Virus record (IMG/VR): IMGVR_UViG_3300016484_000424
Coordinates: 1 to 58,780 of that record
Length of the DNA stretch: 58,780 bases
DNA from: a virus
Lineage: Duplodnaviria > Caudoviricetes
Strand: one strand, 5' to 3'
The translations under genes were made by a program, and so were the position numbers. The number at the start of each line of letters is the position of its first letter. Position 1 is the first letter of the stretch. Positions 1-58,780 of the stretch are shown here, one piece after another. The notes under the pieces are model-generated. The model saw only the letters and a list, made by a program, of their open reading frames with translations, searched no databases and was not told the DNA's origin.

Positions 1-12
1 CACGGCCTTGGG

Positions 13-105
13 GCCTAACGTTCGAGGTGTGGCGCCCGCCGCGCAACCGACGTGCAAGTAAGGCGCGACCCGCTGCGGCGGGTCGCTACGACCGAGGGGT
101 TAGCC
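13..105 (-). mobile_element. attC-like site R3 (93 bp)
   Basis: Minus strand GGCTAAC-ccctc-GGT(C)GTAG...CCACACC-tcgaac-GTTAGGC: R''/L''/L'/R' boxes with the extra base at position 4 of L''. Confidence 0.85.
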
Positions 106-142
106 GGCGTGGTGAACGCAGGCACTGACGACGAAGGAAGAC

Positions 143-445
143 ATGAAGCGCATTTACATCAGCGGCCCGATGACCGGACTGCCAGAATTCAACTTCCCGG
201 CGTTCCACGCTGCCGCAGCCAAGCTGCGCGAGCGTGGGCACACTGCCGTGAACCCGGCCGAGATCAACACCGAGACGGGGGGCGACTGGCACTACTACCT
301 GAAGGCCGACATCAAGGCGCTCTGCGACTGTGATGCGCTGGCGCTGCTGCCAGGATGGCAGAACAGCAAGGGCGCCCATTTGGAGCTGCACATTGCGCAC
401 CGCTTGGGCTTGGAAATCGGAACGGTGGATGAGTTCGCCGGCTAA
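143..445 (+). CDS. DUF4406 / nucleoside 2-deoxyribosyltransferase-like protein (cassette-borne)
   Basis: RIYISGPMTG...N.PAF...NPA...LPGW..SKGA..E motif; stop codon falls in GGCTAAC. Confidence 0.85.
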   Translation: MKRIYISGPMTGLPEFNFPAFHAAAAKLRERGHTAVNPAEINTETGGDWHYYLKADIKALCDCDALALLPGWQNSKGAHLELHIAHRLGLEIGTVDEFAG

Positions 446-496
446 CGTTGCAATTGAGCCGCGCCGGTAGGCGTCGGCTCGAATTGCTTGTTCGGC
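440..496 (-). mobile_element. attC-like site R4 (57 bp)
   Basis: Minus strand GCCGAAC-aagca-ATT(C)GAGC...GCTCAAT-tgcaac-GTTAGCC; perfect L''/L' pairing. Confidence 0.9.
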
Positions 497-518
497 TTCT
501 TGGTGGAGTGAGGACTCT

Positions 519-1274
519 ATGAGCAGGATACTGTGTCAGTTTTCGTGCGGTGCGGCGAGCGCGGTTGCCACGAAGCTGGCGATTGCGCAGAACGCAGGCG
601 CGGTGCCGCTGCTGGTGCTGAACGCCTACCTTGAGAACGAGCACCCGGACAACCGCCGATTCGCGGCCGACTGCGAACGCTGGTTCGGCGTGCCACTGAC
701 CGTGCTGCGCGATGAGAAGTACGGCGCGAACATCATCACGGTGTTTCGGCGGCGCGGGTACATGAAAGGCCGGTATGGGGCGCCCTGCACGACGAACCTG
801 AAGCGCGAGCTGCTGAAGACCGTGGAGCAGCCCGGCGATGTGCTGGTGATGGGCTTCGACGCCAGCGAACAGGACCGCTTCGACGATTTCCAAGAGCGCA
901 ATCCAGACCGCCCAGCGCGTGCGCCGCTGATTGAGGCCGGGCTAGGCAAGGAAGACTGCAAGGCGATGGTGCAGCGCGCCGGGATTGAACTGCCAGCGAT
1001 GTACCGCATGGGCTACGACAACGCGAACTGCATAGGCTGCGTGAAGGGCGGAGAAGGCTACTTCCGCGCCATCCGCGAGGACTTCCCGGAGCAGTTTGAG
1101 GAACTGTGCAGGGTGCAGGACGAGCTGGGCGAAGGCTCCTTCCTGCACCGCGACCGCACGACGAATGTGCGGTTCAGCCTGCGCGACCTTGGCCCCGGCA
1201 CGGTGCGCAGAAACGAAGCCCTGCCCGCGTGTTCGTTCTTCTGCGAACTGGCGGAGCAGGAGTACGCGGCATGA
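519..1274 (+). CDS. PAPS-reductase-like adenine nucleotide alpha-hydrolase family protein (cassette-borne)
   Basis: FSCGAASAVA PP-loop-like start, EHPDN.RF, PCT..LKR, Y..G...ANCIGCVKGG, C-terminal CSFFC. Confidence 0.8.
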   Translation: MSRILCQFSCGAASAVATKLAIAQNAGAVPLLVLNAYLENEHPDNRRFAADCERWFGVPLTVLRDEKYGANIITVFRRRGYMKGRYGAPCTTNLKRELLKTVEQPGDVLVMGFDASEQDRFDDFQERNPDRPARAPLIEAGLGKEDCKAMVQRAGIELPAMYRMGYDNANCIGCVKGGEGYFRAIREDFPEQFEELCRVQDELGEGSFLHRDRTTNVRFSLRDLGPGTVRRNEALPACSFFCELAEQEYAA

Positions 1275-1375
1275 GCGATGGCGATTTGAGCGCGCTATTC
1301 ACCCTGCTGGCAATACCTGTTGGCGGGGCGATTGCGGCGCTTGTGTTGTGGCTGATCTTGCGAGAGCGAGATTGA
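1271..1375 (+). CDS. Small single-TM protein
   Basis: ATGA overlap with the upstream gene; hydrophobic stretch; stops just before the attC. Confidence 0.55.
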   Translation: MSDGDLSALFTLLAIPVGGAIAALVLWLILRERD

Positions 1376-1376
1376 A

Positions 1377-1429
1377 GCCGAACTCACCGCTGACCGGCTC
1401 GAAGAGTCCGGTCTAGCAAGACGTTGGAC
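1377..1429 (-). mobile_element. attC-like site R5 (53 bp)
   Basis: Minus strand GTCCAAC-gtctt-GCT(A)GACC...GGTCAGC-ggtga-GTTCGGC. Confidence 0.85.
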
Positions 1430-1486
1430 ACGGGTGAGCCGCATGCCCGACTCAGGCGGCAGAGAGAAAGCAAGGACACGAGCACC

Positions 1487-1732
1487 ATGAAGGAGCAGGC
1501 ACTTCTGGCAAAGATCAGGGCCAAGCCATCCCAAAGACTCCAAGACCTTTGGAACTACGAAAGCAGCGCCCCCAGGTGTTCGACATGCGTCCAGTTCCAA
1601 GAGCAGCGCGTTTCGCGCAAGGAGGGCCGCGTGGTCAGCCAGAAGTCAACCTGCCAGCTTGGCGGCTTCGTGATCAGGGCCACCGGCGTCTGCGACAAGT
1701 GGACCGGGATCAATGGGGATATTTTGGAGTGA
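1487..1732 (+). CDS. Hypothetical Cys-rich protein
   Basis: AAGGA RBS; CxxC...C...CxxW pattern. Confidence 0.6.
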   Translation: MKEQALLAKIRAKPSQRLQDLWNYESSAPRCSTCVQFQEQRVSRKEGRVVSQKSTCQLGGFVIRATGVCDKWTGINGDILE

Positions 1733-1754
1733 GTACGATCGGCAACGACACCCC

Positions 1755-1784
1755 TTGCGCCGAATAGACAAAATGGCGTAGTCT
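1755..1784 (+). promoter_or_regulatory. Candidate late promoter (pR'-like)
   Basis: TTGCGC-N18-TAGTCT in a non-coding gap before the late genes, followed by a hairpin; mostly positional inference. Confidence 0.3.
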
Positions 1785-1875
1785 CTCAGTAGCGACACAA
1801 AGGCCGGGAGTTCCGGTCCTAACAACAAGCTGCTGCCCGAGTCGGGCGTCAGCGTCGCCAGATCACCCACAAAGC

Positions 1876-1914
1876 AAGGCCCCTGAGCTTCATCGCCAGG
1901 GGCCTTCGTCATTT
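1876..1914 (+). terminator. Candidate tR'-like terminator
   Basis: AAGGCCCCTG...CAGGGGCCTT 10-bp stem with weak U tail. Confidence 0.45.
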
Positions 1915-2068
1915 CCGCCCCTCGCCGGGCACGTCAGCCGGCGGTGCGTCAACACCGGCAGCCGGCGACGTGGAACGTGCGCGAAGGACAAGTCTCCCGC
2001 CTGCGGGCGTCCAACGTAGCGGCGGGCGCCGGCAACCCCATCCCCAACCCAACCTGGAGACCAAGCCC

Positions 2069-2467
2069 ATGAACAAGGCCGTTGAATCCCTGATTGCCTC
2101 CCTGAATGGCTTCCGCGCCCAGTACGCGACCCATCAGAGCAACATCACCAACGCCAGCGCAACGATGCGCCGCAGCGAAGCCTGCATGGCTGAGATCAGC
2201 AAGCACATGACGGAGCTGGAGAAGGCCATCGTCGCCTTGGGCGGCCAAGTGCCTGCAGAGCCCACCAGCTACCGCCCGGATCAAGTGATCCCCCTGCCCC
2301 GCGGCACCGAGATACCGGGTGCAGCAGCGTACATGGCCAAGTCACCAGACCCTCGGAAACTGGCCGGCACCGACATGACCAGCGCCCTCCTGCGCGAAAC
2401 CGGCATGCATACCGAGCAGACCTTCCCCTTCCAGCCCGCCTGCGGCCTGAAGCCAGGCTGCCTGTGA
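2069..2467 (+). CDS. Hypothetical protein (coiled coil)
   Basis: GGAG RBS, phage-like codon use. Confidence 0.6.
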   Translation: MNKAVESLIASLNGFRAQYATHQSNITNASATMRRSEACMAEISKHMTELEKAIVALGGQVPAEPTSYRPDQVIPLPRGTEIPGAAAYMAKSPDPRKLAGTDMTSALLRETGMHTEQTFPFQPACGLKPGCL

Positions 2468-2676
2468 GCATGGACCTGAGCAAGCGCCCATCCTGCCGTG
2501 ACTGCACCTACCACTACGGCATGGGCCCCAACCTGTCCGCACAGTGCGGCCACCCAGGCGCCGCCGGCAACGCTGACCAAGGAAACCAGCGCGCCTCAGG
2601 CCGAGTGATGGCATTCATCCGTGGCACCTGTGGCCGTGAGGGCCGCCGCTTCGTGCCGCACGCCTCAAAGGGCTGA
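2464..2676 (+). CDS. Hypothetical Cys-rich protein
   Basis: CxxC, C.HP, CGREGRRF; overlaps the upstream stop. Confidence 0.6.
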   Translation: MSMDLSKRPSCRDCTYHYGMGPNLSAQCGHPGAAGNADQGNQRASGRVMAFIRGTCGREGRRFVPHASKG

Positions 2677-2678
2677 CC

Positions 2679-2903
2679 ATGGACTTCCAGCCCTACCGGC
2701 AGAGAGTCATCGAGGAGCGCATCGAGCTTGAGGGGCGCCTGAACAAGCTGGCCGCCTTCACCTTCAGCAACACCTACGCGGCCCTCCCCGAGGCCGAGCG
2801 CTCCCGCCTCCTGCGCCAGTACAACCTGATGGTTGAGCTCTCAGGAGTCCTGGAAGAGCGCATCAAGGCGTTCACGGCTGACGCTGAGACCGTGGGGGCT
2901 TGA
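2679..2903 (+). CDS. crAss001_48-like small phage protein
   Basis: YRQRVIEERIELE.RL.KL.AF...LL.RQ..LM......LEERI pattern. Confidence 0.65.
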   Translation: MDFQPYRQRVIEERIELEGRLNKLAAFTFSNTYAALPEAERSRLLRQYNLMVELSGVLEERIKAFTADAETVGA

Positions 2904-2913
2904 GGTGGCTGGC

Positions 2914-3552
2914 ATGAAAGCGAAGTCGGCCGACTGGGAGCGCATCGAGATTGACTACCGGGCTGGCGTCCGGTCACTGCGCGAGATCGCCTCTGAGCAC
3001 GAAATCACAGAAGGCGCCATCAGAAAGAAGGCCAAGCAGTACGGATGGGAGCGAGACCTTTCCGCAAAGGTCCGCGCCAAGGCTGACGCACTGGTACGCA
3101 AAGAGCAGGTACGCGCCGAAGTACGCGCTGGGGCTGACTACAAGGCCACAGAGAACGAAACGGTCGATGTTGAGGCAAAAGTCCTGGCCCGCGTCCAGAT
3201 CAGCCACCGAACCGACATTGCCAAGTCTCGAACAGTGTTCGGCAAGCTGATGAGCGAGCTTGAACACCAGACAGACAACTCAGACATCTACGAGCAGTTG
3301 GCCGAAATGGTCATTGCTGATGCAGAGCCAGAGGGTTCGGAGGCCAGTCGAGCCAGGGCGCAGAAGATGCGTCAGGCTTTCGACAAGGCGCTCTCGCTCT
3401 CGGGTCGATCTGGAACGCTGAAGAGTCTCGTCGAGTCGGCAAAGACGCTGATCGCTCTTGAGCGTGAAGCGTTCGGGTTGGACAAGGGAGCAAGCAATGA
3501 GGCTGGCTCCATCGAAGAGTTCATCGAAGCCCTGAGGAGCCCGACGACGTGA
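2914..3552 (+). CDS. terS: Terminase small subunit
   Basis: DWERIE.DYRAG..SLREIA..H...EGAIRK.AK..GW.R HTH; directly upstream of TerL. Confidence 0.8.
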   Translation: MKAKSADWERIEIDYRAGVRSLREIASEHEITEGAIRKKAKQYGWERDLSAKVRAKADALVRKEQVRAEVRAGADYKATENETVDVEAKVLARVQISHRTDIAKSRTVFGKLMSELEHQTDNSDIYEQLAEMVIADAEPEGSEASRARAQKMRQAFDKALSLSGRSGTLKSLVESAKTLIALEREAFGLDKGASNEAGSIEEFIEALRSPTT

Positions 3553-5060
3553 AAGCCATGACGCCAGAGCAGCGTCAGCGTCTGGCTTGGCTGCTGGGCA
3601 ACTTCGACGCCTACGCGAGCAACTGCCTGAAGATCCTGCCGAAGATGGGCGGCGATCTGGTGCCGCTGGTCTTCAACAGCGCGCAGTGGCACTTGCACAA
3701 GGCCATCGAGGTACAGCGGCAGTCGAACAATGGCAAGGTCCGCGCCCTGGCACTCAAGGGGCGGCAACAGGGCATCTCGACCTACACAGAGGCCCGGCTG
3801 ATGTGGCGCATGGCCACGATCAAGGGCCTGAAGGGCTATGTCCTGGCCCACGAGCAGAAGGCGTCGGACAACTTGTTCACGATGCTGGAGCGGTACTACC
3901 AGAACCTGCCGACGCATGTGAAGCCGCTCCTGGGCGCGAGCAACGCCAAGGAATTGGTGCTGGCGAAGATGGACAGCAAGGCCGAAGTGGCGACGGCAGG
4001 GACCAAGGGCACAGGGCGGTCAGGCACTGCGCAGTTCCTCCATGGGTCGGAAATTGCCTTCTGGCCCAACGCTGATGAGCACTTCGCCGGCATCGGGCAG
4101 ACGGTTCCTGATCTGCCTGGCACCGAGATCATCCTGGAGAGCACGGCCAACGGCACGGCCAACGTGTTCCACGAGTTGTGGCAACTGGCCGTGTCAGGCA
4201 AGAGCGACTACCTGCCGGTCTTCATCCCGTGGTTCTGGCAGCTTGAGTATTCGCGCGATGTCCCAGCGGACTTCGAGCTCACGCCAGACGAGGACGAATA
4301 CCGCGAGCTCTACGGCCTGACGATGGGCCAGATGGCATGGCGCCGCAACAAGATCGACACCGATTTCCGCGGCGACACGCAGCTATTCGACCAAGAGTAC
4401 CCGGCCAGCGCAGAACTGGCTTTCGCTTCGAGCAGCCCGAAGGCCCTGATCCCGGCCAGTCTGGTGATCGCAGCCCGCAAGGTGCGCGACGTCGAAGCGA
4501 TCGGCCGAAAAATCCTCGGGGTCGATCCGGCTGAATACGGGGACGACGAGACCTCATGCGTGCTGCGTCAGGGCCGCGTGGCCAAGAAGGTGGGCGGCTG
4601 GCAGGGCCTGGGTCCGATGGAGACCGTGGCCAAGGTCAGTTTGCTGGCCGACCGGCTCGGCGTGGACGTGATCAACGTGGACGCCACGAACAGCGCCGGC
4701 ATCACGGATCGGCTGATCGAGCTTGGCTACCCGGCTGTGCGCGTGCACTTCGGGTCAGCAGCGCGTCAGGACGACCTGTACGTGAACTGCCGCGACGAGA
4801 TGTGGGGCGAGATGCTGGAGTGGCTCCGAGACAAGCCGGCCAGCATCGACGACAGCGATTCCCTCGGTGCTCAGTTGACGAGCGTGGAGAAGACCTATGA
4901 CAGCAAGCGCCGCATGAAATTGGAGCCGAAGGAAAAGATGAAGGGCCGCGGCCTGCGTTCGCCTGACGATGCGGATGCGCTCGCCCTGACGTTCTATGGT
5001 GGCAAAGCGGCCGGCAAGGACGAAGCCGCCCGCTTCCGTCGCATGCGGGGCTACGCCTGA
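3549..5060 (+). CDS. terL: Terminase large subunit
   Basis: LKGRQQGIST Walker A, LHGSE Walker B, ESTANG, GVDPA..GDD and SPDDADALA nuclease motifs. Confidence 0.95.
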   Translation: MKAMTPEQRQRLAWLLGNFDAYASNCLKILPKMGGDLVPLVFNSAQWHLHKAIEVQRQSNNGKVRALALKGRQQGISTYTEARLMWRMATIKGLKGYVLAHEQKASDNLFTMLERYYQNLPTHVKPLLGASNAKELVLAKMDSKAEVATAGTKGTGRSGTAQFLHGSEIAFWPNADEHFAGIGQTVPDLPGTEIILESTANGTANVFHELWQLAVSGKSDYLPVFIPWFWQLEYSRDVPADFELTPDEDEYRELYGLTMGQMAWRRNKIDTDFRGDTQLFDQEYPASAELAFASSSPKALIPASLVIAARKVRDVEAIGRKILGVDPAEYGDDETSCVLRQGRVAKKVGGWQGLGPMETVAKVSLLADRLGVDVINVDATNSAGITDRLIELGYPAVRVHFGSAARQDDLYVNCRDEMWGEMLEWLRDKPASIDDSDSLGAQLTSVEKTYDSKRRMKLEPKEKMKGRGLRSPDDADALALTFYGGKAAGKDEAARFRRMRGYA

Positions 5061-7162
5061 TGATCGTCAAGCCGCGCGAGCCGTTGAACGCCGCGGACTC
5101 GATGGGCAGGCCGAGCCGCGACAGGGCCACTGGTGGCTACTCGCTCAATGCGCTTGAGCGCTTGCTGTACGACTGTGACATGCAGCCCGCATGGCGTGAG
5201 CGAGCCGACCGCGCCTGCGCCTACTACGACAACATCGACAACGAGCAACTATCGCCCCAGCAGAAGCAGGCAGCGATGGAGGCCGGCATTGATGCACGCT
5301 CGACGAACCTGATCGGCCGCGTGATCAACGGTGTGCTGGGCCAGGAGGCCAAGACTCGGCGCGACCCGGTGACAGAGCCCGACGACGACGACTTCGCCGA
5401 CGTGGCCGACGTGCTGAATGTCAAGCTGAAGGAGGCCAAGCGCGAGACGTTGGCCGACATGGAGTGCTCATCGGCCTACGCCAGCCAGGTCAAGGCCGGC
5501 GTGGGGTTCACGGAGGTCCGCCGCAATAGCGACCCGCTGCGCTACCAATACCACTGCGAGTACGTTCCGCGCGACCAGATGTGGTGGGACTGGCGCAGCC
5601 GCAAGATGGATTTCAGCGACGCGCGCTGGATGATGCGCCGTCAATGGAAGGATCTCGACGAGGTGATCGGCGCCATGCCTGAGCACCGCGAGGCCATTGA
5701 GCAGGCCATGTCAATGACGGCTCCGTGGGCTGGTGGTCCGGTTGACGAGAGCCCCATCCAGTACGGCCCATCGTCGGACGGCGTGCAGCGCTTCCGCACC
5801 CGCTCGTCAGAGTGGCGCGATGGCGCTCGCCAGCGGATCTGCATGTACCAGATCCAGTATCGCGTGCCAGCGACCGTGGTGGTCATGACCATCGGCCACC
5901 GCAAGATCATCGTGGACCCGCAAAACCCGTTGCACGCCGAGGCGCTGTCGCGCGGCATCGGCAAGGTAGAGCGCGTCAGCACGATGCAGATCCGCAATGC
6001 CGTGTTCGCCGGCCCTGTGCGTCTGCTGGACGAGGCAACGACGCAAAAGCGCTTCATCTGGACGCCATGGGTCGCATTCCGCCGCGACAGTGACGACACG
6101 CCCTATGGCCTGATCGACGGAATGATCTCGCCGCAGGATGACTACAACGAGTCGAGCCAGCGGATGCGGTGGCTGCTGAAGGCCCAGCAGTTGATCATCG
6201 ACTCGGATGCGTTGGACACCAGATTCAACACCATCGACGACATCACGCAGACGATGATGCGAGCGGACATGGTGGCGGTTATGGACCCCAATCGCCGCAA
6301 TGTCAATGCGCTGCAGTTCCGCAACGACTTCCAATTGCAGAAGGAACTGTTCGACCGCATGCAGGACTCCAAGCAGTTGGTGCAGGACGTTCCGGGCATC
6401 TACGGCACGCAGTTGGGCAACGCACCCACGGGCGTCACCTCAGGCATTGCCATGAACACCCTTGTCGAACAGGGCATCGTGGCAATGGGTGAGCTGAACG
6501 ACAACTACATGCTGTCGCGCCGCATCACGTTCGAGAACCTGATGGACTTGATCGTCGAGGACCACCTGGCGCCCGACATGCAGGTCAAGATCGGTGCCGG
6601 CGCGACCCGCCGCGTGGTGCTCTTGAACACGCGCAACCCGGAAACCGGCGAGCCGATGAACGTGGTCAAGGACGCGCCGATCAAGCTCGGATTGGGCGAG
6701 GCCCCGAGCTCACCGGCCTATCAGATGCAGACCGCAACTCTGGTGGGCAACATGATCACAGCGCTGGCCGGCACGCCTCAAGCCGCACTGCTGGTGCCGC
6801 ACTGGGTCGAAACCAACCCGATGCTGGGCGCTGGCCGCAAGCAACTGGCCGACGACATGCGCCGCACATCGGGTTTGCCGGTGTCTGGCGATCGCCAGCG
6901 CGCCGAGGCATGGCAGCAGCAGCAAGAGCAGGCCGCCGCGCAACAGCAGCAAATGGCAGCGCAGGCCGCCCAAACCGAGATGGCCAAGAAGGCAGCCGAG
7001 GCCGCTGCAGCGGAGGCCGCGGCTGATGAGGCGCACGCGCGCATCACCAAGATCGGCTCCGAGACCCTGAAGAACCTGGCTGATGTGACTGAGATCACAG
7101 CAGCCAACGAAGACCAACTCGTCAGCGATGCCATCGCGCATGCGCTGCAAAGAGTTGTTTGA
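5060..7162 (+). CDS. Portal protein (P22/933W-like)
   Basis: 700 aa after TerL; NLI...INGVLGQEAKTR, PYGLI..M...QD..N, SGIA; Q/A-rich C-terminal helix. Confidence 0.9.
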   Translation: MIVKPREPLNAADSMGRPSRDRATGGYSLNALERLLYDCDMQPAWRERADRACAYYDNIDNEQLSPQQKQAAMEAGIDARSTNLIGRVINGVLGQEAKTRRDPVTEPDDDDFADVADVLNVKLKEAKRETLADMECSSAYASQVKAGVGFTEVRRNSDPLRYQYHCEYVPRDQMWWDWRSRKMDFSDARWMMRRQWKDLDEVIGAMPEHREAIEQAMSMTAPWAGGPVDESPIQYGPSSDGVQRFRTRSSEWRDGARQRICMYQIQYRVPATVVVMTIGHRKIIVDPQNPLHAEALSRGIGKVERVSTMQIRNAVFAGPVRLLDEATTQKRFIWTPWVAFRRDSDDTPYGLIDGMISPQDDYNESSQRMRWLLKAQQLIIDSDALDTRFNTIDDITQTMMRADMVAVMDPNRRNVNALQFRNDFQLQKELFDRMQDSKQLVQDVPGIYGTQLGNAPTGVTSGIAMNTLVEQGIVAMGELNDNYMLSRRITFENLMDLIVEDHLAPDMQVKIGAGATRRVVLLNTRNPETGEPMNVVKDAPIKLGLGEAPSSPAYQMQTATLVGNMITALAGTPQAALLVPHWVETNPMLGAGRKQLADDMRRTSGLPVSGDRQRAEAWQQQQEQAAAQQQQMAAQAAQTEMAKKAAEAAAAEAAADEAHARITKIGSETLKNLADVTEITAANEDQLVSDAIAHALQRVV

Positions 7163-7307
7163 GCCATGAGCAAGCGCTTGTCCCACTTGCCCGTGTGTAC
7201 CGAGGGACCGCCTGCTGGCGCGCTCATCCCGAGCGCCGGCAGTGATCACGCCGGGATGTGTGCCTTCGGGCACTGCGGGGCCGCCCGTTGAACGGACAGA
7301 GGAAACC

Positions 7308-8276
7308 ATGCCACTAGGTATCTCCACGACGTTTTCAGACGAAGACATGGCTGCGATGGAAGCGCTGCGCGACCCCAACGAGGAACCCTTGCCGGGTGAC
7401 GACGATGGTGCGCCTGCCGCCAACACTGCGCCTCAGGAGACCCAGCCAAAGGCCGAAGGTCAGCCGGCAACGGACGACACCAAGCCGGCGGAAGCCGCTG
7501 CACCAGCAGACCAGCCGAAGGAAGCTGAAGCCGAGAAGCCCAAGGGCAACCGGAATCAGGCCTTGCGTGCTGCCCGCATTGGTGAGCAGCGCGAGCGTCA
7601 ACGGCGCGAGACCGCTGAAGCGGAGGTAGCCGAACTGCGCAAGCAGTTGGAAGCCAAGGCCAGCAAGCCAGCCGACGCATCTCCTGACCTGGAGGACATG
7701 ACGGACGAGGAAATCGAGGAATTGGCGATCGACATGCCTGTAGCCGCAAAGGCTGCGCGCATGGCCAAAGCCGCAAAAGTTGCTCTCGAAAAGTTCGCCG
7801 CAGCCCAGGCAGCAGCACCGGCCGCCCAGCCGCAAGCGCAAGCAGACCCGGATTTCGTGCCGGAAGTCCTGCCGCCCGCTCTGCAGGCCGTGGTGGACGA
7901 GAACGAGGAGCTGCTTGGCTGGCAGCACGACCCGGATCAGACCCGCTTCACGCTGGCCAAGGCCGCGGATGGGCTGCTGATCAATCACCCGAAGTGGAAG
8001 GACGTTTCCCCTGAAAAGAGACTCGCCGAGGTTGTTCGTCGCGTGAACGCCGAGCTTGCATCAGACCCCGCCGAACCAAAGGCAGGCCTGAATCAGCCGA
8101 CCGCGCAACAACGCCTCGACCCCAAGACCGTCATTGCCAACGCACCAGCTCGCACGCCCAAGGCGATCAGCGAGATCGGCGGCGGCAGTGGCAGCAACGA
8201 CCAAGGCCCCGACGTTGCCAGGTTCCGCTCCATGTCAGCAGATGACGTGGAAGCAGAACTGATGACGCGGGGTTGA
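7308..8276 (+). CDS. Scaffolding protein
   Basis: Acidic, P/A-rich, coiled coil; lies between portal and capsid. Confidence 0.7.
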   Translation: MPLGISTTFSDEDMAAMEALRDPNEEPLPGDDDGAPAANTAPQETQPKAEGQPATDDTKPAEAAAPADQPKEAEAEKPKGNRNQALRAARIGEQRERQRRETAEAEVAELRKQLEAKASKPADASPDLEDMTDEEIEELAIDMPVAAKAARMAKAAKVALEKFAAAQAAAPAAQPQAQADPDFVPEVLPPALQAVVDENEELLGWQHDPDQTRFTLAKAADGLLINHPKWKDVSPEKRLAEVVRRVNAELASDPAEPKAGLNQPTAQQRLDPKTVIANAPARTPKAISEIGGGSGSNDQGPDVARFRSMSADDVEAELMTRG

Positions 8277-8305
8277 ACGAAACCCACTCTCTATAGGAGC
8301 GCAAC

Positions 8306-9610
8306 ATGAGCGCAACTTCGATCCCCAGCGGTTCCGGCCTGGCCCCCAAGGGCTGGTCTGAGCACCTGTTCACCCAAGTCGGCAAGCAGCCGACGCCCAT
8401 TGACTCGCTTTCGGGTCCGGCCCCTGACATCTCCAAGATGGGCAAGGTTCTGCGTCGCCAATCGACGACCGACATGCCTTTCGTGCGAGTGCAAGACCTG
8501 GCCAATTCGGCTGGCGACACCGTGCGCGTTGACTGCGCGCATGTGGTGAAGCTGCGCCCGGTCATGGGCGACGAGAACGCCGAAGGCACTGGCGCCAAGC
8601 TGGACTACAGCTACAAGGATGTCAAGATCGATATGGCAACCCTGGCGGTTTCCGCCGGCGGCAAGATGACGCAGAAGCGCTTCCAGCACGATCTGCGCGT
8701 CACTGCCGTTGCCCAACTGAAGGGCTCCATCCCATCGTTCCTGTGGCAACGCGCGCTGACCCAAGCGGCCGGCGCCCGCGGTCAGCAGGACGGCGTGGAT
8801 TGGATTCTTCCGCTGCAGTCCGATGCCAAGTTCGACGCGATGATCGTGAACCCGGTCAAGGCCCCGACCTACAACCGCCACTTTGTCGTCAACGGCACCA
8901 CGTTGGACCAAGGCGGCGCGAAGTTGGCGACCGTGGCCACGACCGACGTGTTCAAGCTCTCGCACGTCGATGACCTCTCGGGCATCCTGAGCGAGCACAG
9001 CGTCCGCATGCTGCCGGTCTCCATCCCTGGTGACATGGCTGCCGGCGATTCCCCGATCAAGGGCATCCTGATGCTGGACCGCTTGGTGTGGATGAACCTG
9101 CTGCGCGAGTCCACCAGCAGCAACAACCTGCGCCAATGGCAAGCCGACGCGATGAAGCGTGCTGAGTACGGTCAACTCCGTGCACACCCGCTGTTCTCGC
9201 CCGGCGCGTTCATCTGGAACGACATCCTGGTTCGCCCGATGGGTGACTTCGGGATTCGATTCCTGGCCAGCACCACGACCAAGCACATCACGGAGGCCAA
9301 TCGCTACAGCGCGACTGAAACCGACGTGACGATCGCCTCAGGCCTGAGCACCACGCATCAGGTCTGTCGCAACGTGCTACTGGGCGCGCAGGCTGTGGCG
9401 ATGGTCGCTGGCGTGAACACCGGCTCGGGTGTCCCCTACTCGATGCTGGAAAACCGCACCAACTTCGGCCGCAATCTGGAGATCGCGGGCGAGTTGATCT
9501 GCGCCGAGGACAAGTTGCGCTTCTCGCTGCCGGATGGCCGGGGCAACCTGGAGCCGACCGACATCGGCGCAATGGTCATCGACAGCGTGGTCCCGCGCCT
9601 GACGGTGTAA
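8306..9610 (+). CDS. Major capsid protein (N4-gp56/DUF4043-like)
   Basis: VRVQDL...AGDTV, PVMGD..AEG, GGKMTQKR..HDLR, VNPVKAPT.NRH, LLGAQA. Confidence 0.9.
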   Translation: MSATSIPSGSGLAPKGWSEHLFTQVGKQPTPIDSLSGPAPDISKMGKVLRRQSTTDMPFVRVQDLANSAGDTVRVDCAHVVKLRPVMGDENAEGTGAKLDYSYKDVKIDMATLAVSAGGKMTQKRFQHDLRVTAVAQLKGSIPSFLWQRALTQAAGARGQQDGVDWILPLQSDAKFDAMIVNPVKAPTYNRHFVVNGTTLDQGGAKLATVATTDVFKLSHVDDLSGILSEHSVRMLPVSIPGDMAAGDSPIKGILMLDRLVWMNLLRESTSSNNLRQWQADAMKRAEYGQLRAHPLFSPGAFIWNDILVRPMGDFGIRFLASTTTKHITEANRYSATETDVTIASGLSTTHQVCRNVLLGAQAVAMVAGVNTGSGVPYSMLENRTNFGRNLEIAGELICAEDKLRFSLPDGRGNLEPTDIGAMVIDSVVPRLTV

Positions 9611-9621
9611 GCACCTGAAGT

Positions 9622-9652
9622 GATCCCTGGCGGCTTCGGCCGCTGGGGTCTT
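9622..9652 (+). terminator. Hairpin after the capsid gene
   Basis: CCCTGGCGGC-TTCG-GCCGCTGGGG; weak U tract. Confidence 0.45.
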
Positions 9653-9678
9653 CAACACGACACAAGGAACCAAACATC

Positions 9679-10119
9679 ATGGCATCCATCAAGAGCGCGG
9701 GCTACCTGAACCCGCAGACGACTCCGAACGACGGTTGCGCCGTGTTTCTCAACGACTCGGCCACCATTTCCGCCAACCCGACTGCTGCCGATACGGTTGA
9801 TTTCCTCCTGCCCGCAGGCCAGGAACTCTCCGTGCTGCGCTTCGTACTACCGGACATGGACACCGGCGGCAGCCCGGCCATGGCCGGCAAGATCGGCTAT
9901 GCGCCGGTGGCTTCTGACTCGACCCTGACCGGCGACGACGACTACTTCCGCGCCACGGCCGCCATCGGCCAAGCCGCAGGCTTGATCGACTGCGCGTTCG
10001 CCCCCGTCATGTTCCAAGAGGACGTGAAGATTCAGATCACCTGGACCACGGCTGCAGCGACCTTTGCCGCTGGCTCCGTCTACATGGTGGCTGGCGTCAA
10101 CAGCAAGGGCGCGCGCTGA
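9679..10119 (+). CDS. Virion structural (decoration-like) protein
   Basis: Position after MCP; beta-rich; DMDTG motif. Confidence 0.6.
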   Translation: MASIKSAGYLNPQTTPNDGCAVFLNDSATISANPTAADTVDFLLPAGQELSVLRFVLPDMDTGGSPAMAGKIGYAPVASDSTLTGDDDYFRATAAIGQAAGLIDCAFAPVMFQEDVKIQITWTTAAATFAAGSVYMVAGVNSKGAR

Positions 10120-10174
10120 TCAAGCGCTGACCTGAGCAAGCGGGCTGGCTGCGGCTGGCCCGCTCATCAAGGAG

Positions 10175-10660
10175 ATGAGCATGGACGAGAAGACTGAAGC
10201 GCAGATTGCGGTCGCCTACGTGGGCCTGAAGGCCAGCGAGACCGACCATCTGTACGGCACGGGCATCACCTGGGTCGGAAAGGACGACGTGCAACTGGTC
10301 CCGGCGAGCGCCTGGGACAAGATGAAGAAGCACGCCGACGTGTGGCGCGAAGTCACTGCCGCCGAGCAGGAGCAGGCCGTCGAGGAAGTCCCGGCCGACA
10401 TCGCCTATGCACTGAGCGACGCGCACAGCAAGGCCCTGCGCGCCGAAGAGGCCGTCACTGCGGAAATTCCGCAGTCAGAACCCAAGCAGGAGACGGCAGC
10501 ACCGACCGGCAAGACTGCCGCGGCGCTTGCCAAGCGGTTTTCACGCATGGATGACGACGAAGTTCGGGCCTACGTGAAGGCGGCCGGCAAGTCTCTCCAC
10601 CACAAGTTGACCGGCGACAACCTGCGCAGCAAGGCGCTGGAACTGCTGGCCGAGGACTGA
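10175..10660 (+). CDS. Hypothetical virion-associated protein
   Basis: AAGGAG RBS; D.LYGTG..W motif; synteny with 933W-like heads. Confidence 0.6.
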   Translation: MSMDEKTEAQIAVAYVGLKASETDHLYGTGITWVGKDDVQLVPASAWDKMKKHADVWREVTAAEQEQAVEEVPADIAYALSDAHSKALRAEEAVTAEIPQSEPKQETAAPTGKTAAALAKRFSRMDDDEVRAYVKAAGKSLHHKLTGDNLRSKALELLAED

Positions 10661-10663
10661 TCA

Positions 10664-11443
10664 ATGGCCGTCACCACCACCGTCAAGAGCTTCCTGAATG
10701 GCGTCAGCACGACGCTGATGGACATGCCGCAGTACAGCCGCTATCCCGAAGTGGAGATGGTGCGCTACGTGAACTTCGGCCAGCGCGCCATTGCGAAGTA
10801 CCTGCCACAAGCGGGCGCCCGCGTGGACGCGATCAAGCTGCAGGCCGGCACGCGGCAGGATCTGACCAAGGTGCTGGCGGCCAACATCCTGCCAGGCGAT
10901 GGATCCAGCGCGGCGGACACGGCGGGCATCGCGCTGATCGAAGTTCGCAAGAACATGGGCGCCAGCGGCACGACCGCAGGCCGCGTGATCCGCGTGGTGG
11001 ACCGCTACACCAAGGACTCCACCGACCCTGACTGGCACACCCGCACTGGTTCGGTGATCAAGGAGTTCGTCTTTGAGCGCAACACGCCGAAGCAGTTCGA
11101 GGTTTCGCCCGGCGTGACCGGCTCCGTGTGGGTCGAGGTGAGTTGGATGGCCGAGCCCAAGGCCGTGCCTGACGGCGGCAACCCCGGCTCAGAGCTCTAC
11201 GCCTACGACGGCTCATCGACCACGCTGCTGGGCATCCAGGACCAGTACGTCGAAGACCTTCACAACTACGTGGTTGCGATGTGCTTGCTCAAGGGCAGCA
11301 AGAACACCGAGAACATGCCCAAGGCGCAGTTGCATGCGTCGATGTTCATGAACTCGATCAACGCCCAGGCGGCCGTGGTGGCTGGCGTCAGCCCGAACCT
11401 GAAGCAGTTGCCCTTCGTCAACGAGATCCCGGCAGCCGCATGA
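10664..11443 (+). CDS. Head-tail adaptor (DUF6682-like)
   Basis: E..RYVN.GQR.I, L.AGTRQ, DPDWH motifs. Confidence 0.7.
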   Translation: MAVTTTVKSFLNGVSTTLMDMPQYSRYPEVEMVRYVNFGQRAIAKYLPQAGARVDAIKLQAGTRQDLTKVLAANILPGDGSSAADTAGIALIEVRKNMGASGTTAGRVIRVVDRYTKDSTDPDWHTRTGSVIKEFVFERNTPKQFEVSPGVTGSVWVEVSWMAEPKAVPDGGNPGSELYAYDGSSTTLLGIQDQYVEDLHNYVVAMCLLKGSKNTENMPKAQLHASMFMNSINAQAAVVAGVSPNLKQLPFVNEIPAAA

Positions 11444-12042
11444 ACTACGCCGACATGATGGACCGCATCCTGCCCTACGTGGCAGGCTGTCCCGAGGATC
11501 TGGCTGTCCAGAAACTCAGGGACTCGGCCATCGAGTTCTGCACCGAGACGCAGTGCCACATCACCGGCATGACCGTGCGCTTTGACGGCGCATCGGCAGC
11601 GCCGGCAGACATGACCATGCAAGTGGTGGACGTGGTGGACGCCAAGGTGGGCGGCGAGCAGATCCGAGTGCTGGCCTTGAATGACCCTGACATCGACGAA
11701 CTGGAAGACGGCGAGTACGCCCTGCGGTTCTCCGACCCGAACGCGCTCTACCTGATCCCCAGCGCAACGGCCGCCGCGCCCGTGACTGTGGACATCCTGG
11801 CCATCGTCGCACCCGGCCCTGACTCGACCAAGGTCCACGACGACCTATGGAGGCGGCACCACGAGGCCGTCATCAATGGCGCCCTGTCTCGGCTCTACGA
11901 GATCCCGGCCAGGGCCTGGAGCAACCCGCAACTCGCCGGCTACCACGGCGGGAAGTTTGAAGCAGCCAAGCGCAAGGCCATGGCTGACGCCCATCGCAAT
12001 CACCTGAAACCCGCGCGCAGGTTGCGCGTGAAACCTGCTTGA
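11440..12042 (+). CDS. Head-tail connector protein
   Basis: ILPYV.GCP......LRDSAIEFC..T...WSNP.LA. Confidence 0.7.
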   Translation: MNYADMMDRILPYVAGCPEDLAVQKLRDSAIEFCTETQCHITGMTVRFDGASAAPADMTMQVVDVVDAKVGGEQIRVLALNDPDIDELEDGEYALRFSDPNALYLIPSATAAAPVTVDILAIVAPGPDSTKVHDDLWRRHHEAVINGALSRLYEIPARAWSNPQLAGYHGGKFEAAKRKAMADAHRNHLKPARRLRVKPA

Positions 12043-12052
12043 AGGAAGAACC

Positions 12053-12559
12053 ATGGCTTTGATCACCGCTGACTTCGCTGTCCGCCTCTCTGGCGGATCG
12101 GCCAATACCGACGCCAATGCCGCTCTCGGCGGCGCCAAGAGTTCGACGGCCGCATCGACCTCTGTCGATTCGCTTTTCGACACCGTTGGCAGTTCCGAGG
12201 CGTCTGCCGGCGACACCGAGTACCGCTGCGTCTACCTGCACAACGCCAACGCATCCAGCACGATGCTGTCGGCCGTGGTGTGGGTCTCGGCGAACACCCC
12301 GAGCTCAGGCACGACCCTGGACATCGGCGTGGGCACCTCGGCCGTCAACGGCACCGAGCAGACCGTGGCCAACGAGAACACCGCGCCGTCTGGTGTGTCG
12401 TTCTCTGCGCCATCCTCGCAAGGCGCAGGCCTTTCGCTTGGGGACATCCCTGCCGGTCAAAGCAAGGCGATCTGGCTGCGCCGCACGGTCAATGCATCGA
12501 CCTCGGCCTCGGCCAGCGACACGTTCACCCTTGGCTTCGGTGCTGACTACACCTCCTGA
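12053..12559 (+). CDS. Virion structural protein
   Basis: LSGG..N.D....LGG, LFD.V...E...G..EYRC.Y, AIWLRRTV. Confidence 0.65.
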   Translation: MALITADFAVRLSGGSANTDANAALGGAKSSTAASTSVDSLFDTVGSSEASAGDTEYRCVYLHNANASSTMLSAVVWVSANTPSSGTTLDIGVGTSAVNGTEQTVANENTAPSGVSFSAPSSQGAGLSLGDIPAGQSKAIWLRRTVNASTSASASDTFTLGFGADYTS

Positions 12560-12569
12560 TCGCTGACCC

Positions 12570-13388
12570 ATGGCAAAGCTCGCTGACATCATCGGCTGCA
12601 CGACCACCACCACCGGCACAGGCACGCTGACGCTTGGCGCTGCGCTGACTGGGCTGCGCACGTTCGCTGCTGCGTCCGAGTTGGCCGATGGCGATGTGGT
12701 GCCCTACTCGATCAAGGCCAGCAACGGAAACCAAGAAACTGGCACTGGCACGCTTGGCAGCAGCAAGACCACGCTCACGCGCACTCTGGGCTCGTCGAGC
12801 ACGGGCTCGCTGCTGTCACTGACCGGCACGTCTGAAGTAAGGCTGTCAGTCGTTGCATCTCAAGTCGGCGACACATGGTGGGCCGCAAATGGCGCCGGCA
12901 ATGTGCGGTCCAGTGCGCTGACAGGTGTTGAAACTGAGATTACTGACTCGACCATTCTAAACGGCGATTCCGTCCTGACCGGCTTTCGCAAACTGATTGC
13001 CCGCGCAGCAGGAAAAGCCGCTCTTGCTGCAGCTCAGACATTCTCAGGGGCGCAGCGCGGATCTATTACGACGCTGACACCAAGCGGGACTATCACAATA
13101 AATGCCAATGACGGCAACTTCTTCACCCTAACACCGAATGCCAATTTTGGTATTGCAAACCCGACCAATTTGGCCGCTGGCCAATCTTTCGTAATTGAGA
13201 TTACACAGCCGGCCAGCGGCGGGCCACGGGTTATCAGCAGCTGGGGGTCTTACTTTCACTATGCCGGCGGTCTTTCCACGCTCCCGGCATTGAGCACGGC
13301 TGCAAATGCGGTTGACGTTATAAGCTGCATCGCCTGGACATCGACGCGCATTCAGATTATCGGCATTGCCAAGGATGTGAAGGCATGA
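12570..13388 (+). CDS. Tail fibre-like protein
   Basis: TTTTGTGTLTLG start; AQTFSGAQRG; NPTNL.AGQS...I.Q...G.R; LSTAANAVDVIS. Confidence 0.7.
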   Translation: MAKLADIIGCTTTTTGTGTLTLGAALTGLRTFAAASELADGDVVPYSIKASNGNQETGTGTLGSSKTTLTRTLGSSSTGSLLSLTGTSEVRLSVVASQVGDTWWAANGAGNVRSSALTGVETEITDSTILNGDSVLTGFRKLIARAAGKAALAAAQTFSGAQRGSITTLTPSGTITINANDGNFFTLTPNANFGIANPTNLAAGQSFVIEITQPASGGPRVISSWGSYFHYAGGLSTLPALSTAANAVDVISCIAWTSTRIQIIGIAKDVKA

Positions 13389-13909
13389 TTCCCGGGGCGC
13401 CACTCCCCTGGGTGCCGACCGCCGCAAGTACGTCATCTGTCAATGTTGCGCTCGCAGCTAATGGAGCATCAGCAGCAGCGTCCAGTCAGCTCAGCGCAAA
13501 TTTTCCGCCGTCGTCAGCTATTAACGGCTCGCGCACGGCGGCGGGCTGGGGTTCAGGGTCTGGTGGCTGGGCATGCGGTACGCCCAATACGTGGCCCGAT
13601 TGGTTGGAGGTGACGTTTGCAGAATCTAGCTCGATCCAAACAATCAACGTTATCGGCATACCGGATAATTTCGGAGACGCCCCAGAACCCACACTAAGCA
13701 TGGTGGCTACGGAATTCCCGCTAACAGATTTTGTCGTCGAGTATTGGGACGGGTCGGCATGGGCCACTGTTCCGGGCGGGAATGTGACCGGAAATGATAA
13801 AGTATGGCGGCAGTTCACATTTATCCCGATAACGACGACAAAGATACGGGTTTATATTACAGCCGGATATGCTTATTCAATCATTTGCGAACTTGAGGCG
13901 TGGACATGA
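13385..13909 (+). CDS. Discoidin/F5-8 type C (galactose-binding-like) domain protein
   Basis: NVALAANGASA.ASS, AING.R, PDWLEVTF, YWDGSAW, TTKIRV, ELEAW. Confidence 0.75.
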   Translation: MIPGAPLPWVPTAASTSSVNVALAANGASAAASSQLSANFPPSSAINGSRTAAGWGSGSGGWACGTPNTWPDWLEVTFAESSSIQTINVIGIPDNFGDAPEPTLSMVATEFPLTDFVVEYWDGSAWATVPGGNVTGNDKVWRQFTFIPITTTKIRVYITAGYAYSIICELEAWT

Positions 13910-14457
13910 GAACCGTCACAAAATACGTATCCGCTTCTGGGGCGCAAATATCTGCCGACTGGTGGGCGGCTGATGACGGCACGCACTACCTTGTGCGCGC
14001 TCTATCGGATGAGCAGCGGCAGGCGCTGGGCATCACAACCACGACTGAGCAGATACCGGAGCCGCCCGCGCCCAGCTTGGCGTCCCAAAAATCGATGGTG
14101 GTGGCCCAAATCGACGCTGAAGTCGATGCCATCTATCGATCTGTGATTGGCGAGCGCCAGCCAGAGTATGCAGAGGCGGAAAAAGAGGCTCAGGCGTACA
14201 AGGACGCTGGCTACACAGGTAGCGTCCCTGGCTATGTGGCTTCGTGGGTCACTGCCTCTGGCAAGACCGCGCAAGCTGCCGCTGATGACATCCTGAGCAC
14301 CGCTCAGGCATGGCGCGCTGCTGCGGGTGCGATGCGCGCAGCGCGCCTGGGGCACAAGGCACAAGCAGGCGCAGCGACGACTCAAGCGGCTCTTGATGCT
14401 GTGCGCGCATCCTGGGTCACGTCAATCGGTCAAATCCGGGCTGCGCTGGGGCTGTAA
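13906..14457 (+). CDS. Tail fibre assembly-like protein
   Basis: QID.EVD..Y, EY..AE.EA.AYK.AGY, AADDIL..A..W...R.ARL. Confidence 0.6.
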   Translation: MRTVTKYVSASGAQISADWWAADDGTHYLVRALSDEQRQALGITTTTEQIPEPPAPSLASQKSMVVAQIDAEVDAIYRSVIGERQPEYAEAEKEAQAYKDAGYTGSVPGYVASWVTASGKTAQAAADDILSTAQAWRAAAGAMRAARLGHKAQAGAATTQAALDAVRASWVTSIGQIRAALGL

Positions 14458-14460
14458 CCC

Positions 14461-15570
14461 ATGTCCCTCGGCGTCGCGGCACTTGGTGAACTGGCACTCG
14501 GCGAAGCGCCTGCCAGTGGCGGCTCTGCGACTGCAACGTTCTCGGCCTCATGGTCGATCCGCAATGGCGCCTCGGCCACTGTCGCAGGTTCGTGGTCCAT
14601 CAGGGCTGCGCAGACCGCGAGCATTGCCGGCGGCTGGTCGATCAGGAATGGGCAGACCGCCTCGCTTGCCGGCTCCTGGGCGATCAGGAATGCCACCACA
14701 GCAAGCCTTGGTGGGTCTTGGTCAATCAAGGGTGCGCAGACAGCCTCACTCAGCGGCAGTTGGTCGATCCGCAATGGCGCGACGGCGACGCTTGATGGCT
14801 CATGGGTCATCCGCGCAGCGCAGACTGGCTCGCTGACCGGCTCATGGTCGATCCGCAACCCGCAGACGGCATCGATCAGCGGCGCCTGGAGCATCAGGTC
14901 GGCGCAAACTGGCGCATTCAGCGGCGCTTGGTCGATCGTCAACAGCGCAACAGCTACCCTCGACGGATCTTGGACGATCCAGGGCGTCGGGACGGTCATC
15001 ACCTCGTTCTTGGGCGCGTGGTCGATCCGCAATGCGTCTGCGCCGGCGAGCATGGCCGGCAGTTGGACCATCCGCAACGCTGCGCAGGGCTCGAAGTCTG
15101 GCGCATGGTCGATCAGGAACAGCGCGACCAATACTCTCGACGGCGCCTGGAGCATCCGCAACACGGCCACCGGGTCCACATCCGGGGCATGGACCATCCG
15201 CGCAGCACAAACCGGATCGTTCTCGGGTGCGTGGTCCATCGTCAACCTGCTGTCGGCAACGGCAACGCTCACGGGTTCGTGGTCGATCAAGAACGTGGCC
15301 GTGGCGTCGGTCCCTGGCTCATGGTCCATCCGCAACGCGGCCACGGGCAGCGCATCGGGCGGTTGGTCCATCCGCGAGGCCATGGCCAGCACATTGCCGG
15401 GCTCATGGAGCATCCGCAACAGCCGCACGCGGACCTTCTCGGGTGCTTGGAGCATCGTGAGCGATGTCGTCATTGATCTGGAGCGCTCGACCATCGAACG
15501 CTTCTCACCGAGCCGATCGCGGCTCTTTGTCAGCAGCCGCTCAAACGGCCTGACCAGCCCGCGGAGGTAG
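14461..15570 (+). CDS. Repeat-rich virion protein with 22 GxWSIRN repeats
   Basis: Mostly 14-aa (42-nt) periodic G[SA]W[ST]IRN units. Confidence 0.75.
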   Translation: MSLGVAALGELALGEAPASGGSATATFSASWSIRNGASATVAGSWSIRAAQTASIAGGWSIRNGQTASLAGSWAIRNATTASLGGSWSIKGAQTASLSGSWSIRNGATATLDGSWVIRAAQTGSLTGSWSIRNPQTASISGAWSIRSAQTGAFSGAWSIVNSATATLDGSWTIQGVGTVITSFLGAWSIRNASAPASMAGSWTIRNAAQGSKSGAWSIRNSATNTLDGAWSIRNTATGSTSGAWTIRAAQTGSFSGAWSIVNLLSATATLTGSWSIKNVAVASVPGSWSIRNAATGSASGGWSIREAMASTLPGSWSIRNSRTRTFSGAWSIVSDVVIDLERSTIERFSPSRSRLFVSSRSNGLTSPRR

Positions 15571-15574
15571 GCGC

Positions 15575-15940
15575 ATGTTCCTAGGCACCATCACCAAGCA
15601 ACCGAGCGAGATCATCCCGATCGACATCGACTACTCGAAGGTCATCGGCGATCGCACAGCTTCGTCGATCTCGCTGACCGTGACCCCGCCAAGCGGCATG
15701 GCCATGGAGTCGGCCGAGGCTGACGCAACCGAGCGGTTCGGTCAGGTCTACGTGTCAGGCGGCACCGATGCGACGGCCTACAAGTGGACTGTGCAAGCCG
15801 ACATCGTGATCGCCGGCAAGACCACGCGAGTCGAGGACGAGTTCACGGTGCAAGTCGCCGAGATCACGGCGGACACGTCGGCCGCCTCGCAATCTGCAAC
15901 ACCTGTCGGCGCTAGCTCTGGCTGGCCGGCGATCTTCTGA
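15575..15940 (+). CDS. Virion structural protein
   Basis: KQPSE.....IDY, V.VSGGTD...YK, EDEF.V.V. Confidence 0.65.
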   Translation: MFLGTITKQPSEIIPIDIDYSKVIGDRTASSISLTVTPPSGMAMESAEADATERFGQVYVSGGTDATAYKWTVQADIVIAGKTTRVEDEFTVQVAEITADTSAASQSATPVGASSGWPAIF

Positions 15941-15949
15941 GGGGCCGTC

Positions 15950-16456
15950 ATGGGCGTATTGGTGGCATTCAGGCACAACGACTCGCGGCTCTATGCGCGC
16001 GTGGTGCGCTTCTTCCGCGGCGGCGACACGGCGCACAGCGAAGTCGGCATCCCTGACGCCGGCGGCAATCGCCTGGGGCTGTGCTTCAGCAGTAGCTACA
16101 CCGATGGCGGCGTGCGCGCCAAGGTGTTGGACCTGACCGACCCGCACAAGTGGCGCGTCTACTGGTGGGCGCACGACTTCATCGACCCGATGGAGTGGCT
16201 GCGCGTCAACTTCAACTGCGGCTACGACCTGCGCGGCTGCATCGGCATCGGCGCCCCGCGCGTCGGCGAGGACCGCGACAAGAAGTTCTGCAGCGAGGCC
16301 AGCGCCGAGATCCTGAAACTCATCGACCCCCACACCTATGACCCGGCCCGCCTGGAGAGCTTCGTGCGCCAGCGCGCGCCGCTGGTGGTGTGGTCTGGCG
16401 TCGAGTGGACACCTTTTCAACAGAACCAAGGAACGACCAGTGAAGCCGAGATCTGA
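15950..16456 (+). CDS. Permuted papain-like (NlpC/P60, YiiX-like) protein
   Basis: TAHSEV upstream of YD..G and KKFCSE. Confidence 0.65.
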   Translation: MGVLVAFRHNDSRLYARVVRFFRGGDTAHSEVGIPDAGGNRLGLCFSSSYTDGGVRAKVLDLTDPHKWRVYWWAHDFIDPMEWLRVNFNCGYDLRGCIGIGAPRVGEDRDKKFCSEASAEILKLIDPHTYDPARLESFVRQRAPLVVWSGVEWTPFQQNQGTTSEAEI

Positions 16457-16754
16457 AGACACCCTGCCGGGCGATGCCATCGGCCATGACTCCGAGGGCC
16501 ACGTCCGCATCAGCAGGACGATCCCGCTGAACTGGATTGTCGGCGGCCTGATCGTGGTCGCTGGACAAGCGATCGCCATGTACTACGGCGTGCAGCGCCT
16601 GAACGATGCCGTCAAGGACATCCAGATCGAGCTCAAGGCGATCAACCTGGCATTGGTCTCGGCAAACACCAAGGGCGTGGAGCACGGCCTGCGCCTGACC
16701 GACATCGAGCGCCGTATCGGCGTGCTCGAAGAGCTGAAAAGGAGCGGCAAGTGA
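16440..16754 (+). CDS. Membrane protein (holin/antiholin candidate)
   Basis: One TM segment plus coiled coil, upstream of lysis genes. Confidence 0.55.
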   Translation: MKPRSEDTLPGDAIGHDSEGHVRISRTIPLNWIVGGLIVVAGQAIAMYYGVQRLNDAVKDIQIELKAINLALVSANTKGVEHGLRLTDIERRIGVLEELKRSGK

Positions 16755-16972
16755 AACTGATCGACAACATCCGAAGCGCATGGCGCCTTGCCACGGTATG
16801 GGTTGGCAGTGCAGCCGTGGCGTTCGGCGTACTTCCAGCGAAGCAACAAGAGGCTGTTCTTGGCTTGCTGCACATCCCCATGTCTGATGTGCCAGCCTAC
16901 CTTGGCATCGCCTTCATCGTGTCGCGCGTGATCAAGCAGAACCTGCCTGGACGAGATGGCGGGTACGAGTGA
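16751..16972 (+). CDS. Holin
   Basis: MKLIDN.R.AW...TVW, two TM segments, R.IKQ; precedes the endolysin. Confidence 0.7.
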   Translation: MKLIDNIRSAWRLATVWVGSAAVAFGVLPAKQQEAVLGLLHIPMSDVPAYLGIAFIVSRVIKQNLPGRDGGYE

Positions 16973-17679
16973 TGCGCGCGATCACTGAAATAAATTTGCA
17001 CTGCGCTGCAACTAAGCCGCAGTGGCTCGCTGGCCGACCGGCACAGGAGAAGGTTGCCGAGATCAAGAAGTGGCACGTTGTTGACAACGGGTGGGACGAC
17101 ATTGCCTATCACTTCATCATTGACCGAGACGGCTCCGTGGTGCGTGGGCGCAAGCCTGAGAAGGCCGGGGCGTTCGAGCCGGCGTGCAATGCCAGGGCCA
17201 TCGGCGTTTGCTTGATCGGCGGCTACGGCTCGAACGCAACGGACCAATTCGAGCAGCACTACACGCCCGAGCAGGACGCATCTCTGCGCACGCTGCTGCG
17301 GGTGCTTCAGTACAAGTACCCGGACGCGAAGAAGATCACCGGGCACAACGACTACAGGCAGAAGGGCTGTCCCGGCTTCAAGGTTGACCGCTGGCTGGCG
17401 CGCAAACCTCCGCGCACGTTTGCCGAGAGCGGCACGGCGGCCGGTGGCGGCGCTGCTGTTGCGGCCGGGTCGAGTCTCGCGGCTGTTGAGGTGGTCAAGC
17501 AGTTCTCCGAGGCGACAACCGAAGTCAAGGCTGCTGTTGTCGAAGTCCAGGCGCAGCGCGCCGAAGTCAAGGCCGACCCGGCTGACCCGTTGAAGTGGGT
17601 TCTGCTTGGCGTGATCGTCGCTGGCGCAGCGTTCGCGCTGTACCGCCGCTGGGCCGACTGGAAGGCTGGCCGTCAATGA
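16969..17679 (+). CDS. Endolysin, N-acetylmuramoyl-L-alanine amidase (Amidase_2) with C-terminal TM tail
   Basis: LHCAAT, GWDDIAYHFII..DG...GR, IGVCLIGG, GHND...K.CPGF. Confidence 0.9.
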   Translation: MMRAITEINLHCAATKPQWLAGRPAQEKVAEIKKWHVVDNGWDDIAYHFIIDRDGSVVRGRKPEKAGAFEPACNARAIGVCLIGGYGSNATDQFEQHYTPEQDASLRTLLRVLQYKYPDAKKITGHNDYRQKGCPGFKVDRWLARKPPRTFAESGTAAGGGAAVAAGSSLAAVEVVKQFSEATTEVKAAVVEVQAQRAEVKADPADPLKWVLLGVIVAGAAFALYRRWADWKAGRQ

Positions 17680-18224
17680 TCCCCATCCCGGCATTCACCA
17701 TCAGCCCGCGCCTGCTGCTTGGCGCGGCCGTTGCCGTGAGCATCTTCTACGGGGGTTGGGCGGCGCGAGCGCATCTCGCAAAGGGCGAGATCGCATCACT
17801 GAAGTTGGCGCACGCCGAAGCCGTTGCGGCTGCCGGAAAGAAGCTGCGCGACGCACAGGACGAAGCGCGCAAGCGCGAGATCGCACTGACAGAGCAGGCA
17901 CAAGGAATCGTCAATGAAGCAAGATCCGTTCTACAAGGGCTTGAGCGTCAGATCGGCGCTTCTGACGCTGCTTCTCGTGGCTTGCTCGACTCCGCAGCAA
18001 GAGCCGCCGGTCGTTGCTCCGCGAGTGCGAATCCCGCCCCTACCGGGGGAGGCGCTGGCCCCACCATGTCCGGCGGCAGGACAGACGGCGACAGGCTCTT
18101 GCGAGTTCTTGGCGAACTTGACGGCTTTGCGGGAGCGGCTGCAGAGGATTCTGGACGGGCAAGAGCCGCCCGCGCAGCCTGCCAAGCAGCCTACGAAGCA
18201 GCCATGAAGGCGGTGAACCAGTGA
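17676..18224 (+). CDS. i-spanin (Rz-like)
   Basis: N-terminal TM, coiled coil, C-terminal AC..AY. Confidence 0.75.
   Translation: MIPIPAFTISPRLLLGAAVAVSIFYGGWAARAHLAKGEIASLKLAHAEAVAAAGKKLRDAQDEARKREIALTEQAQGIVNEARSVLQGLERQIGASDAASRGLLDSAARAAGRCSASANPAPTGGGAGPTMSGGRTDGDRLLRVLGELDGFAGAAAEDSGRARAARAACQAAYEAAMKAVNQ
17914..18207 (+). CDS. o-spanin (Rz1-like) embedded in Rz
   Basis: +1 frame within Rz; LLLVAC lipobox, Pro-rich; exact start uncertain. Confidence 0.7.
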   Translation: MKQDPFYKGLSVRSALLTLLLVACSTPQQEPPVVAPRVRIPPLPGEALAPPCPAAGQTATGSCEFLANLTALRERLQRILDGQEPPAQPAKQPTKQP

Positions 18225-18568
18225 AGATCAAGTCATGGCACTCACCGAAGGAGCAGATGTGCTCGCTCGGACGACATTCTTGGAGCGTTCCGAGGCTCTT
18301 CGAGTTGGCCAGAGAACTCCCAGTCATGGAAGTCCCGCTCGACCACTTGAGCCTGTACTACACCTACGAGAAGCTGACGCTCCGAGAGATGGTGATGCAC
18401 ATGAAGGCGGTGAACGAAGCCGACCTTGATAGGCCAATCATCTTGGACGAAGACGGCGAGTTGATGGACGGCAGGCACCGTCTCATGAAGGCCATGCTCA
18501 CTGGCGCCACGACGATCAAGGTGGTGCGCTTTGATGAGAACCCGATGCCAGACAGGGAGAGAGACTGA
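18221..18568 (+). CDS. ParB/Srx-like domain protein
   Basis: ADL..PIILD..G..MDGRHRL.KA. Confidence 0.75.
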   Translation: MKIKSWHSPKEQMCSLGRHSWSVPRLFELARELPVMEVPLDHLSLYYTYEKLTLREMVMHMKAVNEADLDRPIILDEDGELMDGRHRLMKAMLTGATTIKVVRFDENPMPDRERD

Positions 18569-18954
18569 TGCGGCGCCAAACCATCATGACCGCGATGCTT
18601 GCAATCCTGGCCTGGGCGGCGCTGCTGATTGCCATGTCGCCAGCCTTTGCGGCCGTGGTGATCGAGGACCCACGCTACTGCGGCGTCGAGAACATCAAGC
18701 GCAACCCGGACGGGACGATCAAGCGTTCTGACTCAGTGGCGCGGCGATTCCAGTACCTCTACGCCTGCCCAGCAACAGGCCTTCAGGTTGGGCCATGCCC
18801 TGGGTGGGCGAAAGACCACGTAGTGCCCCTCGCTGTTGGCGGCTGCGATGCGATCCACAACATGCAGTGGCTTCCGCTGACGATCAAGTCATGTTCAGGC
18901 GACCAGTGCAAGGACCGCTGGGAGCGCAAGGTCTACCAAAGGACCGCACCATGA
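18568..18954 (+). CDS. HNH nuclease with N-terminal signal peptide
   Basis: CP.TG...GPCPGW.KDHVVPLA.GGCD...NMQWL; hydrophobic N-terminus ending AFA. Confidence 0.8.
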   Translation: MRRQTIMTAMLAILAWAALLIAMSPAFAAVVIEDPRYCGVENIKRNPDGTIKRSDSVARRFQYLYACPATGLQVGPCPGWAKDHVVPLAVGGCDAIHNMQWLPLTIKSCSGDQCKDRWERKVYQRTAP

Positions 18955-19589
18955 GGCTCGTCCGCACCTTCAATCGCCGCGTCCACTTCGACGAGCGCAG
19001 CCGCGGCTACGGTGTCCGCGCCCTGGTGGGCGACAAGCCGCCGCGCAGCTACACATGGTCATGCTTGGCGTGGCTTGATCAGGGGGCAGAAGGGGCCTGC
19101 ACTGGATTTTCGATGGCTCACGGCATTGCCGCCCGCCCGCTGCCCAAGCGCGTGACCACTGATCTTGCGCAGGCCCTGTACCACCGCGCCCGCCAGCTCG
19201 ACGAATGGCCTGGTGATGACTACGAGGGCTCAAGTGTTCTCGGTGCCGTCAAAGCTGCCAAGGAGGCTGGCCACGTCAAGGAGTACCGCTGGGCCTTCGG
19301 TGTCGAAGACCTGAAGCTGACCCTTGGCTACGTCGGCCCTGCCGTGCTGGGCATCAACTGGTACGAGGGCATGCAAGACCCGGATGCGCGCGGCGTGATC
19401 CGCGTGTCGGGTGAGATCGCCGGCGGCCATGCCATCCTCTGCAACGGTTTCAACGTCAAGACCGGCATGTTCCGGCTGCACAACTCATGGGGCAGAGACT
19501 GGAGCGTCGGTGGCGAGTGCTTCATCAGCGAGGCTGACATGGCCCGCTTGCTGAAGGAAGACGGCGAAGCCTGCATCGTCCGAAAGTGA
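18951..19589 (+). CDS. Papain-family (C1) cysteine peptidase
   Basis: LDQG.EGACTGF, GGHAI, HNSWG..W catalytic motifs. Confidence 0.85.
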   Translation: MRLVRTFNRRVHFDERSRGYGVRALVGDKPPRSYTWSCLAWLDQGAEGACTGFSMAHGIAARPLPKRVTTDLAQALYHRARQLDEWPGDDYEGSSVLGAVKAAKEAGHVKEYRWAFGVEDLKLTLGYVGPAVLGINWYEGMQDPDARGVIRVSGEIAGGHAILCNGFNVKTGMFRLHNSWGRDWSVGGECFISEADMARLLKEDGEACIVRK

Positions 19590-19596
19590 GGGAACC

Positions 19597-19806
19597 ATGC
19601 TGACGCGCAAGCACGAGATTCTGATGGGCCTGCTGCTGGCCGTGATCCTGGCCGCTGCTGTTGGCGTGGCCACGGCCGCAGAACAGTTGCACCTGATCGT
19701 GCGAATGGACTGCGGCAACCTGGATGGCAGGGGTGTTGCCCATGTGGAAGTGAACGGCACCGCCTTCAAGCCCTTCGTAATCGAGTGCAAGCGGGAAGAG
19801 GCCTGA
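19597..19806 (+). CDS. Small secreted or membrane protein
   Basis: Signal-like hydrophobic N-terminus. Confidence 0.5.
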   Translation: MLTRKHEILMGLLLAVILAAAVGVATAAEQLHLIVRMDCGNLDGRGVAHVEVNGTAFKPFVIECKREEA

Positions 19807-21434
19807 TGCAGATTGTCCTGACCACCATCATCGGCCAGAACACCAAGATCAAGCCGCGCCTGTTGCCGCCCGGCGCTGGCGTGGTGTGCACCAACGTTCG
19901 GCCGCCCGAAGAGGGCGATGTCCGCCCGTGGCGCGAGCCGCTGACCGTGGTGAGTCCTGTTCCCACTGGCCGACAGACGCTGTACCGCATGGGCCGTGAC
20001 TCATCGGACGTGACGAACTACTGGCTGACGTGGTTCGGCCGAGTCAGCGTGATCCGCGGCTTTGACGCATCGGACACGACCGAGCGCACCTACTACACCG
20101 GCGACGGCGGCGTGCCTCGGTGGACCGACAACATCCAGGCCCTGGCCTCGACGCCCTACCCGACCGCCTCGCGCCTGCTGGCCGTGCCGCAGCCGACAGC
20201 GGCGCCGGGCGTTGCGCTGAACGTCAACGGCACCACGGGCGATGACCAGCGGGTGTACTACGTCTACACCTGGGTCAATGACATCGGATGGGAGAGCGCA
20301 CCATCACCGGCAACCCTGGCGGCGACCCACAAGCCGGGCGCGACATTCAACCTGACGCCGGGCGGCAGCGTGCCATCTGGCAGCTATGGCGTGAACCGGC
20401 TGCGCTGGTATCGCACGCAGGCCACCACCTCAGGCGATGTGGAGTTCTACTTCCTGCGCGAGTACGCCATTGGCGCCACCGGCATGCAGGACGACGCCCG
20501 AGCGCTGGGAACTGACATCGTGCCCACCGATGCCGCAACGCTGCGTCTGCCGCTGGCCGACGATGCACACAGCCTGACTCAGTGCTGGAACCAGTTCGCG
20601 GCTGCTTTGGTTGGCAAGTCGGTGCGCTTCTGCGAGCCACAGTTGATCTATTCCTGGCCGATGGGCAACGAGTACCTGCTCAACGACACGCCGGTTGCTC
20701 AGGCCGCCTTCGCCCAGCGCCTGCTGGTGCTGACCACCGCCGGCGCGCACCTGTTCACCGGTTCAGACCCTGAGGCGATGGACGGCAAGCCCGTGGCCGT
20801 GGCCCCGATCGTGTCGGCGCGCTCCCTGATGTCGGCTGACGGCTGGTGCGCCTGGGCCGCGGCGGACGGCCTCTACTACTACGGTGTGGACGGCTACAAG
20901 AACCTGACCGAGAGGTGCATGACGGCCGCGCAGTGGGCCGCCCTGGCGCCTGCGACGATGCACTGCCACCTGTACCAAGTCGGCACGAAGCCCTACATCA
21001 TGGTCTTCTACAACGACGGCGCATGGAAGGGCTTGGTGGTTGACCCAACGAACCCCGATGGCGTCTTCATGCTGTCCACCGGCTACTACTCGGCCTACTG
21101 GGACAAGCTGCTGCGCAAGCTGTTCGTGCTGGACGACGCAACGCTGCGCGAGTGGGACGCCGGCTCGACCTTCATGACGGCCAACTTCAAGAGCCAGGTG
21201 TTCCGCCAGCCCTACACCGATGACTCCGGCCAGTGGCTTGAGTTGATCTCCGAGGGATCGGTGAACGTCAAGGTCTACACCGAGAACCCGGCCACGCCCG
21301 AGGCAGCGCTGGTGCAGCGGGTCAACCGCGATCTGACGATCGGCCAGCACACCCTGCCCTACGCAGCCATCGGGCGCGACTGGCAGATCGAACTGACTTG
21401 GCAAGGCAGTTTCCAGGGTGTATCCATCACATGA
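19806..21434 (+). CDS. Tail tube/stabilisation protein
   Basis: PRLLP, YYTGD, YVYTWVN..GWESAPSP, FCEP....WP..Y; podovirus tail synteny. Confidence 0.75.
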   Translation: MQIVLTTIIGQNTKIKPRLLPPGAGVVCTNVRPPEEGDVRPWREPLTVVSPVPTGRQTLYRMGRDSSDVTNYWLTWFGRVSVIRGFDASDTTERTYYTGDGGVPRWTDNIQALASTPYPTASRLLAVPQPTAAPGVALNVNGTTGDDQRVYYVYTWVNDIGWESAPSPATLAATHKPGATFNLTPGGSVPSGSYGVNRLRWYRTQATTSGDVEFYFLREYAIGATGMQDDARALGTDIVPTDAATLRLPLADDAHSLTQCWNQFAAALVGKSVRFCEPQLIYSWPMGNEYLLNDTPVAQAAFAQRLLVLTTAGAHLFTGSDPEAMDGKPVAVAPIVSARSLMSADGWCAWAAADGLYYYGVDGYKNLTERCMTAAQWAALAPATMHCHLYQVGTKPYIMVFYNDGAWKGLVVDPTNPDGVFMLSTGYYSAYWDKLLRKLFVLDDATLREWDAGSTFMTANFKSQVFRQPYTDDSGQWLELISEGSVNVKVYTENPATPEAALVQRVNRDLTIGQHTLPYAAIGRDWQIELTWQGSFQGVSIT

Positions 21435-24094
21435 GCGCCAGAGACTTCGGCGTCGGCCCGGTTCCAGAGAGCGTTGACGAGCGCCTGTTCGACTTCCTGC
21501 AGCAGATGCGCCGGGCGGTTATCGCCGGCACCAAGACAGGCGCCTTCACGGGCGACTTCGTTGGCAACCTGCGCGGGTCGATCAACGGCATCGCGCTGAC
21601 CCCTGGGGATCTCGGGGCTACAGACCCAACACCCGACCTGACGCCACCGCCGACACCGAGCGGCGTGACCGTGGGCGCGGGCATCGATTTCGTCGGCATC
21701 ACGACCGACAACCCGGCCTTCACGATGGGCCACGGCTACGACCGCACCATCGTCTACGGCGTCACCCGCTCAGGATCGGACCCGCAGCCCACCTTCTCAA
21801 GCGCTGTGGTGGTGCATGAGTTCGTCGGCGCCGTTGGCAGTTTCCCAACGAACCCGGCCACCGAGTGGCACATCTGGTTGAAGTGGCGCACCAAGGACGG
21901 AGTGGAGTCGGTGTCCCCATCGGGCGGCACCAATGGCCATGTGGCCACCACCGGCCAGGACGTGACCAAGTTGATGGAGGCACTGACCGGCCAGATCACT
22001 TCGTCGCAACTCTACTCGGCGCTGAGTGCGCGCATCGACCTGATCGACGCAGCATCGAGCACGCCGGGCAGCGTCAACGCGCGGATTCAGTCGGCGCAGA
22101 CCACGCTGGAGAGTGCCGACGCAGCCATTGCGAGTTCGGTGACGACGCTTTCATCGACGGTCGCAAGCAAGAACAAGACATCCAGAGGCATTGCGCCGCC
22201 ATCTACCGGCGTTGTTGATGGCGACATCTGGTACGACTCGGCGAACAACAACAAGGTCTACCGCTACAGCGCAAGTGGCTCTGCCTGGATACCTACCGAT
22301 GACACGCGGATCGGAGAGAACATTGCCGCCATCCAAACCGAGGCCACGACTCGCGCATCGGTGGACGGCTACCTAGGGGCGCAGTACACCCTGAGGACGC
22401 AGGTATCAGCCAATGGCGCAACCGTGGTGGGCGGCTTCGGCGTCTCGGCCACGAGTGAGGCGGGAGCAACGCCAACGGTTGACTTCGGGGTGGCGGCCAG
22501 CAAGTTCTACGTGGCGCCGCCATACGGAACCGCCAACCTGCCGTCGATCATCCCTTTCATCGTCCAGACCACGCCAACCACGCTGAACGGCGCGCCGATT
22601 CCGGCTGGCGTCTACATGGACAGCGCCTACATCCGCGACCTGACGGCCGTGGTGGCGCGCATGGGCAGCGCCTGGATCACCAATGCGATGGTGGCCAGCC
22701 TGTCGGCCAGCAAGCTCACGGCCGGAACGATCGCTGTGGGTGAGTACATCCAGTCATCGGACTACGTGCCCAACACGCTTGGGTGGCGCCTGAGCGGCAA
22801 CACGGCTGAACTTCCGTTCACCAACATCCGCGGCCAACTGCAGGCTGGCCAGGTGAGCACCGGGTTTGTCAGCACAACGATGCTCGCAGCCAAAGCCGCG
22901 ACGATTGACAAGATCGACGCCCGAGGCCTGACCCTGCAGGACGCCAATGGGAATGACGTGTTCACCGTCAACACCCCGTTTGGCACCAACACCTCGGACC
23001 AGTTGGGGTACAACACCGGCTGGTCGAATTGGACAGGCACCTACCCCGCTGGGTGGTCGGGGTTGTCTGCTGCTGCACCGACACGCGACGCCGGCACGAC
23101 ATTCGGCTCCCCGTTCACCGCGCGCTGGGTGACAGCCGGGGCCGCTGACATTGGCATGCGCCGGTCCTACACCTTCACGCAACCAAGGCCCGCCGGCACG
23201 TACATCGAAGGCACGTTCGCCATGCGGACGGTCACCTACGTCAGCGGCGGCAGCCCTGGCTATCTGGTGCGCCTGTTCACCAATGCAGGCCTGACCACCT
23301 TCGTCGATACATGGTTCCCGATCACAGCCAAGGCCGCGGCCGACTGGCAGGTGATGAGCTTCACCGCCGGGGCGAACCAAGCTGCGATCTACGGCATCGA
23401 CATCTTCCAGTTGGCATCCTACTCAGGTGCCCCTGACGGCGGCATCTTGGCGGCCGGTTCTGACGTGATGTTCGGGCCGATGTCGTTCAGCATCAAAGAC
23501 CCGATCACGGCTTCGACGGCCTCGACCAAGATCGCCAATGCTGCCATCGGCTGGGCCCAGATCGGCGACCTGACCATCAGCACGGGCGGCGGCATTCGCA
23601 GCGGCAAGACGACCTACGCCTCCGGCACCGGCTGGTTGCTGGAGTACAACGGCGGCACGCCACGGCTCGACATCGGCACCACGGATGCCTATCTGCGCTG
23701 GACCGGAACGACGCTGGACGTGAAGGTCAAGGACGGAAACCTGTTGTTTGATGCGTTCAACTTGACTATCAGTGGCGGTGATGCCGCAATCACCATGCCG
23801 ACGAACACCGTTTCTCGATCAGTGACGGTTGCCGGCGGCAAGGGGCCGTATCGCTACTTCTGGCTATTCGATGGCCACTATGGACGCATCTACACGGGCC
23901 AGGGCACAGGGACGGTGACGGTCATGTTCCACGATCTAGGTGACGGCAAGACCTACACCAATTCGGTTGTGTGCCTCGTCAGGGACTCCAACGGCCGCGC
24001 GTCATACAACTCATTTGATGTGACGGTGACGATGGGCACAACGCCAGTGTCAGGCGCTGGCGACGCTGGAGGCGGCAGCGGAGACGGCGGCTGA
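21431..24094 (+). CDS. Host-specificity tail fibre (DUF1983-like)
   Basis: PDLTPPPTP, L.AQYT....NG..V.GFG, PFIVQTT...NG..IPAGVYMDSAYI. Confidence 0.8.
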   Translation: MSARDFGVGPVPESVDERLFDFLQQMRRAVIAGTKTGAFTGDFVGNLRGSINGIALTPGDLGATDPTPDLTPPPTPSGVTVGAGIDFVGITTDNPAFTMGHGYDRTIVYGVTRSGSDPQPTFSSAVVVHEFVGAVGSFPTNPATEWHIWLKWRTKDGVESVSPSGGTNGHVATTGQDVTKLMEALTGQITSSQLYSALSARIDLIDAASSTPGSVNARIQSAQTTLESADAAIASSVTTLSSTVASKNKTSRGIAPPSTGVVDGDIWYDSANNNKVYRYSASGSAWIPTDDTRIGENIAAIQTEATTRASVDGYLGAQYTLRTQVSANGATVVGGFGVSATSEAGATPTVDFGVAASKFYVAPPYGTANLPSIIPFIVQTTPTTLNGAPIPAGVYMDSAYIRDLTAVVARMGSAWITNAMVASLSASKLTAGTIAVGEYIQSSDYVPNTLGWRLSGNTAELPFTNIRGQLQAGQVSTGFVSTTMLAAKAATIDKIDARGLTLQDANGNDVFTVNTPFGTNTSDQLGYNTGWSNWTGTYPAGWSGLSAAAPTRDAGTTFGSPFTARWVTAGAADIGMRRSYTFTQPRPAGTYIEGTFAMRTVTYVSGGSPGYLVRLFTNAGLTTFVDTWFPITAKAAADWQVMSFTAGANQAAIYGIDIFQLASYSGAPDGGILAAGSDVMFGPMSFSIKDPITASTASTKIANAAIGWAQIGDLTISTGGGIRSGKTTYASGTGWLLEYNGGTPRLDIGTTDAYLRWTGTTLDVKVKDGNLLFDAFNLTISGGDAAITMPTNTVSRSVTVAGGKGPYRYFWLFDGHYGRIYTGQGTGTVTVMFHDLGDGKTYTNSVVCLVRDSNGRASYNSFDVTVTMGTTPVSGAGDAGGGSGDGG

Positions 24095-24140
24095 TGATCC
24101 ACTTGCCTCAAATAGACCAAATGGGGCATGGTGCCGGGTC

Positions 24141-24602
24141 ATGACTGACTTCAGCCCAATCCGCGACCGACTTCTGGCCCTGTGCAACGGCAATCAGCAG
24201 GCCGTGGCACTGATCGAAGGCATCCTGCATCTGGCCGAGGTCTACGACGATCTCATCGACAAGGATGGCCGGATCACCAATGACGACATCCACCAAGCGT
24301 TCAACTTCATGTTGTTCGGGCTGCCAGCGAATCAGGTCTACCGCGAGCAGCCAACGATCCAAGTGACGATCATGAATGCCATGACGACTTGGCGCGCGGC
24401 CAATGTCATGGAGAAGACCGGCGACACAGAGACGCTGCACGCCTCCTACGTGATGCGGATGAGCCCGTACAACGTGGCGACCCACATCGTGATGTGCGTG
24501 GCAGGGCAAGAGGCGGCCATCAAGGCAGCGATGCTGCTTTATTCGCGGGGCGATAAGGGCGCGTTCGCTTCATACCTAAATGAGCACGCGAGAAAAGAAT
24601 GA
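24141..24602 (+). CDS. Hypothetical protein with DDxxD motif
   Basis: YDDLIDKD...LP.N..Y. Confidence 0.65.
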   Translation: MTDFSPIRDRLLALCNGNQQAVALIEGILHLAEVYDDLIDKDGRITNDDIHQAFNFMLFGLPANQVYREQPTIQVTIMNAMTTWRAANVMEKTGDTETLHASYVMRMSPYNVATHIVMCVAGQEAAIKAAMLLYSRGDKGAFASYLNEHARKE

Positions 24603-25108
24603 CAACCAATCCTAAGAAGCCACTGCCAACAGTTGAGCGTCTGCGAGAACTATTGCGGTATGAGCCGGAGACAGGGAAATTCTTTTGGCTGGTTGACCGA
24701 ACTCAGAACGTCAAGGCCGGCAGTGAGGCCGGATCGATCTGCGGCAAGTACGTGCAAGTGGGGGTCGATAACGTATCGATCTATGCCCATCGCGCTGCCT
24801 GGGCACTACATCACGGGGCATGGCCAGCGAACGACGTTGACCACATCAACGGCGCGGGCCGCGACAACCGCATCACCAATCTGCGCGATGTCTCAAAAGA
24901 CATCAACCTTCAGAACCAGCGCCGTGCGCGTAGAGACAGCGGAACTGGGCTGTTGGGCGCGAGCTGGTATGAGAAGAAGGGCAAGTTCTTGGCGCAAATT
25001 CGTGTCAAGGGGCGCACTCGGCACCTAGGCTACTTTCAAACCGCCGAAGCTGCCCATGACGCCTACGTGAAAGCCAAACGCCAACTGCACGCTGGCTGCA
25101 CGATCTGA
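24599..25108 (+). CDS. HNH-AP2 homing endonuclease
   Basis: RLRELL.Y.PETG.F.W, AHR.AW, DHING...DNRI.NLR, AQIR..G...HLG.F.TAE.AH.AY. Confidence 0.9.
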   Translation: MTTNPKKPLPTVERLRELLRYEPETGKFFWLVDRTQNVKAGSEAGSICGKYVQVGVDNVSIYAHRAAWALHHGAWPANDVDHINGAGRDNRITNLRDVSKDINLQNQRRARRDSGTGLLGASWYEKKGKFLAQIRVKGRTRHLGYFQTAEAAHDAYVKAKRQLHAGCTI

Positions 25109-25120
25109 AAGGGATAAATC

Positions 25121-26242
25121 ATGGGTTGGAATCCGCTCGAAATAATTGGCGATGTCCTTGGCTTGAACGACAAGCCCGACACCACCAACCAAGAGGCTCT
25201 GGAAAAGACTCAGACCGACATTGCGCTTGAACAGGCGCAGGCGGCCAGGGAGCAAAGCGCATGGCAGCGCGAGCAGATGGCAAAGTTCATGCCACTGTAC
25301 GAACAACAGGTTCAGGCCAGCATTGAGAGTCAAAAGACCGCGGATCAGCGGTCGGCGGATCAGTGGGCGAATTTCCAGAAGTATTTTTCTCCTGCAGAAG
25401 CGCGACTCTCTGAAGCCTCCCTGAACTACGACACGGCAGGACGGCGCACGGCGGCGGCCAATGAGGCAGTTGCCGGAGTTGATGCGCAGTTCCAGCGCGC
25501 ACGTGAGGCGCAGACCCGAGACCTTGGCCGGGCTGGCATCAGCCTGGACTCTGGCCGGGCGCTGTCTCTGGACATGGCTGGCCGGTACGCCCAAGCCAAG
25601 GCGGCGGCAGGCGCAGACCGCGGCGCTCGGCAGCAGATCGAAAACACCGGCCTGAGCCTCTTGGACAACGTGGTCAAGACCGGGCGCGGCATCGCCAGTA
25701 CCAGCCTGCAGGCGCAAGGCTTGGGGTTGCAGGCCGGCACGGCGGCCACCGGGCAACTTGGTCAACAACAGGGCACCTACAACGCCAGCCTGCTACCAGC
25801 GAACAACCTCTACAACGGCGCGAGCGGTGCGCTTAGTAATGCCACGACCATGTACAACGGCATCAGCCGGCAGCAGGCGGACGCAGCCAGCGCGAACATG
25901 AACGGGCTGCTTGGGCTTGGCAAACTGGCGGCTACCTTCTACCCCAGCGACCCGAAGACCAAGAAGGTTCACGGCGAGGTCAGCGGCAAGAAGGCGTTGG
26001 CGAGTTTGGCTGACGCCAAGGTCATGAAGTGGACCTACAAGGACGGCCACGGCGACGGCGGAACGCACATCGGGCGAATGGCCGGCAAGAGCGACCCGAA
26101 AGTCGATGGCCTGCACCACGTTGACGTGATCAACGAGTTCGGCAAGCACCACGCGGCAATCAAGGAGCTCTCCAAGAAGGTCGCTTCGCTGGCCGATGCC
26201 GTGAGGAAGGACAAGCGCGAAGATCGAAAGGAAGCAGCATGA
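25121..26242 (+). CDS. Ejection/internal virion protein with C-terminal S74-like chaperone domain
   Basis: Q/A-rich helical body; SD..TKK...W.YK...HIG.MA. Confidence 0.65.
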   Translation: MGWNPLEIIGDVLGLNDKPDTTNQEALEKTQTDIALEQAQAAREQSAWQREQMAKFMPLYEQQVQASIESQKTADQRSADQWANFQKYFSPAEARLSEASLNYDTAGRRTAAANEAVAGVDAQFQRAREAQTRDLGRAGISLDSGRALSLDMAGRYAQAKAAAGADRGARQQIENTGLSLLDNVVKTGRGIASTSLQAQGLGLQAGTAATGQLGQQQGTYNASLLPANNLYNGASGALSNATTMYNGISRQQADAASANMNGLLGLGKLAATFYPSDPKTKKVHGEVSGKKALASLADAKVMKWTYKDGHGDGGTHIGRMAGKSDPKVDGLHHVDVINEFGKHHAAIKELSKKVASLADAVRKDKREDRKEAA

Positions 26243-27666
26243 GCCGCGGACTTGCAGCACTTGGATCTCTGGCCGATGGCATCGCTCAGGGCATGGTCCT
26301 CGGGCGCGACCTGAAGGCCCGCGACATGGCGCTTGAACAGCAGAAGCGCCAGATGGACGAGCAGGCCGCCCTTGCCGCCGACATGAAGGACGCCGATCAG
26401 GCCGCCCGTGAACTGGCCCTGAAGTACCGCGCCGAGCACGACCAGCAGTACAAGGGCTTGGGTGCCTACATGACCCGTGGCGGATCGGACGGCTCCCTTG
26501 CGGACGCACAGCAGGACGCTGTTTCGCAGCCTGTGCCAGAGTTCAAAGCTACGCCCCAACAGATGCTTAAGGTTGCTCAGGCCAGGACTGCCCGGCTATT
26601 CGAGAAGGGGCGCACCGATCAGGCATTCAAGTATTGGATGCAGGACGAGGGCCTGCGCCGAGAACTGCGCGGGCAAGCTGGCCAGGATGCCATGGCAGCC
26701 CTGTCGTCTGGTGGCGACGCGACCAAGGCTCTGAGCAGCTTCTACGACCTGTTCGACAACGGTCACGACATCACTTCGGCCGTTCCGCAGAAGAGCCTCG
26801 ATGGCGGCTCAGGCTACCTGATCACCCGACGCGGGCCGGACGGCAAGGAAGTCTCTGCCTTCATGACGCCGGATGAGATCGGAGCCGAGATCAACAAGCG
26901 CGTCACGAACTGGCAAGACGCAGCCAAGGAGTCGTTTCAGCACAACCTCAAGTTGGCTGCGATCAAGGCTCAGGGTGACAACCAAATCCGCGCGCAGAAC
27001 GCCATCACTGACCGGGTGCTGTCGAACACCGACGCCAAGGGTCAGAACGCGCTGACACTGCAGGACTCGAAGAATGCTGGCACTGCCAATGTCGCCAACA
27101 TCAACGCCAACTCGCGGGAGAAAGTTGCAGAAACCAACGCGCTGTCGCGTGAGAAGGTCGCTTCCATGAAGGAGGCCATGAAGAAGGCTGGCGTTGACGG
27201 AGAGGATCGCGTCCACTCAGTTGTCCCGAATGGGAACGGCACCAGCACCGTGTGGTTCCGCAGCGGGAAGAAGGTCATTGATTCCGACAATGAGACCTTG
27301 GCGTACACGAAGTTCATTGGGCAAACGGCCGGGCAAATCTCCAAGACTCTTGAAGGCTCCATGGCGCCATACGAGAAGACTCTCGGGGAGGCGCGCAGGT
27401 TGATCTCGAAGTCTGTGCCAGCAGGGAGCAATACCCCAACTTCTGGCGAGCGCGTCGATCCCGCCCGTCAGGCCGTGCTCGATGCAGACCGCGTGCGGAT
27501 CTTGAAGCAAGAGCTGGCGAAGACGACCGACCCGACGGACCGCGCGGCGCTTGAGCGCGAGCTGGGCCGCGCGACCGGAGCGCCGCAGCCATCCCTTGCC
27601 GACGCGAACAAGCCGAAGCCGGGCCCACGCATGCGCTTCGATGCCCAAGGCAACCTGATCAAGTGA
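26239..27666 (+). CDS. Ejection/internal virion protein
   Basis: Helical low-complexity sequence; lies before the giant protein. Confidence 0.6.
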   Translation: MSRGLAALGSLADGIAQGMVLGRDLKARDMALEQQKRQMDEQAALAADMKDADQAARELALKYRAEHDQQYKGLGAYMTRGGSDGSLADAQQDAVSQPVPEFKATPQQMLKVAQARTARLFEKGRTDQAFKYWMQDEGLRRELRGQAGQDAMAALSSGGDATKALSSFYDLFDNGHDITSAVPQKSLDGGSGYLITRRGPDGKEVSAFMTPDEIGAEINKRVTNWQDAAKESFQHNLKLAAIKAQGDNQIRAQNAITDRVLSNTDAKGQNALTLQDSKNAGTANVANINANSREKVAETNALSREKVASMKEAMKKAGVDGEDRVHSVVPNGNGTSTVWFRSGKKVIDSDNETLAYTKFIGQTAGQISKTLEGSMAPYEKTLGEARRLISKSVPAGSNTPTSGERVDPARQAVLDADRVRILKQELAKTTDPTDRAALERELGRATGAPQPSLADANKPKPGPRMRFDAQGNLIK

Positions 27667-27672
27667 GACCCC

Positions 27673-30600
27673 ATGGCTCGTGAAATTGAGTTGCACGATG
27701 GTACGGTCCTCGAATTTCCAGACAACACGCCGGATGACGTGCTGCTTCGCGTTGGCAAGCAGGAGACGCTGAAGCTCAACCAGTACAACACCGACGAAAC
27801 ATCGCGCCTTGCTGCGCGGGCCAATGCGGCGAAGGCTGATCCGGCGCCAGTTGCTGACGCGCCAGACAACTCGCCAGCGATGCCGATCGTGCCGTCATCG
27901 ACGCCATCGGTCTATGCCAACCCGGTGCAGCGCCTGCGGCGCATGGACAACCAGCAGCAGGCCGCGGCCACTGCGGCGACGCCACTGCTTGACCGGCCTG
28001 TTCCGGGCTATCAGCCATCGGGAGCCGACCTTGAGGCGATGTCCAATGCGCCGTCAGTGCTCCAGGCTGACGCGCGAGCCAAGCGGCCGTACCAAGAGGC
28101 CAAGCCGCTGACGTTTGCGCAAGAAGTCGCGGCCGACGTGGGCGACGTGGCGCGCAAGAACCCGCTGGCGGCTGGCGTAGTTGCTGGCTTCTCGGGTCTT
28201 GGCAAGGTTGGCGTGGGCGCCGTGCGCGCGGGAGCCGATCTGGTTGGTGCCGATGGCATCGCCAAATCAGCCGCTGGCGCGAGCCGCCTTGCCACCGACG
28301 TAGAGCAGCAGGCGACACGAGGCCTGGACGGCAATGCAAAGCTGGTGGCCGACGTTACCAGCTCGATCATCAACAGCGCGCCATCCCTGGCCATGGGCAT
28401 GATGGGCGGCCCCGCCCTGCGCACGCTGTTTGTCACTTCGGCGGCCAATGAGTACAACGCCGGCCGCGATGCTGGATTCAATGGCGCAGAGTCGGCGGCA
28501 CGCGCCGGCATCATGGGTGCGGCCGCGGCCATCGGCGAACGCTTTGGCTTTGCGCAGCAGATCGGCTTGCTCAAGGGCGCCATGAAGCGCATGCCGTCTG
28601 GCGACATGGCGAAGCTGCTGGGCCAGATGATCACCAACGAAGTGCCGGGCGAGCAGTTGACCACCGCCCTGCAGTTCCTGGCCGACAAGGCTGGCCCTGC
28701 GGCACTGAACCCGAATGCGACGGTTGAGGACTACCTCAAGGCCGCAGGCGAAACGTTGAAGGTCACGCTTGGCCAGTCGGCCGTCATGGGCGGCGGCCCG
28801 GTGGCAATCAACAAGGCGCGTGAAACACTGAAGCGGGTTGACTCTGGCTCGGGCGTGCGGGACATCCGCATTGCAGACGCCATCGACGCAGCCGAGCCCC
28901 CCAAGCGCCCGACCGAACTGCGCACCGAGCACATTGCCCGTGTTGACGACTTCGCGGCCACCCATGGCGTGCCGCCGACGGTGGTCAGCAAGATCAAGTC
29001 TGCACTGGACGGCGTGCCGCTGGCGCAACTGCCGCAGGCCACACGGGCGATTGTCTCGACCCTGGCCGAGCGCGGGATCATCCGGGCGCCGGTGGACGAG
29101 CAGACGCTGGCGAGCCTGGATGCGCCTGCACCGGTTCAGAGTGCGCCGAAGGATGCCATCCCGGCGGCCGACCTGATCGACCCGCAAGAGCCGAGCGCTC
29201 CACCGCCTGCCGACCCGCAGACCATTGCAGGCCCAGCCATCAACCGCAACTGGACGGCATTCAGCCCCGAGTCGGGCTCGCTGGGCATACCGCGCGACCA
29301 GATGCCGCAGATCCCGAACCGCGGCGCCCTGGCGAACTTCCTGGCCGCCAAGGGCATCGAGCGCCAGACCGGCATGGTGGACCCTTCGGAACTGAAGCCC
29401 ACGCAAGGCGAGTTCTCGCCTCAGAAGATCACGGAATCCGATTCCAGCCGATCGGTCATCGTTTCGAGCGACGGGTACATTCTGGATGGGCACCACCAAT
29501 GGCTGGCCCACTTGAACGACGGGGCGCCTGTCAGCGTCATCCGGTTCAACGCACCGATTCAGGATCTCCTGCGCTTGGCGCACCAGTTGCCGAGCAGCAC
29601 CACGGCCAAAGGGCCGACCATCAAGAAAGCCCAACCAGATGCAGGAACTGTTGACGGAAATGCTGGGCTTGGAGTTGATCAACCTGGAGCAGTTCAGCGA
29701 AGCGATGGCCTTCAGGATGTCCCCAGGGCTGATGCCGGAGCCGCTGCTGTTCCACCTGATGGGCGCCGAGAGCCTGATGGACCTGGACCCGGAAAGCGCG
29801 ACGATGCACTGACGCTGGACACGATCCAGCCGGGCGACATCACGCGGCCGGGTGGGGCGCCTTTCAGGACCATGGCAAATGCCATGTCGGCGCTGTCTCG
29901 CGCTGGCCAGGACACGCACGAGCTCGCAAGGGTCGAGGGCGGCTTGGTTGTCAGGGCGAAGAAGCAGGATCAGGGCGCTGCTGCGCCTGTAGGGGCCGGG
30001 AGTTCCCAGCCGTCGCCTGCTTCTTCGGCACCTGTTCGCGTCATCGCAGACGCTGGCCGCACGCGGGCTCAGGCGGTGCAGTTGGGCGTTGTTCCGAACG
30101 CTGACGGCTCCCTGACGCCCGTGATCGGCGGCGCACCGGTTCTGCAGAAGACCGGCGAGCCCGTGACCATCAAGCCTGATGCGACTGACCTTCAGATCAA
30201 GAAGGCTGTGCGCGAAGCAGGGACTGTGCCTGAGGCGGTGAAGTTCTACCCGCCTGCGGTGCAGGAGGAAGACGCGCCGCCAGCACCGAGGATCGACAAG
30301 GCGAAACTCGGCGCGATGACGGCTGACGAACTCGCCAGCGCTCATGAGACAGCGCGCGCCCACAACAAGGAAGTTGAGCGCATCGGCCTGAAGAAGTTCT
30401 TCGGCGCCGAGAAGGCCGACGAGTTGATGAAGCTGCCGCAACGCAGGCGCGACAAGTGGATGAGCGAGAACCTGACCGTCGAGCAAGACGACTGGATGCA
30501 GGCTCGCTATGCCAACGAGGACGATGTGCAGTCGTTCAAGACCACGGCGCATTCGTTCGACACGGAGAGCGCGGCCGCGCTTGGCCGATCCATCGCCGTG

Positions 30601-33600
30601 CCGTCACGCAAGGTCAACGATCCGGGGTTCTTCGATACCCCTGACGGCGCCATGGTGCGCAATGCCCTGAGGTACGCCAAGGCCCAGGGTTGGGACATGG
30701 ATGCGGTTGTCGGCGCGATGCGCGGCCGCGCTGCTGAGTGGGCCGGAGACGATGCGCCCGAGTTGTTCGGCCGTCTGTTCAAAGAGGCTGGAGTGAAGCT
30801 GCCGAGTGCAGCCATACCGAAGGCCATCGAAGCACCCACCACCAAGCCCGAGAGTGCGGTTCCAACTGGTGACCGCACCCAAGAACGCGCAGAGCACGCC
30901 GCCCTACTCGAAGAAGCAGGCATCACCAAGGAAGAGATCAATGCGCTCCATGGCACCGACATCACAGAAGCCCTCGCTGAATCTCCCGCCAAGGCTGAAG
31001 ACAAGCCCGCAGCGCGAAGCACTGAGGCAGGGGGCGCTGAGCAAGATCCGGGAGATGTCGCCGGAGAAGCGGCAGCGCCTGATGCTGCTGGAGGCCAAGA
31101 GGCGGGGCCTGACCGTGAAGGGCTGACCCTCACCACGCACACCACCGCCAAGGGCAAGACCCTTGAGGGCTACATCGTTGCTGTCAGCAAGGAGCGCGCG
31201 GCCGAGATCGACCCCTATACATTCCGCAAGGATGGGGGCTACTTCATCCGCAAGGCCCGTGCTGATGAACTGAGCAAGGAAGAACTTGCGGCCCTGGCTG
31301 ATGCGAAGCCTGTGGAGGCGGCAGCCAAGCCTGAAGCCGCGGAGCCGAAGGCAGAAGCCGAGCCCGAGAAGCCCAAGGCCAGCAAGACGGCCGCCATGCG
31401 TGCGGTGGCCCAGCGCGCCATCGAAGCCGCCCAGGCCGACCAGTCGCGCGACCGGAACACGAACACCGCGCGCCGTGCTGCAATGGCGAGTTCTGCGGAG
31501 TCTGACGCTCGCAAGCGCGAGGCAGTTGGCCGAACGATGCTGAACCTGGCTGACGCCATCGACAAGGGCGAAGCGCCTTTGCTGGAGGGCATCACTACGC
31601 GGGCACACGTTGAGGAACTGGACAGGGCGCTCACGGCGGCCATGTACGAGAGCGACCGAGGCTTGTCCTACGTGGAACAGCAGCGCCAGAAGGGCCGCGC
31701 GCCGGAAGAGCGCGACATCGCTAACGCCAAGATTGTGCAGCCGTCATGGAGCAATGGCGGTGCCAACAAGGAGAAACTGCGCGAAGCCATCAAGGGCAAG
31801 AAGGGTGTCCGCGAGGTCGAGAAGTTGCTGTTCGGCCCGCCGACTGCCGAGCTTCTGGCGGCCGTCAAGGCTATGGGCGTGTCCAAGAAGGACATTGACT
31901 ACGCTTTCGGCTGGTGGAACATCGAGGCGATTGCCCGCGTTCAGCGTCTTGCCAAGGTCGGCATCAAGACGAACGATGACTTGCGCGCTGCGCTGCGGCA
32001 GTACATTCAGTTCAAGGACGGCCCGAAGGCCGAAGACCCCATCAAGGCCCTGGAGCGCAAGTTGATCGGCTCCAAGGTGGGCTTTGACTTCTTCCCCACG
32101 CCCGCTGGCGTTGCCCAGCAGATGGTGCAACTGGCCGACATCAAGGCTGGCGACCGCGTGCTTGAGCCAAGCGCTGGCAACGGCAACATCGCTGACGCAG
32201 CCAAGGCCGCAGGCGCCAAGGTGGATGTCATCGAGATCAGCAGCCAATTGCGCGAGCTTCTGGAGGCCAAGGGCTACCCGGTTGTCGAGAACGACTTCAT
32301 GAAGTTCGAGCCCGCCGAGAAGTACGACGCGGTGCTGATGAACCCGCCCTTCAGCAACCGCCTGGACGCCGAGCACATCCGCCGCGCGTTTGGCATGGTG
32401 AAGCCCGGCGGCAAGGTCATCGCCATTGCTGGCGAAGGCGTCTTCAACGGCTCCGACGCGAAGGCCAAGGAGTTCCGCGACTGGCTGGACGAGGTTGGCG
32501 CAGTGGTCGAGAAGCTGCCCGAGAAGACCTTCACCGACTCCAAACTGCTGGCTCAGACTTCGACCAACGCACGGCTGATCACGATTGCGGCGCCTGCCGC
32601 ACAAGCCGCTGCCCCCAGTGCAACCACAGATGCACAGAAGGCTGCGAAGAGTGAGGAAGTTGCAGCAGAGCCAGCCAAGCCAGCAGCGCAGTCCAAGAAC
32701 TCCACAAATCTGTTTGAGGAGTTCATTGCGAGTTATGAGACTCCGCAAGAGGCTGGTGCCGCACGCAAAGCACTGGGCGCAACGGTGACTTGGAAAAACG
32801 GACTCACGGGGGCCTTGTCGGACCACATCCTTTCTGAGTATTCGGCTGGCGCCCGCGTTGTTCTGAGTGCCAGCGGGCCAGCGTTTGTCCACAAAGACAT
32901 GAAGGGATGGTCTAAGAGCAACATCGGCGCGTACGGCATGCAGTTTGCCAATTGGCTTTCGTCGCAAGACGATGTTGGAGCCAAGCCAGCAGCGCAGGCT
33001 GAGAAGGCCCTATTCAACACCAAGGATGATGGCTACACTGCGACCAATGAGTTCCAACCCGACTTCTCAGAGCCCGCAAGAGCAAACATCCGGCTGCTTA
33101 CTCGTGGAGTCGGAGGTCGGGCCAATACGGTTCATCCTTATGTCGGAAGAAGCGTATCAGCGGATGCGCCCATCAGCCTTGTGGCCCAGGCCATCGGAGC
33201 GCGAGTACAGTGGTTCGGAGTACGGAGCAGTCTGGACGCGCAAGACAAGCGTGACTTCGGATTCTTCAACGGCGCAACCATTGGCGACACCATCTTCCTT
33301 CGATCCGAAGGCGTTGACAGACCGCACCTGACGGTTCTGTTTCACGAGTTCGCGCACTACTTGCGGAAGACCGATCCGCAGGCTTACGCGGAACTGGTCG
33401 ATGCTGTTTCGCCATTCGTCAAGGTAGACAAGTACGAAGCGGAATTTCCGAATACGGCTGTGGCGCGCAACGTCAAGACGCCTGACGGAGTTCAAGAAGA
33501 GTTCATGGGCGAGGTGCTGTCTGACGCATCCATGAGCCCCAAGTTCTGGAGCGCCCTCGGCAAGAACAACCCCTCGCTGCTTCAGAAGGTGGCTGGCTTC

Positions 33601-36600
33601 ATCTTCGACATGATCAACAAGATCAAGGCGACGGTGGGCTACTCCAACAAGACCGAGAAGTACCTGAGCGACTTTGACCGGGTGATGGAGCTTGTGGGCG
33701 AAGTGCTGGCGAAGCACGACATCAAGCCCAGCAGTCTCAGGGGCATGGATGGCAAGCCGGTCTACAACCGCAAGGAAGACGAAACCCCTGTCACCTCGCA
33801 AGGCCGCCTGAAGTCCAAGGTCGGCGACATGATCAATTCCCACTTCGCTGGCACGATCAGCGGGTGGGACAAGACAGTGGGCACGCCGTACAACCTGGCG
33901 CAGCGCAGGCCTCAGTTCAAGCGGGTGTTTGATGGCCTGACGGACTTCATCAATGGGGTTTCGACCTTTGCGCATACCGCCGCTGACAAGGCGCCGACGT
34001 GGCTTCCAAGTCTGAACAGCGTCAGCGACTTCTTTGAGCGCCGCCCTGCGGACAGCAAATCATTGCTTCCATTCCGCATCAAGACCCCAGTGAAGCGCGA
34101 AGACAGCGATGCCGTGGCAAAGCCCATCTTCGAGGGCACCATCGCCTGGACCCGCGACGGCAAGGGCGAGCCCATCAAGATCGAAGAGGCCAAGGCCGCC
34201 GCCGAGAAGTTGAGCGTGGACGAGAAGGCCCGCGCGCTGCTGAAGGGCGGCCACGTCGCGCCGCGCGTGCTGAAGATGTGGCAGGGCCAGGAGCTCGACG
34301 CCTACGAGAAGATCATCGTCGGCAAGTACGAGCGCGACATGCTGGCTACCGGCATCGTCTTCACGCCCGACGAACTGAAGTCCATCTTCGGCCTGACGCC
34401 CAAGCAGATCGGGCTCTACAAGGAGTTCCACGCTGGTGTGGGCAAGAGCCTGGAGGACATGACGGTTTCGGCCATGCTGCGCGTTGGCGGCAAGGACACG
34501 GCAGACTTGCGCGAGCAGGCCCTGAAGATGTCCATGGACGATGCGGCCGAGTTGCTGCGCGACCGGATGTACGAACTGGCTGCCCAAGCATCTGGCAAGG
34601 CCAAGGAAGAGTTGGACGCCGCCGGCGACCAGATGATCGAACTGGCCGACAAGGTGAGCGCACTGAAGCGCCGCGGCTATGCCCCGCTGATGCGTTTTGG
34701 CGACCTGACCATCACGGCCTACGACAAGACCGGCGAGATGACCTACTTCGGCATGTACGAGGGCAAGGTCGAGCGCTTCACGGCCCTGCAGAAACTCAAG
34801 GCCGAGTTCCCTGAGGCAACCTTCAAGATGGGCTCAGTCTCCAAGGAAGAGTACAAGCAGTTCGCGGCCATCTCGCCCGAAACCCTTGAGCTCTTCGGCG
34901 ACATCATGGGCGACAAGCTGGGCTTCAACACCAGCGATCCGGTCTATCAGGAGTACCTGCGCAAGGCCAAGGCCAACAACTCGGGCATGAGGCGCCTGAT
35001 CCACCGCAAGGGCACGGCAGGCTACCGCGAAGAGCCGGCCCGCGTGCTGGCCTCGTTCATCTACTCCAATGCCCGGCAGACCTCGCGCAACCTGCACTCA
35101 GGCGACATCGCCCAGGCCATCGCCGACATTGACCGCGAAGAAGGTCAACTGAAGGACTACGCGATCAAGCTGGACGAGTACGTGCGCAACCCGCAGGAAG
35201 AGGCGCAAGCCATCCGTGGGCTGATGTTCGTCAACTTCATCGGCGGCTCGCTGGCCAGCGCTGCTGTCAACCTGACCCAGCCGTTTGCCGTCACCCTGCC
35301 CTACCTGCACGCCTTCGACGCCAAGGCCAGCCTCAGGATGAGCAACGCCCTGCGCGTGATGTGGTCCAAGAAGACCGGCAACACCAAACTGGACGCAGCC
35401 ATCGCAGAAGCCGAGCGCATCGGCATTCTGGATCCGCAGGAGATCCACCACCTACAGGCCCAGGCGCGCGGCGCCGAGCAACTGAAGTCTGGCAGGGGTG
35501 TGATCGGCAAGACCGCGGCCAAGGCCAGCAATTCACTTTCGCGCCTGATGGTCCTATGGGGCACGCCGTTCAGTCTGGCCGAGGCCTTCAACCGCCGCCT
35601 GACCTTCGTGTCGGCCGCGATGATCGCCATTCACAAGGGCATGGACCCAGTGGAGTTCGGCAAGAAGGCGATTGCGGAAACGCAGTTCGTGTATTCAAAG
35701 CACAACAACCCGGTATGGGCACGCGGCGCAGTCGGCGCAACCCTGTTCACCTTCAAGAAGTTCGGCGTCTCATGGATCGAAACCATGGTTCGCTTGGCCA
35801 ACTCCGGCCCGCAAGGTAAGGCCGCTGCGCTGGTCATGCTGGCCGCGCTGGTCATGCTGGCTGGTGTTGATGGCCTGCCCTTCCGCGAAGACCTTGAAGA
35901 CCTGATCGACGGCTTTGCCAACCGGGTGCTGGATCGCAACTTCCAGACGAAGGCATGGCGACACAAGCTGACCAAGCAAGTCTTCGGTGAGGGCTGGTCC
36001 AACTTCGTGAACAACGGGCTGTCGGGGCTGCCGGGATCGCCGATCGACGTGTCGGGTCGCTTGGGTATGCACAACCTGATTCCGATGACCGGCCTGATGG
36101 TAAAGAAGACGGACTACACCCGCGACGTGATGGAGATCACTGGCGCGGCCGGCGGCATCCTGAAGCAGTATGCTGAGGCAGCCGCTCTTCTTGCCGAAGG
36201 CGAAGTCTTGCGTACCGCGGCAAAGGCGTTGCCGATCGCAGGACAGAACATCCTCAAGGCGGCAGACATGGCGAACACTGGCGCCTACCGCGATGCTCGC
36301 GGGTACATCGTGACGAAGACGACGCCGGCCGAGGCCGCAGCCAAGGCGATTGGCTTCCAGCCGAAGTCGGTGGCCGATGAGCAGGAAGACAACTTCGGCC
36401 AGCAGCGCCGGATTGCCTTCGTCAAGATGGTTGAATCCGAGCTGGTCGAACGCATGGCGGCCGGCAAGTTCTTGAAGGATGAGGACATGTTCAAGGCAGC
36501 CAATGATCGCTTGGCCACATGGAACAAGGACAACCCGGACTCAGTGATCAAGATCGACGCCCGACAGATCATCGAGCGCGTGAAGAAGATGAACACGCCG

Positions 36601-36672
36601 AAGAACCAACGCATCATCCAATCCGCTCCGCGCGAAATGCGGGGCTCCGTTCAGGAGGCATTCCAGCGATGA
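27673..36672 (+). CDS. Giant polyvalent virion protein (PLxRFG family) with ParB-like, N6-MTase-like and zincin domains
   Basis: ILDGHHQW; FFPTP, VLEPSAGNG, NPPF; LFHEFAH; YAPLMRFG. Confidence 0.85.
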   Translation: MAREIELHDGTVLEFPDNTPDDVLLRVGKQETLKLNQYNTDETSRLAARANAAKADPAPVADAPDNSPAMPIVPSSTPSVYANPVQRLRRMDNQQQAAATAATPLLDRPVPGYQPSGADLEAMSNAPSVLQADARAKRPYQEAKPLTFAQEVAADVGDVARKNPLAAGVVAGFSGLGKVGVGAVRAGADLVGADGIAKSAAGASRLATDVEQQATRGLDGNAKLVADVTSSIINSAPSLAMGMMGGPALRTLFVTSAANEYNAGRDAGFNGAESAARAGIMGAAAAIGERFGFAQQIGLLKGAMKRMPSGDMAKLLGQMITNEVPGEQLTTALQFLADKAGPAALNPNATVEDYLKAAGETLKVTLGQSAVMGGGPVAINKARETLKRVDSGSGVRDIRIADAIDAAEPPKRPTELRTEHIARVDDFAATHGVPPTVVSKIKSALDGVPLAQLPQATRAIVSTLAERGIIRAPVDEQTLASLDAPAPVQSAPKDAIPAADLIDPQEPSAPPPADPQTIAGPAINRNWTAFSPESGSLGIPRDQMPQIPNRGALANFLAAKGIERQTGMVDPSELKPTQGEFSPQKITESDSSRSVIVSSDGYILDGHHQWLAHLNDGAPVSVIRFNAPIQDLLRLAHQLPSSTTAKGPTIKKAQPDAGTVDGNAGLGVDQPGAVQRSDGLQDVPRADAGAAAVPPDGRREPDGPGPGKRDDALTLDTIQPGDITRPGGAPFRTMANAMSALSRAGQDTHELARVEGGLVVRAKKQDQGAAAPVGAGSSQPSPASSAPVRVIADAGRTRAQAVQLGVVPNADGSLTPVIGGAPVLQKTGEPVTIKPDATDLQIKKAVREAGTVPEAVKFYPPAVQEEDAPPAPRIDKAKLGAMTADELASAHETARAHNKEVERIGLKKFFGAEKADELMKLPQRRRDKWMSENLTVEQDDWMQARYANEDDVQSFKTTAHSFDTESAAALGRSIAVPSRKVNDPGFFDTPDGAMVRNALRYAKAQGWDMDAVVGAMRGRAAEWAGDDAPELFGRLFKEAGVKLPSAAIPKAIEAPTTKPESAVPTGDRTQERAEHAALLEEAGITKEEINALHGTDITEALAESPAKAEDKPAARSTEAGGAEQDPGDVAGEAAAPDAAGGQEAGPDREGLTLTTHTTAKGKTLEGYIVAVSKERAAEIDPYTFRKDGGYFIRKARADELSKEELAALADAKPVEAAAKPEAAEPKAEAEPEKPKASKTAAMRAVAQRAIEAAQADQSRDRNTNTARRAAMASSAESDARKREAVGRTMLNLADAIDKGEAPLLEGITTRAHVEELDRALTAAMYESDRGLSYVEQQRQKGRAPEERDIANAKIVQPSWSNGGANKEKLREAIKGKKGVREVEKLLFGPPTAELLAAVKAMGVSKKDIDYAFGWWNIEAIARVQRLAKVGIKTNDDLRAALRQYIQFKDGPKAEDPIKALERKLIGSKVGFDFFPTPAGVAQQMVQLADIKAGDRVLEPSAGNGNIADAAKAAGAKVDVIEISSQLRELLEAKGYPVVENDFMKFEPAEKYDAVLMNPPFSNRLDAEHIRRAFGMVKPGGKVIAIAGEGVFNGSDAKAKEFRDWLDEVGAVVEKLPEKTFTDSKLLAQTSTNARLITIAAPAAQAAAPSATTDAQKAAKSEEVAAEPAKPAAQSKNSTNLFEEFIASYETPQEAGAARKALGATVTWKNGLTGALSDHILSEYSAGARVVLSASGPAFVHKDMKGWSKSNIGAYGMQFANWLSSQDDVGAKPAAQAEKALFNTKDDGYTATNEFQPDFSEPARANIRLLTRGVGGRANTVHPYVGRSVSADAPISLVAQAIGARVQWFGVRSSLDAQDKRDFGFFNGATIGDTIFLRSEGVDRPHLTVLFHEFAHYLRKTDPQAYAELVDAVSPFVKVDKYEAEFPNTAVARNVKTPDGVQEEFMGEVLSDASMSPKFWSALGKNNPSLLQKVAGFIFDMINKIKATVGYSNKTEKYLSDFDRVMELVGEVLAKHDIKPSSLRGMDGKPVYNRKEDETPVTSQGRLKSKVGDMINSHFAGTISGWDKTVGTPYNLAQRRPQFKRVFDGLTDFINGVSTFAHTAADKAPTWLPSLNSVSDFFERRPADSKSLLPFRIKTPVKREDSDAVAKPIFEGTIAWTRDGKGEPIKIEEAKAAAEKLSVDEKARALLKGGHVAPRVLKMWQGQELDAYEKIIVGKYERDMLATGIVFTPDELKSIFGLTPKQIGLYKEFHAGVGKSLEDMTVSAMLRVGGKDTADLREQALKMSMDDAAELLRDRMYELAAQASGKAKEELDAAGDQMIELADKVSALKRRGYAPLMRFGDLTITAYDKTGEMTYFGMYEGKVERFTALQKLKAEFPEATFKMGSVSKEEYKQFAAISPETLELFGDIMGDKLGFNTSDPVYQEYLRKAKANNSGMRRLIHRKGTAGYREEPARVLASFIYSNARQTSRNLHSGDIAQAIADIDREEGQLKDYAIKLDEYVRNPQEEAQAIRGLMFVNFIGGSLASAAVNLTQPFAVTLPYLHAFDAKASLRMSNALRVMWSKKTGNTKLDAAIAEAERIGILDPQEIHHLQAQARGAEQLKSGRGVIGKTAAKASNSLSRLMVLWGTPFSLAEAFNRRLTFVSAAMIAIHKGMDPVEFGKKAIAETQFVYSKHNNPVWARGAVGATLFTFKKFGVSWIETMVRLANSGPQGKAAALVMLAALVMLAGVDGLPFREDLEDLIDGFANRVLDRNFQTKAWRHKLTKQVFGEGWSNFVNNGLSGLPGSPIDVSGRLGMHNLIPMTGLMVKKTDYTRDVMEITGAAGGILKQYAEAAALLAEGEVLRTAAKALPIAGQNILKAADMANTGAYRDARGYIVTKTTPAEAAAKAIGFQPKSVADEQEDNFGQQRRIAFVKMVESELVERMAAGKFLKDEDMFKAANDRLATWNKDNPDSVIKIDARQIIERVKKMNTPKNQRIIQSAPREMRGSVQEAFQR

Positions 36673-36866
36673 CCCTTGCAAAACTGGCCGTAGGGTGTGG
36701 CACATTGGGAATCATTGTCGCCACCATGCCCTGGGGGCTGCTGATCCTCGTTCCGCTGGCCGTCTTTTCCATCAATGACCTTTGGGGCGACGAATTGAGC
36801 GAGGCATGGCAGACAACTCGCTCGCGTGTCATGCGCGCCATCAACGACATCCGCGGCCGAGCCTGA
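36669..36866 (+). CDS. Small membrane protein
   Basis: ATGA overlap, hydrophobic. Confidence 0.5.
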   Translation: MTLAKLAVGCGTLGIIVATMPWGLLILVPLAVFSINDLWGDELSEAWQTTRSRVMRAINDIRGRA

Positions 36867-36869
36867 GCC

Positions 36870-37064
36870 ATGGCTTGGGTAGCAGTCAAGTCGCGCGCCA
36901 TCCGCGCCATCGACTACGACAAGGAGAGCCTTGAGCTCGAAATCATGTTCGCTCAGGGGAATTCCTACACCTACTACAACGTCCCGCCGCAGGTTGTGGC
37001 TGGCCTCTTGGGTGCGAACTCAAAAGGCCAGTTCTACAACAACTTCATCAAGGACCGGTACTGA
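36870..37064 (+). CDS. KTSC domain protein
   Basis: V.S..I.AIDYD....LEI.F..G..Y.Y..VP.....L..A.SKG.FYN..IK..Y. Confidence 0.9.
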   Translation: MAWVAVKSRAIRAIDYDKESLELEIMFAQGNSYTYYNVPPQVVAGLLGANSKGQFYNNFIKDRY

Positions 37065-37818
37065 ACAAATCCTTCGGCGTCTTCACCGAGAAGATTCCGG
37101 CCAGCTTGGTCAGCCCCTTGGGCAGGATGTGGCAGTACGGCGCGTGCACCTTCTGACCAGTCTTCTGGTCGGTGTAGCTGCATTCCTTGTACTGCAGGTT
37201 TCCGTTCTTGATGTGCGGCTGGTAGGCCACCCATCTGCCATTGAGGCGATAGACCCAGCCGTTGGCATGCAGCCAGTTGGTCAGTTCTTCTTGCTTGACG
37301 CTCAGGATCTTGCTGGCTTCTCGGAAGGTGATCGAGCCTTCTTCGGCTGAGATCAGGTCCAGCGCATCAGCCTTGGGCGCAGCGATGGCCAGGGCGGTTT
37401 CTGCCTTGTCGGCGCGCTCTGACTCGTCAGCGGCAAGGCGAAGCGCTTCGGGCAGGCTCTTGGGGATCTTGCCGTAGAAGCCCGAGGCTGCCAAGTTCAC
37501 CTGCTGCATGCAGACCATGGCGTCATAGGCCCGGATGACCTTCAGGTGGAAGGCTGCATTGATCCACATGGCGTAGGCGTAGACCAGCTCCTTGGCGACG
37601 TAGGTGCCCTGTTCGTTTGGAATCCCGCCCTTTTGGGCCGATGCGGAAATTCCCGCATCGCCAAGTTCGGCGATCAGTGCCTGGGTCTGCTTGTTACGAA
37701 GCCACTCGCCCGGCCTGTGGTTGGGATTCCCGCCGCTGGCCTTGTGCAGATCGTTCAGGCAGTACCGCCCTTCCCGGTCAATGCGGATCTCGATGTTGGC
37801 GATGATGAGTTCGCTCAT
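37048..37818 (-). CDS. ant: Antirepressor (KilA-N plus KilAC/ANT)
   Basis: GRYCLNDLHKASG, GTYVAKELVYAYAMWI..AFHLKVIR; P.SLPEALRLAAD, APKA, PKGL.KLA. Confidence 0.9.
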   Translation of the reverse strand: MSELIIANIEIRIDREGRYCLNDLHKASGGNPNHRPGEWLRNKQTQALIAELGDAGISASAQKGGIPNEQGTYVAKELVYAYAMWINAAFHLKVIRAYDAMVCMQQVNLAASGFYGKIPKSLPEALRLAADESERADKAETALAIAAPKADALDLISAEEGSITFREASKILSVKQEELTNWLHANGWVYRLNGRWVAYQPHIKNGNLQYKECSYTDQKTGQKVHAPYCHILPKGLTKLAGIFSVKTPKDLFSTGP

Positions 37819-38231
37819 TGCTTCACTCCCTTCGGAGCCGGGCAGCGGCGCAGGTTCACGTCCTGAATCGAGGTCTCCCAGAACTCGCGGCGGTCCACGG
37901 CGTTGTCATCCACGTTGCGGACCTTCAGGCCACGCGAGACAGACTGGATCAGCCACATGTTGGGCAACTCGTGGTTGTTGTCCGGGCCGATGATCTTGAC
38001 CACCGCGCCCCGGTTGGCCGGCAGGCATCCGCCCCAGAGGTAAGCGTAGTGGCCGGGCCAGATCCGGTGGCGCTGGCTGAGGGCGCTGACACCCTTTGGC
38101 AGACTGCGCTTTGTGCACGGCGGGTTGGCCACGGCCGGGCGGTCTTCCGGCCAGAGGGCGATGACGTTGGGCGCGATCAGGCGCCGTTGGGGGATGAGGT
38201 CTTGCGCTTGGATGCGCTGGGCGTTTGCCAT
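37815..38231 (-). CDS. Hypothetical protein of the antirepressor operon
   Basis: GGAG RBS; overlaps the ant start. Confidence 0.55.
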   Translation of the reverse strand: MANAQRIQAQDLIPQRRLIAPNVIALWPEDRPAVANPPCTKRSLPKGVSALSQRHRIWPGHYAYLWGGCLPANRGAVVKIIGPDNNHELPNMWLIQSVSRGLKVRNVDDNAVDRREFWETSIQDVNLRRCPAPKGVKQ

Positions 38232-38275
38232 GGTGGGCTCCGAGTGCTCGTTTGCATCGGCTGCACGCCCATCTG

Positions 38276-38461
38276 TCACAAAAGGCGGCAGCCCTGGCGG
38301 GTTGACAGACAGGGAGCACCGCGGAGCGGAAACCTGCGAGCCTTTCGGCTCCCCGCCAGGACCACCATTGAAAGTGTCCAGGCAACAAAAAAGCCGCAGA
38401 AGAACTCGATGCGGCTTTGGCCGCGGTACTCTCGGGCTGTCAAACCCGACTGCTTTCTCAA
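38276..38461 (-). CDS. Ash/Icd-like leader ORF
   Basis: CGFF......MV..AG..K.R pattern; overlies the antisense RNA. Confidence 0.4.
   Translation of the reverse strand: MRKQSGLTAREYRGQSRIEFFCGFFVAWTLSMVVLAGSRKARRFPLRGAPCLSTRQGCRLL
38285..38368 (-). ncRNA. C4/CI-type antisense RNA
   Basis: CCTGGCGGG/CCCGCCAGG closing stem, GAGCC-GAAA-GGCTC hairpin; CCGCGGTGCTC and CTGTCAA are complementary to upstream TTGACAG..GAGTACCGCGG (38421-38446). Confidence 0.7.
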
Positions 38462-38472
38462 GCAGCGAACGA

Positions 38473-38502
38473 ATCCTACGGCAGGGTGCTGACGCTTGTC
38501 AA
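38473..38502 (-). promoter_or_regulatory. Sigma70 promoter of the c4-ant operon
   Basis: TTGACA-N18-TAGGAT. Confidence 0.6.
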
Positions 38503-38519
38503 CACCCTTTGCGTGCAGC

Positions 38520-39176
38520 CTACCGCTTCAGCAGCACCGTAGCCACGCCAATGTTCCCGATCACCGCCCCGCCGATCAAAAGCTTGTCGGACTGTATCAA
38601 GACGCCGGACCCAGTTGAGTTTGGTGCGCCGCATGGCGCCGGCCCGAGATTGAGTGTCAGGCGGTAGAAGTTCTTGCCGGAGGGGTCAGGAGCCACGGAG
38701 CCAGTGGCAGTACAGCCAGCATTTACGCCAACGAGAGCGCCGGAACTCGAAATCGTCACAGTGCCACCTCCATCCGGCGTGTAGGTGCCAGCAATATTGG
38801 CGAGGCTTGCGGCCGTGTCGTAACCCGGAAAGTAGGTCAACGTCAGCGGTCCTGTGACGCCGAGGGCGGAAACGGTGCCGGCGATTTTTGACTTCTCGGT
38901 GATCGTCCCGGTCAGAGTTCCGGGGATGGCGAGAGGTGGGGCGTACGCATTGAATTGTCCGCTGAGGGAGGACCCAGAAACAGAGATGTTCCCGGCCAGC
39001 AAGTACGGGCTGTTTCCCGAGACGCCAACAGCCCAGAACTCGCCAGTGTTGGCAATCAACACACCGAGATTATCAGAATCCCAGAACCCTTCGGCAGAAG
39101 CCGCAGCGTCTCCACCGCCACCGCCGCCGCACCCGGCCAACGCCACGGCAAGCGCTGCAATCACTCGTTTGATCAT
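38520..39176 (-). CDS. Lipoprotein (moron)
   Basis: MIKR..ALAVALAG-C-GGGGGG lipobox; beta-rich. Confidence 0.8.
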   Translation of the reverse strand: MIKRVIAALAVALAGCGGGGGGDAAASAEGFWDSDNLGVLIANTGEFWAVGVSGNSPYLLAGNISVSGSSLSGQFNAYAPPLAIPGTLTGTITEKSKIAGTVSALGVTGPLTLTYFPGYDTAASLANIAGTYTPDGGGTVTISSSGALVGVNAGCTATGSVAPDPSGKNFYRLTLNLGPAPCGAPNSTGSGVLIQSDKLLIGGAVIGNIGVATVLLKR

Positions 39177-39384
39177 GTTCTCTCCCGTTGTTTCGGCAGG
39201 GCTTTGAACAGCGCCGCCCCACCACAAGGCGCAAAGCATTATGTGGCCTGCTAGGCCGTGTTTGCCTTCAGGGACTGGCGGGGTTGAGCTTCACGAGCAA
39301 TTCCCCGGCGCCATCACGCGCGGCATACCGGCATTAGGCTTGCTTCTGCGATTGTTGTTATCCGTCATTTTTGCTGTGTCATGG

Positions 39385-39424
39385 GTGTTAGCGGCGCAAT
39401 TTGTCGCCCTAAATCAAGTTAGGC
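39385..39424 (+). mobile_element. attI-like site heading cassette array L
   Basis: TGTTAGCGGCGCAATTTGTCGCCCTAAATCAAG/TTAGGC vs attI1 TGTTACGCAGCAGGGCAGTCGCCCTAAAACAAAG/TT (recalled); no attC hairpin here. Confidence 0.75.
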
Positions 39425-39706
39425 CCGCTCATACGCAGCACGCAAGCGGGCCAAGTGCTCTTGGTTCATGTGGCCGTCGTCGAGGATGTCGGCAACCGCG
39501 GCCAGCAGTTCGGAGCCTGTGCGCTTGTCTGGCAGCACTTCCACACCCGCCACCTCGCGGTAGTCATAGGCGCCGTTCCGGTCCAGGCCGCCACCACGAA
39601 GCACGCTCTCCAACTCCTGGCACTCAGCATCTACGGTTTCCAGGCTCTCGGTAGCCAGCCCGGTTCCGCGATCAAGCTCGCGGCGGCGTATCACAAATCG
39701 AAGCAT
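39419..39706 (-). CDS. Hypothetical protein, cassette L1
   Basis: AGGAG RBS; stop falls in the core site. Confidence 0.75.
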   Translation of the reverse strand: MLRFVIRRRELDRGTGLATESLETVDAECQELESVLRGGGLDRNGAYDYREVAGVEVLPDKRTGSELLAAVADILDDGHMNQEHLARLRAAYERA

Positions 39707-39733
39707 GTTGATCTCCTAGGTTGTTGCGTGCCG

Positions 39734-39794
39734 GCCTAACAGGGCAATAGATCAGACCGGGCCGCGCCCGGCTCGCTCATCGCCAGCGTTAGGC
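39734..39794 (+). mobile_element. attC-like site L1 (61 bp)
   Basis: GCCTAAC-agggc-AATAGATC...GCTCATC-gccagc-GTTAGGC; L boxes imperfect. Confidence 0.8.
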
Positions 39795-40168
39795 CGCAGG
39801 GCCAGCATCGCTGCGCGGTACTGTTCGGTCTGCAGACGTTTCAGCGGTTCCTCGTTGCGCTTCAGCGCGCACCAAGCCACAGCGCCCGCCCACCCCCATT
39901 GCTCAACCGCTGCGCGCACTTCCTTCGCCTCGTGCGGCTCAAGCGCGCAGGCATCGGCGCTGGCGTAGTAAAAGGTGTCGTTGCAGTTCACGGCCGCGTG
40001 CCATCCATCATCCCAATCGCATATGCCCGAGTTGTAAGTGCCGAAGAAAACGTAGTTCCGCGCAGCTAGCCAAAACAGGTGCTCGCAGTCCTCCAGCGTC
40101 AGCGGCCTAACAGGTCGCTCAAGCGGGACCGCGTCGGCGCGGCTGCGTTGGTTTGCTTCGTCACTCAT
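39752..40168 (-). CDS. Hypothetical protein, cassette L2
   Basis: AAGGAGG RBS and start lie inside attC L2; NCNDTF.YA.ADA motif; ends inside attC L1. Confidence 0.8.
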   Translation of the reverse strand: MSDEANQRSRADAVPLERPVRPLTLEDCEHLFWLAARNYVFFGTYNSGICDWDDGWHAAVNCNDTFYYASADACALEPHEAKEVRAAVEQWGWAGAVAWCALKRNEEPLKRLQTEQYRAAMLALRPNAGDERAGRGPV

Positions 40169-40206
40169 GGCTCGCGCCTCCTTGTCCGGTTAGCTTTGCG
40201 TTATGC
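40105..40206 (+). mobile_element. attC-like site L2 (102 bp)
   Basis: GCCTAAC-aggtc-GCT(C)AAGC...GGTTAGC-tttgc-GTTATGC. Confidence 0.85.
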
Positions 40207-40470
40207 ATGCTCGAAGACATGGAACACCAGAGCGCCACCATGCGTTTGGTATGTGCCGATGAATCGCCCGATGATGTCTGGCAGATCAGGCATTGGCTTG
40301 ACCGTGCCATAGGTGGAAAACGCGCGCGATTCTGTCGGCGCCGTTTCATCAACAAGCGCCCACAGTTGCGGATCGCCGCCTTGCATCTGCACGCTCAGAA
40401 CTTCGGCGCCGCGCGGCATCAGCAATTCCTGATAGTCGGTTACCTGAAGGGTCCATTTCCAAATCCTCAC
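40201..40470 (-). CDS. Conserved small phage protein, cassette L3
   Basis: IWK..L.....Q...MP.GA.VLSVQ.Q....LWALVD...FIGT.Q...G.LVFHVFE. Confidence 0.8.
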   Translation of the reverse strand: MRIWKWTLQVTDYQELLMPRGAEVLSVQMQGGDPQLWALVDETAPTESRAFSTYGTVKPMPDLPDIIGRFIGTYQTHGGALVFHVFEHA

Positions 40471-40491
40471 GGCTCACTCCTTGCCATCAAT

Positions 40492-40578
40492 GCATAACAT
40501 CTAGCTGCAACAGACGCGCTGCAGCATTTGGGTTAATCGGTGCGTCCAGCGGGCGCGCTGTTGAGCATGGCGTTAGGC
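40492..40578 (+). mobile_element. attC-like site L3 (87 bp)
   Basis: GCATAAC-atcta-GCT(G)CAAC...GTTGAGC-atggc-GTTAGGC. Confidence 0.9.
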
Positions 40579-40865
40579 GGCTCGTGGCGCGCGGGCGGCC
40601 ATGCAGCGCGCGGGCTTTCGGCGTTGTCGGCCTCCATTGCCACCATCAGCGCAATCAGGGCTTCGCGGGTTCGCATCGAACGGCCGCCGCCAGCGCCGCC
40701 AGCGCAAAACTCCACCGTGCTGGTGTGAACTTGGCTGCCCATGCCCGTGCCGGTAACGGCCAGCACTACATCGCCGTCGTCCTGCAAATGCAGGACCATC
40801 TGGTGGTCGCCTGCAGGCCCCATATCGCCGCATCGTCCTACCGTCCGTTTCTTCGGCCATTCCAT
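40533..40865 (-). CDS. Hypothetical protein, cassette L4
   Basis: VEFC..G.GGGRS..TR.AL..L..AM..DN motif; C-terminus runs into attC L3. Confidence 0.75.
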   Translation of the reverse strand: MEWPKKRTVGRCGDMGPAGDHQMVLHLQDDGDVVLAVTGTGMGSQVHTSTVEFCAGGAGGGRSMRTREALIALMVAMEADNAESPRAAWPPARHEPPNAMLNSAPAGRTD

Positions 40866-40899
40866 CGCTCTCGCCCTTTCGTGCCTTCGTTCACCAGCC

Positions 40900-40997
40900 G
40901 CATAACACGTCGCTCAACACGAGCGCCAACGGGTCACGGCCTTTGCTCCTGTCCAGTCCTTCCCGCCGCTGGCTCCGTGTTAGCTCCAACGTTAGGC
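40900..40997 (+). mobile_element. attC-like site L4 (98 bp)
   Basis: GCATAAC-acgtc-GCT(C)AACA...TGTTAGC-tccaac-GTTAGGC. Confidence 0.9.
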
Positions 40998-41348
40998 CTT
41001 ACCGGGCCGCGCACGGGCAAAAGCTCCCACGCAGCTCGTGTCGCTCTTGGCCTGCTGCCTGAGTTCGGCCGCCGTGGTCACGCGCGGCTTGCTTCGGTGC
41101 TTGGCCGCTACCGCTTCAAGTTCTCGCGGCGTCACCGGCGCATTCATGTAGCCGCCCGCGTAGTCAGCGAGCGCCATGCGCAGTATCTGGTGCGCCTCGC
41201 GCCCTTCCGCGATCCGCACAACTTCCGGGGAGCGGTTTAGCAGCGCCACGGCTTGGCACACTGCAGCGTGCAGCGCTTCGGCGGCAGCAGGCCTAACCCC
41301 TCGGTCAACGGCGACACCTGCCGGCTGGTCACTCTTGCTCATCTTCAA
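40992..41348 (-). CDS. Hypothetical protein, cassette L5
   Basis: AGGAG RBS and start lie inside attC L5; stop falls in the core. Confidence 0.7.
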   Translation of the reverse strand: MKMSKSDQPAGVAVDRGVRPAAAEALHAAVCQAVALLNRSPEVVRIAEGREAHQILRMALADYAGGYMNAPVTPRELEAVAAKHRSKPRVTTAAELRQQAKSDTSCVGAFARARPGKA

Positions 41349-41391
41349 TCTCCTGTAGCGCCGCCGTCAGCGGCTCAACTCTGCGTTAGAA
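41291..41391 (+). mobile_element. attC-like site L5 (101 bp)
   Basis: GCCTAAC-ccctc-GGTCAACG...GCTCAAC-tctgc-GTTAGAA; L boxes pair poorly (possible hybrid). Confidence 0.7.
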
Positions 41392-41853
41392 CTCACCCTC
41401 CGCCACCTGGAAGCATGGCACGCCGGCAGCGCGCCACATCTTCACCATCCGGTCGCGGTCCTCAAACACTGCCACCAGCCGCGCCTTGTCGCTGACCAGC
41501 ATGTCGTCAAGCCAGCGCTTCTTGAGCACGTCGTCTGGTGTGTAGTCGCCGGCCTTGCGCATGGTCAACATCGGGCCTTCCAACTCCCAAGACATGAAGG
41601 TCGTCTTGTCGGCCAGCCACTTGACCGTCTGCGTCCGCACCTCATCGCTGCGCCCGCTGAAAATCCAGATGTCGGCCCCCGCATGGCGCAGCCGTTCCAT
41701 CGTGTCGATAACAGGGTCGTTCGGGAGGTCGTCCGCGCACGCGGCGTAAAACGCTTTCCAATCTTGTTCGCCGCGCGGGCGCTCCACGTACTTGCGGCGG
41801 TGCTCAATCAGCGCCAGGGTGCCGTCAAGATCAAAGATGTACAGAGGTCTCAT
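41386..41853 (-). CDS. HAD-family phosphatase (PNKP 3'-phosphatase-like)
   Basis: IFDLDGTL, SGR, MR..GD..PD..LK, FEDR..V.MWR..G.PCFQVA. Confidence 0.85.
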   Translation of the reverse strand: MRPLYIFDLDGTLALIEHRRKYVERPRGEQDWKAFYAACADDLPNDPVIDTMERLRHAGADIWIFSGRSDEVRTQTVKWLADKTTFMSWELEGPMLTMRKAGDYTPDDVLKKRWLDDMLVSDKARLVAVFEDRDRMVKMWRAAGVPCFQVAEGEF

Positions 41854-42797
41854 TTCGCGCCCCTCCGCTGCCAAGCCACCCAGCCCAGCCCCAGCAGCAT
41901 CAATGCCCACTCGGCAGGCTCTGGCACTGGCGCCACCGGCACAGCCGAGTCAGGCAGTTTCACCGGCTCTGGAACTGGTGCAACCGGCGCCCCAGGCGCA
42001 GGCGACATCACTGCATCACCGATGATCGGCGTCACCTTCTTCGCATCGATCACCATCGGCGCCACGCCCGGAACCGGCGCGAACGTCAGCACTGAAGGCG
42101 TGGCAGCAAACGCCACCGGCTGCACCCACAGCGGACCCAGGAGCGGCGCGGGCAGGGTCGGCCAGTAGATCGGTACAGCAGGCGGCAAGAGAGGTCGCCA
42201 AGTGTCTTCCGGCGTGTCCAACTCTTGGTTGCCATCGGGGATCGGCTCAGGCGCAGACAGCCGCGCGAATGATTGCCTCGGCACGGCATCGGCAACCGGT
42301 CCCGGCGTCACATCAGGCACGCTCACCGGCACGGCCACTGGCAGCGGCGGGACCAGCGCGGGCGGGGCTTCTGTCGTCAGGCTGGGCGGCGGTGAGATGC
42401 GATTGCCTCGGGTGATGAGGCTTACATTCCGGCAGACACTCGGGACCGCAATCGACCACTCGCCTACCGTGTAGATGAGCGCCCGCTCGCCGGTGTCCTT
42501 GGGCGCCCACATGCTGGTGTTGACAATGCCGCACAGCTTCGAGCCGTTCCCGAAGTGCATCATTCGCAGCGGGCCATATTCCCACGTTGCAGACGCGATC
42601 CCGGCGCTGGTGATGTGCGCTGTGTCGTCGTACTGGCGTGCGCGCATCTTGGCTTTCAGCGCCTCGCGGGTGGGCTTCGGAATCTGCGTGTAGGTGTCCA
42701 CAGCCGAAGGCAGATCGCCCATGTAGGGATCTAGGCCGCGGTCGGACCAATTGCACGTTGCAGTGATTGCCGCAGCGGCGGCTAGGGTGAGGATCAT
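41850..42797 (-). CDS. MHFG-family PEP-CTERM protein
   Basis: C.W...G.DPYMG, MHFG, VPSVCRNVS; C-terminal VPEP.EWALMLLGLGWVAWQRR. Confidence 0.85.
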   Translation of the reverse strand: MILTLAAAAAITATCNWSDRGLDPYMGDLPSAVDTYTQIPKPTREALKAKMRARQYDDTAHITSAGIASATWEYGPLRMMHFGNGSKLCGIVNTSMWAPKDTGERALIYTVGEWSIAVPSVCRNVSLITRGNRISPPPSLTTEAPPALVPPLPVAVPVSVPDVTPGPVADAVPRQSFARLSAPEPIPDGNQELDTPEDTWRPLLPPAVPIYWPTLPAPLLGPLWVQPVAFAATPSVLTFAPVPGVAPMVIDAKKVTPIIGDAVMSPAPGAPVAPVPEPVKLPDSAVPVAPVPEPAEWALMLLGLGWVAWQRRGAK

Positions 42798-43177
42798 GTC
42801 GGTTCCTTCGGTTGATCTTGCGGCGCGTGCCCGTCAATCTTTGCCCGCCATTCTTCGGCCCAAAGCACCACCGGCATTGGCACGATGTCGCCATCGGGCA
42901 GCATCCCGGTTGCCTCAATAGCGCGGATGTCGGTCGCCAGATCACGCCACCGCTCGCGCTCTGCGGCCACGGCCGCGTCAAGCGCCGCTTGGTCGTACAG
43001 CGGCACCAGCCTGTCGCCGTCCAGCTCCGCAAACTCGCGCTCTTCCTGGCTGGGCTCTCCCGCACTTACTCCGCGCACAAGGTGGCGGCCGGGAATGCGC
43101 TGCACTTTTGGTTCACGAAGCCAAGCGCGCGGCCTGGATTTAGTCAACGCGAAGATTTCCGCCAAAGGGTCCATCAC
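42794..43177 (-). CDS. Hypothetical protein
   Basis: Operon-coupled; VPLYDQAALDAAVAAERER. Confidence 0.65.
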   Translation of the reverse strand: MMDPLAEIFALTKSRPRAWLREPKVQRIPGRHLVRGVSAGEPSQEEREFAELDGDRLVPLYDQAALDAAVAAERERWRDLATDIRAIEATGMLPDGDIVPMPVVLWAEEWRAKIDGHAPQDQPKEPT

Positions 43178-43192
43178 ATCACCTCGGTAGCG

Positions 43193-43435
43193 TTATGCCT
43201 TTTGCTTCTTCGGCTGCGCCAGTTCAGCGAGTGCCGCAAGTCGCCCAAGCCTGTCTGCGGCTACGGCAGCCGAGTACAGCGCGTCTGCCGCGTGCTTTTC
43301 CTGCTCATCCAGCATCACGGAGAGGACCGGCCACGCATCCCCATTTCGCGGCAGCGCGTCAATCTTTGCCCTGGCATCGTCTCGAACGCGCATGAAAAAC
43401 ACCATCTTGTCGGCAAGACTTTTGTAATCGCTCAT
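43193..43435 (-). CDS. Hypothetical protein
   Basis: TGATG coupling; stop falls in GCATAAC. Confidence 0.6.
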   Translation of the reverse strand: MSDYKSLADKMVFFMRVRDDARAKIDALPRNGDAWPVLSVMLDEQEKHAADALYSAAVAADRLGRLAALAELAQPKKQKA

Positions 43436-43647
43436 CAATGCACCCCAGAGCCGCACTCGGCGGCAAACTGTCGAATCACTTGGCGCGAGGCCTCATGGCC
43501 GATGGAGACTTCGCAGAAGCTGGCGATGTGGGAGAACAGCAACAGCCAATAGCCCGCTGGGTTCTCTTTGCTTTCCCAGTGCCCATCTGCGATGAACTGC
43601 GCCGCATTGCAAGCGGCGCGGGTGGCCGCCCTTTCTGGCGTACTCAT
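43435..43647 (-). CDS. Hypothetical protein
   Basis: Overlap-coupled ORF. Confidence 0.55.
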   Translation of the reverse strand: MSTPERAATRAACNAAQFIADGHWESKENPAGYWLLLFSHIASFCEVSIGHEASRQVIRQFAAECGSGVH

Positions 43648-44330
43648 GCCAACATCTCCTTCGGCAGCCGCGTCGGGATCTCTACCCCCTGACGGCGTGC
43701 CATGTAGTCATTGGTGATCGCGCGCTCGAAGTCTGGCTTCGCCGCAAACCTGTCAGGCACCGATGGGCCGTACTGGATCTTCAAACCTTCGGGGATCTTG
43801 GCTTCAATGCCTGCCCACTTGGGCTGTGACGTTGTGACTGTGCGCGTGGTCTTCTGCTGCGCTGCCGCTCGGTCGCGGATCGCCTGCTTGGCGGCAAGTT
43901 CCTTGGCCCGCTGTTCGCGCTTCTCGCGCCGTGCGTCGGCTCTGGCTTGGCGCTCCTTGGCTTCGCGCTCCCGCTGGGCTGCTGCGGCTGCCTTCTCGGC
44001 CTGACGCCGGTAGAAGCCATTGCGAAGCCTGCGAGCCCGCTGGTTCTGCGCTTCCGCCGCGGCCTTGACTGCCGCAACCTGCGCTGCGCGCGTCTCTGCC
44101 CAGCATGCCTGAGCGGCTTCAGCAGCGGTGCGGTCGGTGTGATAGTTGCATCCGCGCTCGCCCCGCGCGCCGACACGGAACAGTTCCTCGGCATCCATGA
44201 GCCTGTGGATAGCGGACTTCAGGCTGTTTGACGGGCATCCGAGCGCATTGAGGATCTGCGTGATCGTGCTGCCTGGGTTCGCGGCCACGAAGTCGAGAAC
44301 GGCGTTCTGCAGGGGTGTTCGCTCGGTCAT
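43644..44330 (-). CDS. Winged-HTH protein
   Basis: VLDFV..NPGST..QI..ALG.....K..I.RL; coiled coil. Confidence 0.6.
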   Translation of the reverse strand: MTERTPLQNAVLDFVAANPGSTITQILNALGCPSNSLKSAIHRLMDAEELFRVGARGERGCNYHTDRTAAEAAQACWAETRAAQVAAVKAAAEAQNQRARRLRNGFYRRQAEKAAAAAQREREAKERQARADARREKREQRAKELAAKQAIRDRAAAQQKTTRTVTTSQPKWAGIEAKIPEGLKIQYGPSVPDRFAAKPDFERAITNDYMARRQGVEIPTRLPKEMLA

Positions 44331-45007
44331 GCCGCCTCCAGTTCCGGTTGCTGGAATCGCGCCGTGCGGCCGTCCTGCGGCTTGCCGGTGGCCAGCCCGC
44401 GCATCAGCTTGGTGAAGGCGCGGCGCTGGCTCTTGATAGCGTTGTGGCGCGAGTAGAGTTCGCTCTTGGTCTTGGGCTTCGGCTTGCGCTTGTCCGCCTT
44501 GCCTGGGCCCCAGGCATAGAGTGGGAAGCCAGTGCCGCCGTTCTCGCGGAGTTCGTACTCGGCGATGTAGACCAGCCCGTGAGACTTCAGCGCGGCTATC
44601 GTCTCGCGGGCTCGGCGCGGAGAGCAGCCCACTTCCTCGGCCAGCGTTGTGCCAAGGTGCGATTCGATCATCAGGGCCTTGATCGTGTTGGCAAAGGTCA
44701 GCAACTCAATCGGCGTGCGGTTGCGTGTCTGCTTGCGACCGCCTCCTGGCCACTGAACATCATCCCCAGTGCCGAAGGCATAGATCGGCGTGCGGGCGCG
44801 GGCGTTCCCGTTCACCACATGCCACCCGACAATGTGCGTCAGGCCGGTGCGGTGGAATGCGTTGCAGATCCGCTGCGCCGTCATGCGCTCGGTCTGCATG
44901 GCAGCGGCAACCGTGTGCCAGGTGGCGCCACCGGCAACGCTGACGGCCAGCGCATGTGCGTAGCCGGTGGCAGTGAATCGCTGGCCGGGCTTGAGGATGG
45001 TCATCAC
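44327..45007 (-). CDS. Tandem HTH-like protein
   Basis: Two repeats of HTH...HI..W...P.YA.G.G.D. Confidence 0.6.
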   Translation of the reverse strand: MMTILKPGQRFTATGYAHALAVSVAGGATWHTVAAAMQTERMTAQRICNAFHRTGLTHIVGWHVVNGNARARTPIYAFGTGDDVQWPGGGRKQTRNRTPIELLTFANTIKALMIESHLGTTLAEEVGCSPRRARETIAALKSHGLVYIAEYELRENGGTGFPLYAWGPGKADKRKPKPKTKSELYSRHNAIKSQRRAFTKLMRGLATGKPQDGRTARFQQPELEAA

Positions 45008-45927
45008 GCGGCCTCCAGCAGATCGCCATCTGCACGCTTCGGTGCGCCAGCGGTCATGTCGGCCATGCGCTCGCGCTCCAGGGCCGCGTGCTCGGCAATG
45101 TCGGCCGCAGTCGGCTCGCCGTCGCCAATCAGGTCTTCCTTCTTGGCCCCAGCCAGCAGGCGCACCCGGTAGGACTCGACCAGTTCATCCAGGGCCAGGA
45201 GGTCGGCCTCCAGTTGCTCGACCTCGTCCTCGACACCTTCGTCCTTGCGGTCGATGGTGCAGACGGTCAGATCGCGGCCGATGACTTCGAGGGAGGGGAC
45301 GTAGAGCGTGGCGTGCCAAACCCTCCGGCCCGTCAACCACAGGCCCATCAGGCACTGGTCACGGATGCTGCTGAAGTCGTTGTCCAGCAGCATGGGCATG
45401 ATCTTTGATGGATCGACGAAGGCTTTGCACTCCCAGCCTGCGTCATCGCCAATGAAGCCATCGGCGCTGGCAGCAAACTTCCCATCACTCGTGCAGGCGG
45501 CGCCTACTTCCTCGATGATGCAGTCGTGTCGGAGCTCGTAGAGCATCCTGGCTTCGCTCTCAAGCCTGATGCCGCGCTTCGAGAAGAACGATCCTTTAAA
45601 GTTCTCGTCAAGCGGGTAGCAGGTGATGCGCTCAACGGCCAGCCGGAACGCGAACTTCTTTGACTCTTCGCCCCACTCGCCAACCGGCATTCCGGCCAGG
45701 GCCTTGTCGATCGCTTCGGCGCGTGGCTTTGCGCGGTAGCCAGCGGCCAGCATTGCGGACTTCTCGTCTGCGCCCGACTTGATGGCGGCGACGTATGTGG
45801 CTTGCTGCGCTGTCAGTCGTCCGACCTTGCGGGACAAGTACGCTTTGCTGGCAGTGATCCGGCCCGCACGAACGACACGCCACTCTGGCGAGCCTTGTGG
45901 GCTTGTGTCGATGAAGATGTCGGTCAT
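45004..45927 (-). CDS. YqaJ/lambda-exonuclease family protein
   Basis: QGS.EW...R.G.ITAS, RG..LE.EAR..YE, ASADG, ECK. Confidence 0.85.
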   Translation of the reverse strand: MTDIFIDTSPQGSPEWRVVRAGRITASKAYLSRKVGRLTAQQATYVAAIKSGADEKSAMLAAGYRAKPRAEAIDKALAGMPVGEWGEESKKFAFRLAVERITCYPLDENFKGSFFSKRGIRLESEARMLYELRHDCIIEEVGAACTSDGKFAASADGFIGDDAGWECKAFVDPSKIMPMLLDNDFSSIRDQCLMGLWLTGRRVWHATLYVPSLEVIGRDLTVCTIDRKDEGVEDEVEQLEADLLALDELVESYRVRLLAGAKKEDLIGDGEPTAADIAEHAALERERMADMTAGAPKRADGDLLEAA

Positions 45928-46697
45928 GCCGCAGCCCCTTCGGCCTTCTCCGCGGCCTTCGCGGCCAGGGTCTTGCGATGATCGGCGGTGGCTTCCTTGA
46001 ATGCCTCGTAGGCCTTCTTGTCCGATGCCAACTGAGCGCGCTGCCCCTTGAAGTAGGTCAGAGCCTCGTCGTCGGTGGTGGTCTTCTTCATCTCGAAGAT
46101 CAGCTCGTTCAGCAGATCATTGGCAGCAACGCCAGCGGCACCAGAAGATGCGCCATCGTCGTCCTCGTCCGTGGCCGCCATGCCCGTGATCGCCATGAAC
46201 GTGTACCGGCGAAGGTAGCTGTGCGCTGATGCGCGGGCCTGGATCGCGTTCTTGGCGCCGCCCGAGTCAGGCGGGCCGCCCATGGTCACGGTTTCGGAGT
46301 GGCCCTGCTTGTGAGCCAGCACGCAGGCGACTTCGATCCAGTCCTTCTCGTCCTTGGTCACGCGCCAGCTTGCCGACAGGCCGTGCCGCGACAGGGCCGG
46401 GGTGAGCGAATCAACCACGGCGAACAAATCAGCGTAGGACTTGCCTTTGAGTGGGCCGTCCTTCACGTCAGTGTTCTTGACGATCCGCACGCCTTCGGAC
46501 TTAAATGCTGCGAAGGCATCGTTGTAGGCCTTGCGAGCCTCGCCTGCCTCGAATCGGTCCTGCAGCGTCATCAGGCGCTCCAGCACATCCAGGCTCGCGC
46601 CCCTCTCGATGGCTGTTTGCAGCAGCAGTGCTGGGGCCATCGGCTGGACGGTTGCCACAGGCTGCTGGGTTGCTTCAATGATTTCGGTGGTTGTCAC
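45924..46697 (-). CDS. erf: ERF-family ssDNA annealing protein
   Basis: YADL..V...L..HGLS..W, L.H..GHSE, N.IQA..S..SY.RRY, DDDG. Confidence 0.9.
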   Translation of the reverse strand: MTTTEIIEATQQPVATVQPMAPALLLQTAIERGASLDVLERLMTLQDRFEAGEARKAYNDAFAAFKSEGVRIVKNTDVKDGPLKGKSYADLFAVVDSLTPALSRHGLSASWRVTKDEKDWIEVACVLAHKQGHSETVTMGGPPDSGGAKNAIQARASAHSYLRRYTFMAITGMAATDEDDDGASSGAAGVAANDLLNELIFEMKKTTTDDEALTYFKGQRAQLASDKKAYEAFKEATADHRKTLAAKAAEKAEGAAA

Positions 46698-46969
46698 ATC
46701 AATCTCCAGAACGTTGTAGAGAGCCGGTGCCTTTCGGCGCGCAATGGGAATCGGGAGGAGGAGGGAGGAGGAACCCCACTGCCCGGCTGAAAATCAAATG
46801 CAGGCCCGCGGGCAGATCGGCTGCTTCGCGGGTCGCTCCAAGTCTTCGCCGCCCCCGCATCCGACGAAGGGCGCGAGAAGGAGGCACAGGGTGATCAAGG
46901 CCAAGTAGCGCGGCCAGCGCGGAGACTTCGGCTGCGGCGGGCGGTGCGATGGGAGGGGAGGTAGAGGCT

Positions 46970-47293
46970 TCATGACTGGCCCTCCGCTTTCGCGATGGCG
47001 GCGCGGGCCTGCCTGATGCTCGACTTGATGCCTGGATTTGTTGACGGACTATCAAGATCGAATCTGTCTGCATAGTCCGCAGTGATTTCTTTCAGCGCCT
47101 CCAAAAGCTCAGGAGCGGCAGCGATCAGGCGGCAGTTCGCTGCCGACTCGTTACCGCTGCGGCGGCCACCAAGACCGTATGCGCCCTTCAGATTCATCAT
47201 CATTGCCACGCGGCCAAGGTCGGGGCCTGTCACGTAGTACGCCTCTTCAAAGTGCGCCTTCCACGGACCAGGCGTGTGCTTTGCGCTGCTCAT
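46970..47293 (-). CDS. Hypothetical phage protein
   Basis: KHTPGPW...AN.RLIAAAPELLEAL family motif. Confidence 0.8.
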   Translation of the reverse strand: MSSAKHTPGPWKAHFEEAYYVTGPDLGRVAMMMNLKGAYGLGGRRSGNESAANCRLIAAAPELLEALKEITADYADRFDLDSPSTNPGIKSSIRQARAAIAKAEGQS

Positions 47294-47688
47294 GACTTCA
47301 CCCACTCGGCAACCCGCACGCCTACATGCCAGCAGGTGGCCACGGCCAGCATCGCCAGCAGCAGCCCCGCAGTGATGCGAGCGAACAAGCCCGGCTGCGG
47401 CTTGACTTCTCGGGCAAACGCGGCAACCTCAATCGCCGCAATCTGCGCCTCGTAGGCATCGGCCTGCTGTTGGTACTCGCGGATCGAAGGAGAGTCCAGA
47501 ACTCCGAACGCCCTCGCCTCGCGGATCTCGTCGCGTGCGCAGTCAGCACGCCATTGAAGCCATGCGCAGCGGATGGTTTCGAGCACGGTCAGGCGCGGGT
47601 CGGAGAGGTCCGCCACGGCCCCTGGCAGCGGCTGGACGTAGCTGAAGTCGCCTTCTCCAAGTTCGGCGATGAAGCGGTTGCCTTTCAT
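47290..47688 (-). CDS. Hypothetical membrane protein
   Basis: Overlap-coupled; C-terminal TM. Confidence 0.55.
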   Translation of the reverse strand: MKGNRFIAELGEGDFSYVQPLPGAVADLSDPRLTVLETIRCAWLQWRADCARDEIREARAFGVLDSPSIREYQQQADAYEAQIAAIEVAAFAREVKPQPGLFARITAGLLLAMLAVATCWHVGVRVAEWVKS

Positions 47689-47903
47689 TCGGTCCTCCAC
47701 ACGCGAACGTTGTCGCCTTCCCTGCGCTGGCAGAAGCGGAAGCCAGGGCAGATCTTTTTGGCCGACTGGATGACGCCACCGACTCCGGGGCTAGAGACTC
47801 CGACGATCAAGATCGAGTCGCCGACTTCCATTTCCTTCCATGGGTACTTCGCATTCGCGCCCTTCTTAGGCGGAATGGGGATGCCCTTGTCGATCTGAAT
47901 CAT
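47685..47903 (-). CDS. Small DNA-binding-like protein
   Basis: IDKGIPIP.....KYPW..MEVGDS...VRVWR. Confidence 0.75.
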   Translation of the reverse strand: MIQIDKGIPIPPKKGANAKYPWKEMEVGDSILIVGVSSPGVGGVIQSAKKICPGFRFCQRREGDNVRVWRTE

Positions 47904-48163
47904 TGGCAGGCCTCCACAAGCTGCTGGTCGAAGGTCTTGCGGGCCTTTACCTCGGCGCTGCGCCGCGCCAAGAACTCGGCGAATGAAATCGGGCGCATGT
48001 CCTCTGTCGCGTCCGACACGCCGAGTTGGTAAAACGGGCTGGTGAACTGCGCAGGCTGGGCAACGTGAAGTTGCTGGGCGCTGTAGCCCGCGTCATACTC
48101 GGCTACCTCGCGGATCGTCAGGAACGTGCGGGTCTTGCGGCCGATCAGTGGGGCGTGATTCAT
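47900..48163 (-). CDS. Hypothetical protein
   Basis: GGAG RBS, overlap-coupled. Confidence 0.5.
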   Translation of the reverse strand: MNHAPLIGRKTRTFLTIREVAEYDAGYSAQQLHVAQPAQFTSPFYQLGVSDATEDMRPISFAEFLARRSAEVKARKTFDQQLVEACQ

Positions 48164-48318
48164 GCTGCACTCCCAAGGTAGTGGCGAACCGCCAGGGCCA
48201 CGAACAGGCCCCACGCAGGCCACCACGGCAGGCGGCGGCAGTTGGTTGCTGGAGCCAGCAGCGCGACAGCCTCTTCGGCTGCGCGGTCACTGGCGCGGCG
48301 GCGGAGGTTGGCGCTCAT
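48160..48318 (-). CDS. Small membrane protein
   Basis: Overlap-coupled, hydrophobic C-terminus. Confidence 0.45.
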   Translation of the reverse strand: MSANLRRRASDRAAEEAVALLAPATNCRRLPWWPAWGLFVALAVRHYLGSAA

Positions 48319-48716
48319 GCGGCCACCCGCTTCGCCGCACGCGACTCGATGCCCGGCTGCATGCGCTCGCGCAGAGCGTGCAGGCACTTGATGGCAACGG
48401 CGTTCTCACTGGAGAACATCGCCACGAACAGCGCCGCGCTCGGGGCTTCGGAGTTGAAGTCGCCTTCCGCGTCGATCACGTCGTCGCGGGTCCACTCCTG
48501 GCCGAACTTGCGTGTTGAGCCGTCCGGCTGGCGCACGATGCGCTGGTTCTTGTCGAGGTACGCGCCGATGTCGTACAGCACGTCGCCGATGACCTCGGCG
48601 TCACCGGCAATGCGGTTGACTTCAAACTCGAAGAGCTCGGCCTCTGCTTCGCGCTCGTCTTCTTGCGCCAGGTAGACAGCCAGGTCGGCGTCAACTGGAT
48701 CGAGAACTTCTGACAC
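48315..48716 (-). CDS. Acidic hypothetical protein, first gene of the PL operon
   Basis: GGGAG RBS, D/E-rich. Confidence 0.65.
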   Translation of the reverse strand: MSEVLDPVDADLAVYLAQEDEREAEAELFEFEVNRIAGDAEVIGDVLYDIGAYLDKNQRIVRQPDGSTRKFGQEWTRDDVIDAEGDFNSEAPSAALFVAMFSSENAVAIKCLHALRERMQPGIESRAAKRVAA

Positions 48717-48760
48717 TGCTTACTCCCGGTTGTGCAGCGCTTGGTGGCTGCGATGGGAGT

Positions 48761-48790
48761 AACTCTAGCGCGACGCTAGGCTAGCGTCAA
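48761..48790 (-). promoter_or_regulatory. PL promoter with operator
   Basis: TTGACG-N17-TAGAGT containing CTAGCGTCGCGCTAGA. Confidence 0.75.
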
Positions 48791-48832
48791 GCTAGTCACA
48801 TGTAAAATTTCGCAACGCTGGTCGGTGACCGG

Positions 48833-48860
48833 CAAAAAGAAAGCCCGCACTGGGCGGGCT
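48833..48860 (-). terminator. Intrinsic terminator of the cI transcript
   Basis: AGCCCGC-ccagt-GCGGGCT-TTCTTTTT. Confidence 0.75.
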
Positions 48861-48972
48861 GATGCTGCGAGGCAAAGGAGAAGTTAAATGAATGACCGCT
48901 GCTACTACACCCAAGAAGGCAAAGTTGTTTGGTCAGCCACGGTTGACGCCGTGCGCGACGAACCAGTTGACG

Positions 48973-49269
48973 CTACTGGCCGAGTGCCCGCTTCAGAAAC
49001 TGGGCCGCAAGATCATCAAACGCCTCCAGCGCCTCCTGGTTCCACATGTCCGACTCCACCGGATTCATGTCCGGGAATTGCAGCGCTGCAAACTCGGCTC
49101 TTATCCGCGATATCTCAGACTCCATCGCCTTCACGGTTTGAGATCGCTGAAGACTTTCGCCGAGAGATGGCAAGAACCGAGACAAAATTCCCGCAGAAAG
49201 AAGCATCAGGGCTTTCGCGGCTGTGGCTTGCGCTGCGGACGAAACTCGACGGTTGGCTTCTGGGGTCAT
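48973..49269 (-). CDS. Hypothetical protein in the immunity region
   Basis: Downstream of cI; competing + ORF 48888..49271, so the strand is uncertain. Confidence 0.4.
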   Translation of the reverse strand: MTPEANRRVSSAAQATAAKALMLLSAGILSRFLPSLGESLQRSQTVKAMESEISRIRAEFAALQFPDMNPVESDMWNQEALEAFDDLAAQFLKRALGQ

Positions 49270-49580
49270 GAGGCATCAACTTAGGAAGTTAGAGGCATGC
49301 GGCAGATCGCCGACAGCAGGGATAGACGCGAAGAGAAACGGTGGTCGACAAGCTCCCTCGCTACCAACGTCAAAGTGTGCGTAAGTTGTTGATCTAAAAA
49401 CACATTACATAGTCGACAACAACGACAAAGCGCCCCAGGTCAGTGCGCCTTGCAACTCGCTGTAAACGGCATGTTTCAGCCGCGTTTCAAGACCACACCC
49501 GTTGCGGGGTGGCCCCTAGATTTCAGGGTTTGCGGGCTGCCTATGGTGCGGGAACGTGTAAACGCGGCACGTCCGAGGGT

Positions 49581-50039
49581 CTAGGCGGACGCTTTCCGAG
49601 ACATTGCGCCAGCAGATGCGCTCAATGCCGCCATGGCGCGAATCTGCGCAGACTCACTGGCAGGCTCGCTGAACAGGTTGCGCATTGCCTCGGCGGCCTC
49701 GCGCCTGCTGGCCTGGTCAAGTCCACCAGCAAGCCCGGCAAGCGCCTGAACGGTCGCCATGATTGAAAGCTGGCCGCCTTGGTCGCCTCCCTTGGGCGGC
49801 TCTTGCTTGTTCGACACAGTGTGATCCTCCGTTTGCCAATTTGGATAGTGGGCGTCGAGTGCCGCCCGCAGCTTTCTCCCAACGCCTCTCGGCTGGCCTG
49901 ACTTGAGCTTGATGCCACGAGCAATCTGGTAGAGGGTTTGCTCGTTGACGCCAATGGTGTCGGCTACTTCTATGCGTCTCTTGGCATCCGGGCCGAGAAA
50001 CCGGATGAGCGCTTCAGTCAAAGGGTCCATGAAAAACAT
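49581..50039 (-). CDS. cI: CI-like repressor (HTH, no S24 peptidase domain)
   Basis: EVADTIGVNEQTLYQI..G HTH; divergent from cro. Confidence 0.7.
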   Translation of the reverse strand: MFFMDPLTEALIRFLGPDAKRRIEVADTIGVNEQTLYQIARGIKLKSGQPRGVGRKLRAALDAHYPNWQTEDHTVSNKQEPPKGGDQGGQLSIMATVQALAGLAGGLDQASRREAAEAMRNLFSEPASESAQIRAMAALSASAGAMSRKASA

Positions 50040-50078
50040 GGTGCCGACCGCGTGATGTAACAGGCAAGTGCACGGCGC

Positions 50079-50106
50079 TTGACTTCGACTAGCGTCGCGC
50101 TAGAAT
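50079..50106 (+). promoter_or_regulatory. PR promoter with operator
   Basis: TTGACT-N16-TAGAAT containing the same 16-mer CTAGCGTCGCGCTAGA (50089-50104). Confidence 0.75.
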
Positions 50107-50114
50107 CATCAAGC

Positions 50115-50465
50115 ATGACGCTAGACGAATACCTCAATGAGCCCGGAACGCGCGGTCGGGCTGAAGAGTTGGCAGCGGCGCTCGGCATTGTGTCGGAGAT
50201 GGTTTCCATCTGGAAACGCGGTGCACGCAGGGTTCCGGCCGAGTGGTGCCCGCACATCGAGAAGCTGACGCAGGGCTCGGTTCGTTGCGAAGACCTTCGG
50301 CCCGACATCCCATGGGGCGTCTTGCGAAACGGAGGCCGCGCGGCACGCCCAATCAAGCCGAGCGCTTCTTCTCTTCGGAAGAAGTCTCCTTCCCCGCCCG
50401 CTCGCGCAACTCGCAAGCCTGCCGCGCCAGTTCCTGCGCGACGCGCAGCACGCAAAGCCGCGTGA
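50115..50465 (+). CDS. cro: Cro/YdaS-like regulator
   Basis: ELA.ALGI....VS.W..G.R.VP...C..IE..T.G.V..EDLRPD..W; basic tail. Confidence 0.85.
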   Translation: MTLDEYLNEPGTRGRAEELAAALGIVSEMVSIWKRGARRVPAEWCPHIEKLTQGSVRCEDLRPDIPWGVLRNGGRAARPIKPSASSLRKKSPSPPARATRKPAAPVPARRAARKAA

Positions 50466-50510
50466 AGGCGCGGACTCTCTTCAACTCGATTTCCTCTACG
50501 GAGACTTGCT

Positions 50511-50786
50511 TTGGCTGACTCTTCATTGACTGGCCCCGATGACATGGTGGAACTGCGCGTCTTGGTCAAGCGCAAGTACATCGACGTGATCGACGCCGTT
50601 GCGATTGCTCAGAAGCCCGGTGAAAAACCCAACCGCGGCCCAGTCACCAATCAAATTCTTGCTGAATGGTCTGCGCGGGTTCGTCATACCGCCATGTTGG
50701 TCACTCGCATGGAAAGGCGCAACGGAACCGAGATGGAAGAGCCGTGGAAGAACTCGGCTTGGCATTCCACTGAGATCGGCGGCTGA
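50511..50786 (+). CDS. CII-position regulator (RHH-like)
   Basis: Position after cro; ELR.......IDAVA. Confidence 0.5.
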   Translation: MADSSLTGPDDMVELRVLVKRKYIDVIDAVAIAQKPGEKPNRGPVTNQILAEWSARVRHTAMLVTRMERRNGTEMEEPWKNSAWHSTEIGG

Positions 50787-51149
50787 TTGATGCGCGTTGT
50801 GATGCAAAGCGATGCCCTGACAGCGAAAGAGATCGGCCGAGTGGTCCTGCGCGCAGCGATGTTCAAGCGCCGTGGCCTGCAAGAGGAAGAGGCCGCCTCC
50901 CTGGCCTACGGCCTGACATTCCGCGACCGCGACCGCGACGACAGGCGGGTTTGCATCGAGTGCGCAGCTTGGCAGAGCCCGCAGCGCGGCAACCCCGCCG
51001 GCTGCTTCGAGTTGCAGAAGCTGCGTCAGGCCGAGCAGGACGCCCGCGAGTTGGGCGAGAAGCCCGCGCCGCGGCATGCGCTGTCCCCCATTCAACCCAT
51101 CCCGACGCTGCTTCAGAGGTGCGCCGGGTTCTCGTTTGCCAAGCCATGA
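50787..51149 (+). CDS. Hypothetical Cys-containing protein
   Basis: RDR..DDRR.C.EC...LQRC.GF. Confidence 0.65.
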   Translation: MMRVVMQSDALTAKEIGRVVLRAAMFKRRGLQEEEAASLAYGLTFRDRDRDDRRVCIECAAWQSPQRGNPAGCFELQKLRQAEQDARELGEKPAPRHALSPIQPIPTLLQRCAGFSFAKP

Positions 51150-52102
51150 CCTACGAATTACATCCACTGTGCACCCTGTTCCCGCGGCTTGCTGATGGCG
51201 AGTTTTCGGCACTTGTTGCCGACATCAAGGCCAACGGTCTACGTGAGCCGATCACAACACATGACGGGATGATCCTCGATGGTGGAAACCGCTATCGCGC
51301 ATGCGTTGAGGCAGGCGTCGAACCGGCGTTCCGCGAGTTCGACGGAGACAATATCGTCTCCTACGTGCTGTCGGCCAATCTGCATCGGCGCCACCTGTCT
51401 GCTGGTCAGCAAGCCGCAATAGTTGCAAGCGCGCAAGACTGGTCAAAGGCGCACACGCAAGGCAGGCCTGATAAAGGTGCAACGTTGCACCTTTCTTCAG
51501 TCGGCGGACGCGCGGCCGAATCTGGCGCCAGTCTTCGCACACAGAAGATGGCCGACAAGGTTGCCAAAGTTGACCCAGAACTTGCAAAGAAAGTCGCTCA
51601 CGGAGAAGTAAGCCTTCCGAAGGCCGTCGAGCGAATCACTGGCAAGGCGCGCACCAAGCCCGAGCCCACCCTCAAGCAGGAACTGGAGAGCAAGACCCGC
51701 TCAAGCCTGCCCGCCGCCGAGCCGCCGAGCATCGTTGCCCAGCGTGAGCCTGGGCCGGTCACAACCCCTGAAGGCGCAGAGCCGACAGAGGACGACCTCA
51801 TGCTCAGCACTGATGAGCTTATTGAAGACATCGAGCAGCAACTTCGCGCGGCCCAGGCCCAAGTCAAGGCACTGTCGGCCGAAGACGGCAAGGCCCAGCT
51901 TCACACGGCACTGCTGCGCGCAGAGCACGCCGAACGCAGGCGCGACGAGGCCATGGCGGACTCTGCCCGCGCCAAGGGGCGCGCTGACCGCTACGAGAAG
52001 CTGCTGGCGCGCATCGGCCGCGCTGTCGGTGAGCGCGATCTCGACAAGGTGGCTCCGGTTGTCGAGGCCATGGCGCGCAAGGCGAAGGCGGTGACGCAAT
52101 GA
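51146..52102 (+). CDS. ParB/Srx-like N-terminal domain protein
   Basis: HP...FP......L..DI..NGLREPI....G.ILDG.NRYRAC, SANL.RRHL...Q. Confidence 0.8.
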   Translation: MTYELHPLCTLFPRLADGEFSALVADIKANGLREPITTHDGMILDGGNRYRACVEAGVEPAFREFDGDNIVSYVLSANLHRRHLSAGQQAAIVASAQDWSKAHTQGRPDKGATLHLSSVGGRAAESGASLRTQKMADKVAKVDPELAKKVAHGEVSLPKAVERITGKARTKPEPTLKQELESKTRSSLPAAEPPSIVAQREPGPVTTPEGAEPTEDDLMLSTDELIEDIEQQLRAAQAQVKALSAEDGKAQLHTALLRAEHAERRRDEAMADSARAKGRADRYEKLLARIGRAVGERDLDKVAPVVEAMARKAKAVTQ

Positions 52103-52650
52103 TCCGGGTTGGTCTTTTCTATGGCGAAGAGATCCGCCCGATACCTTCTCTTGAAGGGCGCTATTCAGTCACCTCGTTCGGGCGCGTTTTTTCGCACGTC
52201 TACCGTCATCGTCAATTCACGCAAGAGCTTGCTCAATCCATTCACCCTGAAGGTTATCGCAAAGTCAAGCTGTCGGCCATTGATCCAAATAGCCCGATCT
52301 CGGTTCACAGACTCGTTGCGCGTGCATTCCATCCAAACCCGCTGAACTTGCCACAGGTCAACCACATTGATGGCCACAAGGGAAACAACCAAGCAAGCAA
52401 CCTTGAATGGGTAGACAACTCTGGTAATCAGCGCCATGCCTTCGCGCACGGGCTTCAACCAAGGCGGGCAGGAGAGAAGCATCCCGGTGCAATCTTGACT
52501 GAGGATCAGGTCCGTCAGATCAAGGTCGAGCTTCAGCGCATCCCGCCGTTTAAGGGCCAGCAGACTGACTTGGCTGCGCGGTATGGCGTGACGAACTATT
52601 GCATCCACGATATTGCGCGTGGCCGCTCTTGGGGGCACGTCAATGTCTGA
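52099..52650 (+). CDS. NUMOD4-HNH homing endonuclease
   Basis: EG.Y.V.S.GRV.S, VHRLVA.AF.PNP..LPQVNHIDG.K.NN..SNLEW. Confidence 0.9.
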   Translation: MIRVGLFYGEEIRPIPSLEGRYSVTSFGRVFSHVYRHRQFTQELAQSIHPEGYRKVKLSAIDPNSPISVHRLVARAFHPNPLNLPQVNHIDGHKGNNQASNLEWVDNSGNQRHAFAHGLQPRRAGEKHPGAILTEDQVRQIKVELQRIPPFKGQQTDLAARYGVTNYCIHDIARGRSWGHVNV

Positions 52651-54154
52651 TCTTGTTCTGCGCGCAGCGCAGCAGCAGGTAATTGATGACGTGGCTGCGG
52701 CTTTCCGTGTCGGTCACAAGCGAGTGCTCGTGTCTGCTTTCTGCGGATTTGGGAAGACGGAGCTTGCAACAGCAATGCTCTTGGCCACGCACAAAAACGG
52801 GAAGCGCGGCGCGTTTGTGGCAGACCGCCGAGCGCTGGTTGAGCAGACGAGCGAGCGATTTGATAGGTACGGTCTCGCGCACGGAATCATGATGGCCGAC
52901 CATCCGCGCTTCCAACCGAGCCAACTGATTCAGGTTGTCTCTGCCCAGACAGTTCAGCGGCGCAAATGGCCTGCTGCGAACTTGATCATGGTGGATGAAT
53001 GCCATGTCTTGCTTGAGACGGTCAAGGCGAAGTTGTTGGCTCGTGACTGCTACGCAGTCGGGCTCTCGGCGACGGCGATAACCAAGGGTCTTGCCAACTA
53101 TTTTGACGTGGTGGTGAATGCGCCGCCAGCCAATCGAATGATTGAGCAGGGCTTGCTTGTCCCGCTTGAGATATACGAGTGCCAAGCGCCGGACATGGAG
53201 GGTGCGCCTGTCAAAGCTGGCGAGTGGGATTCGGGCGAGACTGAGAAGCGCGCCCTGCAAGTTGTTGGTGATGTCGTCAGCGACTACTTGGAGAGCGGCG
53301 GCGGAGAGCAGTTCATTTGCTTTGCGACATCCATTGCGCACGCCGAGGAACTTGCTAGGCAGTTTCTCGCGGCTGGTGTCAATGTCGCCACATACACGGC
53401 AAATGACCAGCCAGAGGACCGCTCTGACATTGTTCAAGAGTTCAAGAAGGCTGACAGTTCGTTGCGCGGGCTCATCAGTGTCTCTGCGTTAACCAGGGGG
53501 TTTGACGCACCGCAAGTCTCACTTCTCATCATGGCCCGCCCATTGCGGAAAGCCTGCCATGAGTTCATCCAGATGCTGGGCCGCGTGATGCGTACATCCC
53601 AGGCAACCGGCAAGGTGCGGGCTCGTGTGCATGACCACTCGGGGAACGTCCGCCGTTTCTGGAAACAGATGCAGGATCTGTTCGAGAACGGCGTCACCGA
53701 GCTTGACGACGGCAAACCAAAGCCCAAGGACGAGTCTTCCGAGAAAGCGGAAGCCGAACCTGTGAAGTGCCCGAGTTGCAAGGCAATCCACAAACCTGCG
53801 CAGTTCTGCCCGAATTGCGGCCACGAGTACCCGAAGCGCCTCTCGGTTCAGCATGTGCCCGGAACCCTGAAGGAGTTGATCGCCGGCGGATTCACGAAGC
53901 AGCTTGACCGCGACATCTTCCCGCAGGTTGCTGCCTATGCGCTTTCCAGGCGCGAGGGCGATGCCGCAAGACGCATGGCCCAGGGGATCTACAAGGACAT
54001 GACGGGTGACTGGGCCAAGGTCAAGTGGGAGAACGTGACGCCGGTACAGCCGACACCCGAGGTCATTCAGAAGATCCGCGCCATGCAGTTGCGCTTTGCG
54101 AAGCGCCGCGAGGCGGCAGCACGTCACGAGGCAGCAAGGGCGGTGGCCGCATGA
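52643..54154 (+). CDS. SF2 (DExH) helicase
   Basis: GFGKT, DECH, LSAT, GFD.P, QMLGRVMR, C-terminal Zn ribbon. Confidence 0.9.
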   Translation: MSDLVLRAAQQQVIDDVAAAFRVGHKRVLVSAFCGFGKTELATAMLLATHKNGKRGAFVADRRALVEQTSERFDRYGLAHGIMMADHPRFQPSQLIQVVSAQTVQRRKWPAANLIMVDECHVLLETVKAKLLARDCYAVGLSATAITKGLANYFDVVVNAPPANRMIEQGLLVPLEIYECQAPDMEGAPVKAGEWDSGETEKRALQVVGDVVSDYLESGGGEQFICFATSIAHAEELARQFLAAGVNVATYTANDQPEDRSDIVQEFKKADSSLRGLISVSALTRGFDAPQVSLLIMARPLRKACHEFIQMLGRVMRTSQATGKVRARVHDHSGNVRRFWKQMQDLFENGVTELDDGKPKPKDESSEKAEAEPVKCPSCKAIHKPAQFCPNCGHEYPKRLSVQHVPGTLKELIAGGFTKQLDRDIFPQVAAYALSRREGDAARRMAQGIYKDMTGDWAKVKWENVTPVQPTPEVIQKIRAMQLRFAKRREAAARHEAARAVAA

Positions 54155-55119
54155 ACTTTGAGACCGCACTGCGCCTTGCCGGCCTGCAGCCGCCCGCTCA
54201 GATCATTGACGACGGGAAGTGGCGTCGCTGCAAGACTGAGGGACACAAGAGCAAGAAAAACGGGGCCTACAAACTCGACATCGGTGGCCAGCGCGGCTGG
54301 TATCGGGATTGGTCCGATGGTCTTGGCGTTCGTTTCTGGTCGAGTGACGAAGCGCCGCGCGCACCAACAGCAGCCGATCTGGAGCGCCAGCGCAAACAGC
54401 GCGACGAAGCACGAGCACGGCGCGTTGAAGGTGTGCGCCGGGCTCGCCAACTGTGGGCCGATGGTGCCAGCTATCGACCGCACCCCTACCTGATCGACAA
54501 AGGCCTGTCGGCGCTTGGCTGCCAAGTCCTGCGCCTTTGGATTGGTTCGGTGTGGCAAGACATCGACGACACGTTACCCAAGCAGGTCAAGGACACATGG
54601 CTGCTTGTCCCGCTGTACTGGCGCGACAAGTTGGTCAACGTGCAGCGGATCAGCAGCAAGGGGCTGAAGGTGCAGATGCCTGGTGCGCCGCAGAAAGCGT
54701 GCAGCCTGATCCTTGGCCAGTCGTCGGCCGCAGTCACGGTGATCTGCGAAGGATTGGCCACTGGCCTTGCTGTGTATCAGTCCATGCGGAACGTGCGCGT
54801 GGTGATCGCTTTCAACGCTGAGAACCTGCAGCCCGTGGCGCAAGAGTTGAAGCCAACCGGAAGCGTGGTGTTCGCAGCCGACAACGACTGGAAGACGGCA
54901 CTGAAGCCGCACATGCACGGCGTCAATCCGGGGATCTCGAAGGCTCAGAACGCAGCCGAGTTGATCGGCGCTGGCGTGGCGTGGCCAGAGGGCATTGAAG
55001 GCACCGACTACGCCGATCTCCTGAAGGAAGTCGGCCCAGGTGCCGCCAAGCAACTGGAACGCCAGATTCTTGCCAAGGCCAGATACATCCATCGCACACC
55101 CGAGGTGAGCACCACATGA
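54151..55119 (+). CDS. Toprim primase
   Basis: HPYL..KG, ICEGLATG, AFNA.NL, AADND, TDY.D. Confidence 0.85.
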   Translation: MNFETALRLAGLQPPAQIIDDGKWRRCKTEGHKSKKNGAYKLDIGGQRGWYRDWSDGLGVRFWSSDEAPRAPTAADLERQRKQRDEARARRVEGVRRARQLWADGASYRPHPYLIDKGLSALGCQVLRLWIGSVWQDIDDTLPKQVKDTWLLVPLYWRDKLVNVQRISSKGLKVQMPGAPQKACSLILGQSSAAVTVICEGLATGLAVYQSMRNVRVVIAFNAENLQPVAQELKPTGSVVFAADNDWKTALKPHMHGVNPGISKAQNAAELIGAGVAWPEGIEGTDYADLLKEVGPGAAKQLERQILAKARYIHRTPEVSTT

Positions 55120-55499
55120 CCAAGAGCGAAGCACTGAAGGCCAAGCGCCAAGCCATCCACGCAAAGCGGTGGGCCGCCATGCTGGCCATGGTGCGCGAAC
55201 GAGAGGACGGCGCAACGCGCGAGCAGGCTGCGCAGGCGATGCGCTGCACGACGAAGCAGACCGTCTACGAGTTGGCCTTGATGGTCAAGGCTGGGCTCTT
55301 GGTGATGGTTGGCAAGAACGTCCGCACGCGGTACTGCGAACCAGAGCGCAAGGACGCTGTTGCCGATGCCGTTGATGACCTGTTGACAGGATCGGTGGTC
55401 GAGGTGAGGCAATCGATCGTGCCCGCGGCGGATGTGAAGTCCGGGAAGCCAGCGCGTGCGGTGCGCAGCGTGTTTGAACTGGCTGGGGTGCTGGGATGA
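55116..55499 (+). CDS. HTH-like hypothetical protein
   Basis: Overlap-coupled; C-terminal RSVFEL. Confidence 0.6.
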   Translation: MTKSEALKAKRQAIHAKRWAAMLAMVREREDGATREQAAQAMRCTTKQTVYELALMVKAGLLVMVGKNVRTRYCEPERKDAVADAVDDLLTGSVVEVRQSIVPAADVKSGKPARAVRSVFELAGVLG

Positions 55500-55981
55500 A
55501 GAAGACCTTCGGCGTCGAGTGCCAGTTGCTGCGCTGGACGGAATCGTCCAATGGTGGATGTACGGTTGTTCTGCAACTTGCTGGGCCTGATGACCTGGCT
55601 CACTTCAAGGCGTTGCAGCGCAAGGACGGGAAAACAGCCGGGACGATCTTGATGGCGGCTTTCTCTGCCGTTGAGGAATCCGAGACGCAGGAACAAGAGC
55701 GACCTGCCGCCAAGAACGTTGGCTTCAACTGCGGTCCGTTGTGCAAGTTGGCGATCCAACTTTGTGAATCCGATGAGTTCCACGCATGGCTGGCTCACAG
55801 GTTCCCTGATGCATGGGAGCGGTCCAAGAGCGATGTGCCGAGTGAGCGAGCAAAGCAACTCATCCTAAACGAGTGCGGTATTGACTCACGGAAAAAACTG
55901 GACACCGACAAGTCCGCGGCCGACTGGTTTCACAGGTACATCCGACTCCCGTTTATCAATGCAGTGGAGCCAGCGGTATGA
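55496..55981 (+). CDS. Hypothetical protein
   Basis: CGI.SRK.LD motif; overlap-coupled. Confidence 0.65.
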   Translation: MKKTFGVECQLLRWTESSNGGCTVVLQLAGPDDLAHFKALQRKDGKTAGTILMAAFSAVEESETQEQERPAAKNVGFNCGPLCKLAIQLCESDEFHAWLAHRFPDAWERSKSDVPSERAKQLILNECGIDSRKKLDTDKSAADWFHRYIRLPFINAVEPAV

Positions 55982-56391
55982 GGCTGATCGCAGGCATCGA
56001 CCCCGGTGTGAACACCGGCCTTGCCTTGTGGGACACACAGACTCGCAAGCTGGTCGATGTCGAAACGACCAACATCATCGAAGCGATGGAGCGGCTTCGC
56101 AACTGCAAGGCGGCCGGGTCGCTGCAGCGCATCGTGATCGAGGACGCGCGCCTGCGCACTGGCTGGTTTGGCCCGCGCGCCAAGTTCAGCCAGCAAGGCG
56201 CCGGTAGCGTCAAGCGTGATGCATCAATCTGGACTGAGTTTGCCGAGTTCTTGGGCGTGCCGCTGAAGTCAGTGAGCCCGAAGGACAAGGGCGCCAAGGT
56301 CAACGCCGAGCAGTTCGCAAAGCTGACCGGCTGGGCTGGGCGGACCAGCGAGCACGGGCGTGATGCAGCGATGTTGATAGTGGGGATGTGA
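55978..56391 (+). CDS. RuvC-like Holliday junction resolvase
   Basis: GIDPG.NTG, IED, H.RDA. Confidence 0.8.
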   Translation: MRLIAGIDPGVNTGLALWDTQTRKLVDVETTNIIEAMERLRNCKAAGSLQRIVIEDARLRTGWFGPRAKFSQQGAGSVKRDASIWTEFAEFLGVPLKSVSPKDKGAKVNAEQFAKLTGWAGRTSEHGRDAAMLIVGM

Positions 56392-56443
56392 TGCAAATCA
56401 TCGAGCCGGCCCAGCAGGCCAAGCAATTCACGCAACTGTCGTT

Positions 56444-56734
56444 TTGGGTGAGGCTGCGATTGATGCCGACGCGCAAGAGCTAACCAAAGCCGAGCCCAAA
56501 AGGAGAAAGTCAGTGCAAGACGAAAAAGATCGACTCATCGCAGAAATCAAGTTGTTGGCAGAAAGACCTCCGGCTTGGATCGGGTCGGCCGGCATCCGGG
56601 CCACAAGAACGTGGGTGGAGGCAAGCAGGGCGGCTCTGAAGGTTGTTGCAAATTCAAGAGCCAGTGTTCCGGCGCTTAAAGAGGCGAGAAACGTCATTCG
56701 GTCGGCAATTTTCCGCGTCGTTGTTGAGCAGTAG
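56444..56734 (+). CDS. Hypothetical protein (start uncertain)
   Basis: ORF fills the gap in the operon. Confidence 0.4.
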   Translation: MGEAAIDADAQELTKAEPKRRKSVQDEKDRLIAEIKLLAERPPAWIGSAGIRATRTWVEASRAALKVVANSRASVPALKEARNVIRSAIFRVVVEQ

Positions 56735-56745
56735 CCGGTCGCCAG

Positions 56746-57243
56746 ATGCTTCGTCGAACCCCCTTCAAACGCAAGGCCCCGACATGGCCTGCCAAGCCCG
56801 ATCGGTCAGCCGAGTTCGCAAGTTGGACGCCTCGGCCGCGCCCTGTGGCCGCACTGCTGAAGCCCAGCGACGCGCCGGTCAAGGCTGCGCCGAAGGAGCG
56901 CGAACCGGTGCGCGACGAGGGGTATCGGCGGCTGGTGGCTGCCATGCCATGCGCCCACTGCCGCATCGGCGGTGCGAGCCAGTGTGCTCACCCGAATGCG
57001 GGCAAGGCCAAAAGCAAGAAGGCTTGCGATCTGTTGACGTTCCCACTTTGCCACGAGGGCGCGAACGGCTGCCACCGCGCCTGGGACGAATACCGACTCG
57101 GCGGCCGTGACGCCCAAGCCGAATTGGAGCCCATCTACGCAGCCAGGACGCGCCTGCGCCTGATCGTGGACGCCCAAGACGACCCCAAGACCCGCCGCGT
57201 GCTGGAGCGCGTTGGCATTCTCAAGGAGCCACAGCCAGCATGA
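56746..57243 (+). CDS. DUF968/Ref-like Zn-HNH-type protein
   Basis: R...Y...VA..PC..C......AH....D....PLC....GCH..D. Confidence 0.75.
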   Translation: MLRRTPFKRKAPTWPAKPDRSAEFASWTPRPRPVAALLKPSDAPVKAAPKEREPVRDEGYRRLVAAMPCAHCRIGGASQCAHPNAGKAKSKKACDLLTFPLCHEGANGCHRAWDEYRLGGRDAQAELEPIYAARTRLRLIVDAQDDPKTRRVLERVGILKEPQPA

Positions 57244-57776
57244 CCGAAGCCGCAGAACGCTACGCCAGAGCCACGCATTCCAGCAACCTCGCGCCGAATC
57301 CGTTGCGGCTGACCGATGCGGACACCCTGACCGCGGCAGGCATAGCCGCTAGCAAAGACCCCCGCAAGGCCCTGGCCCTGACGGTCTACCGCTGCGGAGT
57401 GACTGGCGATCGCGCTGGTGTGGCCGCGATCTCCGAGTCCCTGGCCGGCTGGCTCAACGCCCACCTGTCCCGAGGCGGCCGGAAGCCAATGCAGCGCATC
57501 CAGCGCGTTGATCTGGCGCGTCAGGTGCTGACCTTCTGGTTCGACCAAGGCTGTAAGGTGTGCGACGGCCTGTGCTACAAGAAAGTGCCCGGCACGCCCG
57601 CCCTGTCGGCGAATGAATGCCCGCAGTGCCACGGCACCGGCAAGCGCCCGATTGCATCTGTCATTCACCCCGCCGAGCTGGAGGCTGGCCGCTGGCTGGC
57701 CGCCGAGCTCGACTCACTCGTAGCCAGCATTCACGCCGACATGGCGCGGCTGCTGTCGGAAAGGATTGCACTGTGA
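57240..57776 (+). CDS. Q-like late antiterminator
   Basis: C..C.G...C..C.GTG Zn ribbon; end of the early right operon. Confidence 0.6.
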   Translation: MTEAAERYARATHSSNLAPNPLRLTDADTLTAAGIAASKDPRKALALTVYRCGVTGDRAGVAAISESLAGWLNAHLSRGGRKPMQRIQRVDLARQVLTFWFDQGCKVCDGLCYKKVPGTPALSANECPQCHGTGKRPIASVIHPAELEAGRWLAAELDSLVASIHADMARLLSERIAL

Positions 57777-57868
57777 CGCAAGGCAAACTCATCTGCACCC
57801 GTTGCGGCCGAGAGGGGCATTCAGCCTCTTCGTGCAAGCAGCCGATCCCCAACGGGGCCAAGCCATGA
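57773..57868 (+). CDS. 31-aa zinc-knuckle peptide
   Basis: CTRCGREGHSASSC matches CX2CX4HX4C; 4-nt overlaps on both sides. Confidence 0.6.
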   Translation: MTQGKLICTRCGREGHSASSCKQPIPNGAKP

Positions 57869-58122
57869 CCGGCGAGCGCCCCACCGGATCAATCCCCGGA
57901 GTCGTCATCAGCGCCGTCATCACCGAAGGCCTGCGCATCAGCGTGGATGGCCGCCCTGCCCGGCTGGCGATCATCAGCGACGACGGGCAGATCGTGGACG
58001 ACAGCCCGCGCGTGGCCCAAGAAGTCGAGTCGGCTGCGATCAACAGCTACCGGAGCTTCCAGCGTGGGGCTGGGCATCTGGTGGTGAGGGCGGGTAACGC
58101 CCGAGTTCAGCCGCTGCCGTAG
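57865..58122 (+). CDS. Hypothetical protein ending inside attC R1
   Basis: ATGA overlap; reads through GGTAAC. Confidence 0.6.
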   Translation: MTGERPTGSIPGVVISAVITEGLRISVDGRPARLAIISDDGQIVDDSPRVAQEVESAAINSYRSFQRGAGHLVVRAGNARVQPLP

Positions 58123-58149
58123 GCAGTCGGCTGGAACGAAGTGTTAGGC
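58092..58149 (-). mobile_element. attC-like site R1 (58 bp)
   Basis: Minus strand GCCTAAC-acttc-GTT(C)CAGC...GCTGAAC-tcgggc-GTTACCC. Confidence 0.9.
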
Positions 58150-58175
58150 CACCCGTAACCGAAGCGAGGAAGACG

Positions 58176-58622
58176 ATGATTGAACTGATGGAAGAAACCG
58201 CAAACATGATGCGCGGCATGTGCATGGACCCACGCATTCCAAAGGACACCAAGGAAGCGCTTTGGTCGCGCATCAGCAAGCTGGACGCGGCCACCGAAGC
58301 GGCGGCGGACGACAAGGCTGGAGAACCTGTAAGCAGCGCTTACGAGTTGAAGCCGGCCGCCTGGATCGACAACAGCGGCCACCCGCACCACCTGAACCAC
58401 ATTCAGGGCGTGCGTGAGCGACAGTTGTACGGCCCGCTGCGGCCCCTGTACGACGAGCAGGCGATGTGGAACGCCTGCGCGCGGGCCGAAGGCATAGGGC
58501 GCGACCAGATCAAGGCGCGACTGCTGGAATTGCACGAGGCGCACAAGCACCAGCACAACTACTTTGCGTGGGCTGTGCAGGAGTTGTTTGTGGCGCGCCG
58601 CTTTAGCGGACGAGTGGCCTAA
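58176..58622 (+). CDS. Hypothetical protein, cassette-borne
   Basis: GAGG RBS; stop falls in GCCTAAC. Confidence 0.75.
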   Translation: MIELMEETANMMRGMCMDPRIPKDTKEALWSRISKLDAATEAAADDKAGEPVSSAYELKPAAWIDNSGHPHHLNHIQGVRERQLYGPLRPLYDEQAMWNACARAEGIGRDQIKARLLELHEAHKHQHNYFAWAVQELFVARRFSGRVA

Positions 58623-58704
58623 CGCCAGGTTAAGCGGCGCCCCGCGCTGACAGGGGCAAGACGCGCGGACGCCCCTGGGCGTCCGCTTGAACCGACAGTT
58701 CGGC
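58617..58704 (-). mobile_element. attC-like site R2 (88 bp)
   Basis: Minus strand GCCGAAC-tgtcg-GTT(C)AAGC...GCTTAAC-ctggc-GTTAGGC; L boxes match those I recall for the aadA1 attC. Confidence 0.92.
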
Positions 58705-58780
58705 CTCACGGCCGTGGAGAAGCGAACGATGGAACAGCAAGCACTCAATCTGCCAGGGCCGCGGATCAGCCGCATTACGC

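Follow-up and report, generated by a model that had tools for sequence, protein, structure and literature searches.

In the usual view of integrons, a cassette carries its gene on the attC top strand, lacks a promoter and is expressed from Pc, and reversed cassettes count as exceptions with promoters of their own. The stretch of DNA analysed here, a phage contig of 58,780 nt that is called the window throughout, bears two clusters of integron-type attC sites, and the question that it raises is to which gene each site belongs and what the site contributes to the proteins on either side of it. The initial annotation held that these sites double as translation starts and as exchangeable C-terminal tails.

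Two clusters of sites in one phage contig

The first cluster occupies 39.4-41.4 kb, with five sites in 39.7-41.4 kb. Its parts are given below in gene direction; fractions count the architecture pairs on the coding strand against those on the other strand, and z is the folding score.

41386..41910, minus: HAD phosphatase gene of the polynucleotide kinase-phosphatase type (Pfam PF25109, E 1.3e-30), phage backbone
41291..41391, minus: E1, decayed attC-like element with R' TTCTAAC (41385-41391) and R'' GTTAGGC (41291-41297)
40992..41342 (ORF listed as 40992..41348), minus: cassette gene 1, 101 homologues
40900..40997, bottom strand on minus (coding): E2, well-formed attC, 12/13 vs 10
40533..40865, minus: cassette gene 2, 29 homologues, crosses the crossover 40573/40572
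40492..40578, bottom strand on minus: E3, well-formed attC, extrahelical C16 and T23, 13/13 vs 9
40201..40470, minus: cassette gene 3, DUF7352 (Pfam PF24043, E 5.9e-25; phrog_3848)
40105..40206, minus: E4, weak attC, GCATAAC (40200-40206) to R'' GTTAGGC (40105-40111), 10/13 vs 9
39752..40168, minus: cassette gene 4, 18 proteins in alignment A1, crosses the crossover 39789/39788
39734..39794, minus: E5, short attC-like hairpin, z -3.57, 10/13 vs 8, polarity weakly defined
39419..39706, minus: cassette gene 5, TAA in GCCTAAC (39418-39424)

The TAA of the phosphatase gene (41386-41388) sits within TTCTAAC and marks the proximal edge of this array, while the GCCTAAC that closes cassette gene 5 is followed by no hairpin and marks the distal edge. 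Within E2 are found R' GCCTAAC, a UCS of 6, the L box GCT/AGC, a 6-bp stem, extrahelical G16 and T23, and R'' GTTATGC. Cassette gene 3 starts after E3 and ends with a TAA in GCATAAC. The second cluster extends from 57.9 kb to the contig end, runs on into 1-1.4 kb, and likewise holds five sites:

57865..58122, plus: gene crossing GGGTAA/C (58097/58098), last 7 codons in site A
58092..58149, bottom strand on plus (coding): site A, textbook 58-nt attC, 13/13 vs 7, z -4.07
58176..58622, plus: cassette gene (phrog_13384, E 2.8e-14), TAA in GCCTAAC
58617..58704, bottom strand on plus: site B, attC with G16, T23 and a 6-bp stem between them, 13/13 vs 8
13..105, bottom strand on plus: site C, attC, 13/13 vs 8
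143..445, plus: cassette gene, DUF4406, nucleoside 2-deoxyribosyltransferase-like (Pfam PF14359, E 1e-27), TAA in GGCTAAC
440..496, bottom strand on plus: 57-nt attC, 13/13 vs 7, z -5.62
1377..1429, bottom strand on plus: 53-nt attC-like site, 12/13 vs 8, z -1.6

The start of the first of these genes was placed at 57865, as most of the top matches among the 134 listed align their own residue 1 to query residue 34. Site A bears an extrahelical G and T on its 3' arm, and a homologous site is present in the IntI-bearing provirus G002.

The AAC...GTT boxes of the consensus RYYYAAC...GTTRRRY are present in all ten elements, with letters that stray from RYYY/RRRY in some sites (GGGTAAC, TTCTAAC, GCATAAC). 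In 7/10 sites the attC architecture is displayed, with L boxes, a central spacer left unpaired, and extrahelical bases at 16 and 23/24 of a single arm, 6-7 bp of stem apart. Site lengths of 53-102 nt and a variable terminal structure agree with the attC range of approximately 57-141 nt quoted in PMC5027507, the 53-nt site falling just below it. The motif GGCCTAAC occurs nine times against 0.71 expected, a count reached by 0/100 shuffles. A strict scan for the architecture, made with a home-made scanner for which one known site and the IntI geometry, rather than IntegronFinder output, served as validation, returned 10 matches against 0-4 (mean 1.9) in 10 shuffles; seven of the ten are cassette sites and the other three look like noise.

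The two start-bearing elements, E1 and E4, are the poorest hairpins of the ten sites. E4 folds no better than its shuffles (z +0.35) with 10/13 architecture pairs, and E1 (z +0.14), with 8/13, falls short of the attC architecture. Both have decayed and have probably lost their proficiency in recombination. Folding energy is a poor test for long-loop sites: even the well-formed E2, E3, B and C, with z of -0.8 to -1.8, do not stand out from their shuffles.

A TIGR02249 search for an integron integrase gave no match in the 58,780-base record. With at least two close attC sites and no integron integrase nearby, the window has the makeup of a CALIN, whereas a complete integron (intI, attI and cassette array) is present in provirus G002 and not in the window. 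Rfam holds no attC family and matched the window solely at a C4 antisense RNA, and no tRNA was found. When 39.2-41.95 kb was searched as DNA against 50,697 phage records, the cassettes matched none, and a 95-nt piece of the phosphatase gene was found in 16 Xanthomonas/Stenotrophomonas phage records. For gene 39752..40168, a single-protein scan of viral contigs gave one weak locus, its relatives having come from alignment-based scans.

Polarity of the sites and their genes

The strand of an attC can be read from its bulges. According to the rule given in PMC5027507, the extrahelical bases of the bottom strand are found on the arm across from the AAC triplet, where G at 16 and T at 23/24 are separated by a 6-bp stem; the rule was derived from substrates of IntI1 and VchIntIA, and other integrases may not obey it. 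Four tests, namely the positions of the extrahelical bases, a comparison with R100 aadA1 and 80 bacterial IntI loci, two integron-integrase loci, and a contig graph from one sample, agree in placing the genes, as read from sequence, on the attC bottom strand, the opposite of canonical cassettes, in which the ORF lies on the top strand and the attC downstream of its own ORF. Canonical polarity, with tails drawn from a gene's own attC, had been the initial assumption, and was dropped on the strength of the extrahelical-base rule, the aadA1 control and the strand scans.

The architecture and polarity of the sites are established. In the strict scan, the cassette sites of the two divergent arms lie without exception (7/7) on the strand that is coding locally; well-formed sites show 12-13 of 13 pairs on the coding strand compared to 7-10 on the other, and all flanking genes with family or homologue support are on the attC bottom strand. 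The controls behave in the opposite manner. The aadA1 attC of R100 has its extra bases on the coding-strand 5' arm, and the scanner calls its bottom strand antisense to aadA1. Across the 80 bacterial IntI loci, 35 matches scored at least 18; 33 of them are distributed over the two strands upstream of intI in the ratio of 28 (intI-sense) to 3-less-1, and the longest ORF of the bacterial cassettes was antisense to the bottom strand in 11/11. A scan of phage loci gave 34 matches, including 14 distinct canonical-box matches in six GC-rich loci (L003/L016, L045-L048, L050), all on the gene strand; the other 19, in AT-rich loci and with scores of 16-18, look like noise. The longest-ORF test agreed in only 8/12 phage cases, being noisy in DNA of 63% GC, and in 2/4 of its misses the bottom strand bears a gene with Pfam or PHROG support.

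The two integrase loci, and the cassette genes that adjoin and point toward intI in them, are likewise established. The integrase of provirus G002 scores 390 bits against the TIGR02249 cut-off of 265, is 54% identical to IntI1, and aligns to it without a gap over the IntI-specific stretch. Approximately nine attC-like sites, counted by eye, adjoin this intI; the 4/4 that pass a looser pair filter have their bottom strand on the intI-sense strand, and array ORFs have PHROG matches in 3/8 cases toward intI compared to 0/5 on the other strand. This provirus has cassettes in common with the window and an attI-like junction beside its integrase. L060, a short MAG contig, carries a true integron integrase in the same layout, and a DNA methylase (PF01555, E 9e-28) that reads toward intI and across GGCTAAC. 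The two integrases share 68% identity, and neither exceeds 56% with any of the other 79 loci listed. No paper describing this mirror layout of phage cassettes was found.

The contig graph, which comes from a single sample that is probably the source of the window and consists of contigs rather than reads, isolates a single unit:

40570..40999, minus: R' box, E2, body of cassette gene 2 and the next R' box

This unit forms a 430-nt contig with a depth of 24.4 compared to 14.9 and 13.7 for its neighbours, and has alternative flanks with depths of 9.0 and 8.1 that diverge to the left of 40570 and to the right of 40999. In its second context, the cassette is unchanged (100% identity) but continues differently beyond the box, and the occurrence of one cassette in two contexts is thus established. 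Cassette genes also have DNA matches of 77-84% identity in two phage contigs, L045 and L046, and in metagenome contig L003. The portal protein of the window was not found in five viral records with shared cassettes, L045 and L046 included, which suggests that no close structural kinship is seen and nothing more. The attC types of E4 and site A stand beside unrelated genes on both sides in other phages, so comparison alone does not establish the linkage of a site to its downstream gene.

Gene ends, tails and starts

With the coding strand as the attC bottom strand, the crossover RYYYAA/C (the slash marks the cut) falls at the 3' end of each gene. Six genes (41386..41910, 40992..41348, 40201..40470, 39419..39706, 58176..58622 and 143..445) end with a TAA formed by bases 4-6 of an RYYTAAC box, so that the earlier claim of stops placed exactly at TAA/C holds. 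Three others run 7-12 codons past the crossover into the attC of the neighbour, and translation reproduces the tails that had been ascribed to them: PNAGDERAGRGPV for 39752..40168, with its last 11 codons in E5; PNAMLNSAPAGRTD for 40533..40865, with its last 12 codons (AMLNSAPAGRTD) in E3; and GNARVQPLP for 57865..58122. Given the bottom-strand polarity, the residues beyond PN or GN would be encoded by the attC of the next cassette. The annotation had proposed aligning homologues to learn whether conservation stops at the PN motif, and similarity is indeed lost exactly past it. P0020, the closest homologue of cassette gene 2 (88%), is alike as far as PPN and continues with VSR, and in alignment A1 5/18 proteins share RPN or LPN followed by four different tails. 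Breakpoints of DNA homology are established at 39786 (L003), 40991 (L045) and 40990 (L046), inside R' boxes or at most 2 nt from them. The view that cassette order rewrites C-termini therefore stands as a structural reading, by virtue of the tails in neighbouring attC sites, the homology breaks and the two contexts, while reordering itself is presumed. The variable tails may matter to the proteins that bear them.

The initial annotation also placed the ribosome-binding site and start codon of two genes in attC loops. For 39752..40168, E4 holds the SD GGAGG (40177-40181), the ATG (40166-40168) and 19 leader codons between its boxes, as claimed, in what is a weak hairpin. For 40992..41348, the SD AGGAG (41350-41354) and the start are again located between the boxes, but "attC loop" is inaccurate for E1, because its 5' arm is not complementary to an otherwise canonical 3' arm (T..G ACC GAGGG GTTAGGC). 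The likelier start of this gene appears to be ATG 41340-41342, because homologue P0061 begins MSKSDQ. The box is read as VRP in both genes, as GTT AGG CCG in the former and GTT AGG CCT in the latter; agreement in frame is weak evidence by itself, because one frame of the three is closed by a stop (GT TAG). Nor would such a start be lent by a neighbour, since with bottom-strand polarity the start-bearing attC belongs to the cassette of its own gene. The further proposal of the annotation, that attC hairpins in the mRNA could couple translation to the upstream gene, is not supported in that form, and neither of the two sites that it named surpasses shuffled sequence in folding.

Gene 39752..40168 has no in-frame ATG, GTG or TTG between R'' and its conserved core, and translation presumably begins at the ATG inside the site. 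Starts inside well-formed sites recur in other phages: in 6/21 canonical matches an in-site ATG opens an ORF that extends at least 30 codons past the site, and L050 2018-2111, with an in-frame ATG, is a seventh case. Cassette gene 1 has a leader, MSKSDQPAGVAVDRGVRP, that passes through R'', and ends with a conserved 31-aa module and a TAA in GCCTAAC. The leader and 3' arm of E1 share 83% identity with L048 2478-2569, which goes with a different gene body, and E4 is 80% identical over 106 nt to an L050 element that precedes another gene; the leader and tail table of gene 1 homologues likewise has leaders common to unrelated gene bodies. The 31-aa C-terminal module was itself considered as a second attC and rejected, as it has no hairpin and is constrained at the protein level.

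A reversed cassette and the competing readings

The window probably carries integron-type cassettes of reversed polarity, with the gene on the attC bottom strand. Such a cassette would run, in gene direction, from C through a spacer, the L' arm, a variable loop, the L'' arm with its two extrahelical bases, a second spacer and the GTTRRRY box to the gene body and RYYYAA, with the folded site in front of its own gene. The loop could hold the ribosome-binding site, the ATG and the first 15-20 codons of the gene, the ORF would then cross the box in either of the frames that are open there, as VRP or as xLG, and the integrase would cut AA/C at the gene's 3' end. With the last three bases of the cassette in the TAA frame, the protein would end independently of the neighbour; in the other frame, 6-19 extra codons (7-12 in the window) would be read in the next attC arm as a neighbour-dependent tail. 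Cassettes would be transcribed by read-through of the phage early operon, and an integron integrase, host- or phage-borne, presumably moves those of the window.

The succession of gene, RYYYAAC...GTTRRRY and next gene has the look of an ordinary array, in which stop codons in the first box are common, and leaders shared by unrelated bodies are what a G/TT junction would predict. Each of these points would suit a canonical array, where the attC is owned by the upstream gene, the top strand is coding and the crossover follows the hairpin, such that the tails are the gene's own and in-site starts either straddle a cassette junction or are mis-called. This reading is very unlikely: the extrahelical bases are on the coding-strand 3' arm in 7/10 sites, opposite to aadA1 and bacterial arrays, the IntI geometry of G002 and L060 fits the reversed polarity, and the unit found in two contexts is 40570-40999 rather than 40498-40905. 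A fossil array, born of one integrase-mediated entry at the phosphatase TTCTAAC, with genes since fixed and leaders and tails as frozen accidents, deserves somewhat more credit and is still unlikely. It would explain the missing integrase, the degraded E1, E4 and E5, and a TTCTAAC without cassettes in L049, but E2, E3, A, B, C and the 440-496 site are intact, one cassette occurs in a second context of the same sample at 100% identity, and the identities of 77-84% with L045, L046 and L003 speak against long fixation.

The elements might instead be regulatory palindromes of the phage, such as terminators, attenuators or sites for protein binding, that happen to look like attC. They do lie between genes of one operon, and two of them hold translation signals, in a window that lacks an integrase and an Rfam family for such sites. 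Such a non-recombination reading is nonetheless extremely improbable, as the elements have the full attC architecture (7-bp boxes, an unpaired spacer of 4-7 nt, bulges at 16 and 23/24), the same site family adjoins a true integron integrase with an attI-like junction, and homology breakpoints coincide with the boxes.

If cassettes of reversed polarity are the correct reading, phages would exploit integrons in a manner of their own, the recombination site and its start signals coming before the gene; annotation pipelines in which attC polarity decides the cassette gene would mislabel phage cassettes, and one recombination event would change two proteins, namely that of the moved cassette and the C-terminus of the gene before it. 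In lambda, int is located at the end of the leftward early operon. A broader proposal, to which we would give slightly less than an even chance, is a phage-adapted "mirror" integron: an integrase clade typified by G002 and L060 would sit at the end of a phage operon, fed by intI-facing cassettes that are expressed by read-through rather than from Pc. The attC in front of each gene would serve as a movable module for starting translation, the cassettes would pass between phages whose virions are unrelated, among them phages without an integrase such as that of the window, and exchange at AA/C would diversify C-termini as a by-product.

The aadA1 cassette of In2 on plasmid R100 resembles those of the window in its boxes, spacers, bulged bases, site length and site polarity relative to intI; its ORF is on the top strand, with the attC after the gene and the crossover after the hairpin, whereas the window cassettes have the ORF on the bottom strand, the attC before the gene and the crossover at the stop. 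Five phage attC sites have been recombined with attI1 under IntI1 (PMC9892861, 2023), in phages that share with the window attC sites between small ORFs and the lack of intI. The arrays of TJE1 and PH101 are there called "most typical of bacterial arrays", and bottom-strand genes, in-site starts and crossover-spanning tails receive no mention in the available passages of that paper. ORF-11/ORF-18 of attI1, which yields a leader peptide of its own and helps the gene behind it through coupling (PMC8876359), is alike in having an SD and ATG in an att site, and in that a short ORF spans the crossover, with its stop or some additional residues supplied by the adjoining cassette. It differs in belonging to attI, whereas here the start lies in an attC and leads in frame into the protein of that cassette, and it is the upstream gene whose C-terminus spans the junction. 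In bacterial chromosomes, cassettes are also inserted at non-att genomic sites termed attG (Loot et al., bioRxiv 10.1101/2022.09.11.507474), in a report whose attG passages include neither phages nor reversed ORFs. Insertion of this type could account for entry of the first cassette at the phosphatase TTCTAA/C, which is uninterrupted in L049: homology of the window to L049 stops at window position 41384, and in L049 TTCTAAC is followed directly by an SD and a gene, without an attC.

Attachment-site elements and their genomic setting

The window, a virus record from IMG/VR with 58,780 bases (63% GC; class linear, 89% complete), carries genes for a portal of the P22 type (PF16510, E 1.8e-84), for terminase subunits, for an Erf-type annealing protein together with an exonuclease, and for a helicase, a primase and a KilA-N/ANT anti-repressor; a TIGR02249 search of the window for an integron integrase returned no match. 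The structural half of this podovirus-like genome includes a single ORF of 2,999 codons (27673-36672, plus strand). A C4 antisense RNA (38281-38372, minus strand; Rfam RF01695, 60.6 bits, gathering score 45) is located directly upstream of the anti-repressor gene 37048..37818, an arrangement of the P1/P7 immunity type. Source-named homologues in the family searches for 40533..40865 and 40992..41342 came from Variovorax and Rubrivivax, and the sequencing run containing the window DNA is labelled freshwater metagenome.

The motif GGCCTAAC occurs nine times in the window against 0.71 expected, a count reached in 0 of 100 shuffles, and all nine copies are confined to two clusters, one at 39.4-41.4 kb and one that runs from 58.1 kb to the end of the contig and includes bases 1-105. 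The first cluster (E1-E5) coincides with a run of small minus-strand genes 3' of a phosphatase gene, 41386..41910 (PF25109, E 1.3e-30). Ten attC-like elements are present in the window.

attC-like elements of the window
13-105, element C
440-496, attC-like element
1377-1429, attC-like element
39734-39794, element E5
40105-40206, element E4
40492-40578, element E3
40900-40997, element E2
41291-41391, element E1
58092-58149, element A
58617-58704, element B

Each element was given a score (maximum 13) for agreement with the published architecture, in which the box is followed by an unpaired spacer of 4-7 nt, a 3-bp L box, two bulged bases separated by a 6-7-bp stem, and further stem. Seven sites score 12-13, E4 and E5 score 10, and E1 reaches 8, owing to a 5' arm that does not pair with its otherwise canonical 3' arm. 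By folding energy relative to shuffles, the short sites alone stand out (440-496, z -5.6; A, z -4.1; E5, z -3.6), while E4 (z +0.35) and E1 (z +0.14) fold no better than shuffled sequence. The two start-bearing elements, E1 and E4, are therefore the most degraded of the ten. Both contig ends of the window fall within the second array, with B near the 3' end and C at the other (58617-58780 and 1-105); assembly was probably interrupted among cassettes that are repeated or variable, and the ends may adjoin each other.

Polarity of the cassettes and predicted position of the crossover

In the polarity rule of Nivina et al. (PMC5027507), which derives from two integrases, the extrahelical bases are located on the bottom-strand arm facing the AAC triplet; as a rule they are a G16 and a T at 23/24, separated by a 6-bp stem. 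A home-made scanner for the architecture of the bottom (recombined) strand was written for the present analysis. In the R100 control, the extra bases of the aadA1 attC lie on the 5' arm of the coding strand, and the scanner found this site on the strand antisense to aadA1. Across 80 bacterial loci with IntI relatives, a score of at least 18 gave 35 matches, 28 of them upstream of intI on the intI-sense strand, the canonical geometry; two were upstream on the opposite strand and five downstream. The longest ORF between consecutive matches was antisense to the bottom strand in all 11 bacterial cassettes.

The same scanner returned 10 matches in the window, compared with 0-4 (mean 1.9) in 10 shuffles. 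Seven of these are the seven well-formed sites, every one on the local coding strand (plus in the plus arm, minus in the minus arm), and the boxes of the other three (1740-1816, 25162-25316 and 58367-58430) are poor, so that these matches look like noise. The coding-strand genes are supported by PF25109, DUF7352, DUF4406 and PHROG families, and four that lack a family have 18, 29, 101 and 134 homologues. Among related loci, 14 distinct canonical-box matches in six GC-rich phage loci all lie on the gene strand; another 19 of the 34 matches, from AT-rich loci at scores of 16-18, look like noise. The polarity of the window is the reverse of that of R100 aadA1 and of the bacterial cassettes, with the attC bottom strand as the coding strand.

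With this polarity, the AA|C cut falls at the 3' end of each gene. DNA homology between the window and the related loci L003, L045 and L046 stops at 39786, 40991 and 40990, inside or at most 2 bases from the boxes at gene 3' ends, and that of the phosphatase gene to L049 stops at 41384, where L049 has an identical TTCTAAC followed directly by the next gene, without an attC. In the one sequencing run that holds the window DNA, probably its source and represented by contigs only, the array region comprises three contigs overlapping at 40570-40599 and 40970-40999. The middle contig, of 430 nt, has a depth of 24.4 versus 14.9 and 13.7 for its neighbours, and two further contigs, with depths of 9.0 and 8.1, share its ends and diverge beyond them; the unit of box, E2, gene body and box is thus present in two contexts. 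A unit of canonical polarity would be 40498-40905, which the contig graph does not show. Homology breakpoints, the L049 comparison and contig joints agree on a predicted crossover at AA|C, at the gene 3' end.

Integrase-bearing relatives and alternative readings

Five viral records have cassettes in common with the window, and one of them, G002 (provirus class, 95% complete), carries a terminal, true integron integrase. This protein scores 390 bits against TIGR02249 (cut-off 265), is 54% identical to IntI1 and is ungapped over the IntI-specific stretch. A GCCTAA|C junction directly upstream of its ATG is followed by about nine attC-like sites, counted by eye, in an array containing a site-A homologue and a gene with the C-terminal module of 40992..41348. 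For each of the four G002 sites that passed a looser pair filter, the bottom strand is the intI-sense one, which is also the case in R100, and the array genes point toward intI (PHROG matches for 3 of 8 ORFs in that direction versus 0 of 5 in the opposite one). The closest integrase found among bacterial contigs, in L060, is 68% identical; there, the ORF of a DNA methylase (PF01555, E 9.3e-28) and one other ORF are oriented toward intI, and each crosses a RYYYAAC box into the next site. L060 looks like the same phage-type element as G002. It is filed under an Aquiluna MAG, and in both L060 (1-2609) and L057, the G002 locus (1-1100), just some 50 nt separate the last RYYYAA|C junction from the intI ATG that follows it.

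A reversed cassette, in the order attC, gene and RYYYAA, best explains the window arrays. Such cassettes would be moved by an integron integrase from the host or another phage and expressed by read-through of the phage early operon. Cassettes of canonical polarity are very unlikely, as they fail the strand tests. A fossil array, which fits the decayed E1, E4 and E5, is somewhat less improbable, yet is contradicted by the cassette found in two contexts. Least credible of all is that the sites are purely regulatory palindromes, which leaves both the attC architecture and the integrase-linked relatives unexplained. Phage CALINs and their recombination by IntI1 have been published (Qi et al. 2023, PMC9892861), and so have ORF-11 and ORF-18, which start within attI1 and extend across the junction (reviewed in PMC8876359); no report of phage cassette genes on the bottom strand was found in the literature searched, subscription journals and supplements aside.

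Gene starts and C-terminal tails at the sites

The initial annotation placed the ribosome-binding sites and starts of 39752..40168 and 40992..41348 inside attC sites, and the sequence bears this out: each SD and ATG lies between a RYYYAAC-like box and a GTTAGGC about 101 nt away, which both ORFs read as GTT AGG CCN (VRP). No in-frame ATG, GTG or TTG occurs in 39752..40168 between GTTAGGC and the conserved core LTLEDCEHLFWLAA, and its sole candidate start is ATG 40168, 8 nt past GGAGG; the attC-less relatives L004 and L005 start two or three codons ahead of the core (MIVKPLT). The same logic points to ATG 41342 as the probable start of 40992..41348. The initial annotation also proposed that attC hairpins in the mRNA may couple translation to the upstream gene; stop-to-start distances are 30-45 nt, and E1 and E4 are weak hairpins.

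Starts are also found within well-formed sites: in L003/L016 and L045, in three or four L050 sites, and in single sites of G003 (locus L059) and G002. Six of 21 canonical phage-locus matches have an ATG within the site and an ORF extending at least 30 codons past it, and L050 2018-2111, with its in-frame ATG, makes a seventh; one L' box of L050 (GGTGAGG) doubles as SD. Of the homologues of 40992..41348, 52 carry its body motif; in 16 of them VRP stands before the junction, six have xLG there, from GTTAGGC read in its other open frame, and 30 have neither. VRP leaders also begin nine proteins that lack this motif. Given reversed polarity, a start-bearing site would belong to the same cassette as its gene, and the shared leaders would reflect a homogeneous attC family. 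E4-type and site-A-type elements adjoin unrelated genes on both sides, so that linkage of site to gene is not provable by comparison alone. An E4-type attC at L050 1512-1604 carries an SD and ATG with an 11-codon frame ending at a TGA inside the L'' box, and a second ATG, in another frame, that reads the box as GLG; one site family can thus yield a mini-ORF or a fused leader. Successive small genes of L004 and L005 (about 3750-4600, without attC) are each preceded by GGGAGGTGAAGCC and then GTG, a putative repeated translation-start unit of another kind.

At the opposite end of the genes, three read through the leading box of the following element as (P/G)N, stopping 7-12 codons later, and six end at a TAA on bases 4-6 of a RYYYAAC-like box; both patterns were first described in the initial annotation. 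The accompanying proposal that tails are swappable is supported by the homologues compared: for five 39752..40168 homologues, the L003 copy and P0020, similarity is lost at or near the box and the tails differ. In an alignment of 18 proteins for 39752..40168, RPN/LPN is common to five and is followed by four different tails. The L003 copy has 84% DNA identity up to the box and stops one codon on, inside another attC that precedes another gene. P0020, which at 88% is the homologue nearest to 40533..40865, matches it through PPN and continues with VSR. Most top matches to 57865..58122 align from query residue 34 to about 105-112 of 118, which is about the box. Where a site has a long upstream ORF (16 sites), seven of these ORFs end at TAA|C and nine continue for 6-19 codons.

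A 31-residue C-terminal module, PRVTTAAELRQQAKSDTSCVGAFARARPGKA (window 40995-41087, minus strand), ends at TAA|C and is present on 55 of 101 matches, 41 of which lack the 40992..41348 body motif. Three loci show 7-11 base differences in the DNA of the module, with 22 synonymous codons versus 2 non-synonymous, and this near-wholly synonymous change marks it as a conserved peptide domain common to unrelated small phage proteins.
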